Origin: an uncultured Gammaproteobacteria bacterium | GTDB taxonomy: Bacteria > Pseudomonadota > Gammaproteobacteria > HK1 | DNA: 64,000 nt | Assembly: GCA_958296085.1 (NCBI GenBank) | Contig: OY282433.1 | Coordinates: 2,960,367 to 3,024,366 of the forward strand | Reading direction: 5' to 3' | In this document: piece after piece, positions 1 to 64,000 of the stretch | Position numbering within the stretch: position 1 is the stretch's first letter | Layout of the letters: each line of letters begins with the position of its first letter | Translations under genes and position numbers: made by a program | Notes under the pieces: model-generated | Seen by the model: only the letters and a program-made list of their open reading frames with translations | What the model was told of the DNA's origin: nothing | The model's database searches: none

Positions 1-1070
1 ATGTTCATCTTCCAGAGGTCGCCGAGCGCGTAGTCCTCCAACCACTCTTTCAGGCCGTCCCCGTCCGGTCTCGTGAAGGTGGATGCGCCTTCCTTGCGGT
101 CCACCACCACGACATTCTCGGGGTCGAGTTCACTGACGAGGTCCGCCGATTGAGTCGAGGCAATGATCTGCCTTGAATCGCTGGCGTGCTGAAGCATCTC
201 GGCCAGCAGGGTGAGCGCGCAGGGATGGAGACCCAACTCCGGCTCGTCGATGAGTACCAGCTCCGGCTGTAGCTCCACGGGCTGGAGAAGAAGGGTGGAG
301 AGGCAGATAAAGCGCAGCGTACCGTCCGACAACTGGCGTGGGCCGAGCACGGTGTCCCGGTCGTCCGCCTGGAACCACTCGAGCTCCATGCTGTCGCCGG
401 TATCGCGGCGATAGACGAAGTCTCCGAAGAAGGGGGCCGCCAGCCGCACCACCTCGACGATCTGTCGATAGTGATTGGGGTGGTGCTCGCGGAGGCGCCG
501 CAGAAACGCGCCAAGGTTGCCCGCGTCCGGCTTGAGCAAGAGGTTGTCGCGCAATCCGTGTGCCTGCCGCACCGGCGCTGTCGTGCTGGTGTCATGGAAG
601 TGGTACACGCGCCAGCCTGCGATCGCTTTCCGCAGGTACGGCGCAAACGTGTCCGATCCCGCTTCGGCGGCTGCCTCCAAGCTCGATTCGGCATGGCCGC
701 TGCCCAGAGAGTGGGTGTGTGTCTTTGAACTCCAGCCAAAAAAACGCGTCTCCTCGCTACCGAATACGAGCCGGCGGCCGGCGGGTACGAGCGAGAAACA
801 GTACGCGTTGGCGCCGAATCGGAGCTCGGTCTCGATGCGTTCGGTCCGCCTTCTGCCACCGAACATCAAGGCGTCCGGCCCGTCCTGCTCAGCCACGAAA
901 ACCTGGAGGCGACCCTCGGCCATGCGAGCGAGCATGCGGAACAGGTCGATGAAGTTGGTCTTGCCGGCGCCGTTCGGGCCGATCAGAACGTTGAGGGGAC
1001 GAGGCTCGAAGTCGTCGACCGCGCGGATCGACTTGAAGCCGCGGATGGCGACACGATCTAGCCGGGGCAC
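1..1070 (-). CDS. ABC/SMC-type P-loop ATPase (AAA_15/AAA_21-like); 3' end runs off the left edge
   Basis: Absent from the ORF track because it has no stop in the window. My reverse translation from GTG 1070-1068 (GGAGG 5 nt upstream) reads VPRLDRVAIRGFKSIRAV..LIGPNGAGKTNFIDLF (Walker A)..QLSDGTLRF (signature-like)..LVLIDEPELGLHP (Walker B)..ALGDLWKMN. The frame stays open to position 3. Confidence 0.8.
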   Translation of the reverse strand, partial: MPRLDRVAIRGFKSIRAVDDFEPRPLNVLIGPNGAGKTNFIDLFRMLARMAEGRLQVFVAEQDGPDALMFGGRRRTERIETELRFGANAYCFSLVPAGRRLVFGSEETRFFGWSSKTHTHSLGSGHAESSLEAAAEAGSDTFAPYLRKAIAGWRVYHFHDTSTTAPVRQAHGLRDNLLLKPDAGNLGAFLRRLREHHPNHYRQIVEVVRLAAPFFGDFVYRRDTGDSMELEWFQADDRDTVLGPRQLSDGTLRFICLSTLLLQPVELQPELVLIDEPELGLHPCALTLLAEMLQHASDSRQIIASTQSADLVSELDPENVVVVDRKEGASTFTRPDGDGLKEWLEDYALGDLWKMN

Positions 1071-1417
1071 GCGCTACCTCCCGAGCCGCGAACGGGCTCG
1101 TCCTTCCTACCGGGCAGATTCTCGCCTCTGCGCATCCAGGCATAAAGCGCGGTGGTGGCAGGCTCGGAGAACCGGATAACTTGATTGTCCGCTGCGACGC
1201 GCCGTGTACTGGACCTTACCCCGATCTCGTGGACGGTTGATGGCTTTCGCTCATGTTGCGCGGATGGGCGAGAGCGGGCAAGGGTAGATTCTCCTCGGTT
1301 CAGGGGGTAGGGGGACTGCCCCGAGGGTGGTTCGGGACGTCGGCCTGCGCGGTCGCGCCGGTCGTGGCGGACCCGGCTCGGCGTGCGGCGCGCTCTCCCT
1401 CCGCTTGGCGCGGGCCG

Positions 1418-2449
1418 CTACGCGGCGGGGGGCGAGGGTGGCTCCAGCTCCCACCCGGCGAGGGTGGTCAGGACGATCTTGCCGATGTGGGCGCCCGAGT
1501 CCATGAGGGCATGCGCGGCCGCCGCCTCGTGCAGCGGGAAGGTCGAGTGGATGACCGGCCGGACCTTGCCGTCCGCGATCAGCGGCCAGACCCGTTCCCG
1601 AAGGGCGTTCGCGATGGGCGTCTTCTCGGCGACGCCCCGCGGACGCAGGGTGGAGCCGGTGACCGTGAGCCGTTTCACCATGATTGCCAGCAGGTTGATC
1701 TCGCTCTTGATCCCTCGCTGGGTAGCGATCTGGACGAGCCGGCCTTCGGTCGCAAGACACCGGATGCACCGGGGGAAGTAGTCGCCCCCGACCATGTCGA
1801 GCACCACGTCGACCCCGCGCCCCGCGGTCGCGGCGGCGATGCGCGCGACGAAGTCGTCCTGCCGGTAGTCGATGCACTCGGCCGCGCCCAGGCCCTCGCA
1901 GGCCCGGCACTTTTCCGGAGAGCCGGCGGTAGCGTATACCGTGGCCCCGAACGCCCGGGCAAGCTGGATGGCGGTGGTGCCGATGCCGCTGCTCCCCCCG
2001 TGCACGAGGATGCTCTCTCCGGCCATGAGCCGCCCGCGCTCGAAGACGTTCGTCCAGACCGTGAAGCAGGTCTCCGGGAGCGCCGCCGCCTGCACGTCGC
2101 CCAGCCCCGCCGGGACGGGGAGGCAGAGCGGCGCCGCGGCCAGGCAGTACTCCGCATACCCGCCGCCCTGGACGAGGGCGCAGATCCGATCGGGCGCCCC
2201 GGCCGCCCCCGGCCCCGCCTCCACCACCTCTCCGGCGATCTCGAGCCCCGGGATGTCCGATGCACCGGGCGGCGGAGGGTAGTTGCCCTGGCGCTGCATG
2301 ACGTCGGGGCGGTTCACCCCGGCCGCCGCGACCCGCACCAGCACCTCTCCCGGGCCCGGCCGCGGCACGGGGCGCTCGACCGGGACGAGCACTTCGGGGC
2401 CTCCCGGAGCCGCGATCTCGATCGCCGTCATCTTCTCGGGGAGCGTCAT
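1418..2449 (-). CDS. qor: NAD(P)H:quinone oxidoreductase, zinc-type alcohol dehydrogenase superfamily
   Basis: The ORF 1418..2632 contains the MDR fold signature (GVNRPDVMQRQGNYPPPPG, VHGGSSGIGTTAIQLA). I trimmed the start to ATG 2449 (MTLPEKMTAIEI); the upstream extension is low-complexity. Confidence 0.85.
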   Translation of the reverse strand: MTLPEKMTAIEIAAPGGPEVLVPVERPVPRPGPGEVLVRVAAAGVNRPDVMQRQGNYPPPPGASDIPGLEIAGEVVEAGPGAAGAPDRICALVQGGGYAEYCLAAAPLCLPVPAGLGDVQAAALPETCFTVWTNVFERGRLMAGESILVHGGSSGIGTTAIQLARAFGATVYATAGSPEKCRACEGLGAAECIDYRQDDFVARIAAATAGRGVDVVLDMVGGDYFPRCIRCLATEGRLVQIATQRGIKSEINLLAIMVKRLTVTGSTLRPRGVAEKTPIANALRERVWPLIADGKVRPVIHSTFPLHEAAAAHALMDSGAHIGKIVLTTLAGWELEPPSPPAA

Positions 2450-2547
2450 GTGGGCAGGACCTCGATTCGGCGCAAACGGAACGCGACAATACCGAATCAC
2501 GACCCGCGCGGACACCCGCGGATCCCTCCCGGAACCCGAGGCATTGC

Positions 2548-3057
2548 ATGATCTACTTCGGCTACGGCTCCAACTTGCTCGCCGCCCGCATCGAGCGGCG
2601 GCTCGGCCCCTGCGAACGGCTCGGGGCGGCATCTCTGGCCGGCTACGTCCTCCGGTTTCACAAGCGCGGCGGCGACGGCTCCGGCAAGGGTGACGCGTTT
2701 CGCACCGGGGACCCGGGCGATCGTCTGTGGGGAGCGCTGTTCCGCCTGGACGAGGGGCAGCTCGCGAAGCTCGACCGCATCGAAGGGCCCGGCTACGAGC
2801 GGAGGACGGTCCAGGTCCTCCTCGGCGAGCGGGGGCTCGAAGCCGATCTCTACGCGGCGAGGCCGGAGGCCCGCGTCCCCGGTCTCCCGCCTTTCGACTG
2901 GTACAAGGAGCTGGTCCTCTCGGGCGCGCGGGAGAACCGCCTGCCGCGGGACTATCTCGACGCGATCGAGGCGGTCCCGTCGGTGGCGGACCCGGATCCG
3001 GAACGGGCGGAACGCAATCGGGCGCTCACTCCGCGGTCCGCCACGCCCGGGCGCTGA
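2548..3057 (+). CDS. gamma-glutamylcyclotransferase (AIG2/GGCT-like) family protein
   Basis: N-terminal MIYFGYGSNL motif and ~170 aa length are typical of the GGCT-like fold. Confidence 0.65.
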   Translation: MIYFGYGSNLLAARIERRLGPCERLGAASLAGYVLRFHKRGGDGSGKGDAFRTGDPGDRLWGALFRLDEGQLAKLDRIEGPGYERRTVQVLLGERGLEADLYAARPEARVPGLPPFDWYKELVLSGARENRLPRDYLDAIEAVPSVADPDPERAERNRALTPRSATPGR

Positions 3058-3559
3058 GCGCGAGGGTCGCCACCACCCCCCAAGTGAGCCCGGCGACCAC
3101 CCCCGCGTCGAGAATGCCGCGCCACGGCTGATCCAGCCGGTGCACGAGGAGGACGAGGGCGATGATGGCGACGGTCCCGAGGCAGGCCCCCATCCGCTCG
3201 CGCCGCGAGCCGCCGAAGAACCCCGCGGCGAACAGCGGCGCGAAGATCACCCGGGCCGCGGTCGGCGCCGCGCGAATGAGCATCGCCCGCTCCGCGACGC
3301 GCGGGGAGAACCGGCGCTGGAAGCCGCGGACCCCTTCCGACCAGGCCATGAACGGGATGAAGGCTCCGATCGCGGCCCAGTGGTACCAGGCGAGCGGCTC
3401 CTCGAGCGCGCGGAGGGCGATGTCCGAGAGCCGCACGATCGCCCAGCCGAGGATGCCCGCGACCCCCGTGACGGCCCAGATCGCGCCGCCGGCCCCGATG
3501 GCGCCACGGTACGAAGATCGACGGGGAGGGGCGTCCCCTGGGGAACGGCGTCCGGTCAT
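3026..3559 (-). CDS. hypothetical integral membrane protein
   Basis: The ORF 3026..3745 was trimmed to ATG 3559 (MTGRR..). It has several hydrophobic segments (IWAVTGVAGILGWAIV, WAAIGAFIPFMAW, VIFAPLFAAGFFGG, GTVAIIALVLLV). I recognise no family. Confidence 0.5.
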   Translation of the reverse strand: MTGRRSPGDAPPRRSSYRGAIGAGGAIWAVTGVAGILGWAIVRLSDIALRALEEPLAWYHWAAIGAFIPFMAWSEGVRGFQRRFSPRVAERAMLIRAAPTAARVIFAPLFAAGFFGGSRRERMGACLGTVAIIALVLLVHRLDQPWRGILDAGVVAGLTWGVVATLALSARAWRTAE

Positions 3560-3668
3560 GTTGGAACCGATGGGGTCGAGTTGAGTGTAGTATGACGCAG
3601 CCTTTTCAACGGGGGCGAAACCTGGACGGAATTCTGATGATGCCCCGCCAACGCCGAGGGGGGAGGTT

Positions 3669-4049
3669 ATGGGCGAGCTCCGATACACCGAGGACCACGA
3701 GTGGGTACGGATCGAGGACGACGGCATCGCCGTGGTCGGGATCACGGATTACGCCCAGGAGCAGCTCGGCGAGATCGTCTTCGTCGAGCTGCCCGAGGTC
3801 GGCGACGAGATCGAGCGGGGAGCGGAAGCGGCCGTCATCGAATCGGTCAAGGCCGCGAGCGAGCTGTTCGCACCGGTGTCCGGGACGGTCGCAGCGGTCA
3901 ACGACGCGCTGAACGACGAGCCGGCCCTCGTCAACGAGGACCCTGCAGGAGAGGGATGGTTCCTGCGGATCGACACGGGCGGTGACGGATCGCTGGACGG
4001 GCTCATGACCGAGGACGAGTATCTTCGCTACGTGGAGGACCTCGGCTGA
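3669..4049 (+). CDS. gcvH: glycine cleavage system protein H
   Basis: Contains YTEDHEWVR and the lipoyl-lysine motif VESVKAAS. It is 126 aa and sits directly upstream of gcvP. Confidence 0.95.
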
Positions 4050-6976
4050 TGGATGCGACGGGAGACGACCGGCTCGGCGACGTATCCGAGTCCCCCCCCT
4101 TCGTCCGGCGTCATATCGGCCCGGACGAGGCCGACGCGAAGGCGATGCTGGAGGTCCTCGGCTTCGCGAGCGTCGAAGAGATGATCGACGCGGCCGCCCC
4201 GGCGGTCATCCGCCACCCCCGCGATTTCGACCTGGAGCCTCCTCTCGACGAGCCCGAAGCGCACGCGCGTCTGGTCGGGCTCGCGGCCCGCAACCGGGTG
4301 ATGACCTCACTCATCGGCATGGGGTACCACGGGACGCACACCCCGGCGGTGATCCGGCGCAACGTGCTCGAGAGCCCGGCCTGGTACACCGCCTATACGC
4401 CCTACCAGTCGGAGGTGAGCCAGGGTCGGATGGAGGCGCTGCTCAACTACCAGCAGATGATCATCGACTTGACCGGCATGGAGCTCGCCAACGCGTCGCT
4501 GCTCGACGAGGCGACGGCGGCGGGGGAGGCGATGGCGATGGCGCGCCGCGTCGGAAAGAGCGAGTCGAAGCGGTTCCTGGTCGATGCGGACTGCCATCCG
4601 CAGACCATCGACGTGGTCCGCACGCGGGCGGCCCCCCTCGACCTCGAGGTGGAGGTCCGGCCGGCCCGCGATCTCGACGGGCCGTGCTTCGGCATGCTCG
4701 TCCAGTACCCGGGGTCGGGGGGCGGGATTCCGGACCTCGCGGCGGTGGTGGCGCGCGCGCGCGCGCACCGGGCCCCGGTCGCGGTCGCGGCCGATCCCCT
4801 CGCCCTCGTGATGCTGCGCTCGCCGGGGGAGCTCGGGGCCGACATCGTGGTCGGGAGCAGCCAGCGGTTCGGCGTTCCCATGGGTTGCGGCGGCCCCCAC
4901 GCCGCGTTCTTCGCGACCCGCGATGCGTATCGCCGCTCCACCCCGGGCCGCATCATCGGGGTTTCGGTGGACCGGCACGGCCAGCCCGCGTTCCGCATGG
5001 CGCTCCAGACCCGGGAGCAGCACATCCGGCGGGAGAAGGCCACGAGCAACATCTGCACCGCACAGGTCCTCCTCGCGGTCATCGCGGGGTTCTACGCGGT
5101 CTACCACGGGCCGGAGGGCCTCGCGCGCATCGCCGGCCGCGTACACCGCATGGCCCTCGTGCTCCGCGAGGGTCTCGCGCGGCTCGGCTTCGAGACCGAG
5201 AACGAGACCTTCTTCGATACCCTGACGGTGAAGGTCCCGGCCGGGGAAGGGGGCGCTCCCGGCGGCGTGGCCGGGATCCACGAACGGGCCCGGGCGCGGG
5301 GGATCAACCTGCGCGAGGTCGACGAGCGCAGGATCGGGATCTCCGTGGACGAGACCACCACCCCCCGCGTGATCGCCGAGGTGCTGGCCGGGTTCGCACC
5401 CGGCGCGGACGTACCCTCCGTCGAATCCCTCGACGCCTCGGCCCGTCCCCGTCTCTCCGCCGCGATGCTCCGCACGGACGCCATCCTCGACCACCCGGTC
5501 TTTCACCGGTACCACAGCGAGACCGAGATGCTGCGGTATCTGCGGCGGCTCGCGGCCCGCGACATCGCCCTCGATCGCTCGATGATCCCGCTCGGCTCGT
5601 GCACGATGAAGCTCAACGCCACGACCGAGATGCTTCCCGTGACGTTCGAGGGTTTCGCGGGGATTCATCCCTTCGCTCCGGCCGATCAGACCGAGGGATA
5701 CCGGCAACTCGTCCGGGACCTCGAGCTCATGCTCTGCGAGTGCACGGCGTTCGCGGGGGTGTCGTTCCAGCCCAACGCGGGGTCGCAGGGCGAGTACGCG
5801 GGGCTCCTCGTCATCCGGCGCTACCACGAGAGCCGGGGAGAGGGGGCGAGGGACGTGTGCCTCATCCCCGCCTCCGCGCATGGCACGAATCCTGCGAGCG
5901 CACGCATGGCGGGGCTCCAGGTCGTCGTGGTCGGGTGCGACAGCGAAGGCAACGTGGACGTCGAGGACCTGCGGGCCAAGGCCGAGGCGGCGGGGGACCG
6001 GCTCGCCGCGCTCATGGTGACCTACCCTTCGACGCACGGGGTCTTCGAGGCGTCCATCCGCGAGATCTGCGGCATCGTTCACGATCAGGGCGGACAGGTC
6101 TACATGGACGGGGCGAACCTGAACGCGCTGCTCGGCCTCGTGTGGCCGGCCGATCTCGGGGCGGACGTATCGCACATCAACCTGCACAAGACGTTCTGCA
6201 TCCCGCACGGCGGAGGCGGGCCGGGGATGGGCCCCATCGGGGTGCGCGCCCACCTGACGCCCTTCCTCCCCGGGCACCCGGTCGTCGAGGACGCGAACCC
6301 TTACGACCGCGGCGGCACGTCCATCGGAGCGGTATCGGCGGCCCCCTGGGGTTCGGCGGGGATCCTCCCCATCTCCTGGGCGTACATGAAGCTGATGGGC
6401 CACGAGGGGCTGCTCCAGGCGACCCGGATCGCGATCCTGAACGCGAACTACATCGCGGCCCGCCTCTCGCCCCACTATCCGATCCTCTACCGGGGGCCGG
6501 GCGGCCTGGTGGCCCACGAGTGCATCATCGACCTTCGCGAGATCAGGAAGGCGTGCGGGATCGCGGTGGACGACGTCGCGAAGCGCCTCGTCGACTACGG
6601 CTACCACGCCCCCACGATGTCGTTCCCGGTCGCCGACACCTTCATGATCGAGCCGACCGAGAGCGAGTCGAAGAGCGAGATCGACCGCTTCTGCGACGCG
6701 ATGATCGCGATCCGGGAGGAGATCCGGGCCGTGGAGGGGGGCGAGGCGGACCCCGAGGACAACGTGCTCCGCAACGCTCCGCACGCGATGTGCCTCGTGG
6801 GCGAGGACGAATGGCCCCACCCCTATTCCCGCGCCGATGCCTTCTACCCCGCCGGGTGGTGCTGGGAGGACAAGTACTGGCCCCCCGTCGGGCGGGTGGA
6901 CAACGTCTACGGGGACCGGAACCTCGTGTGCACCTGCCCGCCGATGGAGGCGTACCTCGACGAGGCGGCCGACTGA
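4049..6976 (+). CDS. gcvP: glycine dehydrogenase (decarboxylating), single-chain P protein
   Basis: 975 aa with the typical GcvP blocks ([38 protein letters not shown]). Its start overlaps the gcvH stop. Confidence 0.95.
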
Positions 6977-7000
6977 TCCCCGCGGCCGCCTCCGAATCCG

Positions 7001-7031
7001 GGCGGGGCCGCCCCGCCGGCCGGGTGGCCGG
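7001..7031. terminator. two adjacent GC-rich hairpins between convergent gcvP and ltaE (no U tract)
   Basis: GGCGGGG-ccg-CCCCGCC (7001-7017) is followed by CCGGCC-gggt-GGCCGG (7016-7031). Confidence 0.3.
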
Positions 7032-7043
7032 CCGGCGCCCTCC

Positions 7044-8063
7044 TCATCGGTTGCGGGCGAAGAACGCCTTGCAGCGCGCCACCGCCTCGTCGATGCCGGC
7101 CTCGTCGATGTCGAGATGGGTCACGAAGCGGACCGGGTTGCGCGATGAGATGAGGATCCCGCTGCTCCGGAAGTGCTCGCGGAGCTCGTCACGCCAGCGC
7201 TCGTCCATGTCCACGAACACCATGTTGGTGTGGACCTCCCTTCCGTCGAAGCCGAGCTCCTCGATGCCCTCGAAACCTTCCCCCAGACGCTCCGCGTTCG
7301 CGTGGTCGCCGGCGAGGCGCTCCACGTGATGTTCGAGGACGTGGAGGCCGGCGGCGGCGAGGATCCCGATCTGCCGCATCGCCCCGCCCACCATCTTCCG
7401 GAGGCGGCGAGCCTCGTCGACGAAGCCGCGGGGACCGCAGAGCATCGTCCCCGCCGGGGCGCCGAGCCCTTTGGAAAGGCACACCGAAACGGTATCGAAG
7501 TGACGGGTGATGCGGCTCGCCTCGACCCCGAGGGCCACCGCGGCGTTGAAGAGGCGGGCGCCGTCGAGATGCCTCGCGAGCCCGAGATCGCGGGCGAGGG
7601 TCTCGGCCTCGGCGAGGTAGTCGAGGGGGAGCACCCTGCCGCCCTGGGTGTTCTCGAGACAAAGGAGCCGGCTCCGCGCGTAGTGGAAGTCGTCCCCCGG
7701 CTTGATCGCCGCCCGCACCGCGTCGAGGGGCAGGGTCCCGTCCGGCGCGAAGTCGAGGGGCTGGGGCTGGATCCCGCCGAGGGCGGCCGCCCCGCCCGCT
7801 TCGGACCGGTAGCAGTGCGCCCGCTGTCCGGCGATGTACTCGTCGCCGCGCCCGCAGTGGGTGAGGAGGGCGAGCAGGTTGCCCTGGGTCCCGCTCGACA
7901 CGAAGAGCGAAGCTTCCATCCCCACCATCTCGGCCGCCCGGCGTTCAAGGGCATTGACGGTGGGATCTTCTCCGTAGACGTCGTCGCCCACCTCCGCCGC
8001 CGCCATGGCCTCGCGCATGGCCGGCGTCGGCACGGTCACCGTGTCGCTTCGAAAGTCAATCAT
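7044..8063 (-). CDS. ltaE: low-specificity L-threonine aldolase
   Basis: Starts MIDFRSDTVTVPTPAMREAM, followed by VGDDVYGEDPTVN and SVCLSKGLGAP (PLP lysine context). I trimmed the 545-aa ORF to ATG 8063 (339 aa). Confidence 0.9.
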   Translation of the reverse strand: MIDFRSDTVTVPTPAMREAMAAAEVGDDVYGEDPTVNALERRAAEMVGMEASLFVSSGTQGNLLALLTHCGRGDEYIAGQRAHCYRSEAGGAAALGGIQPQPLDFAPDGTLPLDAVRAAIKPGDDFHYARSRLLCLENTQGGRVLPLDYLAEAETLARDLGLARHLDGARLFNAAVALGVEASRITRHFDTVSVCLSKGLGAPAGTMLCGPRGFVDEARRLRKMVGGAMRQIGILAAAGLHVLEHHVERLAGDHANAERLGEGFEGIEELGFDGREVHTNMVFVDMDERWRDELREHFRSSGILISSRNPVRFVTHLDIDEAGIDEAVARCKAFFARNR

Positions 8064-8313
8064 CTGGCGTGGACCTCCCCTCCAGGTTGCCGCCGGCCCG
8101 GCCCTCGATGCGCCGAGCGGGGCCCGCGGTTCCCCGCGGGCGTCCACCCCGGCGGCGCGCGCCGTTTCGACCGCCCTGCCAGTATAAGTGGAGTCTCGGC
8201 GGTGCGAGCGTGCGCACCCGGGCCGGCCGGGTTTCCCGAGCCGCGTGAAACGGTCCCGATCCTCGTCCGCAGGGTCCGGACCGCCCGCGCCTCGGACCGC
8301 CGAGGCCCATGGT

Positions 8314-8487
8314 GCGCACGGCGGCGAGCGCGGGCCTCTTGCGCCCGCGGGGCCGTGGTGGGCCTCGGGACCTCCCCGCGGGCTGGAAGCCCGCGCTCCC
8401 AGGAAGGCGCCCCAGGAAGACGCTCTCAGGGAGACACTCCCAGGGAGGCGCTCCCAGGGAGGCGCTCGCGGGGGATGCCTCGCAGAG
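8314..8487. repeat. dispersed GC-rich intergenic repeat, copy 1 (longest)
   Basis: Shares the blocks gcgcacggcggNgagcgcgggcctcttgc(g)ccgc, ccgcgggctggaagcccgYgctcccagg(g)aag and cagggaggc..tcgcagaga with 42656-42773. It also has an internal tandem ctcccagggaggcg x2. Confidence 0.75.
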
Positions 8488-8588
8488 AACTTGGCAAATG
8501 GAAGGATCCTGGTCCCGTCGGGCGCCGATGCCGGCGCCCATGCCGGTGCGGTGACCGGCATCTCCAGCTCTGACGAAGAGGCCGATCG

Positions 8589-9845
8589 ATGAGTGCGGAC
8601 GCGAGGCGCCAGCGCGTAGTGGTGGTCGGCGCGGGAATGGTGGGTGTCTCGGCCGCCCTCTGGCTGCAGGAGTCCGGACACGAGGTCACCCTGATCGACC
8701 GCGGCCCTCCGGGCCGCGGCGCCTCGTACGGCAACGCGGGCATCTTCGCCACGTACGGGTGCATTCCGATCAACGCTCCCCGGCGGCTCATCGACGCCCC
8801 GTCCATGCTCTTCGACGCGGAAAGCCCCCTGTCGATCCGGTGGTCCTATCTCCCCCGGTTCCTGCCCTGGGCGCTGCGCTTCCTATCCGCCTGCCGGCCG
8901 GGCCGGGTACGGGCGACGGTGGAGGCGCTCGCCGCGATCCTCGCGCGGGCGGAGGACGGCTTCCTCCCCCTCGCGCGCCGGGCGGGTATCGAGTCCTTGC
9001 TCGGGCCCGCCGGTGCGCTCTACGTCTACGAGTCGGATGAGAGCTGGCGGCGCGACCGCCGGAACCGCGAGCGGCGGCGCGCCCACGGGGTCGCCTTCCG
9101 GGAGCTCGATCCGAGCGAGGTCCACGAGCTGGAGCCCGCCCTCGCCGACGTCGTGCATCGCGGGGTCTACCTCGAGGACGTGTTCCATCTCCGCAATCCC
9201 CATGCGGTCGTGGACCGTCTCGCCCGCGCATTCGTGCAGTGGGGCGGGCGCCTGCGTCACGCCGAGGTGAGGACGATCGGAAACGGCTTGCCGGGGCTGC
9301 TCGAGGTGGTGGTCGCGGGCGAACGCATCGCCGCGGACCGGGTGGTGATCGCGGCCGGCTCGTGGTCGAAGCGCCTGCTCGGGCGGCTCGCGGAGCGCAT
9401 CCCCCTCGATACCGAGCGGGGATACCACGTCGTGTTTCCGGAGGCGGCGTCCCTGTTGCGCCGGCCGGTCGCGCCCATCGAGGGCGGGTTCTTCATGACC
9501 CCGATGGAAGGGGGCCTGCGCGCGGCCGGCACGGTGGAGTTCGCGGGGCTCGATGCCCCGCCCCGCCCGGAGCGAACGCAGGCCCTGGCCGCCGCCGCCC
9601 GGCGCCTCCTCCCCGACCTCGGCGAGCCGGCCGAGAGCTGGCTCGGCTTCCGGCCGACCTTGCCGGACGCCCTGCCCGCGATCGGCCCGCTGGCGTCCGA
9701 CCCCCGCATCCTGTGCGCGTTCGGGCACCAGCACCTCGGGATGACCCTGGGCGGCATCACCGGCAAGCTCATCGCCGACCTGGTGGACGGCAGGGACCCG
9801 CCGAGCGTGGACCTCGCTCCCTTCCGGCCCGACCGCTTCGCCTGA
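8589..9845 (+). CDS. FAD-dependent oxidoreductase, D-amino-acid dehydrogenase (DadA)-like
   Basis: N-terminal Rossmann motif VVVVGAGMVGVSAALWL, 418 aa, and a DAO-family C-terminal GHQHLGMTLG. Confidence 0.8.
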   Translation: MSADARRQRVVVVGAGMVGVSAALWLQESGHEVTLIDRGPPGRGASYGNAGIFATYGCIPINAPRRLIDAPSMLFDAESPLSIRWSYLPRFLPWALRFLSACRPGRVRATVEALAAILARAEDGFLPLARRAGIESLLGPAGALYVYESDESWRRDRRNRERRRAHGVAFRELDPSEVHELEPALADVVHRGVYLEDVFHLRNPHAVVDRLARAFVQWGGRLRHAEVRTIGNGLPGLLEVVVAGERIAADRVVIAAGSWSKRLLGRLAERIPLDTERGYHVVFPEAASLLRRPVAPIEGGFFMTPMEGGLRAAGTVEFAGLDAPPRPERTQALAAAARRLLPDLGEPAESWLGFRPTLPDALPAIGPLASDPRILCAFGHQHLGMTLGGITGKLIADLVDGRDPPSVDLAPFRPDRFA

Positions 9846-9906
9846 CCCCTCTCCTCTGACCCCTTTCCTCCTCCTTCCTGCCCCCCTGCCCTCCGGCGTT
9901 CCGCGG

Positions 9907-11649
9907 TCAGCGACCGGAGCGCTGGAGGCGGTTCGCCGCGCTCGTCACCGCCTTGAGGGAAGCCATCACGATGTTGGGGTCCATCCCCACCCCGTAGAGG
10001 TAGTCGTCGTCCGGCGCCGAGACCTCGACGTATGCGACGGCGGTCGCGTTGGCGCCGTGTCCCGTCGCGTGCTCCTTGTAGTCGCGCACGTTCACCTCCA
10101 CGCCGAGGTCCCGCGCGAGGGCGCTCGTGTAGGCGTCGATGGGGCCGTTGCCGTTGCCGGTCACGATGCGGGTCTCCCCGTCCACGAGCAGCGTCCCGGT
10201 CACCACCACCCGGTCCGAGGCGTGGGTGTCGGGCGCCATGCGGTGCTCCACGAGCTCGAAGCGCCCATTGCAGCCGAGGTACTCCTTCTCGAAGAGGTTC
10301 CAGATCTCCTGCGACGAGATCTCGAGCCCGCTCTCGTCCGTTACCGACTGCACGATCCGGCTGAGCTCGATCTGGAGGGCGCGCGGGAGGTCGAGGTGGA
10401 ACTCCTCCTGCATGATGTAGGCGACCCCGCCCTTGCCCGACTGGCTGTTGATGCGGATGACCGCCTCGTAGGTGCGCCCGATGTCGCTCGGGTCGATGGG
10501 AAGGTAGGGCACCTGCCAGATTGGCGAGTTGGAGGTGCTGTTGGCGGTCATGCCCTTCTTGATCGCGTCCTGGTGCGACCCGGAGAATGCGGTGTGGACG
10601 AGCTCGCCCGCGTAGGGATGGCGGGGATGTACGGGGAGCTGGTTGCAGTGCTCCGCCACCCCCCGCAGATGGTCGATGTCGGAGAGGTCGAGCTCCGGGT
10701 CCACCCCTTGCGTGAACATGTTGAGCGCGAGGGTCACCACGTCCACGTTGCCGGTGCGCTCGCCGTTTCCGAACAGGGTCCCCTCGATGCGCTCCGCCCC
10801 GGCCATGAAGGCGAGCTCGGCGGCTGCGACCCCCGTGCCCCGGTCGTTGTGGGGGTGCAGGCTGAGAATGATGCTCTCCCGGTTGCGGAGGTTGCGGCCG
10901 AACCACTCGATCTGATCGGCGTAGATGTTGGGGGTCGCCATCTCGACGGTGGCCGGAAGGTTGACGATCATCCTCTTGGACGGGGTCGGCTCGTAGACGT
11001 CCATCACCGCCTCGCAGATCTCGACCGCGTAGTCGAGCTCCGTCCCGGTGAAGCTCTCGGGGGAGTACTGGTATATCCAGTCCGTCTCCGGGCGGGCTTC
11101 GGCCAGCTCGCGGACGAGCTTCGCGCCGCTCACCGCGATCTCGGTGATGCCGTCCCGGTCGAGCCCGAAGACGACGCGCCGCTGCAGGGTCGAGGTGGAG
11201 TTGTAGAGGTGGACGATCGCCCGCTTCGCGCCCGCGAGGCTCTCGAAGGTGCGGGTGATGAGCTCGGGCCGCGACTGGGTGAGGGCCTGGACGGTCACGT
11301 CGTCCGGGATCGCATCGTTCTCGATGAGGTAGCGGCAGAAGTCGAAGTCGGTATCCGAGGCCGAGGGGAAGCCCACCTCGATCTCCTTGAAGCCCATCTT
11401 CACGAGGGTCTCGAACATCCGCTTCTTGCGTTCGTGGTCCATCGGGTTGATGAGCGCCTGGTTGCCGTCGCGAAGGTCGACGCTGCACCAGATGGGAGCG
11501 CGGGTGATGACCCGCCCCGGCCACTTGCGGTCCGGCAGATCGATGGGCTCGAAGGTCCGGTACTTCTCGATGGGCATCCGGCCGGGCGCTTGCGCGGCTG
11601 GCCAGGCGGCGGGCCCGGGAGCCTCGCGGGCCGGAGTCGATTCGTTCAT
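9907..11649 (-). CDS. leuA: 2-isopropylmalate synthase (long, LeuA type 2 form)
   Basis: Contains [29 protein letters not shown] and a C-terminal regulatory domain; 580 aa. Confidence 0.95.
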
Positions 11650-11662
11650 TGTCTGGTCCTCC

Positions 11663-11702
11663 AGAAAAGAGAAAGCCCGCCCTCGTTTCCGGGGGCGGGC
11701 TT
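11663..11702 (-). terminator. intrinsic-terminator-like hairpin plus U tract immediately upstream of the leuA RBS (candidate attenuator)
   Basis: The minus strand reads AAGCCCGCCC-ccggaaacga-GGGCGGGCTT followed by TCTCTTTTCT. GGAGG comes next, then the leuA ATG at 11649. Confidence 0.55.
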
Positions 11703-11726
11703 CGTAGCGGTTCGCTCAGTACGGCG

Positions 11727-11789
11727 CTACGTTCCGGCCGACCCCCTCCGGGTCCCGGCAAGAGCGAGGAGCGCGCGCAGTGCCTTCAT
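11727..11789 (-). CDS. candidate leucine-containing leader peptide MKALRALLALAGTRRGSAGT
   Basis: A 20-codon ORF lies between the promoter-like element and the terminator hairpin, with 4 Leu in the first 10 codons. Its stop codon sits inside a CGTAGCG..CGCTACG hairpin. Short ORFs in GC-rich DNA can arise by chance. Confidence 0.35.
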   Translation of the reverse strand: MKALRALLALAGTRRGSAGT

Positions 11790-11796
11790 GCGGGCC

Positions 11797-11825
11797 ATGC
11801 TAAGCCCGCCGGCGGGCCGCGTCAA
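11797..11825 (-). promoter_or_regulatory. sigma70-like promoter candidate for the leuA leader
   Basis: The minus strand reads TTGACG, a 17-nt spacer, then TAGCAT, about 8 nt upstream of the leader ATG. Confidence 0.4.
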
Positions 11826-11921
11826 CCGCCGCACCATGAGCGGTCGGGTCGTTTCCTGCCGAGCGGTCCTCGGCTGCGGCTGCGGACCCGCGGGCGCCAA
11901 GGAGCGGAGCGGCGCACGTCA

Positions 11922-12038
11922 CCTGGAGGACGCCGCCTGGAGGACGCCGCCTGGGAGTGCGGGCCTCTTCTCGTCACCATCAATGTCCGACTCCGCCTTC
12001 TTGGACACCCCTTGGGAGCGCGGGCATCTTGCCCGCGG
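11922..12038. repeat. dispersed GC-rich intergenic repeat, copy 2 (with 15-nt tandem)
   Basis: Contains cctggaggacgccgc x2, then gcctgggagtgcgggcctcttctcgtc (related to 58201-58230). It ends with cttgggagcgcgggcatcttgcccgcgg, which is related to the core of copies 1 and 3. Confidence 0.65.
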
Positions 12039-12089
12039 CGGCCGCGCACCCGGCGGCCGGGGCGGGGCCCGTCGATCCCCGACCCGGCA

Positions 12090-13262
12090 TCAGTGCGGCG
12101 GCAGCAGCTCGCGCGCAAGCTCCACCCAGTAGGTGGCGCCGATGGGGAGGATCTCGTCGTTGAAGTCGTAGTGGGGGTTGTGGACCATGCAGCCCCCGTG
12201 CTCGCCCTCGCCGTTGCCGATCATGATGTAGTTGCCGGGGCGCTTCAGCAGCATGAAGGCGAAGTCCTCCGAGCCCATGATGCGGGCCGCTCCGGCGTCG
12301 ACGTTCTCCGCCCCCACCACCCTGGCCGCCGCCCGGGCGGCGATCGCGGTCTCCTCTTCGCCATTGACGAGGGGCGGGTAGTTCTTCTCGTACACGGCCT
12401 CGGCGGAGATGCCGCGGGCGGCGCAGATCCCGTTGACGATCCGGTCGAGGCCCGCCGCGAACTGATCGCGGACCGAATGGGTGAAAGAGCGCACCGTTCC
12501 CGCGAACTCCACCGAGTCGGGGATGACGTTGATCGCGTCGCCGCCCCGGATGCGCCCGACGGTGAACGTGGCCGCGTTCTGGGCGTTGATCTCCTGGGCG
12601 ACGAAGTCGTTCAGGGCCTCGATGATCGCGCACGCGGCGTTGACCGGGCTGCGCGCGAGATGGGGCATCGCGCCGTGGCCGCCCACGCCGTTCACGGTGA
12701 CCCGCACCGTGTCCGAGCTCGCGAGGAACGGCCCGGTGCGGGTGATGAACTTCCCGACCGGAACGGTCGGGAAGTTGTGCATCCCCCAGACCGAATCCAC
12801 CGGGAATTCGTCGAACAGGCCGTCCCGGATCATCGCGTCGGCGCCGCCCGCGCCTTCCTCCGCGGGCTGGAAGATGAAGTGGACGGTGCCGTCGAAGCCC
12901 TGGTGCGCGGCGAGGTGGCGGGCCGCGCCGAGGAGCATCGTGGTGTGGCCGTCGTGCCCGCAGCCGTGCATCCGGCCGGGATGCCGCGATGCGTGCTCGA
13001 AGGTGTTCAGCTCGTCCATCGCGAGGGCGTCCATGTCCGCGCGGAGCCCGATCGCCCCGTTGCCGGGCCCGCACCTGAGCGTCCCGACCACCCCGGTGCC
13101 CCCGAGGCCGCGCCGGATCGGGATGCCCCAGGCCGTCAGCCGCTCCGCCACCACGTCCGCGGTGCGGTGCTCCTCGTAGGCGAGCTCGGGATGGCGGTGG
13201 AGATCGCGGCGGACCCCGGTCATCTCTTCGTGGTGGGCGACGAGGTCGTCGATGAGGTTCAT
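12090..13262 (-). CDS. M20 family amidohydrolase (hippurate hydrolase / N-acyl-L-amino-acid amidohydrolase-like)
   Basis: Contains RRDLHRHPELAYEE, LRADMDAL and HGCGHDGH. I trimmed the start to ATG 13262 (MNLIDDL). Confidence 0.9.
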   Translation of the reverse strand: MNLIDDLVAHHEEMTGVRRDLHRHPELAYEEHRTADVVAERLTAWGIPIRRGLGGTGVVGTLRCGPGNGAIGLRADMDALAMDELNTFEHASRHPGRMHGCGHDGHTTMLLGAARHLAAHQGFDGTVHFIFQPAEEGAGGADAMIRDGLFDEFPVDSVWGMHNFPTVPVGKFITRTGPFLASSDTVRVTVNGVGGHGAMPHLARSPVNAACAIIEALNDFVAQEINAQNAATFTVGRIRGGDAINVIPDSVEFAGTVRSFTHSVRDQFAAGLDRIVNGICAARGISAEAVYEKNYPPLVNGEEETAIAARAAARVVGAENVDAGAARIMGSEDFAFMLLKRPGNYIMIGNGEGEHGGCMVHNPHYDFNDEILPIGATYWVELARELLPPH

Positions 13263-13490
13263 GGGAAGGCTCCTCGGTGGGCGGCGAGGTGCGGACCGTC
13301 CGGCCTCGACCGTCTGCCATGAGTGCGGGCAACCCACGCTCCGGGCGGAATTTTCCCGAGACGGGGTGCTCTCGATCCGCGGGCCGGCCCGACGAGCGGG
13401 TGGCGCCCGCGAAGAACGAACCGGCCGGATCCCGGGAAGCGTCCCGGGTCCCGGGGACCGGCCGATCGAGGAGGGTGGTGCGGCGGGGAG

Positions 13491-14681
13491 TCAGTCCGCA
13501 CGGCGGTGGCGGAGCTCCCGCATCCCCTTCTCGAGCCCCTCGACGGTGAGCGGGTACATGCGGCTCCCCATGATCTCGCGGGTCATCTCGATCGACTGGG
13601 TGTAGCCCCAGATGTTCTCCGGCTTCGGGTTGAGCCAGATCGCGAAGGGCCAGGCGTCGAGCACGCGGCCCATCCACACCGCCCCCGCCTCCTCGTTCCA
13701 GTGCTCGACGCTTCCCCCGGGATAGGCGATCTCGTAGGGGCTCATGCTCGCGTCGCCGACGAAGATCGCCTTGTGCTCCGCGTTGTACTTGTGGAGGACG
13801 TCCATCGTCGGGATGCGCACGGAGTGGCGGCGCCGGTTGTCCTTCCACACCGTCTCGTAGACGAAGTTGTGGAAGTAGAAATACTCCAGGTGCTTGAACT
13901 CCCCGCGCGCGGCGGAGAAGAGCTCCTCGCACACCTTGACGTGGTCGTCCATCGAGCCGCCGACGTCGAGGAACAGCAGCACCTTCACCGCGTTGTGCCG
14001 CTCCGGGACCATGCGGATGTCGAGCAGGCCGCCGTTGCGGGCCGTCGAGCGAACGGTGTCGTCGAGGTCGAGCTCCTCCTCCGCTCCCTCGCGCGCAAAG
14101 CGTCGGAGCTTCCTGAGGGCCACCTTCATGTTCCGGGTTCCGAGCTCCACCGTATCGTCGAAGTTCTTGAACTCCCGGCGATCCCAGACCTTGACGGCGC
14201 GCCGGTGGCGCGACTCGTGCTGCCCGATGCGCACCCCCTCGGGGTTGTAGCCATAGGCTCCGAACGGCGACTTCCCGGCCGTCCCGATCCACTTGTTGCC
14301 GCCCTGGTGGCGCCCCTTCTGCTCCTCGAGGCGCTTCCGGAGCTCCTCCATCAGCTTGTCGAAGCCGCCCATCGCCTCGATGAGCGCCTTCTCTTCCTCG
14401 CTGAGCCGGAGCTCCGCCTGCCGGCGAAGCCACTCCTCCGGGATCTCTCCGTGCAGCGCGTCGAACAGCTCCTCCATTCCCTTGAAGTACGTCCCGAAGC
14501 ATTGATCGAAGCGGTCGAAATGCCGCTCGTCCTTCACGAGGGCGGCCCGCGCGAGGTAGTAGAAGTCGTCCACGCTCAGCATGGCGACCCGGCGCTCGAG
14601 GGCTTCGAGCAGGGTCAGGTACTCGGTGATCGCGACCGGTACGTGGTACCGGCGAAGGCCGAAGAAGAAGTCAACCAGCAT
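13491..14681 (-). CDS. VWA domain protein (CoxE-like), partner of the MoxR ATPase
   Basis: Has a MIDAS-like LLFLDVGGSMDD motif, is 396 aa, and its start overlaps the stop of the upstream MoxR gene by 11 nt. Confidence 0.8.
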   Translation of the reverse strand: MLVDFFFGLRRYHVPVAITEYLTLLEALERRVAMLSVDDFYYLARAALVKDERHFDRFDQCFGTYFKGMEELFDALHGEIPEEWLRRQAELRLSEEEKALIEAMGGFDKLMEELRKRLEEQKGRHQGGNKWIGTAGKSPFGAYGYNPEGVRIGQHESRHRRAVKVWDRREFKNFDDTVELGTRNMKVALRKLRRFAREGAEEELDLDDTVRSTARNGGLLDIRMVPERHNAVKVLLFLDVGGSMDDHVKVCEELFSAARGEFKHLEYFYFHNFVYETVWKDNRRRHSVRIPTMDVLHKYNAEHKAIFVGDASMSPYEIAYPGGSVEHWNEEAGAVWMGRVLDAWPFAIWLNPKPENIWGYTQSIEMTREIMGSRMYPLTVEGLEKGMRELRHRRAD

Positions 14682-15525
14682 TGCGGCGGTGCAGGAAGGC
14701 GAGCCGCTCGAAGAGGTGCACGTCCTGCTCGTTCTTGAGGAGGGCGCCGTAGAGCGGCGGGATGGCCTCGCGGGCGTCCTTGCTGCGCAGCGTCTCGGGC
14801 GGGATGTCCTCCGCGACGAGCAGCTTGATCCAGTCGAGGAGCTCCGAGGTCGAGGGCTTCTTCTTGAGCCCCGGCACTTCGCGCATCTCGAAGAAGGTCT
14901 CCAGCGACTCCTTGAGCAGGTCCTTCTTGAGGTCCGGGAAGTGGACCCCGACGATGCGGGTCATCGTCTCGGTGTCCGGGAACCGGATGTAGTGGAAGAA
15001 GCAGCGGCGCAGGAACGCGTCCGGCAGCTCCTTCTCGTTGTTGCTGGTGATGATGATGACGGGCCGGTGGATCGCGGTGATCGTCTCCTTCGTCTCGTAG
15101 ACGTAGAACTCCATGCGGTCGAGCTCCTGGAGGAGGTCGTTCGGGAACTCGATGTCCGCCTTGTCGATCTCGTCGATGAGAAGGACCGGGCGCGTCTCGG
15201 AGGCGAAGGCTTCCCAGAGCTTTCCCTGGACGATGTAGTTGCGGATGTCGTGGACCCGGCCGTCGCCGAGCTGCGAGTCGCGCAGGCGCGCCACCGCATC
15301 GTACTCGTAGAGCCCCTGGCTCGCCTTCGTGATCGACTTGATGTGCCACTGGATGAGGGGGGCGCCGATCGCGCGCGCCACCTCCTCGGCGAGCATGGTC
15401 TTGCCCGTGCCGGGCTCTCCCTTGATGAGCAACGGCCGCTCGAGGGTGATGGCGGCGTTCACCGCGAGCATCAGGTCTTCGGTGGCGATGTAGGTATCGG
15501 TACCTTCGAATCTTCCCTGCGGCAT
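14671..15525 (-). CDS. MoxR-family AAA+ ATPase
   Basis: Walker A is GEPGTGKT and Walker B is VLLIDEIDKA, and SNNEKELPDAFLRRC is also present. I trimmed the start to ATG 15525 (MPQGRF). Confidence 0.9.
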   Translation of the reverse strand: MPQGRFEGTDTYIATEDLMLAVNAAITLERPLLIKGEPGTGKTMLAEEVARAIGAPLIQWHIKSITKASQGLYEYDAVARLRDSQLGDGRVHDIRNYIVQGKLWEAFASETRPVLLIDEIDKADIEFPNDLLQELDRMEFYVYETKETITAIHRPVIIITSNNEKELPDAFLRRCFFHYIRFPDTETMTRIVGVHFPDLKKDLLKESLETFFEMREVPGLKKKPSTSELLDWIKLLVAEDIPPETLRSKDAREAIPPLYGALLKNEQDVHLFERLAFLHRRNAG

Positions 15526-15619
15526 CGGGCAATCTTCTCCGTGGGGGCGAGCGGGTCGGCGACAGTGTAGACGATCGAAGTTGCCGGTCCGGAGCGGCGG
15601 GTGGGGTAGAATCCGCGCG

Positions 15620-16618
15620 ATGCACGCCCGCGCGACCATCGGCGGCCGGGAAGCCGGCGCCCTCCCGGGGGAGGAGTTCGAGATGCAGGCCGAAACGGTC
15701 GAGATCGAGGCGCCCGATCTCGCGCCCTGGCGGGAGGGAAGCGCCGGCGTCGACTACGCGCACACTCTCGAGAGCGGCCGGCCGGGGCCCCACGTCATGG
15801 TGAGCGCCGTGGTGCACGGCAACGAGCTCTGCGGCGCGATCGTGCTCGACGAGCTGCTGCGGGCGGAAGTCCGCCCCGCGCGCGGCCGGCTCACCCTCGC
15901 GTTCATGAACGTCGAAGCCTGCGAACGCTTCGATCCCGAGCACCCCGTCCTCAGCCGCTACGTGGACGAGGACTTCAACCGCCTGTGGTCGAGCGAGGTG
16001 CTGGGGGGCCGGCGCGACAGCGTGGAGCTCCGGCGCGCGAGGGCGCTCAGGCCGATCCTCGACGAGGTCGACTACCTGCTCGACCTCCACTCGATGCAGT
16101 ACTCGGCGGCGCCGCTCGCGCTCTGCGGCGCCACTCGCAAGGGGCGGGACTTCGCCCGCGCGCTCGGGTTGTCCGCCCACATCGTGCGCGACGCCGGCCA
16201 CGCGGCGGGGCCGCGGATGCGGGACTACGCCGCGTTCGCGGACGATGAGAGCCCTCGCGCCGCGCTGCTCGTCGAGTGCGGCCAGCACTGGAAGCGCGAG
16301 ACGGTGGAGACGGCGCGAAGGGTCGCGTTCCGGTTCCTCGACCACTTCGGGGTCCGGCTGCCGGAGCCGCCCCCGCCGGTGGACGGGGCGGCGGCAAGGC
16401 TCATCGAGGTCACCTCGCCGGTCACGGTGCGAAGCCACCGATTCCGCTTCACCCTGCCGTACCGGGGCATGGAGGTCATCGAGAAGGCGGGGACCGTCAT
16501 CGGGTACGATGGCGACGCTGCGGTCGCCACCCCCTACGATGACTGCGTGCTCATCATGCCCACCCACCGGGCGAGCCGCGGCACCACCGCGGTCCGCCTC
16601 GGGCGCTTCGTCGGATAG
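15620..16618 (+). CDS. succinylglutamate desuccinylase/aspartoacylase (AstE/AspA, M14-like) family protein
   Basis: Contains VVHGNELCG (zinc ligand context) and DLHSM. The start is uncertain, with in-frame candidates at 15581, 15620 and 15683. Confidence 0.7.
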   Translation: MHARATIGGREAGALPGEEFEMQAETVEIEAPDLAPWREGSAGVDYAHTLESGRPGPHVMVSAVVHGNELCGAIVLDELLRAEVRPARGRLTLAFMNVEACERFDPEHPVLSRYVDEDFNRLWSSEVLGGRRDSVELRRARALRPILDEVDYLLDLHSMQYSAAPLALCGATRKGRDFARALGLSAHIVRDAGHAAGPRMRDYAAFADDESPRAALLVECGQHWKRETVETARRVAFRFLDHFGVRLPEPPPPVDGAAARLIEVTSPVTVRSHRFRFTLPYRGMEVIEKAGTVIGYDGDAAVATPYDDCVLIMPTHRASRGTTAVRLGRFVG

Positions 16619-16689
16619 CTGGTCCCAACCGGGATGGCGCGGCTGGCGGCCATGCAAGGGAAATCTCCAACGGTCTCGAACGGCAAGCA

Positions 16690-19539
16690 ATGGGAGCTGA
16701 TCTGATCCAGGCACGTTCGTCCGATCTACCGAACAGGTTCGATCATCTGTTCGCGCAGGCGACTACGCACTGTCCACACGACTACCAAAAGCGGCTCGCA
16801 TGCGGCGAACGTCATGAGCGTCACCATATTGACTGGCTGAGCGGTAGCCGTACATGCGAGTCGATGCTCATCGACGTTCCCACCGGTTTCGGGAAGACCG
16901 GCGCGGTAGTGCTGGCTTGGCTGTGGAACCGCGTCTTGAGACACCGGGACGATTGGCCGCGCCGCCTCGTCTACTGCCTGCCCATGCGAACGCTCGTCGA
17001 ACAGACCCTTCAGGATGCAAGACAATGGTTGAGGAGACTCGGGCTCTCGGATGAAGTCGGCCTTCACGTGCTCATGGGAGGAGAAGATACCGGCGAATGG
17101 GACATCCAGGTGGAACGGAACGCCGTGCTGGTGGGCACGCAGGACATGTTTCTTTCCAGAGCCCTCAACCGTGGTTATGGGATGAGCCGATATCGCTGGC
17201 CGATGCATTTCGGGCTTCTCAACAACGATTGCCTGTGGATCATGGACGAAGTGCAATTGATGGGGCCGGGGCTCTGGACGTCGGCGCAACTGGACTGGAT
17301 GAGGAATGATCGCTTCAAGAGTCTGAAACCCTGCTCGACGTGGTGGATGAGCGCGACGATTCGCCCGAAGTTTCTTGAGATGATTGATCGAAAGAACGCG
17401 AAATTGCACAGACCTGAATGCATAAATCTGAAAGAGCGCGATCAGAACCACGAGATTCTCCAGGCGCGTCGCCCATGCAAGCTATGGAAGCCTCCGGTCT
17501 CGGCGCGAAAGACGCGCAAGAAGGAGTCTACCGACGACAAGCTGTCGGCATTCGTACAGGCGCTGGCCGAGGCCGTGACCGGTGAGCACCATGAGGCGAG
17601 TCTGAGCCTTGTCGTCTGCAACACCGTTACCGTCGCGCAACAGGTCTACGCAGCTATCAGAGACATTTACATCGATGCCTCTGATGTTGCTCTTCTGACC
17701 TCGCGTTTCCGGGCCAGGGATCGCGAAGAGAATCAAGGCAGGCTTCTGGCTTTCGAAGCAGCCCGCAAACGCGCCGTGACGGACGGGACCGTCTCGGTCA
17801 CAGGACTCATTTGCGTGTCTACGCAAGTGATCGAGGCGGGCATAGACGTATCGGCGCGGCGGTTGTGGTCGGAAGTCGCCCCTTGGCCGTCGGCAATTCA
17901 GCGTCTCGGACGCCTGAATCGGGACGGACGACTGAATGGAGATGCCTGTGCCTGTTTCTGGGAAGGACCGGAGAAACCGAAACGGGGCGCACGGTTCATC
18001 GGCCCCTATGAAGCCGATGCGGTAAAGCGTGGACACGAACTCGTCACTGCGTTGGTCGCGGTATACGAATCCGATGACACACTGCCCGCGATGGAAGCCT
18101 TGGCAAGGCTGAGTACACGAGACGAAACCAGGGATATGGTCGAGAAGGCACTGACTCCCGCCCCCGAACCGTGCCCGAGGGCCATCGATGTGCATGGGCT
18201 CTTTTCGACGGAGCCGGATGTCTTCGGAGGCTTCACCGACGTGAGTTCATTCGTCCGAAGTCAGGATGAGAATGCCGACGTGACGGTCTTCTGGCGTGTG
18301 TGGCGTTCCGACGCCGAGTTGCGACGTTCGGAGGCGTTGACCGGGCCGGCATTTGCTCAGGACGAAGGGTGCGCCGTGCCCGCCGGCAGATTACGGGATT
18401 TCTTGGAGAACCGGAAGGCCTGGATCTGGGACGACAAGAGCGAAGCGTGGGAGTCGGTTCGCGCTCGGGATATCCGTCCCGGCATGTTGGTGATGCTGCG
18501 GCGCGACGACGGGGGATACTCGCGTGATCTGGGTTGGACGGGGAGCAAGACCGATCAATTGGATGATGTGTCGCCACCGGGAGAACCGTACGAGAGGTTC
18601 GAGGACGACCGATACAGCGAGAGCGGAATCTGGGTCACGTTGACAGACCATCTGAAGGACACCGAGCGGGAAGCGGAACGCATCGTCCGGGCCGTGAACC
18701 TGGATGGCGATGTTGGCTTGGCAGTCATTCACGCATCATCGGAACACGACATCGGCAAGGCGCTGTCGCAGTGGCAGTACGAGCTGCCGAAGCCGCCACC
18801 GCAAGAGGGCTGCGTATGGGCCAAGGCGCCGTATCAGTTCGCGGTTATCGCAGATGGGTCCGAAGCGGTACGGGAAACCGAGGTCATCCTTCTCACGAGC
18901 GGCTTGCGGCATAGCCAAGCCGACCCGTGGGGACAGGAGATGGCGGACGGCCGGATCCGGTTCACGTGGCACATGGACTCAAAGGTGCCTCGTGCAGCAC
19001 TCGAACACATCCGTGCCGCGCCGCGCATCGTGCGCACGTGGAACGTCCCTTTCCGGCCCGGTCTTCGTCATGAGGCGGCGACGGCCCTCGCGCTGTGGCA
19101 TAGCTACTATCAAGGGAAGAACGCGGACTTCCCGGCGCTGTCGATTTATCTCTGCGCCGCGCATCACGGCAAGGTGCGGACGGTTCTCACGTCTCGAACC
19201 GCGACCGGCGAGGACGTGTGTGGGATACCGAAGACCACTGCATCGCTTCCGTGGAACGACATGCCCTTGGACTTCGCGTGTGCGGTCGATGGAGCGTCGG
19301 GGTGCTTCTCGGACGACGGGCAGACGTTCCTCTTCGCAGCGCCCGGCTGGACAGGGCTCGTTGCCGACCTGCTTGGCGCATGGGAGCACGATGCGGTGCC
19401 GGGCGTGAGCGGTGCCGTGGCGGATGGTGAGCCGCGCGATCTTGGACCGTTCGCGCTGGCCTATCTTGAGACGCTGGTTCGTTGCGCCGATGAGCGGGCG
19501 AGCAAGACACCCGGCGCCGGCAGGGGAACAGGTTCGTGA
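16690..19539 (+). CDS. cas3: Cas3-like SF2 helicase with C-terminal HD nuclease domain (type I-G/I-U architecture)
   Basis: Helicase motifs are DVPTGFGKTGAV (I), IMDEVQLM (II), WWMSAT (III) and QRLGRLNR (VI). The C-terminal HD motifs are LTDHLKD, EHDIGKA, RHEAATALALW and AAHHGKVR. Confidence 0.85.
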   Translation: MGADLIQARSSDLPNRFDHLFAQATTHCPHDYQKRLACGERHERHHIDWLSGSRTCESMLIDVPTGFGKTGAVVLAWLWNRVLRHRDDWPRRLVYCLPMRTLVEQTLQDARQWLRRLGLSDEVGLHVLMGGEDTGEWDIQVERNAVLVGTQDMFLSRALNRGYGMSRYRWPMHFGLLNNDCLWIMDEVQLMGPGLWTSAQLDWMRNDRFKSLKPCSTWWMSATIRPKFLEMIDRKNAKLHRPECINLKERDQNHEILQARRPCKLWKPPVSARKTRKKESTDDKLSAFVQALAEAVTGEHHEASLSLVVCNTVTVAQQVYAAIRDIYIDASDVALLTSRFRARDREENQGRLLAFEAARKRAVTDGTVSVTGLICVSTQVIEAGIDVSARRLWSEVAPWPSAIQRLGRLNRDGRLNGDACACFWEGPEKPKRGARFIGPYEADAVKRGHELVTALVAVYESDDTLPAMEALARLSTRDETRDMVEKALTPAPEPCPRAIDVHGLFSTEPDVFGGFTDVSSFVRSQDENADVTVFWRVWRSDAELRRSEALTGPAFAQDEGCAVPAGRLRDFLENRKAWIWDDKSEAWESVRARDIRPGMLVMLRRDDGGYSRDLGWTGSKTDQLDDVSPPGEPYERFEDDRYSESGIWVTLTDHLKDTEREAERIVRAVNLDGDVGLAVIHASSEHDIGKALSQWQYELPKPPPQEGCVWAKAPYQFAVIADGSEAVRETEVILLTSGLRHSQADPWGQEMADGRIRFTWHMDSKVPRAALEHIRAAPRIVRTWNVPFRPGLRHEAATALALWHSYYQGKNADFPALSIYLCAAHHGKVRTVLTSRTATGEDVCGIPKTTASLPWNDMPLDFACAVDGASGCFSDDGQTFLFAAPGWTGLVADLLGAWEHDAVPGVSGAVADGEPRDLGPFALAYLETLVRCADERASKTPGAGRGTGS

Positions 19540-21626
19540 ACAGTCTGCCCGTCGTACCGTTCAAGGGACTGAACGCGGATTCGCTCGGCGCCTATCTGGC
19601 AGCGCTTGGGTTGTTCTCACTTGTTGCCCGGAAGTGGCCGGGCGTCCGTGCATGTTGGCGGAACGCGGGTTTTTGCCTGGTTGGTGGTCCCATTGCATTG
19701 GATGAGATTGTAGAGTTCGTGAGCAAGATTGGCGAGAGGAACGCTTGGACCCGATACGACAAGCCCTGGGACGAGGACAAGAAGGCGGATGTAGACAAGA
19801 AAACGTCGACGCGGACCGCGCGTTGGCGTGCCTTGGGAGCGGAAGAGCGATCACTACCTGCCTTCGGGGCGCATCTGGCCCTCGACGGCCGGGTGAGGAT
19901 GAATCCCCTGCTCGGCACCGGGGGAAACGCCGGTCAACGAAAGTTCGATAGAGGTTGGCGCAAAGCTGTCACCTGCATTGAGACACCGCCTCGCGGCCAG
20001 AGCAGAGAGTCACTCAAAGCGGATATCGAGGCATTCCTTGATGGAAACTCATGTGCCTACCTCGGCGATTTCAGTGCAGGATCATGGTTCGGGACGGCGA
20101 ACAGGATTTACAACCACGGCACAAGGCGATCTTTTCGCGAAGGAGAAATTACGCCTTGGGCGATGGCACTGGCGTGTGAGGGCTTGCCCTATTTTTCAGG
20201 CGGCGTTTCCCGGCGATTGGGCAGTCGCCGTCAACCCAAGGGCGCCTTCCCGTTCATTACCGCGGCAATGGCGCCGCAGGGCGCGGACGAAGCAGGCAGT
20301 ATAGAAGCCGAGGTCTGGGCTCCGCTCTGGGATCAACCTGTGACAGGGCCTGAGCTCCGATCCTTGTTCCTGCGCGGGAGAGCGGAGCTCGGTGGAAGGG
20401 GGGCGACTTCCTCTGCGGAGTTTGCTGTTGGAGTAACGAACCGTGGTGTCGATGCTGGAATATCGGAATTCCGACGATTTCTGCTTCTGCATACGACCAG
20501 TGTACAGACATTCGAGTCCCGGTTGGCAACCGTCGTTCCGGTTCCGAAGACGAACCTGGACGGTGCAACCTCACGAGCGATTTGGACCATTGTCGAGTTT
20601 CACGATACGTTGCCGGAGGATCGGAAGGTCCGCAATCGATGGAGATTTGCCGGTTTGCGTGGCCCGCTCGAACAAGCGCTTGTTGACTTTGCCGCCGCGG
20701 AACCGGGTGCGGCAGGCACCGAGCAAGCTTGGGCACTGGTTGACGAAATGTTCGAAGCGCTTGTCAAGATTGATCGGAATCGGACGTTTCGCAGCCACAA
20801 TGTACGATTCCAATTGTTGCCAGGCGAGTGGGCAGCGAGGTTGTTTCATGAAGATCCACCCGACCGGGAAACCCGTTTGGCGCTGGCGTTGTCCTCACTT
20901 GCAGGGACGAGGTTCTGCCCGCCGTTCATTGCACACCGCATCGGCGTGCAGAAGGGGATGATCGGATCACGCTGGGATTTTCCCGAGTCTCCCCCGGCTC
21001 GCCGTGTCTGGAGCGATGCCGGGCTGACCGACAATCTATGTGCGACGGCGGAACGACGCACCATGGAAGCATTGCAGAAGGCGGCGGTGCGACCGCCGTT
21101 CGGCTCTACCATCCGAGTGTGCCTCGACGATCTGCATTCCTGGTTGTCCGGCGACGTGGACGAGGAGCGACTGAGCCTATGGCTGGATCGTCTCCGTATG
21201 TTCGACTGGAGCGGCGGAGCAAACCGCGAGGCCGAGGCCGCGAAGGAGTTGCAGCGTGGTTTCCCTCGCACTCGACCGCCCGTTGACGGCATGTTGGCGC
21301 TCTACGCATTGTTCCGCCCGCTTGCGAGTGATTGGCTGTTCCGCCAAGTTCTTCACGAGAGCGGCATTCGAGCCGAGAGAACATCGACATGCGCCTGGCT
21401 CGGCCGCGTCATCGCGATGCTGAGGCGCGGGGACGTGAATGCCGCGGCGGAGGTGGCGCTGGCGGCATACCGCTCTGCCGGCGTGGCACTTGCCGATTTC
21501 AATGTGTTCCCCGATGTGTCTGACCCGGACCGCCTGCTGGCAGCGCTGGTCATCCCGGCTCGTGATGAACAGACTCTTGCCGCTTTCCGGTGCTGGCGAA
21601 CGCCAACCGAACCTAATGAACAATGA
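19536..21626 (+). CDS. csx17: Csx17 / Cas8u(g)-like large subunit
   Basis: 696 aa; its GTG start overlaps the cas3 stop (GTGA). The N-terminus (GLNADSLGAYLAALGLFSLVA..WPGVRACW) resembles Csx17 as I recall it. Its position between cas3 and csb1 also fits. Confidence 0.65.
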   Translation: MNSLPVVPFKGLNADSLGAYLAALGLFSLVARKWPGVRACWRNAGFCLVGGPIALDEIVEFVSKIGERNAWTRYDKPWDEDKKADVDKKTSTRTARWRALGAEERSLPAFGAHLALDGRVRMNPLLGTGGNAGQRKFDRGWRKAVTCIETPPRGQSRESLKADIEAFLDGNSCAYLGDFSAGSWFGTANRIYNHGTRRSFREGEITPWAMALACEGLPYFSGGVSRRLGSRRQPKGAFPFITAAMAPQGADEAGSIEAEVWAPLWDQPVTGPELRSLFLRGRAELGGRGATSSAEFAVGVTNRGVDAGISEFRRFLLLHTTSVQTFESRLATVVPVPKTNLDGATSRAIWTIVEFHDTLPEDRKVRNRWRFAGLRGPLEQALVDFAAAEPGAAGTEQAWALVDEMFEALVKIDRNRTFRSHNVRFQLLPGEWAARLFHEDPPDRETRLALALSSLAGTRFCPPFIAHRIGVQKGMIGSRWDFPESPPARRVWSDAGLTDNLCATAERRTMEALQKAAVRPPFGSTIRVCLDDLHSWLSGDVDEERLSLWLDRLRMFDWSGGANREAEAAKELQRGFPRTRPPVDGMLALYALFRPLASDWLFRQVLHESGIRAERTSTCAWLGRVIAMLRRGDVNAAAEVALAAYRSAGVALADFNVFPDVSDPDRLLAALVIPARDEQTLAAFRCWRTPTEPNEQ

Positions 21627-21638
21627 GGGAGATACCCC

Positions 21639-22739
21639 ATGTCCGATCATCCGCTCGATCCATCCACTCTATTGAATGGCGAGGCTCCGCGTCTGACACT
21701 TCATGCGAATCTCAAGCCGGCCTCGGGTCTGGATCGATTTCAACCTGCGGGTTTCCCCGAGATCGGTCACGTCATTTACGATGCGCCTCGTCCCGACAAC
21801 AGTGTGCAGAAGGTCTGCATCGTGGACAGCGCGGCCAGCATGGCGAATCATCTTGAGACGGTGTGCCTGGCCAGCGAACACTCTCTGGATTTGGTGGATG
21901 AACTGACGGGAATGCCCTATGTCGAATGCCGGACGGACGATGGCTGGCCAGATGTTACTGAAGACACTACAGGGCCGAAGAGGCTCGTCGTCACGACGCT
22001 CTCGGAAGGGCATCGGTTGGCTTCGACCTACTTTCTCAACGGAAGGCTTGTAAAGAACAGTAAACCGAATGAACGCAGGTTTGGCGACCTACTCCGAGCC
22101 GAATTCGGAATTCCTGATCTCGGCAAGAAATCCCATCCACTTCCCGCTCAGTGGTGGACCGTCTTTACGACGATCTTCCGCTACGATCCCAATTCACTCG
22201 TTCACGGGGTGCTCTTCCCGGCCATGGGGATCAAGCTGCCGAGAATGCTGACAGCGCATCTCGAAGCGTTTGGCGTCTCCCGAGTCCGCAGCTCCGGCGT
22301 CAAGTTCGACAAGCTCGGAAAGACATCGTCGGGACAACCGATCTTCTCCGTTGACGAGGAAACTGCCAGCGAAATCGTTGCGACCTTCGTCATCGACTTG
22401 GCACTGCTTCGGTCGTTTGGTCGAGAGGATCGGGGCCTGAACGGTGCGCAGAAGGAATTCCTTCTGGCTCTCGCGCTGTGGAAAATCGAGAGTCTCCTGC
22501 GAGGGCCGTTCCGCTATAGAAGCAATTGCGACCTTGAACTGGACGAACTACGCGTTCATGGTCGCGAAGAGCCTGTCGATCTGCCGGACATCGACATCAA
22601 GTCGGTTGTCGGAAAAGCAGGATTCTGCGATTCGCCTGTGACACAGGTTTACTGGCCCGCGAATGATCTGTTCCGGGCCGGGGCGGATGAACAGGAGGAA
22701 GGCTCCGACTCCGACGACGAACAAGATGCCCAGGGGTGA
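21639..22739 (+). CDS. csb1: Csb1 / Cas7u(g)-like backbone subunit
   Basis: 366 aa. The blocks RFQPAGFPEIG and VDSAASMANHLE match my recollection of the Csb1 family. GAGGGA lies 8 nt upstream of the ATG. Confidence 0.75.
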   Translation: MSDHPLDPSTLLNGEAPRLTLHANLKPASGLDRFQPAGFPEIGHVIYDAPRPDNSVQKVCIVDSAASMANHLETVCLASEHSLDLVDELTGMPYVECRTDDGWPDVTEDTTGPKRLVVTTLSEGHRLASTYFLNGRLVKNSKPNERRFGDLLRAEFGIPDLGKKSHPLPAQWWTVFTTIFRYDPNSLVHGVLFPAMGIKLPRMLTAHLEAFGVSRVRSSGVKFDKLGKTSSGQPIFSVDEETASEIVATFVIDLALLRSFGREDRGLNGAQKEFLLALALWKIESLLRGPFRYRSNCDLELDELRVHGREEPVDLPDIDIKSVVGKAGFCDSPVTQVYWPANDLFRAGADEQEEGSDSDDEQDAQG

Positions 22740-22751
22740 CGAGTCGTTACG

Positions 22752-24308
22752 ATGGAAGTGGTTCTCAGACAGACATTCCCGCATGGGCGGTTCCATGCCA
22801 ATCCATGGCGCATGTTCCCGTTCGAGGATCCCCACGGGGAGTGGCCACCCAGCCCGTGGAGGCTGCTTCGCGCCATTCTGGCGAGATCCCACCAATTGGA
22901 AAGGGAACGTGGCGTCCAGTGCCATCCATGGCGTGACTCGCTGGTCGGAGCGTTTTGTACAAGTACATTCGGTTGGTGTCTACCGTCGCTCAGTTGGCGA
23001 GGTCCGGGGCTACGACAATACCAGCCAGCAACGTTCGAGTGGGATCCGCCTGGCCGAACGAAGAAGGTGAAAGGCCGGTCCGTGAACATCCCGGGCGAGA
23101 GGAAATATCGATCCACCTTGGTACGCGACAATTTCTGGGTAGTCGGCAAATCTGCAACCGACTCGTGCTCCAGCATCGTATGGTGGATCCTGGACGGTGA
23201 GCGGTGGTTCGAGCACGAGCTGGATCGGCTCGATGCCTGTTTGGATCGCATGACCTACTTCGGACGTGCCGAGGCGATCACCGAAATTCAGCGTGTCGAA
23301 AAGCTGCCGAAGGACACCCATGTGAACTGCGTATTGGAGCAAGACCCCTCGTCGGGTTCCGTTCCGGTGCTTGTCCCGACGGAAGACGCCACTCTGGAGC
23401 AGGTGCAGGCGATCACGGACGATCCGTCGGTCGCGAACTCGACCTTACCTCCCGGAGCTCGCTGGCTGCACGCCAAGCGGCCCACCAGAACGCGGGTGAA
23501 GCTGCCGCGTTCAAACCCACGAACGAGAAAATCGACACGCTTTATTCAGTTTGCGATCGGCGCACGAGTCAGCCCCCCGAGAAAATCCATCGTCGTCCTT
23601 ACCCAACGGTTTCGAGGGCGGGTGATTCGCGAATTCCTTGGAGGGAGCTGGCAACAGGCGAATACGGAACGGCGAGAAGCGGCACGTCTCCTCACCGGAA
23701 AAGAAGCCGATGGCACACCGCTGCAAGACCACCAGCATCCACATGCCCGATTCGGGATTCTCTTCGACCACGAGACCGGCAGAGCGGCAAGGCTTCTCGT
23801 ATGGCGCAACCAATCATTTACGGACGGTGAACAACGCGCCATCTTGAACGCAGCCGAGCAGGAACTCCCTTTCTCCTTCGTCAGGGTTGGAACAAGGGAT
23901 CCGTGGACCGTGCGGCTCGTGCCTCTGGATTCGCAAGTACCTTCTCCGGCCGGTTTCGGAGAACGGACCTATCGACGCTGGAAGACTGTTACGCCCTATG
24001 TCCCACCGCGTCATGCGTATGACCGGAAAGGCCGGATAAAGGCAGGAGAATCACCCGAAGAGCAACTCCGCTTCGATCTGGCTCGGCAGGGATACGATAC
24101 GAACGGTCTGACGATCGAACTGGATGATCGAGCTGTCGAGTGGACGCGAGTGCATAGACCACAACGGCATCGAGATGACGCGACGAATACGGAAAGGCGT
24201 GGATATCAGGGATCGCTTACGTTCGATATGCCCGTCCGCGGCCCAATATCACTCGGCCACTCGTCGCACTTTGGCCTTGGGCTATTTGTGGCGGATGCCT
24301 CCGAGTAG
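22752..24308 (+). CDS. csb2: Csb2 / Cas5-Cas6 fusion-like subunit
   Basis: 518 aa. The N-terminal GRFHANPW..EWPPSPWRLLRAILAR block is characteristic of Csb2, and it is the last gene of the operon. Confidence 0.75.
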   Translation: MEVVLRQTFPHGRFHANPWRMFPFEDPHGEWPPSPWRLLRAILARSHQLERERGVQCHPWRDSLVGAFCTSTFGWCLPSLSWRGPGLRQYQPATFEWDPPGRTKKVKGRSVNIPGERKYRSTLVRDNFWVVGKSATDSCSSIVWWILDGERWFEHELDRLDACLDRMTYFGRAEAITEIQRVEKLPKDTHVNCVLEQDPSSGSVPVLVPTEDATLEQVQAITDDPSVANSTLPPGARWLHAKRPTRTRVKLPRSNPRTRKSTRFIQFAIGARVSPPRKSIVVLTQRFRGRVIREFLGGSWQQANTERREAARLLTGKEADGTPLQDHQHPHARFGILFDHETGRAARLLVWRNQSFTDGEQRAILNAAEQELPFSFVRVGTRDPWTVRLVPLDSQVPSPAGFGERTYRRWKTVTPYVPPRHAYDRKGRIKAGESPEEQLRFDLARQGYDTNGLTIELDDRAVEWTRVHRPQRHRDDATNTERRGYQGSLTFDMPVRGPISLGHSSHFGLGLFVADASE

Positions 24309-24506
24309 ACGACACGGAAGTCTTGAACTCGATCCTTTGGGTCTGACGAATCCGCATGGCAGAACATCTCGACACGGCAGACGAGTTCATTTCCTGCACC
24401 GTTGTAGTCATTTCTCCGACAGGAGCGCGGGGTATTCCGCTGCTTCGATCTCGGCCGCCAGTCGGCGGTTCAGCGCGTGTGCGGTCCCTCCCGGAGGGAG
24501 GAGGGG

Positions 24507-25661
24507 TCAGAGGACGGCGCGGACGTCGCGCCGGTCGCGGTGCTCCTCGATGGCGAGCCGGATGAGCCGGTCGATGAGCTCGGAGTAGGGGATCCCGCTC
24601 GCCTCCCACAGCTTCGGATACATGCTGATCGGGGTGAACCCCGGCATGGTGTTCACCTCGTTCACATGGATCCGCCGTTCGTCGCCCCGCTCGACGAAGA
24701 AGTCCACGCGAGCGAGGCCGCGCGCCTCCACGGCCCGGAACGCGGCCACGGCGAGCTCCCGGACCCGCTCGGCCGTCTCCGGGGGGAGGGGAGCGGGGAT
24801 GACGAGCTCGGACGCTTCGTCCACGTACTTCGCGTCGTAGTCGTAGAACTCGCGGCTCGGCACGATCTCGCCTACGACCGACGCCCGCGGATCGTCGTTG
24901 CCGAGGACCGCGCACTCGATCTCGTGGCAGTCGATCGCCGCCGCCTCGATGAGCACCTTGGTGTCGTAGGCGGCGGCGTCCTCGACGAGGCCAGGAAACG
25001 AGCTGGCGTCGTCGATCCGGTGGACGCCGACGCTCGAACCGAGGTTCGCGGGCTTGACGAACATCGGGTAGCCGAGGCGCGCTTCCGCCTCGGCCCGGAC
25101 GCGGTCCGGCTCGCGTCGCCACTGCGAGCGGCGGACCACGGCGTAGTCCATCATCGGGAGCCCTTCCGCCCGGAACGCGCGCTTCATCATCGCCTTGTCC
25201 ATGGCCGCGGCGGAGCCGACGACTCCCGCCCCGACGTAGGGGAGCCCGGCCAGCTCGAGGAGCCCTTGCACGGTGCCGTCCTCGCCGAAGGGGCCGTGCA
25301 GCAGCGGGAAGACCACGTCGAGGCTCGCGGCGGCAAGCGCGGTGGAGCCGCCCGCGCCTCGGGCGAGGAGGCGGCCCCCGTCGGGGTATCCCACCAGGAC
25401 CGGGAGCGTATCGCCCGCGCCGCGGCCGCTCAGGATCGGAGGGGGATCCCCGCGCTCTCCGCCCGCCGGGTCCTCCGTGAGCCGAGCCGGGGCCTCCGGA
25501 GCGGGAAGGCGCCACTCGCCGTCCTTCGCGATGTGGATGAGGGTGAGGTCGTACTGCGTGCGGTCGATCGCCGCGAACACCGAGCGGGCGGAGGAGAGGG
25601 AGACCTCATGCTCACAGGAACGGCCGCCGAAGACGAGCCCGACCCGGATCTTGCGCGACAT
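24507..25661 (-). CDS. ddl: D-alanine--D-alanine ligase
   Basis: Contains RVGLVFGGRSCEHEVSL, an ATP-grasp body and EVNTMPGFT; 384 aa. Confidence 0.95.
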   Translation of the reverse strand: MSRKIRVGLVFGGRSCEHEVSLSSARSVFAAIDRTQYDLTLIHIAKDGEWRLPAPEAPARLTEDPAGGERGDPPPILSGRGAGDTLPVLVGYPDGGRLLARGAGGSTALAAASLDVVFPLLHGPFGEDGTVQGLLELAGLPYVGAGVVGSAAAMDKAMMKRAFRAEGLPMMDYAVVRRSQWRREPDRVRAEAEARLGYPMFVKPANLGSSVGVHRIDDASSFPGLVEDAAAYDTKVLIEAAAIDCHEIECAVLGNDDPRASVVGEIVPSREFYDYDAKYVDEASELVIPAPLPPETAERVRELAVAAFRAVEARGLARVDFFVERGDERRIHVNEVNTMPGFTPISMYPKLWEASGIPYSELIDRLIRLAIEEHRDRRDVRAVL

Positions 25662-25669
25662 TCGGCTAG

Positions 25670-26836
25670 GGAAGGTCTGATCTAACGGCCATTTGAAGGC
25701 CGGTGGCCGCCCAGAGCGGTTTTCGGCGGAATTTCACGCTCGGGAGCGGGGAATCGACCGATTCGGGGGCACCTGGCGCCCGTTTCGACGCCTTCCAAGC
25801 ACACGGGCGCCGCAGTCACGCCGCCAAGCTCCGCTCGGCGATCAGCAGATTGGCAAAGCCCAGCAGCAGCGCGATCCGCTGCCCGTTCTTGTGCAGGCCC
25901 CGGTAGCGCACCTTGCCGTACCCGAACACCCGCTTCACGTAGAAGAACGGGTGCTCCGCCTTGGCCCGGACTGACGCCTTGTTCTTCTCGCGCCGCGCCT
26001 CCTCGCCGTCCGCCGCCAACCGTCGTCGAAGACCCGGCCGCATCGCCACCCGCCACTCCACGTCCCGGCCACGGTTCTCCGGGCGCTTCTCCACGCCCTG
26101 ATAGCCCGCATCGCCCCACACCACCTTCTCCTCCCCATGCACCAGCCGGTGCGCGTGCGCCACGTCCGACTCGTTCGCCGGCGTCGCCGTGAAGCTGTGG
26201 GCCACCCCCGTCTGCGCGTCCGACCCAACGTGCATCTTCATCCCGAAGTACCACTGCTTCCCCTTCCTCGTCTGATGCATCTCCGGGTCCCGCTTCCCAG
26301 CCCGGTTCTTCGTCGAGGACGGCGCCTCCACGATGCTCGCATCCACCACCGTGCCCTCTCGAAGCGTCAGACCCCGCGACGCCAGACAATCGTTGATCGA
26401 CGCCATCAGCCGCTCCCCGAGCCCGTACTTCTCCAGCAGGTGTCGGAACTTCAGGATCGTCGTCTCGTCCGGCAGTGCGTCCAGTGTCAACCCCGCGAAA
26501 CGACGCACCGGCTCCACTTCGTAGAGCATGTCCTCCATCCCCGGATCGCTCAGGTTGTAGAACAACTGAACGCAATGCACCCGCAGCATCGCCGACAGCG
26601 GGTACGGACGACGACCGCGGCCCGACCCCTTCGGATAGTGCGGCTCGATCACGTCCTCCAACTCCTTCCACGGAATCAGACCGTCCATCCGCTCCAGGAA
26701 CTTCTCCCGCCGCGTCTTCTTCTTCTTCGCCCCGTACTCCAGCTCCGCGAACGTCGCCTGAATCCCCATCGCCCCCTCGCTCCCAATCCCCATTTCCTCT
26801 ATTGTCCCACCATCACGGGACTAAATCAGAGGTTCC
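25670..26836 (-). mobile_element. intact IS5-family insertion sequence (1167 bp) with 4-bp CTAG target duplication
   Basis: The ends are GGAAGGTCTGATCTAAC (25670-) and the reverse complement GGAACCTCTGATTTAGT (-26836), matching in about 12 of 17 positions. CTAG flanks both sides (25666-25669 and 26837-26840). The element has a single transposase ORF. Confidence 0.85.
25816..26769 (-). CDS. IS5-family DDE transposase
   Basis: The match to the E. coli IS5 transposase, as I remember it, is close. Shared blocks are FAELEY..KKKKTRREKFL, RRPYPLSAMLRVHCVQLFYNLSD, VDASIVEAPSSTKN, DPEMHQTRKGKQWYFGMKMHVG and ADAGYQG. I trimmed the start to ATG 26769. Confidence 0.9.
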   Translation of the reverse strand: MGIQATFAELEYGAKKKKTRREKFLERMDGLIPWKELEDVIEPHYPKGSGRGRRPYPLSAMLRVHCVQLFYNLSDPGMEDMLYEVEPVRRFAGLTLDALPDETTILKFRHLLEKYGLGERLMASINDCLASRGLTLREGTVVDASIVEAPSSTKNRAGKRDPEMHQTRKGKQWYFGMKMHVGSDAQTGVAHSFTATPANESDVAHAHRLVHGEEKVVWGDAGYQGVEKRPENRGRDVEWRVAMRPGLRRRLAADGEEARREKNKASVRAKAEHPFFYVKRVFGYGKVRYRGLHKNGQRIALLLGFANLLIAERSLAA

Positions 26837-26963
26837 CTAGTATAGGCCGTCCCGCGCCGGCTCGTTCGGCCGGGCCTCATGCAACCGTCCCGCGACCACC
26901 CCGAGGAGGCCGTTCCTTGGCAGTGTGCACATGCCGACGACCGCCGCCGGAGGCGGGTGAGCC

Positions 26964-28766
26964 ATGAGGGCGGGAGGCACGCGCGCGCGCCTCGCCCGCC
27001 TCCGCGACGCGATGCGCGAGCACGAGATCGCGGCCTACCTCGTGCCGTCGAGCGATCCGCACCAGAGCGAGTACGTGCCCGAACACTGGGCGCGCCGGCA
27101 GTGGATGAGCGGGTTCACGGGCTCGGCCGGCGAGCTCGTCGTGGGGCTGGAGGGGGGGGGGCTCTGGACCGACGGGCGCTATCACCTCCAGGCCCGGCAA
27201 CAGCTCCGGGGCAGCGGCCTCAAGCTGTTCCCGGTCGGGGACCGGGACGTGCCCACCCTCGAAGAGCATCTCGCGAAGACGCTCCCGCGCGGGGCCGCCG
27301 TCGGTGTGGACCCGGCGGTCGTCAGCATGAAGCGCACCCGCAGGATCGCCAGGAAATTCGCGCCCGCCGGGGTGACTTTGAAGCCCATCGACGAGAACCT
27401 CGTGGATGCGGTGCGCGGGCCGGTGCCGGGGCGGCGCGCCCGCGCGCCCGTCGCGCCCCTTCCCACCCGCTTCTCGGGCGAGTCGAGCGCGTCCCGGCTG
27501 CGGCGGGTGCGCCGCGCCATGCGCGGGCGCAAGGCGGATGCCCTCGTCGTCACCACCCTCGACGCGATCGCCTGGCTGTTCAACGTGCGGGGCTCCGACG
27601 TCGCCTACAACCCGGTGGTCATCGCGTACGCGGTGGTGACCCCGGACGAAGCGGTCCTGCACGTCGACCGGGGCAAGCTGGACGCGGCGGCGGAGGCCCA
27701 TCTTCGCCGCACCGTCCGGATCGAGCCCTACGCCGGCATCCGCCGCACCCTGCGCGGTCTCGGGCGCCGCAAGGCGGCGGTGTGGATCGACCCGGAGACG
27801 ACGAGCCTCATGTGCGCGCGCCACCTGGAGGGGGCGAAGCCGATCCTCGCGCCGTCGCCGATCCCCCGCATGAAGGCGCGCAAGAACGCGGTGGAGCTCG
27901 CCGGCATCCGCGCCGCCCACCGGCGCGACGGGGCGGTCATGGTGCGCTTCCTCCACTGGCTGGAGCGGTCCGTGCCGGCGGGCGGGGTCACCGAGATGAG
28001 CGCCGCCGCGAAGCTCGACGGCCTGCGCGCCGCGGGCGAGCGCTTCCGGGGGTTGAGCTTCCCGACGATCGCGGGGTACGCCGACCACGGGGCCATCATC
28101 CACTACTCGGTGGACGAGGCGAGCGACATTCCCCTCCGCCCGGAGGGGCTCTTCCTCGTGGACTCGGGGGGGCACTACCTCGACGGCACGACCGACGTTA
28201 CCCGCACCCTGCTCCTCGGCGGGCGGCCCACCGACGCGCAGCGCGACAGCTATACCCGGGTGCTCAAGGGGCACATCGCGATCGCCACCGCGCGCTTTCC
28301 CGCCGGCACGACCGGGGCGCGGCTCGATACCCTCGCCCGCGCCGCGCTCTGGCAGTCGGGCCGGGACTACCCGCACGGGACCGGGCACGGCGTGGGCGCC
28401 TTCCTCAACGTGCACGAGGGGCCGCAGTCGATCAGCCACCGCTCGACCGAGGTGCCGCTCGAGCCCGGCAACATCCAGTCGAACGAGCCCGGCTACTACG
28501 AGCCCGGCGCGTTCGGCATCCGCATCGAGAACCTGGTGGAGGTCGTCAAGGACGAGGCCATCGCGCCGCGCGACTTCCTGCGCTTCGACACCCTGACCCT
28601 GTGTCCGATCGAGAAGCGGCTCGTCGACCCCGAGCTGCTGTCCGCGGGCGAGCGCGGGTGGCTCGATGCGTATCACGCGCGGGTTCTGGACACCCTCGGC
28701 CCCGACCTCGACGGGGACGAACGGGCTTGGCTGGAGGGAGCGTGCGCGCCTCTCGAGGTCTCCTGA
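26964..28766 (+). CDS. pepP: Xaa-Pro aminopeptidase (M24B, aminopeptidase P family)
   Basis: 600 aa. It has a creatinase-like N-terminal region and the M24 metal-ligand blocks (DSGGHYLDGTTDVTRT, HGTGHGVG, SNEPGYY). Confidence 0.85.
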   Translation: MRAGGTRARLARLRDAMREHEIAAYLVPSSDPHQSEYVPEHWARRQWMSGFTGSAGELVVGLEGGGLWTDGRYHLQARQQLRGSGLKLFPVGDRDVPTLEEHLAKTLPRGAAVGVDPAVVSMKRTRRIARKFAPAGVTLKPIDENLVDAVRGPVPGRRARAPVAPLPTRFSGESSASRLRRVRRAMRGRKADALVVTTLDAIAWLFNVRGSDVAYNPVVIAYAVVTPDEAVLHVDRGKLDAAAEAHLRRTVRIEPYAGIRRTLRGLGRRKAAVWIDPETTSLMCARHLEGAKPILAPSPIPRMKARKNAVELAGIRAAHRRDGAVMVRFLHWLERSVPAGGVTEMSAAAKLDGLRAAGERFRGLSFPTIAGYADHGAIIHYSVDEASDIPLRPEGLFLVDSGGHYLDGTTDVTRTLLLGGRPTDAQRDSYTRVLKGHIAIATARFPAGTTGARLDTLARAALWQSGRDYPHGTGHGVGAFLNVHEGPQSISHRSTEVPLEPGNIQSNEPGYYEPGAFGIRIENLVEVVKDEAIAPRDFLRFDTLTLCPIEKRLVDPELLSAGERGWLDAYHARVLDTLGPDLDGDERAWLEGACAPLEVS

Positions 28767-28935
28767 GGGGGGGCGCCCGGGCGAGGCGGCGGCGGCGGGG
28801 CCGGTCGGAACGCGACGGGCGATTCCGCACCGTGGCCGGAAGCCGGCGCAGGGGGCGGCCCGGAAGGCAATGGCGGGCGACGCCCGGCGGCCGGCGCCTC
28901 TCCCCGCGCCCGCCGCCCGTCCCGGGTGAACCCGC

Positions 28936-30147
28936 GTGAGCGCCGCCGTGCAGGGCCGCCTCTCCTCGCCCGTCTCGGCCCGTCTCGCGGCCGTTCAGTC
29001 CCCCATCATCCCGATCGTGATGGACCTCTACCGGCGCCATCCCGGCACCATCTCCCTCGGGCAGGGGGTGGTCGGATACGGCCCGCCGCCCGGGGTCGCG
29101 GACCGGGTCGCCCGGTTCTGCGAGACGCCCGCCCACCATCTCTATCAGCCGGACGAGGGGATCCCCGAGCTGCGCGCCGCCATCGGGGAGAAGCTCGCCC
29201 GGGAGAACGGGATCGACCCGGCCGGGCGGGAGATCATGGTGACCGCGGGCGCGAACATGGGCATGCTGAACGCGCTCATCGCGATCACCGATCCGGGCGA
29301 CGAGGTCATCCTCCCCCGGCCGTACTTCTTCAACCACGAGATGGCGATCCGGATGGCGGGGGCGGCGCCCCGGATCGTGTCCTGCCGTCCGGACCATCAG
29401 CTCGACCTCGGGGCGATCGCGGCCGCCGTCGGCCCCCGCACCCGGGCGGTAGCGACCACTTCGCCCAACAATCCGAGCGGGGCGACCTATCCGGAGGCGG
29501 ACCTCCGGGCGGTGAACGCCCTCTGCGCGGAGCGCGGCCTCTACCACCTGCACGACGAGGCGTACGAGTACTTCGTGCATGACGGGGCGAGGCACTTCTC
29601 GCCGGGTGCGGCCGCGGGGAGCGAGGCGCACACCATCGAGTTCTGGTCCCTCAGCAAGGCCTACGGGTTCGCGAGCTGGCGGGTGGGCTACATGGTCTTT
29701 CCGGCCGGGCTCATGGAGACGCTGCTCAAGGTCCAGGACACGAACGTCATCTGCGCCCCCGCCATCTCCCAGCATGCGGCCCTCGCCTGCCTCGAGGCGG
29801 GCATCGGGTACTGCCGCCCCCGCATCGAGGGGTTCGCCCCGAACCGGGAGCTCCTCCTCGACGCCCTCGCCGGCTTGGGCGACCGGGTGGAGGCATCGCC
29901 CGCGAACGGCGCGTTCTACGTCTTCCTCCGGGTCGGCGGCGGCCGGCCGCTCGACGACATGGCGGTGGTGCGCGAGCTCATCGTCGAGCACGGGGTCGCG
30001 GTGGTCCCGGGGTCCGCGTTCGGCGTCGAGGAGGGGTGCAGCCTGCGGCTTTCCTATGCGGCGGTGGACCGCGACACGATGGCGGTGGGGGCGGGTCGGC
30101 TCGTGGACGGGCTCAGGGCCGTCATCGACAGGAGGAGCGAAGAGTGA
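28936..30147 (+). CDS. PLP-dependent aminotransferase, class I/II
   Basis: Contains SPNNPSGA and a SLSKAYGFASWRVGY block (PLP lysine); 403 aa; GTG start. Confidence 0.85.
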   Translation: MSAAVQGRLSSPVSARLAAVQSPIIPIVMDLYRRHPGTISLGQGVVGYGPPPGVADRVARFCETPAHHLYQPDEGIPELRAAIGEKLARENGIDPAGREIMVTAGANMGMLNALIAITDPGDEVILPRPYFFNHEMAIRMAGAAPRIVSCRPDHQLDLGAIAAAVGPRTRAVATTSPNNPSGATYPEADLRAVNALCAERGLYHLHDEAYEYFVHDGARHFSPGAAAGSEAHTIEFWSLSKAYGFASWRVGYMVFPAGLMETLLKVQDTNVICAPAISQHAALACLEAGIGYCRPRIEGFAPNRELLLDALAGLGDRVEASPANGAFYVFLRVGGGRPLDDMAVVRELIVEHGVAVVPGSAFGVEEGCSLRLSYAAVDRDTMAVGAGRLVDGLRAVIDRRSEE

Positions 30148-31070
30148 ACGTGGAGATCCCCTTCCGGCGAGAGCTCGAGTTCGAGTACGGACGGGTCGAC
30201 CTCATCTCCCCGCCGGGGGCGACCCCCGTGCGGCGGGTGGTCGCCCGCAATCCGAGCGCCTTCACCCTGTACGGGACCGGGACCTACATCATCGGCCGGG
30301 GTCGGGTCGCGGTCATCGATCCGGGGCCGGCGCTCCCCGATCACGTGGAGGCTCTCGCCGCCGCGGTCGCCGGCGAGGAGGTGAGCCACATTCTCGTCAC
30401 CCACACCCACAACGACCATTCGCCCGCGACCCGGCCGTTCAAGGCGAAGGTAGGGGCGGGCGCCGTCTACGGCTACGGTCCGCACGGCTCGGGGCGGGGC
30501 GGGGGGCAGGTGGAGGAGGGGGGCGACATGGAGTTCGTCCCCGAGATCGAGGTCCGGGACGGCGACCTCATCGAGGGTGACGGGTGGTCCTTCGAATGCG
30601 TGCATACGCCCGGCCACACCTCGAACCACGTCTGCTTCGCGCTTCGCGGGGACCGCGTCCTCTTCTCCGGCGACCACGTGATGGGGTGGTCGACCAGCGT
30701 CATCTCTCCGCCGGACGGCGACATGAGCGACTACCTGCGCAGCCTCTCCCGCCTCCTCGAGCGCGACGACGTCCGCTACTGGCCGACGCACGGCCCCTGT
30801 ATCGACGATCCCAAGCCCTACGTCCGCGCGTTCATCGCCCACCGCCGCGAGCGCGAGGAGCAGATCCTCGCGTGTTTGCGGGACGGCGTCGGCCGGATCG
30901 CGGACATGGTGCCGCGGATGTACGCGGGGCTCGCCCCCGGCCTCGTCCCCGCCGCGGGCCGCTCGGTGTTCGCGGCGATGCTCCGTCTCGTCGAGAGCGG
31001 ACAGGTGGTCACGGACGGCGAGCCGGCGGGGGGGGCGGTCTACCGCCTCCCGGAATCCGGCTCCGGCTGA
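30144..31070 (+). CDS. MBL-fold metallo-hydrolase
   Basis: Contains the HTHNDH motif and HTPGHT. I trimmed the start to GTG 30144, which overlaps the upstream stop (GTGA), with GGAGGAG 7 nt upstream. Confidence 0.8.
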   Translation: MNVEIPFRRELEFEYGRVDLISPPGATPVRRVVARNPSAFTLYGTGTYIIGRGRVAVIDPGPALPDHVEALAAAVAGEEVSHILVTHTHNDHSPATRPFKAKVGAGAVYGYGPHGSGRGGGQVEEGGDMEFVPEIEVRDGDLIEGDGWSFECVHTPGHTSNHVCFALRGDRVLFSGDHVMGWSTSVISPPDGDMSDYLRSLSRLLERDDVRYWPTHGPCIDDPKPYVRAFIAHRREREEQILACLRDGVGRIADMVPRMYAGLAPGLVPAAGRSVFAAMLRLVESGQVVTDGEPAGGAVYRLPESGSG

Positions 31071-31245
31071 AGCGCGCGCGGTTCGCCCGGAGCGGGCCGG
31101 CCCTGCCTGCGCCCGGGGCGGGTCTCCCGGACGGCGCCGGGCGCGGCAGACGAATCAGCCGCCGCGGTTGTCTTCCAGCGCCGGTACTCCCCTTCGAGGG
31201 TGCGCCGACCGTGCTCCAGGCGGAGCGCGGCGCCGGCCCGCCGGC

Positions 31246-32517
31246 TCACGCCGCGGCGGGCGCGGCCTCCTGCTCCCGGACGAAGGTGAGGAGCACCGCC
31301 CCGATCACGAGCACCACGATCACGGACAGGATCCCGAGCCGGGAGCTGCCGGTGAGGAGGCCGGTGACCGCCACGAGGGACGGGCCGACGATCGCCGCGA
31401 ACCGCCCCAGCATGTTGAAGAACCCGAAGAACTCGCCACTCTGGGCGGCGGGCACGAAGCGCGCGTAGAGCGAGCGCGAGATCGCCTGCACCCCACCCTG
31501 GACGAGGCCGACGACCACCGCCAGGACGTAGAACTCGATGACGGAGGTCATGAAGTATGCGTAGACGGTGACCGCCACGTACACCACCACTCCGAAGTAG
31601 AGCATCGGCTTCGGGCCGACCCGCCGGGCGGCGAGCCCGAATGCGAGAGCGGCCGGAAACCCGACGAACTGGGTGATGAGGAGGGCCACGATGAGGCTGT
31701 CGGACGGAAAGCCGAGGGCCAGCCCGTAATCCACCGCCATCCGGATGATGGTGTGGACCCCATCGATGTAGAAGAAGTAGGCGATGAGAAAGAGCCCCGC
31801 CATCCGGTGGGCGCGGTGCTCGCGGAGGGTCTTCGCGATCGACCGGAGCCCGGCCGCGACCGCGGAGGTGGTGTCCCCGGTCCGGGGGGGCTCCGGCACC
31901 TGCCGGAAGAGCGGGATGGAGAAGAGGAGCCACCACACCGCGACCGTCACGAAGGACAGGCGCACCGCCTCCGCCGCCCCCGAGAACCCGAACGTCTCGG
32001 GCATGAGCACCATCGCCACGTTGAGGGCGAAGAGGAGGCCGCCGCCGATGTAGCCGAGCGCGTAACCGAAGGAGGACACTTGGTCGTAGCGGTCGGGGGG
32101 GCTCACGGCCATGATGAGGGCGTCGTAGAAGACGATGCCGCCGGAGAACCCGACGGTGGCGAGGACGTAGACGACGGCCGCGGTCGCCCAGTCCCCCTGC
32201 TCGACGAACCACAGCCCGGCCGACATCACGATGCCGAGGGCGGTGAAGACGCCGAGGTACTTCTTGCGCGCCCCGCCGCCGTCCGCGATGGCCCCGAGGA
32301 TCGGCGCCGCGATCAGGATGAAGACGCTCCCGATCGAGTTCGCGAACCCGAGCTGCGCGGTGCTGGTGACCGCGTCCGCCTCCGAGCTCCAGTACTCCTT
32401 GAAGAATACCGGGAAGAAGCCGGCGATGATGGTGGTCGCGAACACCGAGTTCGCCCAGTCATAGAGCGCCCAGGAGAAGACGCGGCGGTCCCGGAACATC
32501 TCGCGGATCGTGCCCAT
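31246..32517 (-). CDS. MFS transporter (UMF1/Atg22-like)
   Basis: About 12 hydrophobic spans, including FSWALYDWANSVF. I trimmed the start to ATG 32517 (MGTIREMF). Confidence 0.8.
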   Translation of the reverse strand: MGTIREMFRDRRVFSWALYDWANSVFATTIIAGFFPVFFKEYWSSEADAVTSTAQLGFANSIGSVFILIAAPILGAIADGGGARKKYLGVFTALGIVMSAGLWFVEQGDWATAAVVYVLATVGFSGGIVFYDALIMAVSPPDRYDQVSSFGYALGYIGGGLLFALNVAMVLMPETFGFSGAAEAVRLSFVTVAVWWLLFSIPLFRQVPEPPRTGDTTSAVAAGLRSIAKTLREHRAHRMAGLFLIAYFFYIDGVHTIIRMAVDYGLALGFPSDSLIVALLITQFVGFPAALAFGLAARRVGPKPMLYFGVVVYVAVTVYAYFMTSVIEFYVLAVVVGLVQGGVQAISRSLYARFVPAAQSGEFFGFFNMLGRFAAIVGPSLVAVTGLLTGSSRLGILSVIVVLVIGAVLLTFVREQEAAPAAA

Positions 32518-32872
32518 GGCCGCCTCCCGACGTCGCTGCACGCGCCGAGTGTAGCGCATCGGCAGGGGACGGGGGGCGGAGGTTGGTCCGGACACGTGCC
32601 CGTCCTCCTGCGGCGGGCGCCGATCCGTTCGCGGTGGTGGGCCGCTACTGCGCTCCAGGCCGCTGTGGTGACCCGAAACACCCGCACCGTCGCGGTGCGG
32701 CTGTCGAGCACCTGCCCCGACCAAGCGTTGTTCCGGCTCCTGGTGCACCGGCTCACCGCCGGATAGCCCGCGGCGAGCGGGCGGTCGTGGAAAAAGGCGT
32801 CCCCGGGTCCCCCCGGACCGGCGCGCTACCCCCGCCGCCAGATCGGCGGAGGCCGATCCCGACCCCGCGGGG

Positions 32873-33067
32873 CTTCTCACCCTCGGCGACGTGTGCGCGC
32901 GGATGCGGGTAGGGCGAAACAAGTGCTGGGAGATCAGGCGCGCCGATTCGACCTTCCCCTCGCCGGTCTTCATCGGGTCGATGGCCAGGTTCCGGGCGGA
33001 GGAGTTCGAGCGGTGGTTCCGCGATTGGCTTGATCAGCTGCCGCGGGAGCGGGAGCCGGCGGCATGA
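32873..33067 (+). CDS. possible AlpA/excisionase-type HTH protein or remnant; start codon unresolved
   Basis: My translation reads LLTLGDVCARMRVGRNKCWEIRRADSTFPSPVFIGSMARFRAEEFERWFRDWLDQL..*. This resembles the short phage/ICE HTH proteins (..FP.P..IG....W...E.E.W.). In-frame GTG 32891 and ATG 32903 both lie after the predicted helix start. Confidence 0.3.
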   Translation, partial: LLTLGDVCARMRVGRNKCWEIRRADSTFPSPVFIGSMARFRAEEFERWFRDWLDQLPREREPAA

Positions 33068-33221
33068 ACGCCGACTGGAACTCCTGTATGGACGCGCGTC
33101 CGTAAGCGTCTGGCCGAGCTGGGGGTGAGCTACTACTGCTGGCCGGACCGCGAGGAGCGGACGGTCGATGGTAGCAGGGGAGGGCCGTGCTCCGATCTCG
33201 ACACCTCTTCGGAGGAGTGGG

Positions 33222-33291
33222 GGTGAAGTCATCTGCCCTTGCCTCCCAAAGACTCAACGAGTGGAGTCTCCGGAAAACCCGGGGCGGTTCA
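33222..33291 (-). mobile_element. 70-nt remnant of an IS3-family left end (terminus TGAACCGC.. at 33291, reading leftward)
   Basis: Its reverse complement matches 38670-38739 in 65 of 70 positions. The match includes the terminal TGA, the 5' UTR and the first 4 codons (ATGACTTCACC) of orfA. Similarity stops abruptly after that point. Confidence 0.7.
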
Positions 33292-33376
33292 ATGCAACCG
33301 AAGCTAGGGTAGCGGAAGGCTACCGGACAGGAGCACCATCAGGCTCGAAGTCAACCGATCTCGAGAGGAGAGAACC

Positions 33377-33658
33377 ATGGACACCCCACAGGCAATGCGC
33401 GAACGAGTCGTCGGCAAGGCGGCGGAGGACAGAGGGTTCCGGTCTCAGTTGATCGAGGACCCCAAGGGAACCATCCAGACGGAGCTCGGCATCAGCCTGC
33501 CGGACTCGCTGTCCGTCGAGGTCCACGAGGAGAGCACCGAGACCGCACACCTCGTGCTGCCACCCGACAGCAAGCTGAGCGAGGGCGACCTGCAGGCGGT
33601 AGCCGGAGGCTTCTTCGGCAGCAGCATGGGGAGCGCCAAGTCGCTGTTGAACTGGTAG
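33377..33658 (+). CDS. NHLP (nitrile-hydratase-like leader peptide) family RiPP precursor; predicted core FFGSSMGSAKSLLNW
   Basis: The leader MDTPQAMRERVVGKAAEDRGFRSQLIEDPKGTIQTELGISLPDSLSVEVHEESTETAHLVLPP..LSEGDLQAVAGG follows the NHLP consensus block by block. It ends in a double-glycine site. Confidence 0.85.
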   Translation: MDTPQAMRERVVGKAAEDRGFRSQLIEDPKGTIQTELGISLPDSLSVEVHEESTETAHLVLPPDSKLSEGDLQAVAGGFFGSSMGSAKSLLNW

Positions 33659-33831
33659 GCGTGGCGGGCTACGCAGAGGGGGAGCGGGGGCGGGGCCGCT
33701 ACAAGATGGTAGCGCGGCAGGCGATGGCCGACCCCCCCGTAGCCCCGAAGGCGACAGGGGAGAAAGGAGAGGAAAGCGAGAACCGATGATCGGACAGGAG
33801 CTATTGTCAAATCTGGTGTACGGGGGGTTGT

Positions 33832-34065
33832 TCATGCGGCGGCTCTGCGGTCCTTGATGACCTCGATGCCGTCGTTGAACGGGACTCCCTCGATGACCTT
33901 GGCGAGGTGTCGGAAGCCACGCAGCCGGCGCCAGGATTTCTCGGCGCACCGGCCCATCTTGTAGACCATCGAGAGCATGGTCTTTCGGGTGACGCAGCCC
34001 TTGGCTCGCGAGCTTTGGTGGCGGATCGTGGCGAAGGCCGATTCGATGACGTTGGCGGTATGACC
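33832..34065 (-). pseudogene. C-terminal fragment of an IS256-family (mutator-type) transposase
   Basis: My reverse translation reads TANVIESAFATIRHQSSRAKGCVTRKTMLSMVYKMGRCAEKSWRRLRGFRHLAKVIEGVPFNDGIEV..*. Only about 75 of the expected ~400 aa are present. Confidence 0.7.
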
Positions 34066-34564
34066 GCGCCGACTACCCCTGCCCCCAGTCGGTCGAGACG
34101 CACATCATCGCCGGCATGGGCGGGCGGATCTACGGGCCGTACACCGGTATCACCTCGGCCCCGATCCCGACTCGCTCGTTCCGCGGATCATGATCCGGGT
34201 GGTTCCCGGAAGCGTCCTCGAAGGAGACCCTCGGTCCTGCGTCGTCTCACTCGTCGCCTGGCGGCAGAAGACCATGGACGAGGCCCGCTGGGAGGGCCTC
34301 AAGTCCGGTCATGAGCGCGAGATCCGGGGATCAAACGTCTGATCGAATCCGCCCCCCGCCCGTAGCCGTCCGGCCGCGCCGGGTTTCGGGCCGAAGGGCC
34401 GCGCTGCCGGCCCCGGTTGGCGGGGGGTCGTGAACCTGTCTCGAAATTGCCATCCGAGCTATGGTCGAAAGTGGTGTAAGGCGCGCAGCCGCTCGGGCTC
34501 CCCCGAGCCGTTCCGCTCCTCGGTGGCGCCGGCAATGGCGGCGCGAGCCGGATACGCGCCATCG

Positions 34565-34598
34565 GATATTTTGCCAAAAAATATATTGCCAAAATATC
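34565..34598 (+). promoter_or_regulatory. AT-rich palindrome/direct-repeat element upstream of the NTPase pair
   Basis: GATATTTTG-N16-CAAAATATC contains TTGCCAAAA twice. It sits about 50 nt upstream of ATG 34650 and is strikingly AT-rich for this genome. Confidence 0.4.
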
Positions 34599-34649
34599 TC
34601 TTGTCGTTTACCGTGACGTTGTTCCGGAGCTCCCGCGGAGGGAACCCGA

Positions 34650-35852
34650 ATGCGCAACGTCATCGGACAGGCCGTCGTCGGCGACGATCTCTACGGGCGA
34701 GACTACGAGCTGGCCCGTCTCTGGGAGACGCTGGAGCAGGGCGAGCACATCCTGATGCTCGCTCCCCGGCGGGTGGGCAAGACCAGCCTGATGCTGGAGC
34801 TCCGCCGCGCACCTCGCGAGAACTGGAACGTCATCTACGTCGATGTCGAGCGGGGCGACGGTCCGGCTGATTTCGTGGCGGCGGTTCTCGCCGCGCTGGC
34901 GGCCGATCGCCGGTATCGGAGCCGTTTCGAGACGATTCCATTCTCGGGCGCGGTCAAGGACGTTCTTGGACGGTTTCAGTCCGTCAGCGTCGATGTCGAC
35001 GTGTTGCGCGTCGAGCTCAAAGGCGCAATCGGCCGTGAGTGGGATCATGCGGCGGACCAGCTTCAGGCGCGTCTGACGAACCTGCCGGCCGCCGGCGCCA
35101 ACCTTCTGATCATCGTCGATGAGTTGCCGTTCCTCGTCTCGCGAATGCTGCGGACCGCTGAACGGAAGCACGACGCCGAGATGCTGCTGTCCCGGCTCCG
35201 GCATTGGCGTCAGGCACCGGAGTTGCGCGGAAAGGTCCGTACGCTGGTCGGGGGATCGATCGGACTCGAAGGAGTCCTGCGGCGTGCGAGCCTTTCGGGC
35301 TTGATCAACGACCTCGCACCGTTCCATCTGGACTCGTGGGACAGGCCCACCGCCGTCGAATTCATGAAGGCACTTGGAAACGGCTGCGATTTCCGTCTCG
35401 ACGATGCATCCATCGCCCGGATCCTGGATCTGCTGCGAGACCCTGTTCCGTACCACGTGCAACTTTTCTTCTCGACTCTGCGCGATGCCTGTAGAAACAA
35501 ACCTTCCCGCGTTTCCCCCGAGATGATCGAACGGTGTTTTGAAGAGCGGCTTGCCGGAGCCAGCGGAACCGCCCACCTCGATCATTACGCGGAGCGCCTC
35601 GAGATTGCATTCGGCGAGCGGGAACACGAAATGGCACGCGACATCCTGGGCCGCGCCTGCCGGCGAGAGGACGGCGCAGGTTTCGCGGAGCTCGAAGACC
35701 TGCGTCAGCGGAGCGGGCAGATGTACTTGTCGGTGCTGCGCGACCTGGAGGCCGACGGTTACGTGAGGCATGAAGGCAGCCGGCTGAAGTTCCGTTCCAA
35801 TCTCTTGCGGAAGTGGTGGCGCAAATACCACGACAGGGGGGTTGCGCCATGA
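34650..35852 (+). CDS. P-loop NTPase (ATPase_2/Arch_ATPase-like) with C-terminal winged-helix-like region
   Basis: Walker A is LMLAPRRVGKTSL and Walker B is LLIIVDELPFL. It is 400 aa, and its stop overlaps the next start (ATGA at 35849-35852). Confidence 0.7.
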   Translation: MRNVIGQAVVGDDLYGRDYELARLWETLEQGEHILMLAPRRVGKTSLMLELRRAPRENWNVIYVDVERGDGPADFVAAVLAALAADRRYRSRFETIPFSGAVKDVLGRFQSVSVDVDVLRVELKGAIGREWDHAADQLQARLTNLPAAGANLLIIVDELPFLVSRMLRTAERKHDAEMLLSRLRHWRQAPELRGKVRTLVGGSIGLEGVLRRASLSGLINDLAPFHLDSWDRPTAVEFMKALGNGCDFRLDDASIARILDLLRDPVPYHVQLFFSTLRDACRNKPSRVSPEMIERCFEERLAGASGTAHLDHYAERLEIAFGEREHEMARDILGRACRREDGAGFAELEDLRQRSGQMYLSVLRDLEADGYVRHEGSRLKFRSNLLRKWWRKYHDRGVAP

Positions 35853-38707
35853 TCCGCCGCCGGCTCTACAACCCGGCGCAACTGACCCCCGACGAGTTGA
35901 AGGCGTCGTTCGTCGCGCGCGAGGACACCCTTGTGGAGATGCTCCGCCTGATCGGCGAGCAACCCCCCGGCCGGCCGTGCCAGCACGTGATGCTCATCGG
36001 CCCGCGCGGCATGGGAAAGACCACCCTTGGGCTGCGCTTCCTGCACGCGATCGGGGACACTCCCGACCTTGCCGCGCGCTGGCAGCCCGTCGCGTTCTAC
36101 GAGGAAAGCTACGAGATCGGCGACTTGGCGGACTTCTGGCTCGCCGCCCTGCGCCATTTGACTCGTGCCACCAACGACCCGCGATGGGCGGACAGAGCCG
36201 ACGCGCTCGCCAGGGACGAAGGAGATAGGGAACGGCTCGCCGCGTACGCCCTCTCGGCACTCACGGATTGTTGCCGGGAAAACGGGAAACGGCTGATCCT
36301 GTTCGTCGAGAACCTGGACACCATCTTCAGGCAGTTACGGGACGAGCGCGAAATTCATGCCCTGCGCGCCACCCTGATCGAGCGTCCGGAGATCCTGCTG
36401 CTCGGGTCCGCCAACGCCGTCTTCCAAGCTATCCGCGGCCACGGCGAGCCGTTCTACGAATTCTTCCGGCTGTTCATTCTCGAAGGTCTCGGACGGGAAG
36501 ACGCGCATCGGATACTCGCGGCCCTCGCGGGCTGTGAAGGCAGGCCGGAAATCCCGGAAGCCATGAAGCGGGAGCGCGGCCGGCTTGAGACCATACGCCG
36601 GCTGACGGGCGGCAATCCGAGATTGCTGGTGCTTGCCTGTCGAATGCTGATCGAATCCCCCCTCGGTTCCGCCTTCGAGGATCTGGAGCGGCTCATCGAC
36701 GAACAGACGCCTTACTTCAAAGCCAGGATCGAAGAATTGCCGATCCAGGCCCGCAAGGTGTTCCACTGTCTCGCGGAAGGGTGGAAGCCGATGCTGGCGA
36801 AGGAGGTGGCCGGCACCGCGACGCTGAGCTCCTCGCACGCCAGCGCCCAGCTCCGGCAACTCGTGGAGAAGGGTTATGCAAGAGAAATTCACCTGCCAAG
36901 GGCGAAGCGGGCGCGGTACGAGGTCAGCGACCGCTTCTACAACATCTACTACCTGCTGCGCTTCTCGCGCGCGGAGCGCGACCGTCTGGAACGGCTCGTC
37001 ACCTTCCTTCACGATCTTTTCGGCCCCGCCGGGATGCGGACGATGTATCCGGCGACACTGGCGACTTTACGTGGAGACGGTATCGGTGCGGGAGAGATCG
37101 CGGAATGGCTCGGCGTTCTGGCTTCCCACGTAGCTCGCGATCAAGGCTTCAAGGGGCGTGAGGATTGGCTGCGCGAAGCACTTGACATCGCTATGAGTCG
37201 TATCGGTCCGGGCAGCTCGATTGTCGACAGGATTCAGAGGGAGTTCGCAACCCAAGATCATTTGGACAGATTGTTGCAAGACGCCATCGATCTTTTTGGA
37301 GCCGGGCGTTTATCGGAGGCGACAGCGAAATTCCGAAACGTCATCGAGGAGCAGCCGGATAACGTCCTTGCTTGGACACTGCTCGGCTTTACGTTGATGC
37401 AAGAGCATCCCGAGGAGTCCATTGCAGCTTTCGAACATGTCCCGAAACATGTCGTCCCGGACGATCCGGCCGAATTACGTGCTCTGGCTGCGGTGGCGCT
37501 GACGGTCAACGGCCTGATTTTGGCCCAACTGGCACGTCACGGAGATGCAATCGCCACGCTTGAACAAATTCCTGAATACACTGACCCGGAAGACAAAGAT
37601 CACCTACGTGTATTGAGTGCCGTGATGCAACTTCTTACCGGTTCTTTTCTCGCCATGTCCGATCGACATGAAGAGGCCATCGCCGCTTGGCAGCGTGCCT
37701 CGGAAGATGTACGCCCGGACGATCCGGAAGAACTGCGACGAATGGCTGCGGAAGCACTCAAGAGAAAAGGTGATGCTCTTGCCGAGCTGGGCCGGCATGA
37801 AGAGGCCATCGCCGCATGGCAGTGGATCTCTGACCATGTACGCCCAGACGATCCGGAAGAGCCGCGCCGAATGGCTGCCGAAGCGCTCAGGAATAAAGGT
37901 GATGCTCTCGCTAAGTTGGGTCAGCATGAAGAAGCCATAGCTGCCTGGGAGCAGACTACCGAATACATATTCGTGGAGGATCCGACAGAGCTGCGTCACG
38001 TAGCAGCGATGGCCCTAGGCGCCAAGGGCCTCGCTCTTTCCAGGATGGAGCATTACGACGACTCGACCACCGCTTGGCATTGGGCTTCGCAGTATGTTCG
38101 CCCGGGCGATCCGGAGGAAACCCGGCAAGTAGTTGTCATGATGCTGGCAGTTGGAAGTCGTTTATTTAATCTACACGGGAAATATGGAGAGGCGGAAGCC
38201 GCTAGCAGAAAGGCGACGTGCATCGAACCGATGCATCATGAATCATGGCGCGTCCTGGCGGAAGCAATCCTTTGTCAGGACGACGATGCACGTCTGCCGG
38301 AGGCTGAAGACTGTGCTCGTCGCGCAGTGGAACTGGCGCCGGAAAATCCGGGCGCTCTTCACACACTTTCCGATGTTTTAGCTTGCCGTGGAAATTGGAC
38401 GGAAGCATTGGACCGACTTGCACACGCCCTGCACATTGGCGGCGATGTTTTCCAGGAAAAGGAATGGCCCGGTCTGACGGAATCATTGATCCCGGCGGTT
38501 GCCGCCGGTCATGGATCGCGTGTCAAGAGGATGATGGAGGAGGCCGGGCTGACCGAACCGATGGAACCGCTCTGGCATGCGATAAGGGCGGAGTTGGGCG
38601 AAGAACTCGAACCCCTGCCCGTGGAGATCATGGAAACCGTGACGGACCTCATGCAGGAATTTTCAGATATGAACCGCTCCGGGAAACCCGGAGACTCCAC
38701 TCGTTGA
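35849..38707 (+). CDS. STAND-like P-loop NTPase with winged helix and C-terminal TPR-like repeats
   Basis: Walker A is LIGPRGMGKTTLG and Walker B-like is LILFVENLD. A wHTH-like KVFHCLAEGWKPMLAKEV..LRQLVEKGY follows, then repeated HEEAIAAW.. units. I trimmed the start to ATG 35849. The last 12 codons plus the stop lie inside the IS3 end. Confidence 0.75.
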   Translation: MIRRRLYNPAQLTPDELKASFVAREDTLVEMLRLIGEQPPGRPCQHVMLIGPRGMGKTTLGLRFLHAIGDTPDLAARWQPVAFYEESYEIGDLADFWLAALRHLTRATNDPRWADRADALARDEGDRERLAAYALSALTDCCRENGKRLILFVENLDTIFRQLRDEREIHALRATLIERPEILLLGSANAVFQAIRGHGEPFYEFFRLFILEGLGREDAHRILAALAGCEGRPEIPEAMKRERGRLETIRRLTGGNPRLLVLACRMLIESPLGSAFEDLERLIDEQTPYFKARIEELPIQARKVFHCLAEGWKPMLAKEVAGTATLSSSHASAQLRQLVEKGYAREIHLPRAKRARYEVSDRFYNIYYLLRFSRAERDRLERLVTFLHDLFGPAGMRTMYPATLATLRGDGIGAGEIAEWLGVLASHVARDQGFKGREDWLREALDIAMSRIGPGSSIVDRIQREFATQDHLDRLLQDAIDLFGAGRLSEATAKFRNVIEEQPDNVLAWTLLGFTLMQEHPEESIAAFEHVPKHVVPDDPAELRALAAVALTVNGLILAQLARHGDAIATLEQIPEYTDPEDKDHLRVLSAVMQLLTGSFLAMSDRHEEAIAAWQRASEDVRPDDPEELRRMAAEALKRKGDALAELGRHEEAIAAWQWISDHVRPDDPEEPRRMAAEALRNKGDALAKLGQHEEAIAAWEQTTEYIFVEDPTELRHVAAMALGAKGLALSRMEHYDDSTTAWHWASQYVRPGDPEETRQVVVMMLAVGSRLFNLHGKYGEAEAASRKATCIEPMHHESWRVLAEAILCQDDDARLPEAEDCARRAVELAPENPGALHTLSDVLACRGNWTEALDRLAHALHIGGDVFQEKEWPGLTESLIPAVAAGHGSRVKRMMEEAGLTEPMEPLWHAIRAELGEELEPLPVEIMETVTDLMQEFSDMNRSGKPGDSTR
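37667..38053 (+). repeat. three tandem 129-bp (43-aa) units inside the TPR region
   Basis: catgaaga(g/a)gcc recurs at 37667, 37796 and 37925. The first two units are highly similar at the nucleotide level (HEEAIAAWQ..VRPDDPEE.RRMAAEAL..KGDALA.LG). Confidence 0.8.
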
Positions 38708-38839
38708 GTCTTTGGGAGGCAAGGGCAGATGACTTCACCGACAAGATACTCCCCGGAAGTCCGGGAACGGGCGGTGCGCCTGGTGTTGGAGCACCAAGGT
38801 GAGCATGATTCGCAGTGGTCGCCGTCACCGTGGCGGTAG
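38670..38839 (+). mobile_element. IS3-family left end with truncated orfA (MTSPTRYSPEVRERAVRLVLEHQGEHDSQW..)
   Basis: The terminus TGAACCGCTCC.. is at 38670 and the orfA ATG is at 38729. RYSPEVRERAVRLVLEHQGE..SQW is the conserved N-terminus of IS3 OrfA HTH proteins. Homology is lost after about 30 codons, and the stop is at 38837-38839. Confidence 0.75.
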
Positions 38840-38858
38840 GGATGTCGTGGTGACAGGG

Positions 38859-39263
38859 ATGAAACGTCATTCGCATGTCAAGGGCAAGCTGCGCTGGGAG
38901 GTGCCCTTGCGCCGCGAGTGCGAAGTGCGCACCCGGTTCGCCGAGGAGGCGGTTTTGCACCGGGGCGAGCCCTACGTCTGGATCGGCTTCGGGTTCGAGA
39001 ACGACCGGGAGGAGGAGCGACAGATCTCGATCGCCCTCTTCCTCCATAGCCGGCGGGCGAGGAGCTACGCCATGCGCCTGCTGAAGCAGATGGGGGTGCG
39101 GTCGCTCCCGAGCACCGGCGACCTCGCCGAGGACGCGGTGCAGCTCGTGCAGGCGATCGAGGGGACCCTGCTCCCGGCCGCCCTCGGCATGAGGCGGAGC
39201 ATGGAGCAGGATGGCAAGTGGCGGGTCGTCCAGATCCGCATGCCCGGACGCGGGGGCGCGTGA
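38859..39263 (+). CDS. hypothetical protein
   Basis: The ORF 38799..39263 was trimmed to ATG 38859 to avoid the IS3 remnant. It has host-like G+C, and I recognise no motif. Confidence 0.4.
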   Translation: MKRHSHVKGKLRWEVPLRRECEVRTRFAEEAVLHRGEPYVWIGFGFENDREEERQISIALFLHSRRARSYAMRLLKQMGVRSLPSTGDLAEDAVQLVQAIEGTLLPAALGMRRSMEQDGKWRVVQIRMPGRGGA

Positions 39264-39290
39264 ACGGCCTCGGTGGAAGTGATTATCAGG

Positions 39291-39308
39291 TGATAATCTT
39301 ATAACCTA
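39291..39308. promoter_or_regulatory. perfect palindrome GATTATC-aggt-GATAATC at the start of an unusually AT-rich ~80-nt patch
   Basis: Read directly from the sequence. It is followed by further TTATC repeats (39309-39360) and lies about 190 nt upstream of the DUF4143-type ATPase gene. Confidence 0.35.
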
Positions 39309-39499
39309 CCCCTTTCGTATCTATTTATCTTCGTTATCATTTCCGGCTATTCACCCGCTTTCCGCGGGAACGGATGGTCCAACCCTCCTCCTGACCTGCC
39401 GGCGGACGGCAGCGCGGAGTGTCGGGCCGTGCTTGGGCCACTCGGGGGTCACCGTATGCTATCGTACGAATTCTTCGATGAGATCGTAGAATTTGCAGC

Positions 39500-40681
39500 A
39501 TGTGGATTGACCGACAGGTAGAACCACTTCTCCTGCGGAGGGCCGCGACCCGCCCGGTCGTCGTCCTGACCGGTGCGCGCCAGACCGGGAAGACGAGCCT
39601 GGTACGCCGGCTGTTCCCGGATCACGCCTACGTCACGCTGGACCTGCCGAGCGAGGCGGAGCAGGCGGAACGCGACCCCGTTTCGTTTCTCGCCCGCCAT
39701 CCGCCGCCGCTCATCGTGGACGAAGTGCAGTATGCCCCCGGCCTCTTTCGCCATCTCAAGGTCGCGGTGGATGGGGAGCGCGAGCGCCCGGGCGCCTTCC
39801 TGCTGACCGGCTCGCAGCCGCTCGGCCTCATGCGGTCGGTCTCCGATTCACTCGCGGGGCGTGCCGAGGTCATCGAGCTGGAGCCACTCTCCTTCGCCGA
39901 GGCCAGGGCGGCGCATCCGCGTCTCGGCGTCGAGGAGTTCCTGGTTCGCGGCGGCCTCCCGGAGCTCTACCGGGATCGGGAGATCGACGCGGAGGGCTTT
40001 CTCCGCTCCTACGTGGCGACGTACCTGGAACGCGACCTCCGGCAGCTCCTCCGAGTCTCGAGTCTGCGGGACTACGAGCGCTTCCTGCGCGCTGCGGCGT
40101 TGCGCTCCACGCATCTGCTGAACAGGGCCGATCTCGCCCGCGACGTGGGCATCAGCGGCTCTACCTCCGCCGCTTGGCTCTCTGCGCTGGAGGCGACGCA
40201 TCAGCTCATGGTGCTCGAACCGTGGTTCGGCAACCGGACGAAGGCGCTGGTGAAACGACCGAAGCTGTACCTGCGCGATGCCGGGCTGGCGGCCTTCCTG
40301 TGCGGGGTCCATTCCGTGGAGGCCCTGTGCTCCTCGCCGCTGGCGGGCGCGCTGTGGGAAACGCTCGTCTGTGCCGAGATCCGCCGTTCGCAGTCGAACC
40401 GGCGCGGCGGGTGGGATCTCCACTTCTGGCGCGACCAGAGCCGCGAGGCCGACTTCCTCCTGCACCGGGCGGGAGCGTTCCACCTGGCCGACGCGAAGTG
40501 GACCGAGCACCCGGGCGGGCGCGACGCGAAGGCATTGTTCAGGATCGCCCAAGCTCTACCGCCCGGCAGCGTCCGAACGATGTCGATCTTCTGCCGGGCG
40601 ATCAACCCCTATCCGCTGGGCTCGGGGGGCGTGAATGCGGTTCCCCTCGATGCGCCGGAGGCGCTCGCGGAATGGGCCTGA
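39500..40681 (+). CDS. AAA ATPase with DUF4143-like C-terminal domain
   Basis: Walker A is LTGARQTGKTSL and Walker B is LIVDEVQYAP. Its length (393 aa) and layout are typical of the AAA_14/DUF4143 family. Confidence 0.75.
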   Translation: MWIDRQVEPLLLRRAATRPVVVLTGARQTGKTSLVRRLFPDHAYVTLDLPSEAEQAERDPVSFLARHPPPLIVDEVQYAPGLFRHLKVAVDGERERPGAFLLTGSQPLGLMRSVSDSLAGRAEVIELEPLSFAEARAAHPRLGVEEFLVRGGLPELYRDREIDAEGFLRSYVATYLERDLRQLLRVSSLRDYERFLRAAALRSTHLLNRADLARDVGISGSTSAAWLSALEATHQLMVLEPWFGNRTKALVKRPKLYLRDAGLAAFLCGVHSVEALCSSPLAGALWETLVCAEIRRSQSNRRGGWDLHFWRDQSREADFLLHRAGAFHLADAKWTEHPGGRDAKALFRIAQALPPGSVRTMSIFCRAINPYPLGSGGVNAVPLDAPEALAEWA

Positions 40682-41024
40682 TGGGCGGGTTCCACTTCGC
40701 ATACGCGGAAACACCGGCGGCGGGTCGACTCGAGTCTCCACCCTCCCGTCGGCCCGGCCTTCGGCCCTCCGTGCATGAGGCCGACCCGAGCTCGTGCATC
40801 CTCTCCTCTCCCTTCGACGTCCACCTCCCGTTCAACGACCCCCGGACCGCGCCCGCGGCTCCATCCCCACCTCCGCCCTCGGGCTCATCTTCGTACCCGG
40901 AAGAGAGCGGGGGCGTTCGAACCCGGTGCGAAGCGCCTGCGTGCTCGGGCGGCAGGCGGGCGCGGAGGCGGGTGTCGGCGTCCGGCCCGGACGCGGAGGC
41001 GGACGCGGACGGATTGCGCCGCGT

Positions 41025-42548
41025 TCAGCCGGCCACCGTTTCAGCCCACCTTGCCTTGACGGCCTCGCGGTCGACCGCGCCGCTGTCGTCGCGGGGCAGG
41101 GAGTCGGTGAACGCGACGTGCTGCGGGCGCTTGAAGCGGGCGATGCGCGAGCCGACGTGGTCGATGACCTGCTCCGCGGTGAGCCCGCCCGGAGTCTCCA
41201 CGACCGCCATGATCCCCTCGCCCCACTTCCGGTCCGGCACCCCGAACACGCAGACCGCGCTCGCCTCCGCCAGCTCCATGATGGTGGTCTCGACCTCGGC
41301 GGGGTAGACGTTCTCGCCGCCCGGCTTGATGAGCTCCTTCTCGGGCTTGCGCTTCACGTAGTGGAGATACCCGTCCTCGTCGAAGCGCCCGACGTCGCCG
41401 GTGTGGTGCCATCCGTCCCGGAAGGTGTACTCGTTGACCTCGGGCTGGTCGAAGTAGCCCTGGAAGACGGTGGGGCCGCGGGCCAGGATCTCGCCGGGGG
41501 TTCCGGCCGGAACGTCGCGGTCGTAGTCGTCGACCACCCGCACTCGGCACACCGGCCCGGGGACCCCCGCCGCTCCCGGCCGATCGCGGAAGCGCTGCAA
41601 CGTCACCCAGCCGGTGGTCTCCGTCTGCCCGAACCCGCTCCAGAACTCGGCGCCGGTCTCGGCGTGCAGGCGCTGGATGGTGTCCGGGGTGTCGAGCCCG
41701 TTCACGATGCGAAGCGAACCGAGGGTGCTGCCCTGCTCCCGCGCCTGGTCCAGAACGCTGACCAGCACCGGGGGGAAGTCACTGATGAAGCTGAGGCGGT
41801 GGTGGTCGATGAGACGCACCGCCTCGGCCGGGTCGAAGCGCGGCATCACGACGTTCTGCCCTCCCGCGTGCATCACCGCAAGCCCGCTCCCGAGGGCCGC
41901 GATGTGGAAGAGAGGGAGGGCCAGCAGGTTTCCGTCGGCGGGGCCGAGGCCCATCGCGGCGGCGGTCTGGAGGTTGGAGGTGACGACGTTGGCATGGGTG
42001 AGCACGGCTCCCCGCGGGATCACGTCGACCGCCGCGGTAGGAATGATCGCGAACGGATCGCCGGCCGCGACGTACGGCCGGTCCACGGCCTCGCCCGCGG
42101 CGCGAAGCTGGTCGAATGCGATCCAGGCGCCGCGCGGCTCGCCATCGATCTGGGCCCTGAGGATCACCACCTCCAGCCCCGCTCCATTCTCCGGCAGCAC
42201 CTCGCGGTACGCCTCGTCGATGACGAGGGCGCGCGGCCGGGCGCGCTCGCACGAACGGGCGACTTCGCCCGCCGACAGCCTCCAGTTGAGGGGATAGGGG
42301 ACGATCCCCTGGCGTGCGCAGGCGAAGTAGAGCTCGAAGTAGGCCGCGGAGTTCTGGGCGATGACGAGCACCCGATCCCCCTTCGCGAGACCTGCTCCGG
42401 CGAGCCCGGCCGCGAGGGCGTCCACCCGGCCCCTGAGGGCGGCGAACGTGAGGGTGTCCCCGGTCTCGGTGACGAGGGCCGACCGGCCGGCAAGGCAGCC
42501 CGCGTTGCGGGCGAGGAGGTCGTAGACGGTGAAGCTTTGTGCGTGCAT
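41025..42548 (-). CDS. AMP-dependent synthetase/ligase (acyl-CoA synthetase family)
   Basis: Adenylate-forming motifs include TGDVGRFDEDGYLHYVKRKPE and GENVYPAEVE. I trimmed the start to ATG 42548. Confidence 0.85.
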   Translation of the reverse strand: MHAQSFTVYDLLARNAGCLAGRSALVTETGDTLTFAALRGRVDALAAGLAGAGLAKGDRVLVIAQNSAAYFELYFACARQGIVPYPLNWRLSAGEVARSCERARPRALVIDEAYREVLPENGAGLEVVILRAQIDGEPRGAWIAFDQLRAAGEAVDRPYVAAGDPFAIIPTAAVDVIPRGAVLTHANVVTSNLQTAAAMGLGPADGNLLALPLFHIAALGSGLAVMHAGGQNVVMPRFDPAEAVRLIDHHRLSFISDFPPVLVSVLDQAREQGSTLGSLRIVNGLDTPDTIQRLHAETGAEFWSGFGQTETTGWVTLQRFRDRPGAAGVPGPVCRVRVVDDYDRDVPAGTPGEILARGPTVFQGYFDQPEVNEYTFRDGWHHTGDVGRFDEDGYLHYVKRKPEKELIKPGGENVYPAEVETTIMELAEASAVCVFGVPDRKWGEGIMAVVETPGGLTAEQVIDHVGSRIARFKRPQHVAFTDSLPRDDSGAVDREAVKARWAETVAG

Positions 42549-42655
42549 GGATGCGTCGCCGCGTTTCAAGGGAGGGCGTGGAAAGCGTACCACCCTCCCG
42601 GGGCGCGGCGGGCCCGGACTTGGCGAGGCTTTGCCTCGAACCGACGAGGCAGGCG

Positions 42656-42773
42656 GCGCACGGCGGGGAGCGCGGGCCTCTTGCCCGCTCGGCCCTGGAC
42701 CCGCCGCGGGCTGGAAGCCCGTGCTCCCAGGGAAGCTCTCGCTTCCAGGGAGGCATCGCAGAGATCCTGGCTC
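42656..42773. repeat. dispersed GC-rich intergenic repeat, copy 3
   Basis: Contains gcgcacggcggggagcgcgggcctcttgcccgc, ccgcgggctggaagcccgtgctcccagggaag and cagggaggcatcgcagaga. These are collinear with copy 1. Confidence 0.75.
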
Positions 42774-42874
42774 AACGGGAAGAGTGACGACGACTCGAGG
42801 ATTCCAGCCGGCTCAGGAGGCCGATTGCCGCGAAGCGGACGGCGAGCCCGGCGCGGGCGGGGGTCAGGCGGGGG

Positions 42875-43231
42875 TCAGTGCCGAGCGCGAAGGTGGAGCA
42901 CGTACGTACCGTTCTCCAGGGCCCTGAACGTCTCCATGACCTGGGGATGGTCGACCGGCCTCGGGTCGTCCTCGCGGAGCAGGTTCTGCTCGGACACGTA
43001 CGCGTTGTAGTGGCCTTGGGCGTTCTCGGCGAAGAGGTGGTAAAAGGGCTGGTCCTTCGACGGCCGGACCGCTACGGGGATGGAGTTCCACCATTCCTCG
43101 GAGTTCGCGAACTCCGGGTCCACGTCGTAGATGACGCCCCGGAACGGGTAGACGCGGTGACGGACGATGTCACCGATCCGAAACCTCGCGCGACGCTCGA
43201 TGCCCATACTCGACTTCCTCTTGATCTTCAT
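42875..43231 (-). CDS. hspQ: heat-shock protein HspQ (YccV-like hemimethylated-DNA-binding domain)
   Basis: FRIGDIVRHRVYPFRGVIYDVDPEF..PFYHLFAE..YVSEQNL parallels E. coli HspQ. The start is uncertain (43231 or 43207). Confidence 0.75.
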   Translation of the reverse strand: MKIKRKSSMGIERRARFRIGDIVRHRVYPFRGVIYDVDPEFANSEEWWNSIPVAVRPSKDQPFYHLFAENAQGHYNAYVSEQNLLREDDPRPVDHPQVMETFRALENGTYVLHLRARH

Positions 43232-43384
43232 TATGGGTGCGATGCCCGCGCGTTTCCACCTTCCCGGCGGGTGGCGCATGGCGGATCGTCCGGGCCGCCC
43301 GCCAGGTGCGGACGCCCGCCGATTGCACGGGAGGAAGCTCGGCCGGGGGGGGGCGGGCGGCGCGGGCCCCGGCGAGCGCGCCGG

Positions 43385-44146
43385 TCAGGGCCGGAACTGC
43401 TCGCTCAGGATGCGTTCTTCGAGGTTGCGCTCGGGGTCGAAGAGCAGCCGCATTTCGATGTCCCGATCCTCCCGGACCTCGACGGCCACCACGTCCCGGG
43501 TCTCGCGCGCATCGGGACTCGCGCTGACCGGCCGCTTCTTCGGATCGAGCACGTCGAAGCGTACCCGCGCCTCGCGCGGAAGCAGCGCCCCGCGCCAGCG
43601 TCGGGGGCGGAACGGACTGATCGCGGTGAGCGCGAGCACCCCCGCGCTCAGGGGAAGGATCGGGCCGTGGGCGGAGTGGTTGTACGCGGAGCTGCCGGCC
43701 GGCGTGGCGACGAGGATGCCGTCGCAGATGATCTCGTCCAACCGGACCCGGCCGTCTATCGAGACCCGGATCCTGGAAGCCTGGCCGGTCTGGCGGTGCA
43801 GGGATACCTCGTTAATGGCGAGCAGCTCGATTTCCGCTCCCCCGAAGCGGGTCGCCTTCATGCGGAGCGGGCTCAAGGTGGTCGGGGTGGCCCGGCGGAG
43901 GCGCTCGGTGAGCCGGTCTTCTTCGAAGGCGTTCATGAGAAAGCCGACCGTGCCCCGGTTCATGCCGAAGAAGGGGATCCCGAGCTGCATGTGCCGGTGA
44001 AGCGCATCGAGCATGAACCCGTCTCCGCCGAGCGCGACGATGACGTCGGCCTCTTCGACGGGATGCTGTCCGTAGCGCCGGGCGAGGTCGCGGGCGGCGT
44101 CCCCGGCGTGCTCCGCGGCAAGGAACGCGATGCGTTCAACCGCCAT
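43385..44146 (-). CDS. nadK: NAD(+) kinase
   Basis: Contains the ALGGDGFML and NRGTVGFL motifs; 253 aa. Confidence 0.9.
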
Positions 44147-47100
44147 CGGCGTCGGCGAAATGCTTGTACAGGCTGACGAGCTCTTCCGGCTTGAACCCGA
44201 CGATGATGAGCTCGTTTCCAGGGTAGAGCGTTACGTCGGGGTCCTGCGTCAACCGGCCGAGCCGGCGGTTGTAGACGATCGTCTCCCGCGATTTTCGGTA
44301 GATCATGAGCCCCAGCGGGGAGCTCGATCGGTCCTCGAGCACTTCGTCCGCGTCGTGCGGTACCGCGACCCGGTAGGTGTCCGTCCGCTCGTTGAGGGTG
44401 AGCCGCACCCCGCGCGCGAAGTTCTCGGTGACACCCTTCTGGATGATGCCCCAGAGTCCCTGATGGTCGTTCCCGGTGACGGCATGGACATAGAAGACGT
44501 CGTGCTCGCCGACCTCGACGGTCCCTTCGAGCAGCTCGCGGATGGTGATGGTCTCCTGCTGAGCCGGGGTCTCCTCCGTGCCGCGGAATACCGTCGTCTT
44601 CGCGGGGGCCGCCTCGCCCTTCCCAGGGGTTGCCGGTTCGGCCGCGGGCTCGGTTTCGGCGGCGGCAGCGCTCCCGGGCTTCTCTTCGCTCGCTGCGGGC
44701 GCTTCGTCCCTGAGCGGTCTGGCGCCGGGGGCGAGCTCGCTGATGTCGTCGTCCGCCTTCTTCATCGGCTCCGCGGCCGGCGCCGCGGCCCGGTCCTCCC
44801 CGGGGGTCTGCGGTTCGGCCGCGGGCTCGGTTTCGGCGTCGGCAGCGTCCCCGGGCTTCCCTTCGCTCGTTGCGGGCGTTTCGTCTTCCCCGGCGGGCGC
44901 CGTTTCGTCGGCGGGCGCGGGTTCGGCAGGGGCCTCCTCCGCGGTCTTCTTCATCAGCTCCGCAGTCGCTGCCGCCGTCCGGTCCTCCCCGGGGGTCTGC
45001 GATTCGGCCGCGGGCTCGGTTTCGGCGGCGGCAGCGTCCCCGGGCTTCCCTTCGCTCGTTGCGGGCGCTTCGCCTTCTCCGGTGGGCGCCGTTTCGCCGG
45101 CGGGCGCGGGTTCGGCAGGGGCCTCCTCCATGGGCTTCTTCATCGGCTCCGTGGCCGGGGCCGCGGCGCGGTCCTCCCCGGGGGTTGCCGGTTCGGCCGC
45201 GGGTTCGGTTTCGGCGGCGGCAGCGTCCCCGGGCTTCCCTTCGCTCGTCGCGGGCGCTTCGTCTTCCCCGGCGGGCGCCGTTTCGCCGGCGGGCGCGGGT
45301 TCGGCAGGGGCCTCCTCCGCGGTCTTCTTCATCGGCTCCGTGGCCGGCGCCGAGGTCCGGTCCTCCCCGGGGGTCTGCGTCTCGGTCCCGGGCTCGGTTT
45401 CGGCGGCGGCAGCGCTCCCGGGCTTCTCTTCGCTCGTCGCGGGCGCTTCGTCTTCCCCGGTGAGCGCCGTTTCACCGGCGGGCGCGGGTTCGGCAGGGGC
45501 CTCGTCGGCGGTCTTCTTCATCGGCTCCGCGGCCGGCGTCGCCGTCCGGTTCTCCCCGGGGGTCTGCGATTCGGTCCCGGGCTCGGTTTCGGCGGCGGCA
45601 GCGTCCCCGGGCTTCTTCATCGGCTCGTCCTGCGCGGCCGTTGGCCCCGTCTTCTCGGCCGGTGAGTCGGCATCTGCCCGCGGGATCCGCCCTTCTTCTT
45701 CCGCCGACGGGACTTTCAGTGGGTCCTCGGGTTTCGCCACCCCCGCGAGCGTTTGCGTGGATCCGGGCGGAGAGTCTCCCCCCTGCGGTCCGAACTGGAT
45801 CTTCTGGTCCGCGCCGATGAAGTGGTCCGCACGTTCGCCTGGAATCGGCTCGGGGGCGGGTTTGGCAAGGTCCGCGACGTATTCCGCAGCCTCCTTGTCG
45901 AGGGCGGAGTCCGGTGACTTCGCTTCGGACCGGGGGAGCGCCGCCGCCGTATCTCCTCTGTCCGCGGCCACGGCCGCGGCAGCCCCTTCGTCGTCGCTCG
46001 CCGGAGGTTCGGCGGCGGCGGACGGCGTCCCGTCGCCAAGGGCAGGCTCCGCCCCGGCGGCGGGTTGCGTCTCTGGAGCGGCCGTGCCCTCGTCCCCGGC
46101 GGCCGGCTGCGCTGCGTCGGGCGCGGGAGGCTCCGCCCCGGCGGCGGGTTGCGTCTCTGGAGCGGCCGTGCCCTCGTCCCCGGTGGCCGGGGGTGCTGCG
46201 TCGGGCGCGGGTGGCTTCGCCCCGACGGCGGGTTGCGTCTCCGGAGCGGCCGTACCTTCGTCCCCGGCGGCCGGGGGTGCTGCGTCGGGCGCGGGAGGCT
46301 CCGCCCCGGCGGCGGGTTGCGTCTCTGGAGCGGCCGTACCTTCGTCCCCGGCGGCCGGGGGTGCTGCGTCGGGCGCGGGAGGCTCCGCCCCGGCGGCGGG
46401 CTGCGTCTCCGGAGCGGCCGTGCCCTCGCCCCCGGCGGCCGGGGGTGCTGCGTCGGGCGCGGTCGGCTCCGCCTCGGCGGCGGGTTGCGTCTCGGGAGCG
46501 GCCGTATCCTCGTCCCCGGCGGCCGGGGGTGATGCGTCGGGCGCGGGAGGCTCTGCTCCGGCGGCGGGTTGCGTCTCGGGAGCGGCCGTGCCCTCGCCCC
46601 CGGCGGCCGGCTGCGCTGCGTCGGGCGCGGGAGGCTCCGCCCCGGCGGCGGGTTGCGTCTCGGGAGCGGCCGTATCCTCGCCCCCGGCGGCCGGCTGCGC
46701 TGCGTCGGGCGCGGGAGGCTCCGCCCCGGCGGCGGGCTGCGTCTCGGGAGCGGCCGTACCCTCGTCCCCGGCGGCCGGCGGCGCTGCGTCGGGCGCGGGC
46801 GGCTCCGCTCCGGCGGCGGGTTGCGTCTCGGGAGCGGCCGTGTCCTCGCCCCCGGCGGCCGGGGAAGGCGCTTCTTCGTTCCGGTCCGCCTCGTCCGAAG
46901 GCGCTTCGGCCGGGGCGGCTTTCTCCTCGGCGGCGGTCTCGGCCATTTCCTCGCCGGAGGAGCCGGGCTCGGCAGGCTTCGCGGCGGATTCTTCGCCGCT
47001 CGGCTCCTCGGCCGGGCCGGGGACGGCCGGCTCGGCGGGCGCATCCGGTTCCTCCACGAACTCCCCACCGGTCGGATCGCGGGTCATCTCGTACCAGACG

Positions 47101-47165
47101 AACCGAGCCGCGAAGAGAAGCAGCACGACCACGAGTCCCCACGAGATCGCTCTGCGGAAGTTCAT
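44136..47165 (-). CDS. membrane-anchored Pro/Ala/Glu-rich tandem-repeat protein with a globular C-terminal domain of unknown family
   Basis: The N-terminal TM segment is [19 protein letters not shown]. About 10 x 28-aa repeats and about 5.5 x 63-aa repeats follow, then a ~140-aa non-repetitive C-terminus. Its ATG abuts the cobT stop (TGAATG), and its stop overlaps the nadK start by 11 nt. Confidence 0.7.
44600..45640 (-). repeat. 189-bp tandem coding repeat, about 5.5 units
   Basis: The marker ttcatc recurs at 44761, 44950, 45139, 45328 and 45517, with an exact 189-nt period. Confidence 0.85.
46040..46870 (-). repeat. 84-bp tandem coding repeat, about 10 units
   Basis: gccgtgccctcgtccccgg recurs with an 84-nt period (for example 46081 and 46165). 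The protein unit is G(D/G)E(G/D)[20 protein letters not shown](P/Q)PAA. Confidence 0.85.
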
Positions 47166-49100
47166 TCAGCCGGACCCTCTCTGGCGGGCGGATGCGGAAA
47201 CGGGATTGCGGAGGGAGAACCGGGCCGGCGGGGAGCGTCCCGGGCGGAGTCGGTCGACACGCCCACCCGCGCCGTGGTCGGACTCGAAGAGATCGCTCAA
47301 CTCCTCCATCACCGCCCCTCCGAGTTGCTCGGCGTCCACCAGGGTGACCGCGCGCCGGTAGTAGCGGGTGACGTCGTGGCCGATCCCGATCGCGATGAGC
47401 TCCACTGCCCCGCCTCTCTCGATCTGGGCGATGGCTTCGCGCAGGTGCCGCTCGAGATAGCTCCCCGGATTGACGGAGAGAGTCGAGTCGTCGACCGGCG
47501 CTCCATCGCTGATTACCATCAGGATTCGCCGCTGCTCGTGTCTTGCGAGCAGCCGCTGGTAGGCCCAGAGCAGCGCCTCCCCGTCGATGTTCTCCTTGAG
47601 AATTCCCTCCCGGAGCATGAGCCCGAGGTTCTTGCGGGCCCTCCGCCAGGGTGCGTCGGCCGTCTTGTAGACGATGTGGCGCAGATCGTTGAGCCGCCCC
47701 GCGTGCGCCGGCTTCCCGGCCGCAAGCCAGCGTTCGCGCGACTGGCCTCCCTTCCAGGCGCGGGTGGTGAAACCGAGGATCTCCACCTTGACCCCGCATC
47801 GCTCGAGGGTCCGGGCCAGGATGTCGGCGCTGATCGCGGCCAGCGTGATGGGCCGTCCACGCATCGAGCCCGAGTTGTCGATGAGCAGGGAGACCACCGT
47901 ATCGCGGAATTCGGTGTCCTTCTCCTGCTTGTAGCTGAGCGGCTGCATCGGGTTCGCCACTACCCGTGCGAGCCGGGCCGCATCGAGCAGACCCTCGTCG
48001 AGATCGAACTGCCATGCACGCGATTGCCGGGCGAGGAGGCGCCGTTGAAGCCGGTTCGCGAGCCGGGCGATCACCTTGTGCAGGTTCGAGACGTGCTGAT
48101 CGAGCTGGTTCCGGAGGCGCCCGAGCTCGTCCGCGTCGCACAGCTCGCTGGCGTCCGCCACCTCGTCGAACTCGGTCGTGAAGGCGCGGTACTCCCGCTC
48201 TCCGGGCTCGTTGCGGCCGGTGAAGGGCGAGGGGGGCTGGCGGTCCGCGTCCGCATCGTCGTCCCCGAGCGCGGAGGTGTCGAGGTCCGCCTCGTCGAGG
48301 TCCGCCCTCTCCTCGCTGGACTCGCCGGTCATCTCCTGGCCTTCGGACTCCTCGCTTCCGTCCGGATCGGCAGAGAGGGCCTCGGCATCGACCTCTCCGG
48401 CCTCCTGGTCCTCGCCCTCGTTCTCGTCCTGGTCGCCGCTGTCGCCGCCTTCCTCGCGGCGGTCGTCGTCCTCGGCGAGGCCGAGCACCCGCAGGAGCTC
48501 GCGCGAGCGGTTCGCGAACTCGCGCTGGTCGGCGATTACCCGCGACAGCTCTTCCAGGTTCGCTCCGATCTTCGGCTCGAGGATCGGCCGCCACAGCTCC
48601 ACCATGCGCTTCGCGGAAGGGGGCGGCCCTTCGCCGGTCAAGGTCTCCCGGGCGAGCAGCCGGAGGACCTCCGGCAGCGGAGCGTGCTCGCCCTGGACGA
48701 TCTCCGCGTAGCCGCGGGACTGGCAATGGTTCTCGAGGGCGGCCCCGAGGTTCCGGCGCACGCCGGCCATGAACCGTGAGCCGAGGGTCTCGCAGCGGAC
48801 CTGCTCGAAGGCGTCGAAGACCGCGCGGGCATCGTCGTCCACGGGTGCACGGGCGCGATGGACGCGGGAGTCGTGGTGGCGGCGGCGGAGCGCCACCGCA
48901 TCGGCCTCGCCCCGGATCCGGGCCACCTCCTCCTCGCCGTCGATCCGGTTCCCCGGCGTGGGGAGGGTGAGGGTGTTGCCGGTCAGCGAAGCCTGTGAAG
49001 GCCCGAACTGGACTTCGAGCTCCCCATCGTTCGCGAGCGAGCGCGTCGCCGCCGCGGTGACGAAACGAAAGTGTTCGACGGGAGATTCGGGTCGCCGCAC
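47166..49100 (-). CDS. cobT: CobT-like VWA protein (aerobic cobaltochelatase subunit T family)
   Basis: The N-terminal CobT-like region is followed by an acidic linker ([24 protein letters not shown]). The C-terminal VWA domain carries the MIDAS motif LLIDNSGSM. Confidence 0.8.
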
Positions 49101-49137
49101 GGGATGCCCGGTTTGCGCCGTCCGCTGGAGCTTGCCG

Positions 49138-50139
49138 TCAGCCCGGAGGGTGGGCGACGGCTCCCTCCGGCAACTCGGCGCCGAAGCACCGCTGGTAGTA
49201 CTCCGCCACCACCGAGCGCTCGACTTCGTCGCACTTGTTGAGGAAGCTCAGCCGAAAGGCAAGCCCGAGATCGTCATCGAAGATCGCCGCGTTCTCCGCC
49301 CAGGTGATGACCGTCCGCGGGCTCATGACGGTGGAGATGTCTCCGCTCATGAATCCCGTGCGGGTGAGGGACGCGAGCTTGACCATCGAATGGATCGTGG
49401 CGCGCTTCTCCTCGGAGTCGTAGTCGGGGACCTTGGCCAGCACGATGTCGACCTCGGCCTCGTGGGTGAGGTAGTTCAGCGTGGTCACGATGTTCCAGCG
49501 ATCCATCTGCCCCTGGTTGATCGGCTGGGTGCCGTGGTAGAGGCCGGTCGTGTCCCCGAGACCGATGGTGTTCGCGGTCGCGAACAGCCGGAACGACGGG
49601 TGGGGGTGCAAGACCCGGGACTGGTCCAGGAGGGTCATCCGTCCATCCGCTTCCAGCACCCGCTGGATGACGAACATCACGTCCGGGCGGCCCGCGTCGT
49701 ATTCGTCGAACACGATCGCGGTGGGGCTCTGAAACGCCCAGGGCAGCATGCCTTCGCGGAACTCGGTGATCTGCATTCCATCGCGGATGACGATTGCGTC
49801 CTTGCCGACGAGGTCGATCCGCGAGATGTGGCTGTCCAGGTTGACGCGCACGCACGGCCAGTTGAGGCGCGCGGCAACCTGCTCGATATGGGTGGATTTG
49901 CCGGTTCCGTGATAGCCCTGGATCAGCACCCGGCGGTTGTAGGCAAACCCCACGAGTATGGCGAGAGTGGTCGTCGGGTCGAATCGATAGCTCTCGTCCA
50001 CCGGGGGAACGTGTTCGCTCGGTGCACTGAACGCGGGAATTTCCAGGTCGGTGTCGATCCCGAAGGTTTGTCGTGCCGATATCCGGATATCGGGCACGCC
50101 GCCATTCAAGGCGGCTCGGGAAGAGCCGTTCGCGGTCAT
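49138..50139 (-). CDS. cobS: CobS-like MoxR-class AAA+ ATPase (aerobic cobaltochelatase subunit S family)
   Basis: Contains GYHGTGKST (Walker A), IVFDEYDAG (Walker B) and FRLFATANT; 333 aa; directly upstream of cobT. Confidence 0.85.
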
Positions 50140-50380
50140 ACTCGTTTCTCAATGGGATCTCAGGCCGGGACGTTATTCTAGCCCGGAAATCTCATGCTGC
50201 GGACGCCAATCCGCACCGTGGTGGCGGGCCGCCCTCCCGCAAGGCGTTTCGGCCGCGCGAACGCGCCGGGATCGGCTACGCCTTCCGCGCCGTGCGGCCC
50301 ACGAATGGCCCGGCGGGCGAGATTGCGCCGGCACCGCTCGCCGCGCCGAGGCGTTCCGGCTCCCCGAAGCGCGCGCCCGC

Positions 50381-51307
50381 TCAACCCGCCCCGCCCGCCG
50401 CGGCCCCGAGGACCTCGGGGGCACGGGCGGAGACCCCCGCCTGCCCGACGATGGCGGGGATGAGCGCCTCGCGGCCGAGCGTCATGAGGTGCACGCCCTG
50501 GCACAGCGATCCGAGCCCGGCAATGGTCCGGGCCGCGATCGACGTGCTCGTCGCGTCCACGTCGTCCGACCCCGCGATCTCCTCGATGAGCGCTTCCGGA
50601 ACCTCGATTCCGGGCACGTTCTCGTTCAGATAGCGGGCCATCCGCACCGATTTGATGGGGATGATCCCCGCGATGACCGCCACCTCGAGCCCCTCGAAGC
50701 GATCGAGCTGGCGCGCGAAGCGCTCGAACGCGGGGACGTCGTATACCGCCTGGGTCTGAAAGAAGCGGGCCCCGGCCTCCACCTTGGCCGTCATCCGGGC
50801 CATCTCCCCGTCGAGGTCGGGGTTTCCGGGGTTGACCACCGCCCCGATGCAGAGGTCCGGCGCACCGCGCAGCGCGTTGCCCGCGAGGTCGCGGCCTTCG
50901 TTGAGCCCCCGCACGGTCCGGATGATCTCGACCGAACCCAGGTCGAAGACGGCCTTGGCGTCGGGGTGGTCGCCGTGCGACGGAGGGTCTCCGGTCATCA
51001 GCACCACGTTCGATATCCCGAGCGCGGCCGCCGCCAGCAGGTCGGCCTGGACGGCGATCCGGTTGCGGTCGCGCGCGGTCATCTGGAGGATGGGCTCGAC
51101 CCCCTCGTCCAGCAGGCGCCGGGCCGCCCCGATGGGCGCCATGCTCATGCGGGCGTTGTGGGAGTCGGTCAGGTTGAATGCGTCCACGAAGCCGGCGAGA
51201 GAGCGCGCGGCTTCGAGCATCGGCGCGAGGTCGAGCCCCTTGGGAGGATTGAGCTCGCTCGTGACGACGAACCGTCCCGAGCGGACGAGATCCGTGATTC
51301 GCGGCAT
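50381..51307 (-). CDS. metF: methylenetetrahydrofolate reductase
   Basis: Contains ELNPPKG, FNLTDS and the VVLMTGDPP blocks; 308 aa. Confidence 0.85.
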   Translation of the reverse strand: MPRITDLVRSGRFVVTSELNPPKGLDLAPMLEAARSLAGFVDAFNLTDSHNARMSMAPIGAARRLLDEGVEPILQMTARDRNRIAVQADLLAAAALGISNVVLMTGDPPSHGDHPDAKAVFDLGSVEIIRTVRGLNEGRDLAGNALRGAPDLCIGAVVNPGNPDLDGEMARMTAKVEAGARFFQTQAVYDVPAFERFARQLDRFEGLEVAVIAGIIPIKSVRMARYLNENVPGIEVPEALIEEIAGSDDVDATSTSIAARTIAGLGSLCQGVHLMTLGREALIPAIVGQAGVSARAPEVLGAAAGGAG

Positions 51308-51348
51308 GGCGCCTGCTCCCCTTGTTCGTTGGAATGCCCGTTGAGCGG

Positions 51349-51377
51349 GAGACGTTCCCTGCGTTCCGGAACGTCTC
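51349..51377 (-). terminator. perfect 10-bp stem-loop between the RND pump stop and the metF start (no clear U tract)
   Basis: GAGACGTTCC-ctgcgttcc-GGAACGTCTC. Confidence 0.4.
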
Positions 51378-51388
51378 GAGGCCTCGAA

Positions 51389-54300
51389 TCAGTCCGTGCC
51401 CGGCGCTGCCGCGGTTCCGGCCGGGAGCGGCTCGCGCTTGCGCTCCAGCACCGAGAACGCGATCGAGAGCAGGGGGGGAATGATTGCGAGGGTGAGTATG
51501 GCAGAAAGGGCGAGCCCCCCGACCACCACCGAGCCCAGTCCCCGATAAAGCTCCGAGCCGGCTCCGGGGAAGAGCACGAGGGGCAGCATCCCGCACACGG
51601 AGGTAAGGGTCGACATGAAGATCGGGCGGACGCGGTTGCGCGTCGCGGCGGCGATCGCGGCCGCCGGTTCCATCCCTTCCCCGCGCAGGTGGTGCAGGGC
51701 CTGGTGCACCAGAAGGATCGCGTTGTTGACGACGATTCCGATGAGGATGACGAACCCGAGCATGGTGAGCATGTCGAGGGCCTGGTGCTGGTAGAGGTTG
51801 AGCATCGCGAGGCCGCCTACCGCGCCGGCCGTCGCGAGGGGGACGGAGAGGACGATGAGGGCGGGATAGACGAAGCTCTCGAAGAGGATCGCCATCACCA
51901 GATAGACGATGACGAGCGCCATGAGGAGCTGCCATTTCATCGCGGTGCGGGTCGCGGTCAGCTTGTCGGCGGTGCCGGAGAGTCCCATGCGGACCCCCTC
52001 CGGCAGCCCGGCGCGGACCAGGGGCGAGATGATCCGGGAGCGCACGACGTCCATCGCCTCCTCGAGGGTCATCGAGGGGGGCGGCCGGATCTCCAGGGTC
52101 ACCGTCCGCACCCGCTCCCGGTGCAGTATCTCGATGGGACCGGAGGTCACCCGCACGTCCGCGAGGGAGCGTACCGGGAGGATGGTCCCCGCGGCCGCCA
52201 CCACTGGGAGGTTCTCGATCTGCTGGGTCCGATCGTTCGGCGGTCCGGCGAGCACGAAGTCGAGGCGCTTTCCGCCCACCGTGACCTCCGCGACCCGCAG
52301 GCCGTCGTTGAACACGTCCACCGTCTCACCGAGCTCGCGGACGCTCACCCCGCTGTCCGCGAGCCGCGCGCGGTCGGGCGCGATGCGCACTTCGGGGGCC
52401 CCGAGCTCGAGTCCCGGCCGCGGCCGCACCTGGGTTCCTTCGGAGCGGGGGAGGACCCGGAAGACCTGTTCCATGGCCCGCTGGGCTACCTCCAGGATCG
52501 GCTCGAGGTCCGGTCCCTTGATGTCGAGATCGACACGCTTGCCGCCGCCGATGGTGCGTCCGAAGAGGGACGGCTGGGTCACGAAGCCATAGGTGCCGGG
52601 CTCCCGGAACACCGGACCGGACAGCACCGGGATGAGCTCTCCCGCCCGCTCCGGCTCCGTGCTGGTCGCACCGACGAAGGTGCGCGACGGGGTCGCGACG
52701 AAGAAGAAGTTCTCGATCCCGGGCGGCGCCCGGCGCCCGGCGTCCGCGCCGGCCTTCGCTCCGGCCCCCGCCCCCGCTCCCGCCCCGTTCGCGGGGCGGG
52801 CCGCGCCCTCGGACGGGGGGCGCCCGCCGGCTCCGGCTCCGGCCGGGTCTCCCGCCCCCCGTTCGCGGCTCGTGGACCAGTGCGGCCGGACCGCGCCCTC
52901 CACGTCCCGGGCGATCCCGGTGGTGGTCTCCAGGTTGTAGCCGGGCGGAGGGAGGATGATGCCGAAGACGAGGTTGCGGTTCCCCTCCGGGAGGTACTCG
53001 AGCTTGGGGAGAAAGCGCCAGGTCGCGAGGCTCGCCGCGCCGCAGACGACGACGACGATGAGCACGGCGGCGGCGCGCGAACGGGCCACGAGGCGGGCAT
53101 AGCCGACGAAGGCGCGGGTGAGCCCCCGGGCCGCGGCGTCGATTCCGGGGAGGCGGAGACCCCCCTGCCCCGCGCCCGGGGTGGAGAGCAGCCGGCTCCC
53201 GAGGGCCGGGATCACGGTGACCGCCACGAGCAGCGACAGCAGGACCGCCACCGAGATCGCGACCGCGATGTCCCGGAAGAGCTGCGCGACCTCGAGCTTC
53301 AGGACCAGGATGGGGATGAACACCATCACCGTGGTGAGCGCGGAGACGAGCACCGCGCCCCAGACCTCCGACGCGCCCCGCCGGGCCGCTTCGCGCGCCG
53401 GCACGCCTTCCTCCCGGAGCCGATAGATGTTCTCGAGGACGACGATCGCGGCGTCGACCACCATTCCGACCGCGAAGGCGAGCCCGGCGAGGGAGATGAC
53501 GTTGATGGAGCGCCCGAGGGCGGCCATCGCCACGAAGGAGCCGACGATGGAGACCGGGATCGCGAGCACCACGGTGGTGGTCGCCCGCCATGAGCGGAGG
53601 AACACGAGGAGCACGATGGCCGCGAGCACCCCGCCGACGTAGACGTTCTGCTGCACGAGGTCGAGGGCGGAGTCGATGTACACGGTCTCGTCGTAGACCT
53701 GGCGGAGGGTGAGCCCGGCCCGCTCGACGGGGCCCTCCTGAAGCTCCGCGGCGGCGGCCCGGAGCCCCGCCATCGTCTCGATGACGTTCGCGCCGATCTC
53801 GCGCTTGACGCTCACCGCGAGCGACGGGGTGCCGAGGTGCCGGATGCGGGCGCGCGGCTCCCGGTACGCGAAGCGCACGTCGGCCACGTCCCCGACGGTG
53901 AGCCGGGAGACCCGGCCGGACGCCGGGTCCCGCACGGTTCGAAGGAGGACCTTGCGGACGTCGTCGACCGACTCGACCGCTCCCTCGGTGCGGACCACGT
54001 AGCGCCGCTTGCCTTCCTCCACCTCCCCCGCGCTGATCGACGCGTCCGCCGCGCGCAGCCGGGCCAGGACCTCGCTCACGGTGAGGCGGTAGCGGGCGAG
54101 CCGGAAGGGATCGATCTCGGCCCGGAGCTCGCGCCGGCTGCCGCCGTATACGTCCACCCGGCCCACCCCGGGCACGCGCTCGAGGCGCTCGCGCACCACG
54201 TCCTCCGCGAACTCGCCGAACGTGTGGACCGGCCGCTCGTGGCCCGGCTTCGGCCGGAGGACCATCCAGGCGATCGAGTTGTCCTCGCTGCCGGAGGTCC

Positions 54301-54682
54301 GGAGCTCGGGCTCGCTGGCTTCGGCCGGGTATCCCGAGACCCGGTCGAGGCGGTTCGCGACGAGGAGCAGCGCCTTGTCCATGTCCATGGTGACGCTGAA
54401 CTCGAGGGTGATCCGGGACCGCCCGTCCTCCGACGCGCTGTCCATGGAGGCGAGCCCTTCGAGCCCCTTGAACGCCTCCTCCTGGCGATTCACGACCTCG
54501 CGCTCGATCTCGGCCGGCGAGCCGCCCCTCCAGTTGGTCGTCACGGTGATGACCGGCCGCGCCACGTCCGGGGTGAGCTGGATGGGAATGGAGCGAAGCG
54601 CGAGCACCCCGAACATCGTGACCATGAGGACGGCGGCGATGACCGCCCGGGGGCGGGCAATCGAATGGCCGATGAGGTTCAC
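51389..54682 (-). CDS. RND (AcrB/HAE1-like) efflux transporter, inner-membrane subunit
   Basis: I trimmed the start to GTG 54682 (VNLIGHSIARPRAVIAAVLM), 10 nt after the adaptor gene stop. It is about 1097 aa with the typical 12-TM RND layout, and it contains a Gly/Ala-rich insertion. Confidence 0.9.
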   Translation of the reverse strand: MNLIGHSIARPRAVIAAVLMVTMFGVLALRSIPIQLTPDVARPVITVTTNWRGGSPAEIEREVVNRQEEAFKGLEGLASMDSASEDGRSRITLEFSVTMDMDKALLLVANRLDRVSGYPAEASEPELRTSGSEDNSIAWMVLRPKPGHERPVHTFGEFAEDVVRERLERVPGVGRVDVYGGSRRELRAEIDPFRLARYRLTVSEVLARLRAADASISAGEVEEGKRRYVVRTEGAVESVDDVRKVLLRTVRDPASGRVSRLTVGDVADVRFAYREPRARIRHLGTPSLAVSVKREIGANVIETMAGLRAAAAELQEGPVERAGLTLRQVYDETVYIDSALDLVQQNVYVGGVLAAIVLLVFLRSWRATTTVVLAIPVSIVGSFVAMAALGRSINVISLAGLAFAVGMVVDAAIVVLENIYRLREEGVPAREAARRGASEVWGAVLVSALTTVMVFIPILVLKLEVAQLFRDIAVAISVAVLLSLLVAVTVIPALGSRLLSTPGAGQGGLRLPGIDAAARGLTRAFVGYARLVARSRAAAVLIVVVVCGAASLATWRFLPKLEYLPEGNRNLVFGIILPPPGYNLETTTGIARDVEGAVRPHWSTSRERGAGDPAGAGAGGRPPSEGAARPANGAGAGAGAGAKAGADAGRRAPPGIENFFFVATPSRTFVGATSTEPERAGELIPVLSGPVFREPGTYGFVTQPSLFGRTIGGGKRVDLDIKGPDLEPILEVAQRAMEQVFRVLPRSEGTQVRPRPGLELGAPEVRIAPDRARLADSGVSVRELGETVDVFNDGLRVAEVTVGGKRLDFVLAGPPNDRTQQIENLPVVAAAGTILPVRSLADVRVTSGPIEILHRERVRTVTLEIRPPPSMTLEEAMDVVRSRIISPLVRAGLPEGVRMGLSGTADKLTATRTAMKWQLLMALVIVYLVMAILFESFVYPALIVLSVPLATAGAVGGLAMLNLYQHQALDMLTMLGFVILIGIVVNNAILLVHQALHHLRGEGMEPAAAIAAATRNRVRPIFMSTLTSVCGMLPLVLFPGAGSELYRGLGSVVVGGLALSAILTLAIIPPLLSIAFSVLERKREPLPAGTAAAPGTD

Positions 54683-54692
54683 GGCCGTCCGC

Positions 54693-61764: not shown

Positions 61765-64000
61765 TCAGACCACCTGACGGTGGGCGAGGCCGGCGAAGGC
61801 GCCGCCTGCGGTCATCAGCTCGTCATACCTCCCGCGCTCGACGATCCTCCCCTCCTCCATCACGAAGATCCGGTCCGCTTCCCGCACCGTGCTGAGGCGG
61901 TGGGCGATCACGATGCGGGTGATGCCCAGCTTCTTGAGCGACGCCTGCACGATCGCCTGGGTGCGGTTGTCGAGGGCGCTGGTAGCTTCGTCGAACAGCA
62001 GGATGCGCGGCCGGCGGGCGAGGGCGCGGGCCATCAGCAGCCGCTGCTTCTGTCCGCCTGACAGTCCTCCCCCTCCCTCGGGCACCGCCGTGTACATGCC
62101 CATCGGCATGGCCCGGACGTCCGCATCGAAGCCGACCGCCCGCGCCGCCTCCCACGCTTCGTCCAGGGTGATCGGAGCGGGGCCCGCGATGTTCCGGAAG
62201 ATGCTGGTCGCCGACAGGCGGCCGTCCTGCAGCACCACCCCCATGCGGCTGCGCACGGCCGGGAGGTCGAGGCTCGACAGATCATGGTCGTCGAGGAACA
62301 CCGCGCCCGAATCCGGCCTCTCGAAGCCGAGCAGCAGGCGGTAGATCGTCGACTTCCCGGAACCGGACGGGCCGACGAACGCCACGTAGTCGCCCGGCCG
62401 GATCCGGAAGGACACCCGGTCGAGCGCGTTCGCCGCCTCGGGCAGATAGCGGAAGGACACGTTCGCGAACTCGATGCGGCCGGTGAGATCGCCGGGGTCT
62501 GCGCCGTCCCTCGCGGTTTCCGGCCGGGCTTCGAGGATCGGTTGTACCCGCTCGAAGAGCGGGAGGGCGCCCACCAGGGTCGTCCACGCGGCCGTGAGGG
62601 CGATCATCGCGGCCGCGAACTGGCCGAACGCGGCGTAGAAGGACAGGAAGTCCGCGAGTCCGAACGTGGGCTGCAGCTCCTTCCCGAGCAGGGACTGGAA
62701 GATGAAGGCGAAGATGGCCAGGGTGGCGAACGGTCCGAACGTGCTGCCGAAGGAAAGCAGCCCCGCTTCCCACCGGCGGGCGGCGAGGGTTGCGCGCTTC
62801 TGTTCGGAGTAGCGGTTCGCCCAGTGCGCCAGTGCATCGTTTTCGGCGTTCGCCATCCGGATCTTGGCCAGTCCGGTGATCATCTGGAACACGAACCCGT
62901 CGACGGCCCCCTGGGCGGCGAACGCCGCGCGCAGGTGGCGCATCTGGGCGCGCGCGGAGACCCAGGTCGCCCCGACGAGGACGAGCAGCAGTGCCCCGGC
63001 GCACAGGGCGAGCCGCCAGCTATAGTAGAACAGCAGCGCGTAGCTGAAGATGGAGAACACCCCGCTGATGAACGCGCTCAAGGTGGCGCCGGACATCAAC
63101 TGCCGGACCTGGGTCATTCCGTTCGCCCGATCCGCGAGGTCCCCGGTGGTGAAGTTCCGGAAGAAGCGCGAGGGAAGCGAGAGCAGGCGGCCCCACACCG
63201 CGGCCTGAAGCTGTTCGTCCATCCGGGTTTCGATCCGCAGCATGGCGATCGCCCGCACCACGTCGAACGCCGCGGCGCCGAGTGCGGCGAGGAGCAGGGC
63301 GGCGAGGAAGGTCCCCCACATCGGGAGATCCACGCGCGGGATGACGTCCGCGAGGAGCTGGCCGGTCAGGACCGGGGTCGCGAGGGCGGCCAGGCCCCCG
63401 AGCATGGCCATGACGAGCAGGGTGCGGAGGTCTCGCCCCCGTCCCCGCAAGGCGTGCAGAACCGCGCCCGTCCCGGTGCGGACGGCGTCGGGGAGCGGCG
63501 CGTACAGCTTGACGCCGAGGTGCCCGATCCCGGCCGCCTCGCGGGCGCCTACGTCGAAGGTCCGGCCCGCCGCGGGATCGACCGCGCGATAGCCTCCGCG
63601 CCCGTTCGAGAGCACCGCGAGGACGCGGGGAGCGCGGTCCTGCCCGCCATCCGCCGGCGCGCCGCGTTCCTCCGTGGCCGCGCCACCGGCGGTGGTGGCG
63701 ACGAAGGAAGAGCCGTCCCGCCGCCACCAGCCGGGGGCGAGCTCGATTCGTCGCGTCCGGATGCCGGATCGGCGCACGAGCGCCGCCACCGCCTGCGGCA
63801 GGTCGCCGTCTTCGATTTCCGTGCGGCGCGGAATCTCGACGGTGGCGCCGATCGATCCGGCGACGATGCTCACCGCCGCCTCGAGCGGCGTGCGGGCGTC
63901 CGCGTCGGCGATGACCTCGCGAGCCGACGCCGCTCCCAGCACGCTTCGCAGTTTCCGGAGCGTCGCCGCCTCGGTTGCCCGGCGGGTGCGGCGGGCCTCC
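61765..64000 (-). CDS. bacteriocin-type ABC exporter (NHLM-system ATP-binding/permease subunit-like) with a cysteine-less C39-like N-terminal region; 5' end probably beyond the window
   Basis: Has a 6-TM ABC exporter core, Walker A GPSGSGKST, signature LSGGQKQRL and Walker B LLFDEATSALDNRTQ. The reading frame stays open upstream of the GTG at 63942 to position 64000. Confidence 0.8.
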   Translation of the reverse strand, partial: EARRTRRATEAATLRKLRSVLGAASAREVIADADARTPLEAAVSIVAGSIGATVEIPRRTEIEDGDLPQAVAALVRRSGIRTRRIELAPGWWRRDGSSFVATTAGGAATEERGAPADGGQDRAPRVLAVLSNGRGGYRAVDPAAGRTFDVGAREAAGIGHLGVKLYAPLPDAVRTGTGAVLHALRGRGRDLRTLLVMAMLGGLAALATPVLTGQLLADVIPRVDLPMWGTFLAALLLAALGAAAFDVVRAIAMLRIETRMDEQLQAAVWGRLLSLPSRFFRNFTTGDLADRANGMTQVRQLMSGATLSAFISGVFSIFSYALLFYYSWRLALCAGALLLVLVGATWVSARAQMRHLRAAFAAQGAVDGFVFQMITGLAKIRMANAENDALAHWANRYSEQKRATLAARRWEAGLLSFGSTFGPFATLAIFAFIFQSLLGKELQPTFGLADFLSFYAAFGQFAAAMIALTAAWTTLVGALPLFERVQPILEARPETARDGADPGDLTGRIEFANVSFRYLPEAANALDRVSFRIRPGDYVAFVGPSGSGKSTIYRLLLGFERPDSGAVFLDDHDLSSLDLPAVRSRMGVVLQDGRLSATSIFRNIAGPAPITLDEAWEAARAVGFDADVRAMPMGMYTAVPEGGGGLSGGQKQRLLMARALARRPRILLFDEATSALDNRTQAIVQASLKKLGITRIVIAHRLSTVREADRIFVMEEGRIVERGRYDELMTAGGAFAGLAHRQVV

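Follow-up and report, generated by a model that had tools for sequence, protein, structure and literature searches.

What can a set of CRISPR interference genes do where neither an array nor adaptation genes accompany it? The question arises from a 64-kb window (the whole stretch of DNA analyzed here), in which four co-directional ORFs of the forward strand, spanning positions 16690–24308, encode Cas3g, Cas8g/Csx17, Cas7g/Csb1, and Csb2 (Table 1). The initial annotation delimited these ORFs correctly: the first two are joined by a 4-nt GTGA overlap, and 12-nt gaps separate the second from the third and the third from the fourth. It also recognized a type I-G effector operon and proposed profile searches with Cas3, Csx17, Csb1, and Csb2 models. 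These place all four proteins in the expected families, each above the curated NCBIfam cut-off, and PADLOC agrees with the assignment. Pfam alone misses Cas8g and Csb2, which both NCBIfam and PADLOC recognize. The first ~90 residues of Cas8g fall outside the TIGR04113 model, and its N-terminus weakly resembles NF049934. The operon has a GC content of 58–63%, versus ~67–74% in its flanks. Blastn homology between the window and eight relatives (L001–L008) is limited to positions 16660–24292, the similarity to every one of them starting at 16660 or later.

Table 1. Coordinates of the cassette, its genes, and the adjacent genes in the 64-kb window
Feature	Position	Strand	Size, evidence, and remarks
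AstE/AspA-like housekeeping gene	15581..16618	+	Upstream flank, outside the system; PF24827 57.7 bits
Strain-specific insert	16619..24510	.	Cassette with 71-nt upstream and ~200-nt downstream spacers; comparison with L043 and L044
Conserved stretch 5′ of cas3g (~30 nt)	16660..16689	+	Ribosome-binding region or 5′ leader; conserved with relatives
cas3g, SF2 helicase (N-terminal) and HD nuclease (C-terminal)	16690..19539	+	949 aa; TIGR02621 612.8 bits (cut-off 400); PADLOC Cas3g 693 bits
cas8g (csx17), large subunit	19536..21626	+	696 aa, GTG start; TIGR04113 334.6 bits (cut-off 150) across residues 87–690
cas7g (csb1), Cascade backbone subunit	21639..22739	+	366 aa; TIGR02570 48.2 bits (cut-off 38); PF09617 93.3 bits (cut-off 25); PADLOC Cas7g 129.8 bits
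csb2, Cas5-Cas6 fusion	22752..24308	+	518 aa; TIGR02165 120.2 bits (cut-off 45); PADLOC Cas56g 209.9 bits
ddl, D-alanine-D-alanine ligase	24507..25661	-	Downstream flank, outside the system; PF07478 240 bits, PF01820 111 bits

The genes of the operon are intact. Cas3g is a single polypeptide with helicase domains at residues 57–417 and an HD domain at ~645–940. The initial annotation described a helicase whose HD domain is C-terminal and appears to retain its motifs, and this is indeed the case: DH653-654, HD686-687, H794, HH825-826, and D934 are all present and, together with motif I (PTGFGKT), motif II (DEVQ), and motif VI (QRLGRLNR), invariant in all nine orthologs. None of the catalytic and helicase motifs varies, either among array-bearing orthologs or among array-less ones. 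In the Cas6-like C-terminal domain of Csb2, to whose catalytic residues attention had also been drawn, the motif G502-x-S504-x-H506-F-G508-L-G510 is invariant among 47 homologs, the invariant C-terminal histidine being H506 and not H503. The AlphaFold model of Csb2 (pLDDT 78.5) matches the Cas6/Cas6b structures 3pkm and 4z7k with probability 1.00 and has a Cas6 fold, and H506 is probably equivalent to H503 of Thioalkalivibrio sulfidiphilus (PMC9638904). Selection on the cassette genes is purifying: dN/dS lies between 0.09 and 0.33 for every pair, including the one formed by the window and L001, both without a local array. Within Cas8g, residues ~61–200 form a mosaic, fast-diverging segment that shares 64–76% identity with all clade members; outside this segment, identity to L001 and to a second lineage, L045, is 91–93%. 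The dS of cas8g relative to L045 is 0.6–2.4 in codons 1–200 and 0.07–0.22 elsewhere.

The absence of an array and of adaptation genes, as first described, holds for the window. No CRISPR array is found in the 64 kb by TRF, by Rfam, or by two interspaced-repeat scans, and a search of the window for the 3′ repeat handle of the clade, GGCCTCATTGAAG, yields no solitary repeat. A handle-plus-hairpin scan, which recovered essentially all the repeats of control arrays, gives 3 weak matches in the window versus 8.7 expected by chance; an array of 36-nt hairpin repeats with a ATTGAAGC end is absent from the 64 kb. Searches by tblastn of the same 64 kb, with Cas4g/Cas1g and Cas2 of the clade as queries, find no cas1, cas2, or cas4, and no second cas locus is visible there. 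Among the Cas4g/Cas1g homologs listed, none lies on the chromosomes of the window, of a near relative (5,069,126 bp), of L001, or of L004. This survey, of 120 representatives (at least ~74% identity to the fusion of the clade) and the listed members of 20 clusters, is an incomplete one, which recovered only L006, L002, and L008 and is blind to arrays without an adjacent cas1.

The array-less layout recurs among relatives, where the initial annotation had suggested looking for it. Effector cassettes stand alone in 6 of the 10 genomic contexts of the clade, in several phyla, and all their ORFs are complete. The cassette has hosts among Gammaproteobacteria, Acidobacteriota, Chloroflexota, Binatia, and Rhodothermales, besides the uncultured host of the window. 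In the close relatives L002, L008, and L046, the effector genes are followed by cas4g/cas1g, cas2, and 36-nt repeats, from which the 8-nt ATTGAAGC handle derives, and with complete canonical I-G loci the proteins of the window share 64–89% identity. In the phylogenetic tree, locally array-less loci are interleaved with complete ones, L002 pairing with L004, and L007 with L006. Among the relatives compared, there is no conserved gene or noncoding element beyond the four cas genes.

The genome of L006 provides an example of a separated system. Its effector module is 70–81% identical to the one of the window and is also locally array-less. On its chromosome (3,650,170 bp), the effector operon is found at ~2.60–2.62 Mb, and cas4g/cas1g-cas2 with ~101 repeats (ATTTTCCCCCGCTTTTTGCGGGGGCCTCATTGAAGC) at ~1.39–1.41 Mb, i.e., 1.2 Mb from the effector operon. 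Because these adaptation genes and cognate repeats are on the same chromosome as the effectors, L006 is a split locus. In 14 I-G arrays, some of them beside effectors that are only 24–34% identical to those of the window, the 8-nt handle ATTGAAGC hardly varies, and hence the arrays are probably cross-compatible. For example, L040 and L042 have the same repeat handle and a Cas4g/Cas1g 80–83% identical to the one of the clade, but effector genes 24–34% identical. Modules have thus been shuffled, and in I-G systems generally the shuffling of effector modules is independent of that of adaptation-plus-array modules.

The cassette is a strain-level insertion at a site that is variable between strains. 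The insert lies between two stop codons, one belonging to the astE-like gene and the other to ddl; the Pfam matches confirm the identity of these flanks, an astE-like gene upstream and a convergent ddl downstream, and both genes are syntenic in L043, L044, and L045. L043 is 98–99% identical to the window at positions 7446–16618 and 24511–34478, and its site is occupied not by the cassette but by 850 bp containing a 74-aa ORF together with a PIN-domain gene, a PIN toxin-antitoxin pair. In the more distant relative L044 the site is empty, ddl adjoining the astE-like gene with a gap of ~109 nt. L045 has the same cassette, fully intact, at the same site. Between the window and L045, dS is 0.035–0.085 for cas3g and csb2, versus 0.32–0.49 for the flanks. 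Since the dS of the cassette is far below the one of the flanks, the cassette has spread recently, and its exchange between these lineages postdates their divergence.

We favor, with slightly better than even confidence, the explanation that the locus is an ordinary and intact type I-G interference module, horizontally acquired, that receives crRNAs in trans from a remote array. A cassette without array or adaptation genes can work only with crRNAs supplied in trans, and the earlier suggestion that a remote array serves the effector module agrees with the comparative evidence as we read it, e.g., in L006. That cas clusters may be distant and arrays act in trans is recognized in the literature, isolated loci making up ~12% of the type I cas loci (PMC5294841, PMC7145637). 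Under this explanation, the self-contained four-gene cassette would have been inserted by horizontal acquisition between the convergent astE-like gene and ddl. The crRNAs would be provided in trans by a CRISPR array at another place on the 5.09-Mb chromosome, and Csb2 would cut the 36-nt repeats of this array, leaving the 8-nt ATTGAAGC handle. Cas8g, several Cas7g, and Csb2 would assemble on the crRNA into a Cascade complex capable of finding matching DNA, and the helicase and C-terminal HD nuclease of Cas3g would then unwind the target and shred it. We infer that a compatible array is present elsewhere on the window's own chromosome (5,089,713 bp).

A serious rival, which we regard as possible though somewhat unlikely, is that the cassette is an inert orphan, i.e., a recent horizontal arrival in a host without a compatible array, idle and intact only through its youth. 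One would then expect decay or loss, as in the sister strain with the toxin-antitoxin pair at the site. The contig with 98–99% identical flanks indeed lacks the cassette, and the cassette was exchanged more recently than its hosts diverged; hence, intactness in the window is no proof of selection in this host. This reading is also consistent with the chromosome of the window having no clade Cas4g/Cas1g among the homologs listed, with the lack of an array, a solitary repeat, or an adaptation gene in the 64 kb, and with the argument that cas clusters without CRISPRs should be costly and transient (Bernheim et al., PMC7145637). However, a second lineage, L045, keeps the same cassette intact at the same site, and stand-alone cassettes with complete ORFs and dN/dS of 0.1–0.3 in 6 of 10 contexts are hard to square with general uselessness. 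Furthermore, at least one genome with a stand-alone cassette (L006) has a large remote array.

It is unlikely that the module is instead a swapped-in effector exploiting the arrays and adaptation genes of another resident I-G variant or of another subtype. The other subtype would have an ATTGAA-type handle, and the arrangement would be a special case of action in trans. Such a swap would diversify interference, e.g., by anti-CRISPR escape or a changed PAM preference. Several observations are in line with it: L040 and L042 pair a clade-like Cas4g/Cas1g and handle with highly divergent effectors (24–34% identity), the N-terminal segment of Cas8g is mosaic and fast-evolving, and loci that combine several interference modules with a single adaptation module are on record (PMC7145637). 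Against it, the 64 kb show no second cas locus.

We give little credence to a scenario in which effector-only cassettes circulate across phyla and some of the hosts, perhaps also the one of the window, are free of arrays of any kind, with the cassette nevertheless selected as a Cascade-Cas3 working without a conventional array; such a complex may be guide-independent or may use a noncanonical RNA. The domesticated, array-independent Cascade-Cas3 derivative put forward in the initial annotation, which would have a nondefense or guide-independent function, is very improbable, and the comparison lends it no support. The local lack of array and adaptation genes, and the frequency of this state in the clade, would agree with it, but the hallmarks of known derived CRISPR variants are all missing. 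Nuclease and helicase motifs are preserved, no variation is seen in the Cas6-like catalytic motif, which only crRNA processing requires, and the genes evolve under purifying selection. In addition, the array-less loci do not group together in the tree, the cassette has no new conserved gene or RNA as a partner, and the clade member L006 coexists with a ~100-repeat array. Finally, an assembly or binning artifact, which would have misjoined the cassette to the chromosome and left its array on a different contig, is scarcely credible. The source does appear to be a metagenome-assembled genome, and assemblies are often broken at arrays, but the independent assembly L045 has the same astE-like/cassette/ddl junctions. 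Moreover, the sequence of the window runs without interruption for 16.7 kb before the cassette and for 39.7 kb after it, and either side is collinear with L043 and L044.

The locus resembles canonical type I-G systems (formerly I-U), such as those of T. sulfidiphilus and Geobacter sulfurreducens (PMC9638904), in having identical order and content of the four interference genes, a C-terminal HD domain in Cas3g, and a Cas5-Cas6 fusion, Csb2, with a C-terminal catalytic histidine. It differs from them in that the operon ends at csb2, with no cas4/cas1 fusion, cas2, or array in the 64 kb. An intact interference operon >10–20 kb from any array is a feature shared with distant or isolated cas clusters, for example the I-F system of Zymomonas mobilis with its remote arrays (PMC7145637; PMC5294841), and L006, with a separation of 1.2 Mb, is a demonstrated I-G case. 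Unlike in distant cas clusters generally, the stand-alone state is much commoner in this I-G clade (6 of 10 contexts), and it is the array, not the effector genes, that the adaptation genes accompany. Type III-G, III-B with I-F arrays, and type IV also lack their own array or adaptation genes, and are thought to borrow crRNAs (PMC12669027, PMC5576922). These are distinct subtypes with signature changes, either new subunits or lost or replaced nucleases, whereas the proteins of the window show no such change. Tn7-associated I-F3 and I-B CASTs likewise have Cascade genes without adaptation genes, but they are nuclease-deficient, without Cas3, and have a short array and transposition genes linked to them; in the window, Cas3g is intact and transposition genes are absent.

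In conclusion, what the locus encodes is a textbook I-G interference module, arranged in an atypical though recognized way, and hence the accepted view of how these systems work is unchanged. It would be far more interesting if the source chromosome had no array at all. The population picture is mildly informative: the four effector genes are a precisely bounded, horizontally exchanged cassette, in this clade usually apart from the adaptation-plus-array module, and near-identical adaptation/array modules go with very different I-G effector modules. This supports a modular evolution of I-G, in which the 8-nt crRNA handle is conserved and effector modules are exchanged or added around it, and the clade supplies concrete genomes for testing the use of arrays in trans over megabase distances.

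All four proteins of the cassette fall in type I-G families in profile searches, each above its curated cut-off: Cas3g with TIGR02621 (612.8 bits, cut-off 400), Cas8g1/Csx17 with TIGR04113 (334.6 bits, cut-off 150), Csb1/Cas7g with TIGR02570 (48.2 bits, cut-off 38) and Pfam PF09617 (93.3 bits), and Csb2 with TIGR02165 (120.2 bits, cut-off 45). The PADLOC names of the four genes agree with these assignments. The ORFs lie on the forward strand at the coordinates of the initial annotation, which had also correctly named the neighbors, an AstE/AspA-like gene on one side and ddl on the other. The GC content of the operon is 58–63%, against a background of ~67–74%. A scan for sigma-70 promoters and terminators was uninformative, with counts at the level of shuffled sequences.

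Positions of the annotated features in the window
Feature	Position (nt)	Strand	Length	Remarks
AstE/AspA-like gene	15581-16618			flank
cas3g	16690-19539	+	949 aa	
cas8g (Csx17)	19536-21626	+	696 aa	GTG start, 4-nt overlap with cas3 stop
Cas8g N-terminal segment	19536-20135			residues ~1-200
cas7g (Csb1)	21639-22739	+	366 aa	
csb2	22752-24308	+	518 aa	
ddl	24507-25661			flank, convergent with the operon
AAA ATPase	34650-35852			in island 32562-41027
AAA_16/STAND-like NTPase	35813-38707		964 aa	TPR repeats; includes the 129-nt tandem repeat
AAA_14-DUF4143 ATPase	39500-40681			in island 32562-41027

The absence of a CRISPR array and of adaptation genes from the 64 kb, noticed at the outset from sequence alone, is confirmed in full by the searches made in the window. 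TRF found only coding repeats, with the periods already noted (84, 129, and 189 nt), Rfam gave no match, and two scans for interspaced repeats returned only the 84-nt coding repeat. The conserved 3′ repeat handle of the clade was not found with up to two mismatches allowed, and a scan for the handle plus a hairpin gave three 3-mismatch matches, where 8.7 are expected from shuffles. This custom scan, which detected virtually every repeat of four control arrays, took the place of a covariance model of the repeat, dropped because the aligner could not bring the two stem registers present among the repeats into one alignment. In tblastn searches, Cas4g/Cas1g and Cas2 sequences from close relatives had no match in the window. 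The 198-nt spacer 3′ of csb2 contains two copies of an 11-nt repeat, at 24310 and 24370, attributed to chance.

The cassette proteins appear intact. In an alignment of nine Cas3g orthologs, helicase motifs I (PTGFGKT), II (DEVQ), and VI (QRLGRLNR) are invariant, as are all the HD-nuclease motifs (DH653-654, HD686-687, H794, HH825-826, and D934), of which the initial annotation had proposed HD, H, and HH to be retained. The C-terminus of Csb2, GPIxLGHSSHFGLGLF, is likewise invariant in nine orthologs, and among 47 homologs, down to 48% identity, this remains true of G502, S504, H506, G508, and G510 but not of H503. In the protein of T. sulfidiphilus, the catalytic residue of crRNA processing is a C-terminal histidine, H503 in that protein's numbering (Shangguan et al., PMC9638904), of which H506 of the window Csb2 is the likely equivalent. 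The AlphaFold model of Csb2 (mean pLDDT 78.5) matches Cas6 endoribonucleases, including Cas6b 4z7k, the best structural match reported in the same work (PMC9638904); no solved structure of a I-G Csb2 was detectable by sequence. All pairs tested give a dN/dS ratio of 0.09–0.33 for each of the four genes, and nothing suggests inactivation or neofunctionalization of these proteins.

A scan of one genome per species identified eight loci with a Cas8g 64–85% identical to that of the window, in Gammaproteobacteria, Ca. Azophilus, Dehalococcoidia, Vicinamibacterales, Pseudomonadales, Binatia, and Rhodothermales. The four genes are in the same order in all eight, and nucleotide similarity with the window is restricted to 16660-24292, i.e., the four genes and ~30 nt upstream. 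Among these relatives no flanking gene or noncoding element is conserved with the cassette; a flanking gene cluster seemingly common to L001, L004, and L005 consists of unrelated ABC-transporter ATPases. In metagenome contigs, relatives were found by a scan with peptide patterns built on the alignment, and none with single-sequence patterns; neither type of pattern found relatives in viral contigs.

The local layout of these loci is variable. L002 is a canonical complete locus, in which cas4g/cas1g and cas2 are accompanied by more than 50 repeats; L046, with 28 repeats, is also complete; the contig of L008 ends after cas4g/cas1g and cas2; and in L007 the array is upstream of cas3g, with two IS transposases between. 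No array or adaptation gene was found within 7–10 kb of the cassette in L001, L003, L004, L005 (the same organism as L009 and L017), and L006, nor within 10 kb in L045, a second lineage with the cassette at the site of the window. The stand-alone state, which the initial annotation had proposed to seek in close relatives, is thus found in six of the ten contexts of the close clade, counting the window and L045 as one. Among more distant I-G loci (20–50% identity) whose sequence extends 2 kb or more downstream, cas4/cas1 directly follows csb2 in 14 out of 15. In the protein trees, stand-alone and array-linked loci are interleaved, L002 pairing with L004 and L007 with L006. Hence, the stand-alone state does not correspond to one derived lineage.

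Weak periodic signals in two relatives were rejected as CRISPR arrays: in L004 they are only isolated two-copy repeats, and in L006 the signal is a 27-nt coding repeat; the long run of such repeats on the minus strand of L006 (1-2136), called an array by a loose CRISPR scan, has a period consistent with nonapeptide repeats. Downstream of the stand-alone cassette of L005, two identical copies of a 36-nt hairpin-containing element, GGGTAAAACGCGTGTGTTTACGTTACCCATTGCACC, lie ~1.9 kb apart on the minus strand (19827 and 21755, equivalent to 16587 and 18515 of L009). With three mismatches to the I-G handle, the most allowed, this element is probably a repeat of another kind or marks the termini of a mobile element.

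The genome of L006 demonstrates that such cassettes can belong to a split locus. Its chromosome (3,650,170 bp) encodes P0038, a homolog of Cas4g/Cas1g 78% identical to those of the clade, in a cas4g/cas1g-cas2 module at ~1.385–1.407 Mb followed by ~101 repeats of ATTTTCCCCCGCTTTTTGCGGGGGCCTCATTGAAGC, and the effector operon is ~1.2 Mb away, at ~2.600–2.622 Mb. The layout varies in other sampled loci as well. In L041, ~9 kb with transposase, PIN, and ATPase genes separates the array from convergently oriented effector genes. In L042, inserted genes take up ~6 kb and the gene order differs, with csb2 preceding cas3; L040 has a contiguous layout. In 14 I-G arrays, the repeat is 36 nt long, has a GC-rich stem, and carries the handle CC[T/C]CATTGAAGC. 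I-G repeats are cleaved 4 nt 3′ of the stem (PMC9638904), which would leave here a nearly invariant 8-nt handle, ATTGAAGC. L040 (2207-12193) and L042 (1-12131) have a Cas4g/Cas1g 80–83% identical to those of the clade and the same handle, GGCCTCATTGAAG, whereas their effector genes are only 24–34% identical to those of the window. Hence, effector and adaptation/array modules have been shuffled independently. Genes with AAA-ATPase_like (PF09820) and PDDEXK_9 (PF08011) domains lie beside three of the four clade I-G loci with gene calls (L041 14110-15657 and 18839-20536; L042 8753-9903; L046 749-2296), the one of L046 adjoining a WYL-domain regulator just upstream of cas3g. These genes may have an accessory or regulatory association with I-G loci.

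The site of the cassette is occupied differently in close relatives of its host. Over window positions 7446-16618 and 24511-34478, L043 matches at 98–99% identity. In place of 16619-24510, the two stop codons in L043 enclose 850 bp (9605-10454) that lack the cassette and contain a PIN-domain gene next to an ORF of 74 aa, a VapBC-like toxin-antitoxin pair. L044, the flanks of which are 87–92% identical to the window, has ddl next to the astE-like gene. A fully intact cassette, with a Csb2 94% identical to that of the window, occupies this site in L045, which comes from the metagenome that also yielded L043. Small accessory modules have a hotspot at the ddl/astE-like intergenic site. In the comparison of the window with L045, dS is 0.32–0.49 in the flanking genes but 0.035 in cas3g and 0.085 in csb2; the cassette was therefore exchanged well after the divergence of the hosts, presumably by recombination through the conserved flanks. 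No integrase, transposase, terminal (inverted) repeats, or target-site duplication marks the insert, and tblastn of Cas8g against plasmid and phage collections gave no match, hence no evidence for a plasmid- or phage-borne cassette.

Cas8g departs from this pattern at its N-terminus. Residues ~61–200 of the window protein are 64–76% identical to every clade member, whereas the remainder is 91–93% identical to L045 and L001; dS relative to L045 is 0.6–2.4 in the N-terminal segment (~1–200) and 0.07–0.22 elsewhere, and an 11-residue insertion common to L045 and L001 is lacking in the window. The segment is a recombination mosaic. It also has a weak match, of 29 bits and thus below the cut-off, to the NCBIfam 'Cas3-extension family' (NF049934).

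The window contains a second strain-variable island of lower GC (0.60–0.65) at 32562-41027, replaced by ~840 bp in L044 and at the edge of which (window 34478) the L043 contig stops; it may be a defense island. An intergenic repeat of ~75–110 nt with GCGCTCCCAGGGAG-type units occurs at 8326-8413 and 42632-42742, at L043 18652-18764, and at L044 1414-1497, 3730-3801, 5854-5939, and 19304-19352, and looks REP- or MITE-like. Within a region of ~72–75% GC, very long ORFs that overlap on the two strands contain long tandem repeats at 44618-46987, whose periods are 189/90 and 84/252 nt (9.8 copies at most, with 87–92% matches).

In conclusion, the best-supported reading is that the cassette is an ordinary type I-G interference module dependent on crRNAs supplied in trans, which would come from an array elsewhere. 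The evidence is strong for what the cassette is and for how its clade behaves, and inferential for the supply of crRNAs in the window's own genome. Among the Cas4g/Cas1g matches listed, none lies on the chromosomes of the window, L001, L003, L004, L005, and L007. This result, for the window, L001, and L004, together with the youth of the cassette in the window's host, makes a recently acquired and inert orphan a serious, though less likely, rival. Nothing positive supports the domesticated, array-independent derivative suggested in the initial annotation, and several signatures expected of it were looked for and not seen. Published surveys have already described cas clusters that are isolated or distant, ~12% of type I loci, as well as arrays that act in trans (PMC5294841; PMC7145637). 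The 2025 classification update describes III-G, III-H, and VII as lacking arrays or adaptation modules (PMC12669027), and the searched passages of that update contain no occurrence of I-G (PMC12669027). If the source chromosome were without any array, the interest of the locus would be sharply higher. The locus is of interest mainly as a clear instance of I-G effector genes exchanged in modular, cassette-like form, and also for megabase-split I-G systems.

Follow-up and report, generated by a model that had tools for sequence, protein, structure and literature searches.

Among the described systems, the closest to the gene pair considered here are the Avs/AVAST proteins (Avs1-21), in which a STAND NTPase and a winged helix are followed by a large, mostly TPR-like and fast-diversifying sensor (PMC13581612). 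Each of these is a single polypeptide with an N-terminal effector (a nuclease, protease, SIR2, TIR or other domain). In plants, paired sensor/helper NLRs are two adjacent, co-expressed NOD proteins, one of which has a variable recognition domain, and the helper NLRs carry CC or TIR executioner domains. The antiphage STAND protein bNACHT01 defends without a recognisable effector, and the NACHT Walker B signature is D[GAS]hDE (10.1101/2022.07.19.500537).

How does the gene pair in the window (the whole 64-kb stretch of DNA that was analysed) compare with these systems? Both genes lie on the + strand. In the list of open reading frames, gene A (34650-35852) starts with ATG and encodes 400 aa; gene B (35849-38707) encodes 952 aa counted from its ATG, the last 13 codons (38670-38707) being derived from an IS3-family element. 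The ATGA overlap of the two frames (35849-35852), noted in the initial annotation, is borne out by the sequence gcgccATGAtccgc, in which the ATG of B occupies 35849-35851 and the TGA of A 35850-35852, and by the homologues, whose N-termini coincide with those of the window copies (MRNxxGQ for A and MIRRRLYNPAQL for B). Because the homologues begin at the same residues, the annotated starts of A and B are the true starts. B is translationally coupled to A. Furthermore, B is the next gene after A in 82 of 84 related loci, including relatives at 25-33% identity, and the pair is kept across 25-97% identity, so that the two-component NTPase module proposed earlier holds across the homologous neighbourhoods surveyed.

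Together with the promoter and operator region, the two genes constitute a mobile cassette of 4.15 kb (34527-38672, + strand), the limits of which were set by DNA homology to locus L007, where 4,146 nt in an unrelated context are 95% identical. The homology to locus L052 has similar limits (34569-38678), and in a Binatia genome with two copies (L009 and L010) the cassette is all that the two loci have in common. In the window, its GC content is 0.61 and that of the flanks 0.71-0.72, which confirms the earlier claim of foreign DNA, and across loci the GC content of the cassette (0.52-0.70) is independent of that of the host (flanks, 0.49-0.71). Homologous cassettes at 50-97% identity occur in many phyla. 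These comparisons show that the window cassette is foreign, horizontally acquired DNA and that the pair is a discrete cassette that has spread between many bacterial phyla; distant versions are found on plasmids of Moraxella, Clostridium and Segatella.

Protein A carries a Walker A motif (APRRVGKTS, aa 38-46) and a Walker B motif (LLIIVDELP, aa 152-160). Its AlphaFold model (pLDDT 80) comprises an AAA+ base, a helical lid and a C-terminal winged helix (approximately aa 345-394), and the C-terminal helix, FRSNLLRxWW, is conserved. The matches of A to Pfam are all weak (AAA_22, AAA_16 and ATPase_2/PF01637), and its homologues give weak or faint matches as well. The Foldseek check of the predicted structures placed A with 2qen (top match; E 3e-9, TM 0.57/0.63) and then with archaeal ORC2 and ORC1/Cdc6 proteins, 2fna, MuB and CED-4, and A could be aligned with 2qen, 1w5t, 2fna, 2v1u and 2qby over approximately 400 columns. 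A therefore shares with archaeal Orc1/Cdc6 and with the PF01637 'archaeal ATPases' (2qen and 2fna) a three-part fold over its full length and a similar size, but it differs from both in its sub-threshold PF01637 score (21.1 bits, versus a gathering cutoff of 33.2) and in its coupling to a STAND-TPR partner inside a mobile cassette, and from Orc1/Cdc6 also in having no link to replication origins. A is a minimal ATPase of the ORC/Cdc6-like kind, to which only its own C-terminal winged helix is added.

Protein B has the hallmarks of a STAND NTPase. First, it contains a P-loop with Walker A (GPRGMGKTT, from aa 51) and Walker B (LILFVENLD, from aa 149) motifs, both invariant in the family; across B and its relatives the latter follows the pattern hhhh[D/E]NxD. 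Second, a GxP helical domain, whose motif GGNPR is kept in close and distant relatives alike, is accompanied by a winged helix (approximately aa 299-360), which weakly resembles the DNA-binding domains of MarR, CasR and Csa3 and at the position of which relatives give MarR-type matches. Third, there is a C-terminal repeat sensor: helical repeats span aa 377-900 in the AlphaFold model (pLDDT 77.5), and Pfam places TPRs at approximately aa 470-860 (TPR_2, 6e-15; TPR_11, 2e-13; and others). B also matches AAA_16 above the cutoff (6.8e-10), and Foldseek retrieved TPR superhelices and the STAND-TPR protein 6mfv. The Walker motifs and winged-helix segments that the initial annotation had ascribed to both proteins, and its description of B as STAND-like with a TPR sensor, are thus upheld. 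The repeats are followed by a conserved C-terminal tail (aa ~880-940; 38486-38669, + strand) with invariant columns and the motif EPMEPLWHAxRAELGEELEPLPxEI; the tail is 70-81% identical in homologues, and relatives at 25-35% identity carry the related motif WPL..A..AY..GE..L.DVNPEVR. B is a STAND NTPase: its nucleotide-binding oligomerisation module (NOD; P-loop, GxP helical domain and winged helix) precedes the TPR array and this tail.

No effector domain was detected in A or B with Pfam, NCBIfam or PADLOC, in agreement with the original reading. Among the best 150 of 4,347 family representatives of B, the NOD of full-length proteins starts at residue 1-33, leaving no N-terminal effector, and the exceptions to this N-terminal position of the NTPase are fragmentary entries; the eight longest relatives have extra TPRs and no effector. 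The earlier suggestion that truncation of the B C-terminus removed an effector is not supported by the homologues: those of 870-980 aa stop at the same C-terminal motif as the window protein, which is without only two residues. Nor does an effector appear to be encoded elsewhere nearby, given that no conserved third gene adjoins or follows the pair in the related loci surveyed. The search of PADLOC-DB v2 likewise gave no significant match of either protein to a known defence system; the best hit of A and B was mad8 (5.8e-5, confined to the P-loop region), and relatives of the pair in cultured strains had no match either.

Compared with Avs/AVAST, B resembles these proteins in its order of NTPase, winged helix and variable C-terminal sensor, in its mobility and in some defence neighbourhoods. 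It differs in that its NTPase lies at the extreme N-terminus with no effector before it, and in that a second, bare NTPase gene (A) is obligatory. The likeness to bacterial NACHT proteins consists of two distant relatives of B that exceed the cutoff of Pfam NACHT (PF05729, 26.7 bits), one from Moraxella (30.2) and P0309 (28.4), and of a spaced acidic residue after the Walker B motif of B. Window B itself gives no NACHT match. The Walker B signature that defines NACHT proteins is absent, as B and all its aligned relatives have [D/E]-N-h-D-x instead (VENLDT, DNLDL and DNIDL). Moreover, bNACHT01 is a single gene, whereas A and B are a pair. The resemblance to plant sensor/helper NLRs is an analogy: A is without an executioner domain, and homology is limited to the STAND fold.

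The TPR sensor of B is hypervariable and its NTPase strongly conserved. In 35 homologues, identity to window B is 36-39% in aa 441-600 (37169-37648, + strand), a region defined as hypervariable by identity and dN/dS, versus 76-93% in aa 1-400. The dN/dS ratio of this region is 0.2-0.9 versus 0.07-0.23 in the NTPase, and that of the TPRs is 2-5 times the NTPase value; because the mean in the TPRs is less than 1, their divergence may reflect relaxed constraint. In the L009 and L010 copies, near-identical NTPase modules carry exchanged sensors. Tandem repeat units of 129 nt (43 aa) within the array (37406-37921, + strand) differ in copy number among homologues, the lengths of which range from 560 to 983 aa, and the short forms are missing middle TPRs.

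Upstream of A, the AT-rich palindromic element noted initially proved to be real (34565-34598), and we read it as part of an operator array (34565-34614, + strand) that overlaps the promoter. Two palindromes of the form TTTTG-N-CAAAA (34569-34579 and 34584-34594) are spaced by 15 nt and followed by a degenerate third repeat (approximately 34599-34611); on the same strand we infer a -35 hexamer TTGCCA (34586-34591) and a -10 hexamer TACCGT (34609-34614), and an RBS, GGAGGG, lies at 34637-34642. Of 55 close loci, 53 carry the motif upstream of A, versus 1% of random windows, and distant subfamilies have other tandem palindromes at the same site. Because the operator sequence (2-3 repeats with a 15-16-nt period) changes with the protein subfamily, the operon is probably autoregulated.

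These operators bear on the strongest alternative to an immune function, namely that A and B act together as a transcription factor of the MalT or AfsR/SARP type under the control of a ligand, in which the TPRs of B would sense a small molecule or a host protein and an A/B oligomer would activate or repress promoters including its own. The arrays, with their period and their overlap with the -35 element, are like the promoters of oligomerising STAND regulators; the combination of NTPase and TPR-like sensor, the predicted binding to repeated promoter sites after oligomerisation, the winged helices of both proteins (that of B like MarR and Csa3) and the absence of an effector all fit. However, TTTTG-N-CAAAA is confined in the 64-kb window to the pair's own upstream region (2 matches versus 0.09 expected), and the cassette crosses phyla with neither co-transferred target genes nor a conserved neighbour. 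The known STAND regulators have a LuxR- or OmpR/SARP-type DNA-binding domain, which is missing here, where the module is also divided between two genes; hypervariability and module swapping would be odd in a metabolite sensor. We consider this reading possible, although rather unlikely.

Many loci do lie among metabolic genes, as a regulatory role would allow, and the defence context of the pair is partial. Locus L001 has Type I-F CRISPR, SLFN and WYL genes as neighbours, L004 has AAA_15/21+DUF4276 and DUF4143, the Moraxella plasmid has Qat genes and a methylase, and the Segatella plasmid has DUF262 and WYL. GajA-like ATPases occur downstream in approximately 4-5 of 71 loci. In the window, a PDC-S01-type DUF4143 ATPase is encoded 0.8 kb downstream of the cassette, and 10 kb upstream there are type I cas genes. 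Because at least four independent loci have metabolic genes alone within 10 kb on each side, and because the immediate neighbours of the pair belong mostly to housekeeping families, the defence-island signal is weak.

Our preferred reading, which we put forward tentatively and at somewhat less than even odds, is that A and B are an autonomous, mobile, NLR-like sensor/helper NTPase pair, an uncharacterised sensor of the immune type. One of the two winged helices would bind the operators and set the expression level of the operon. Through its variable TPR surface, B would bind a ligand that is foreign or stress-related, in the likeliest case a phage protein or one from another mobile element; upon binding of ligand and ATP, B would oligomerise and engage A. 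As the output, A might behave as a DNA-binding AAA+ protein of the ORC/MuB type that targets DNA, so that replication or transcription is blocked or expression reprogrammed, or it might burn ATP; the output would not rely on a nuclease, protease or NADase domain. Because no enzymatic effector is present, this output is conjecture. In weighing the NLR-like reading, we counted for it the conservation of the pair, the discrete cassette and its spread over phyla, the folds, the hypervariable sensor, the co-varying operators, the defence neighbours at part of the loci and the precedent of bNACHT01; counted against it were the lack of a PADLOC model, the metabolic contexts and a search for copies on phage or viral contigs that found none.

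The cassette might instead belong to an unrecognised mobile element as its selfish or maintenance module (for addiction, exclusion or targeting, for example), persisting because it is difficult to lose and not because it benefits the host. Its sharp borders, broad phylogenetic range and host-independent GC content, its duplication in one genome and the IS elements that often lie near it are what such a module would display, and MuB and TnsC, which are transposition ATPases, belong to the fold class of A. Yet no transposase, integrase or relaxase was found to travel with the cassette, nor were terminal repeats or a conserved downstream site, and the NTPase modules of both A and B are under strong purifying selection, which makes this explanation improbable.

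The IS sequences around the window copy are real, as the initial annotation had stated, but they are remnants. An IS3-family remnant of 181-189 nt (38670-38858, + strand) comprises a left inverted repeat (38670-38739) and the N-terminus of OrfA (38729-38827), the latter with a weak match to HTH_Tnp_1 (E 5.6e-4; 20.5 bits, below the 24.1-bit cutoff). An inverted second copy of the left end (33222-33291, - strand) forms with it a 70-nt repeat pair of 93% identity; the two ends face outward, each starting with TGAACCGC, followed by an RBS and the ATG of the OrfA N-terminus. A C-terminal fragment of an IS256-family transposase gene (about 33835-34065, - strand) has approximately 70% DNA identity to plasmid IS256-family transposases. 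We considered a composite transposon and rejected it: the IS3 parts are left-end fragments of 70-190 nt, not two complete copies, and at the otherwise 98.5%-identical locus of a sister genome (L085), the cassette occupies the same site without the right-hand remnant or the segment containing the left-hand one.

The IS3-family insertion site is the last codons of B. The truncation reported initially amounts to two residues: the native end, ...QEFSDMRR*, has become ...QEFSDM+NRSGKPGDSTR*, with 11 IS-derived residues in place of the last two. A slightly more doubtful explanation than the selfish module is that the window copy is an inactive, decaying remnant. The altered residues lie beside the conserved tail, the -10 hexamer TACCGT is weaker than the TATCGT or TATGCT found elsewhere, a strict consensus promoter scan of this copy found nothing on the + strand and so did not call the inferred hexamers, and in L085 the very spot of the remnant has independently lost 1 nt. 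Against this, both frames are intact (400 and 940 native codons), the dN/dS of the NTPase versus L007 and L085 is 0.14-0.19, and the last invariant column, F938, precedes the changed residues. The window copy is essentially intact.

Least probable of all is a habitat-specific symbiosis factor, in which B would act on host processes as a TPR 'eukaryote-like repeat' protein, for although the MAGs that supply nearly all close homologues belong to lineages characteristic of sponge symbionts, in which TPR proteins are enriched and sponge-enriched genes are among those laterally transferred (PMC8163846), Pfam detected no secretion or export domain, inspection of the N-termini by eye revealed no signal peptide, the TPRs form one protein with a cytoplasmic NTPase switch, and the wider family extends to Myxococcota, Planctomycetota and Pelobacter, and to Moraxella from human skin, Clostridium from meat and Segatella from the gut.

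The two genes lie on the forward strand and overlap: gene A (34650-35852, +) is an ORF of 400 aa, and gene B (35849-38707, +) encodes 952 aa when counted from its ATG. A GTG located 12 codons 5′ of this ATG is not used by the homologues, and the tetranucleotide ATGA at 35849-35852 is common to the ATG of B and the TGA of A. Both proteins carry Walker A and Walker B motifs (APRRVGKTS and LLIIVDELP in A; GPRGMGKTT and LILFVENLD in B). Pfam returned weak generic P-loop matches for A (AAA_22, AAA_16 and ATPase_2/PF01637, each sub-threshold); for B, AAA_16 was above the threshold and many TPR families matched residues ~470-860. Nothing specific was found in NCBIfam and PADLOC scans of the two proteins, and no nuclease, protease, TIR, SIR2 or similar domain was detected in either of them by Pfam, NCBIfam or PADLOC. 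These results confirm what the initial annotation had described, namely, two coupled NTPases in which an effector domain is absent. A and B are not recent paralogues, a possibility ruled out by a profile-profile alignment that covers the P-loop only.

Could an effector have been lost with a truncated C-terminus of B? This had been proposed in the initial annotation, and it is the part of its interpretation that did not stand. The homologues of B end in QEFSDMRR (943 aa in L007, a locus with unrelated flanks). In the window, the end of an IS starts after SDM and adds NRSGKPGDSTR before the stop codon. Because only two native residues are thereby lost, and because homologues of 870-983 aa align over 99% of the query, the idea of a lost effector is refuted. 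Downstream lies a 134-aa ORF (38859-39263, +; 14019-14423 in the near-identical sister locus L085), the ATG start of which doubles as the final Met codon of B and for which Pfam gave no match. If the IS fragment in the window or a 1-nt deletion in L085 were removed, B would run in frame into this ORF; the two are separated by two independent mutations, one in each genome. The ORF was rejected as a part of the cassette, as its DNA is absent from L007, with homology ending at 38672.

The B family as a whole appears, from its sequences, to be effector-less. An exhaustive HMMER search with the first 470 residues of B against representative clusters (50% identity) recovered 4,347 clusters at E ≤ 0.001, of which 1,903 were at E ≤ 1e-30. 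Among the best 150 of the 4,347 representatives, every full-length protein has its match beginning no later than about residue 30, and the eight longest relatives (1,077-1,436 aa) contain extra TPRs only. In the AlphaFold model of B (pLDDT 77.5), the NTPase is followed by a helical segment of poor prediction quality (aa 190-290), a classic winged helix (aa 299-360), long helices and TPRs that extend to approximately aa 900, and a two-helix tail. The C-terminal tail is among the most conserved parts of the protein (EPMEPLWHAxRAELGEELEPLPxEI), and a counterpart is recognisable in distant relatives (WPL..A..AY..GE..L.DVNPEVR); it may be a docking or autoinhibitory element. Foldseek left the NTPase of B unclassified because TPR proteins swamped the full-length search, which returned mostly TPR superhelices, with the STAND-TPR protein 6mfv and SAMD9 also among the matches. 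The STAND GxP motif is present (GGNPR), and Walker B reads hhhh[D/E]NxD in all relatives, resembling the NACHT signature D[GAS]hDE (10.1101/2022.07.19.500537) without satisfying it. The Pfam NACHT threshold is narrowly passed by two distant relatives, and the B protein of the window falls below it.

The model of A (pLDDT 80, pTM 0.76) contains an AAA+ base, a lid and a C-terminal winged helix. Its top structural match was the Pyrococcus Walker-type ATPase 2qen (E 3e-9, TM 0.57/0.63), and further matches were archaeal ORC2, ORC1, Cdc6 and SSO1545 (2fna), each over ~400 aligned columns; MuB, CED-4, RFC, RuvB and TnsC matched more weakly. Based on this predicted fold and these matches, A appears to be a bare ORC/Cdc6-like module with no additional domain. 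By structure it falls among the archaeal Orc/Cdc6 and PF01637 ATPases, yet it remains under the sequence threshold of that family. An unusual P-loop (LMLAPRRVGK), DE(L/I)P, GS(I/V)GL(D/E), a P-[YF]-[HY] motif, DGY and a C-terminal helix (F-x-S-x-LL-x-x-[WY]-W) are kept in A relatives of only 25% identity. An HLDHY motif, considered as a candidate catalytic site, was dropped, as it is not kept in distant relatives. A sequence search of solved structures gave no significant match for A or for the N-terminal half of B.

Hundreds of full-length homologues of each protein were found at 55-99% identity, often sharing contigs. Co-occurrence of the homologues as a pair, which the initial annotation had named as a test of its proposal, was borne out: B lies directly 3′ of A, usually overlapping it, in 82 of the 84 fetched loci, and the remaining two end at a contig edge. 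The A-B order holds even where the identity of A is only 25-33%, and the distant partner genes are true B homologues (profile comparison: probability 100%, 31-32% identity over ~390 residues). A comparison of the window with L007 placed the limits of homology at exactly 34527 and 38672, a cassette that consists of the upstream operator/promoter region and the two genes. Likewise, only ~4.2 kb is common to the two cassette copies of one Binatia genome. No conserved third gene emerged from a clustering of every ORF up to 6 kb away from the pair. Apart from an AAA_15/21 ATPase, which occurs in 7 loci, the only families that recur are paralogous housekeeping ones (SDR, luciferase-like, GFO/IDH and CoA-transferase). 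Nor was a conserved element (attC-like site, terminator or repeat) found 3′ of B, where only lineage-specific short segments occur. In one subgroup (L017, L018, L020, L021 and L025), a hairpin-like repeat (CTGGATCCCGGATCAAGTCCGGGATGAC) follows the stop codon of B and may be a REP-like element or a terminator.

The GC content of the cassette is 0.61 in the window, versus 0.71-0.72 in the flanks, and this region is foreign. Across the loci, the cassette has a GC content of ~0.60 (range 0.52-0.70) and the host flanks 0.49-0.71, the cassette being lower than the host in GC-rich genomes and higher in GC-poor ones, a pattern that fits recent transfer out of a shared pool. Close homologues occur in Gamma- and Alphaproteobacteria, Binatia, Thermodesulfobacteriota/Dadabacteria, Latescibacterota, Spirochaetia, Acidobacteriota and Entotheonella MAGs. 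Several of their isolate names (RHO, COS and SB06) fit the sponge MAG collections published by Robbins et al. (PMC8163846), and names and taxa together suggest a sponge habitat; these authors reported that CRISPR and restriction-modification genes are enriched in sponge symbionts and that lateral gene transfer occurs among them. More distant members come from Myxococcota, Planctomycetota, Verrucomicrobiota, Pelobacter and Methylococcaceae. Others are plasmid-borne, in Moraxella osloensis (pNP7-2; WP_100271209.1 and WP_100271210.1), Clostridium tagluense (pCM022-183; WP_226102292.1 and WP_226102294.1), C. estertheticum, Segatella copri and Methylomonas.

A 70-nt inverted repeat (33222-33291/38670-38739, 93%) brackets the pair and consists of two outward-facing IS3-family left ends, which begin with TGAACCGC, followed by an RBS and the first codons of OrfA (MTSPTRYSPEVRERAVRLVLEHQGE); the OrfA start matched HTH_Tnp_1 weakly (E 5.6e-4, under the Pfam cutoff). 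A fragment of an IS256-family transposase lies at ~33835-34065 (−). These IS pieces appear to be late additions rather than the vehicle of the cassette, because L085 (98.5% identical) has the cassette at the same chromosomal site and lacks both the right-hand IS3 fragment and the segment that carries the left one; a composite transposon was rejected for the same reason. A 1.1-kb segment (32665-33787) that is absent from L085 contains, next to the left IS3 end, a 93-aa ORF (33377-33658, +) matching the NHLP leader-peptide family of RiPP precursors (TIGR03793, 3.1e-20, above the cutoff).

How is the expression of the pair controlled? The palindrome TTTTG-N-CAAAA is found twice 5′ of A (34569-34579 and 34584-34594, 15 nt apart), with a degenerate third copy. 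The palindromes overlap a plausible −35 element, TTGCCA (34586-34591), with a −10-like TACCGT 17 nt away, and GGAGGG is located 7 nt ahead of the ATG of A. A strict consensus promoter scan made no call in the copy of the window, the −10 of which is weaker than in most loci. The palindrome pair precedes A in 53 of the 55 close loci, almost always with the 15-nt spacing, versus 1% of random windows; within the 64-kb window, the palindrome occurs only 5′ of A (two occurrences versus 0.09 expected). We predict that this AT-rich palindrome is the operator/promoter of the cassette itself. At the same position, the Myxococcota and Planctomycetota loci carry GTTGT-ACAAC units with a 16-nt period, other distant subfamilies carry TGTATAAATACA-type tandem units, and a Moraxella locus carries AACTATA-N4-TATAGTT three times. 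The cassette includes no additional regulator gene, and its operator sequence varies in step with the proteins. Most simply, the winged helix of A or B would bind the operator array, which would amount to autoregulation. The winged helix of B weakly resembles MarR-, CasR- and Csa3-type DNA-binding domains.

The TPR sensor of B shows signs of diversification. In a profile against one fixed set of 35 homologues, identity to the window was 76-93% for aa 1-400 and 36-39% for aa 441-600; it was 47-68% in the middle repeats of variable occupancy, where most homologues align, and 70-81% for aa 801-920. Pairwise dN/dS was 0.07-0.23 in the NTPase and winged helix and 0.2-0.9 in the TPR parts (0.88 between the window and L007). 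The two cassettes of the Binatia genome (L009 and L010, at 875 kb and 3,064 kb of CBDCPK010000005.1) have almost identical NTPase parts (dS 0.05) and divergent TPR sensors (dS 0.44), which points to an exchange of sensor segments. The copy number of the 43-aa (129-nt) repeat units at 37406-37921 also varies. Natural short forms of B (~560 aa; loci L011, L036, L044, L051, L052, L054, L057, L077 and L081; proteins P0195, P0198, P0207 and P0211) retain NTPase, winged helix and conserved tail but are missing most of the TPR array, including its middle repeats; these could be constitutive or decoy variants.

The genomic neighbourhoods of the pair give a defence-island signal that is present but weak, because defence genes adjoin it at some loci and metabolic or housekeeping genes at others. 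At L001, the pair has a type I-F CRISPR-Cas operon on one side and SLFN/AlbA_2 and WYL genes on the other; at L004, an AAA_15/21+DUF4276 pair is upstream and a DUF4143 ATPase downstream. The Moraxella plasmid copy is flanked by Qat-system genes, a kinase and a DNA methylase, and the Segatella copy is preceded by DUF262 and WYL genes. A GajA-, AriA- or HEC-01A-like ATPase is found at most two genes downstream in ~4-5 of 71 loci, and Cse1 or an N6 methylase near the pair in single loci only. In the window, the pair likewise has a DUF4143 ATPase gene similar to PDC-S01 and a block of type I cas genes nearby, both described below. Conversely, the 10 kb on each side of four loci (L086, L087, L088 and L089) are purely metabolic, and the commonest neighbours over all loci are housekeeping paralogues. 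PADLOC (v2 models) gave no system-level match for the proteins of the window or the cultured-strain relatives, searches of viral contigs and of the phage collection detected no copy of the pair, and no description of this A-B pair was found in the literature.

STAND/NLR receptors are central to the immunity of bacteria, plants and animals. To our knowledge, almost all characterised bacterial members bear an obvious executioner domain. We regard the present pair as an effector-less and self-regulated STAND/NLR-like switch that is divided between a sensor NOD and a bare helper NOD, and as a good candidate for an uncharacterised, widespread system. It would work most like the Avs/bNACHT-type receptors, although their defining effector feature is absent from it and its Walker B also departs from the NACHT signature. 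The model that we tentatively prefer is an NLR-like sensor/helper pair. The variable TPR surface of B would recognise a foreign, probably proteinaceous, ligand; B would then oligomerise in an ATP-dependent manner and engage A, which, as an ORC/MuB-class DNA-binding AAA+ protein, would give the output on DNA or via ATP turnover, and the operator array would hold the dose low before the trigger. Possible, albeit doubtful, is the stronger proposal of a new class of NLR-like immune module in more than 10 phyla, with sensing by B, an obligatory ORC/Cdc6-like partner A, a DNA-level or ATP output, an operator-set dose and a promoter-to-stop cassette. Such a module would execute immunity by DNA binding, by blockade of replication or transcription or by ATP consumption, with no enzymatic effector; it would police its own dose through subfamily-specific operator arrays and would circulate notably as a shared gene of sponge microbiomes.

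Alternatively, the pair might be a MalT/AfsR-like transcription switch without an immune role. The repeat arrays at the −35 element and the metabolic neighbourhoods would suit such a switch, but no targets are transferred with it and its sensor is hypervariable, and we consider it unlikely. That some mobile element not yet recognised uses the pair as a selfish or maintenance module seems to us quite improbable. Independently of these readings, there is a small chance that the copy of the window is impaired by its IS-altered tail and weak −10. A sponge-symbiosis TPR factor is very improbable, as the TPRs are fused to a cytoplasmic NTPase and relatives occur in skin, gut, meat and soil bacteria.

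The large B family is consistently effector-less and is always accompanied by a second, minimal ORC-like ATPase. An immune role of the sensor/helper pair would show that NLR-type sensing can have a non-enzymatic or DNA-level output and would give bacteria a counterpart of sensor/helper receptor pairs; a regulatory role would make it a self-contained signalling switch that is both widespread and mobile. Either way, it provides a clean case of pan-phylum gene sharing within a host-associated microbiome. Because the plasmid relatives of Moraxella, Clostridium and Segatella exist in cultured strains, the pair is directly testable.

Several other features were observed in the window. A 393-aa AAA_14 + DUF4143 ATPase gene (39500-40681, +), preceded by an AT-rich stretch (~39280-39340), lies 0.8 kb downstream of the pair and matches the PADLOC candidate PDC-S01 (5e-91). 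It was rejected as a regular partner, as tblastn at 1e-5 found it at no other locus; the DUF4143 genes downstream of the pair in L004 and L005 have no similarity to it detectable by the same search. Approximately 10 kb upstream of the pair, four co-oriented genes of low GC content (0.57-0.64; 16690-24308, +) encode a Cas3-like helicase (949 aa), a 696-aa protein without a Pfam match, Cas_GSU0053 (366 aa) and a 518-aa protein, also unmatched. This block resembles the effector set of a type I-U/I-G-like CRISPR-Cas system, and a search of 1-17000 gave no CRISPR array. An IS5-family element (25670-26836; gene 25816-26793, −; DDE_Tnp_1 2.9e-24, DUF772) is an insertion relative to L085, and the adjacent 25666-25939 corresponds to 8544-8817 of L085 in inverted orientation. 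Finally, a gene on the minus strand, annotated in L085 as a 1,048-aa protein without a Pfam match, contains tandem repeats at 44618-46987 (189 nt × 5.3, 84 nt × 9.8 and 252 nt × 3.7 copies), with a GC content of up to 0.81 and an AT skew of approximately −0.6.
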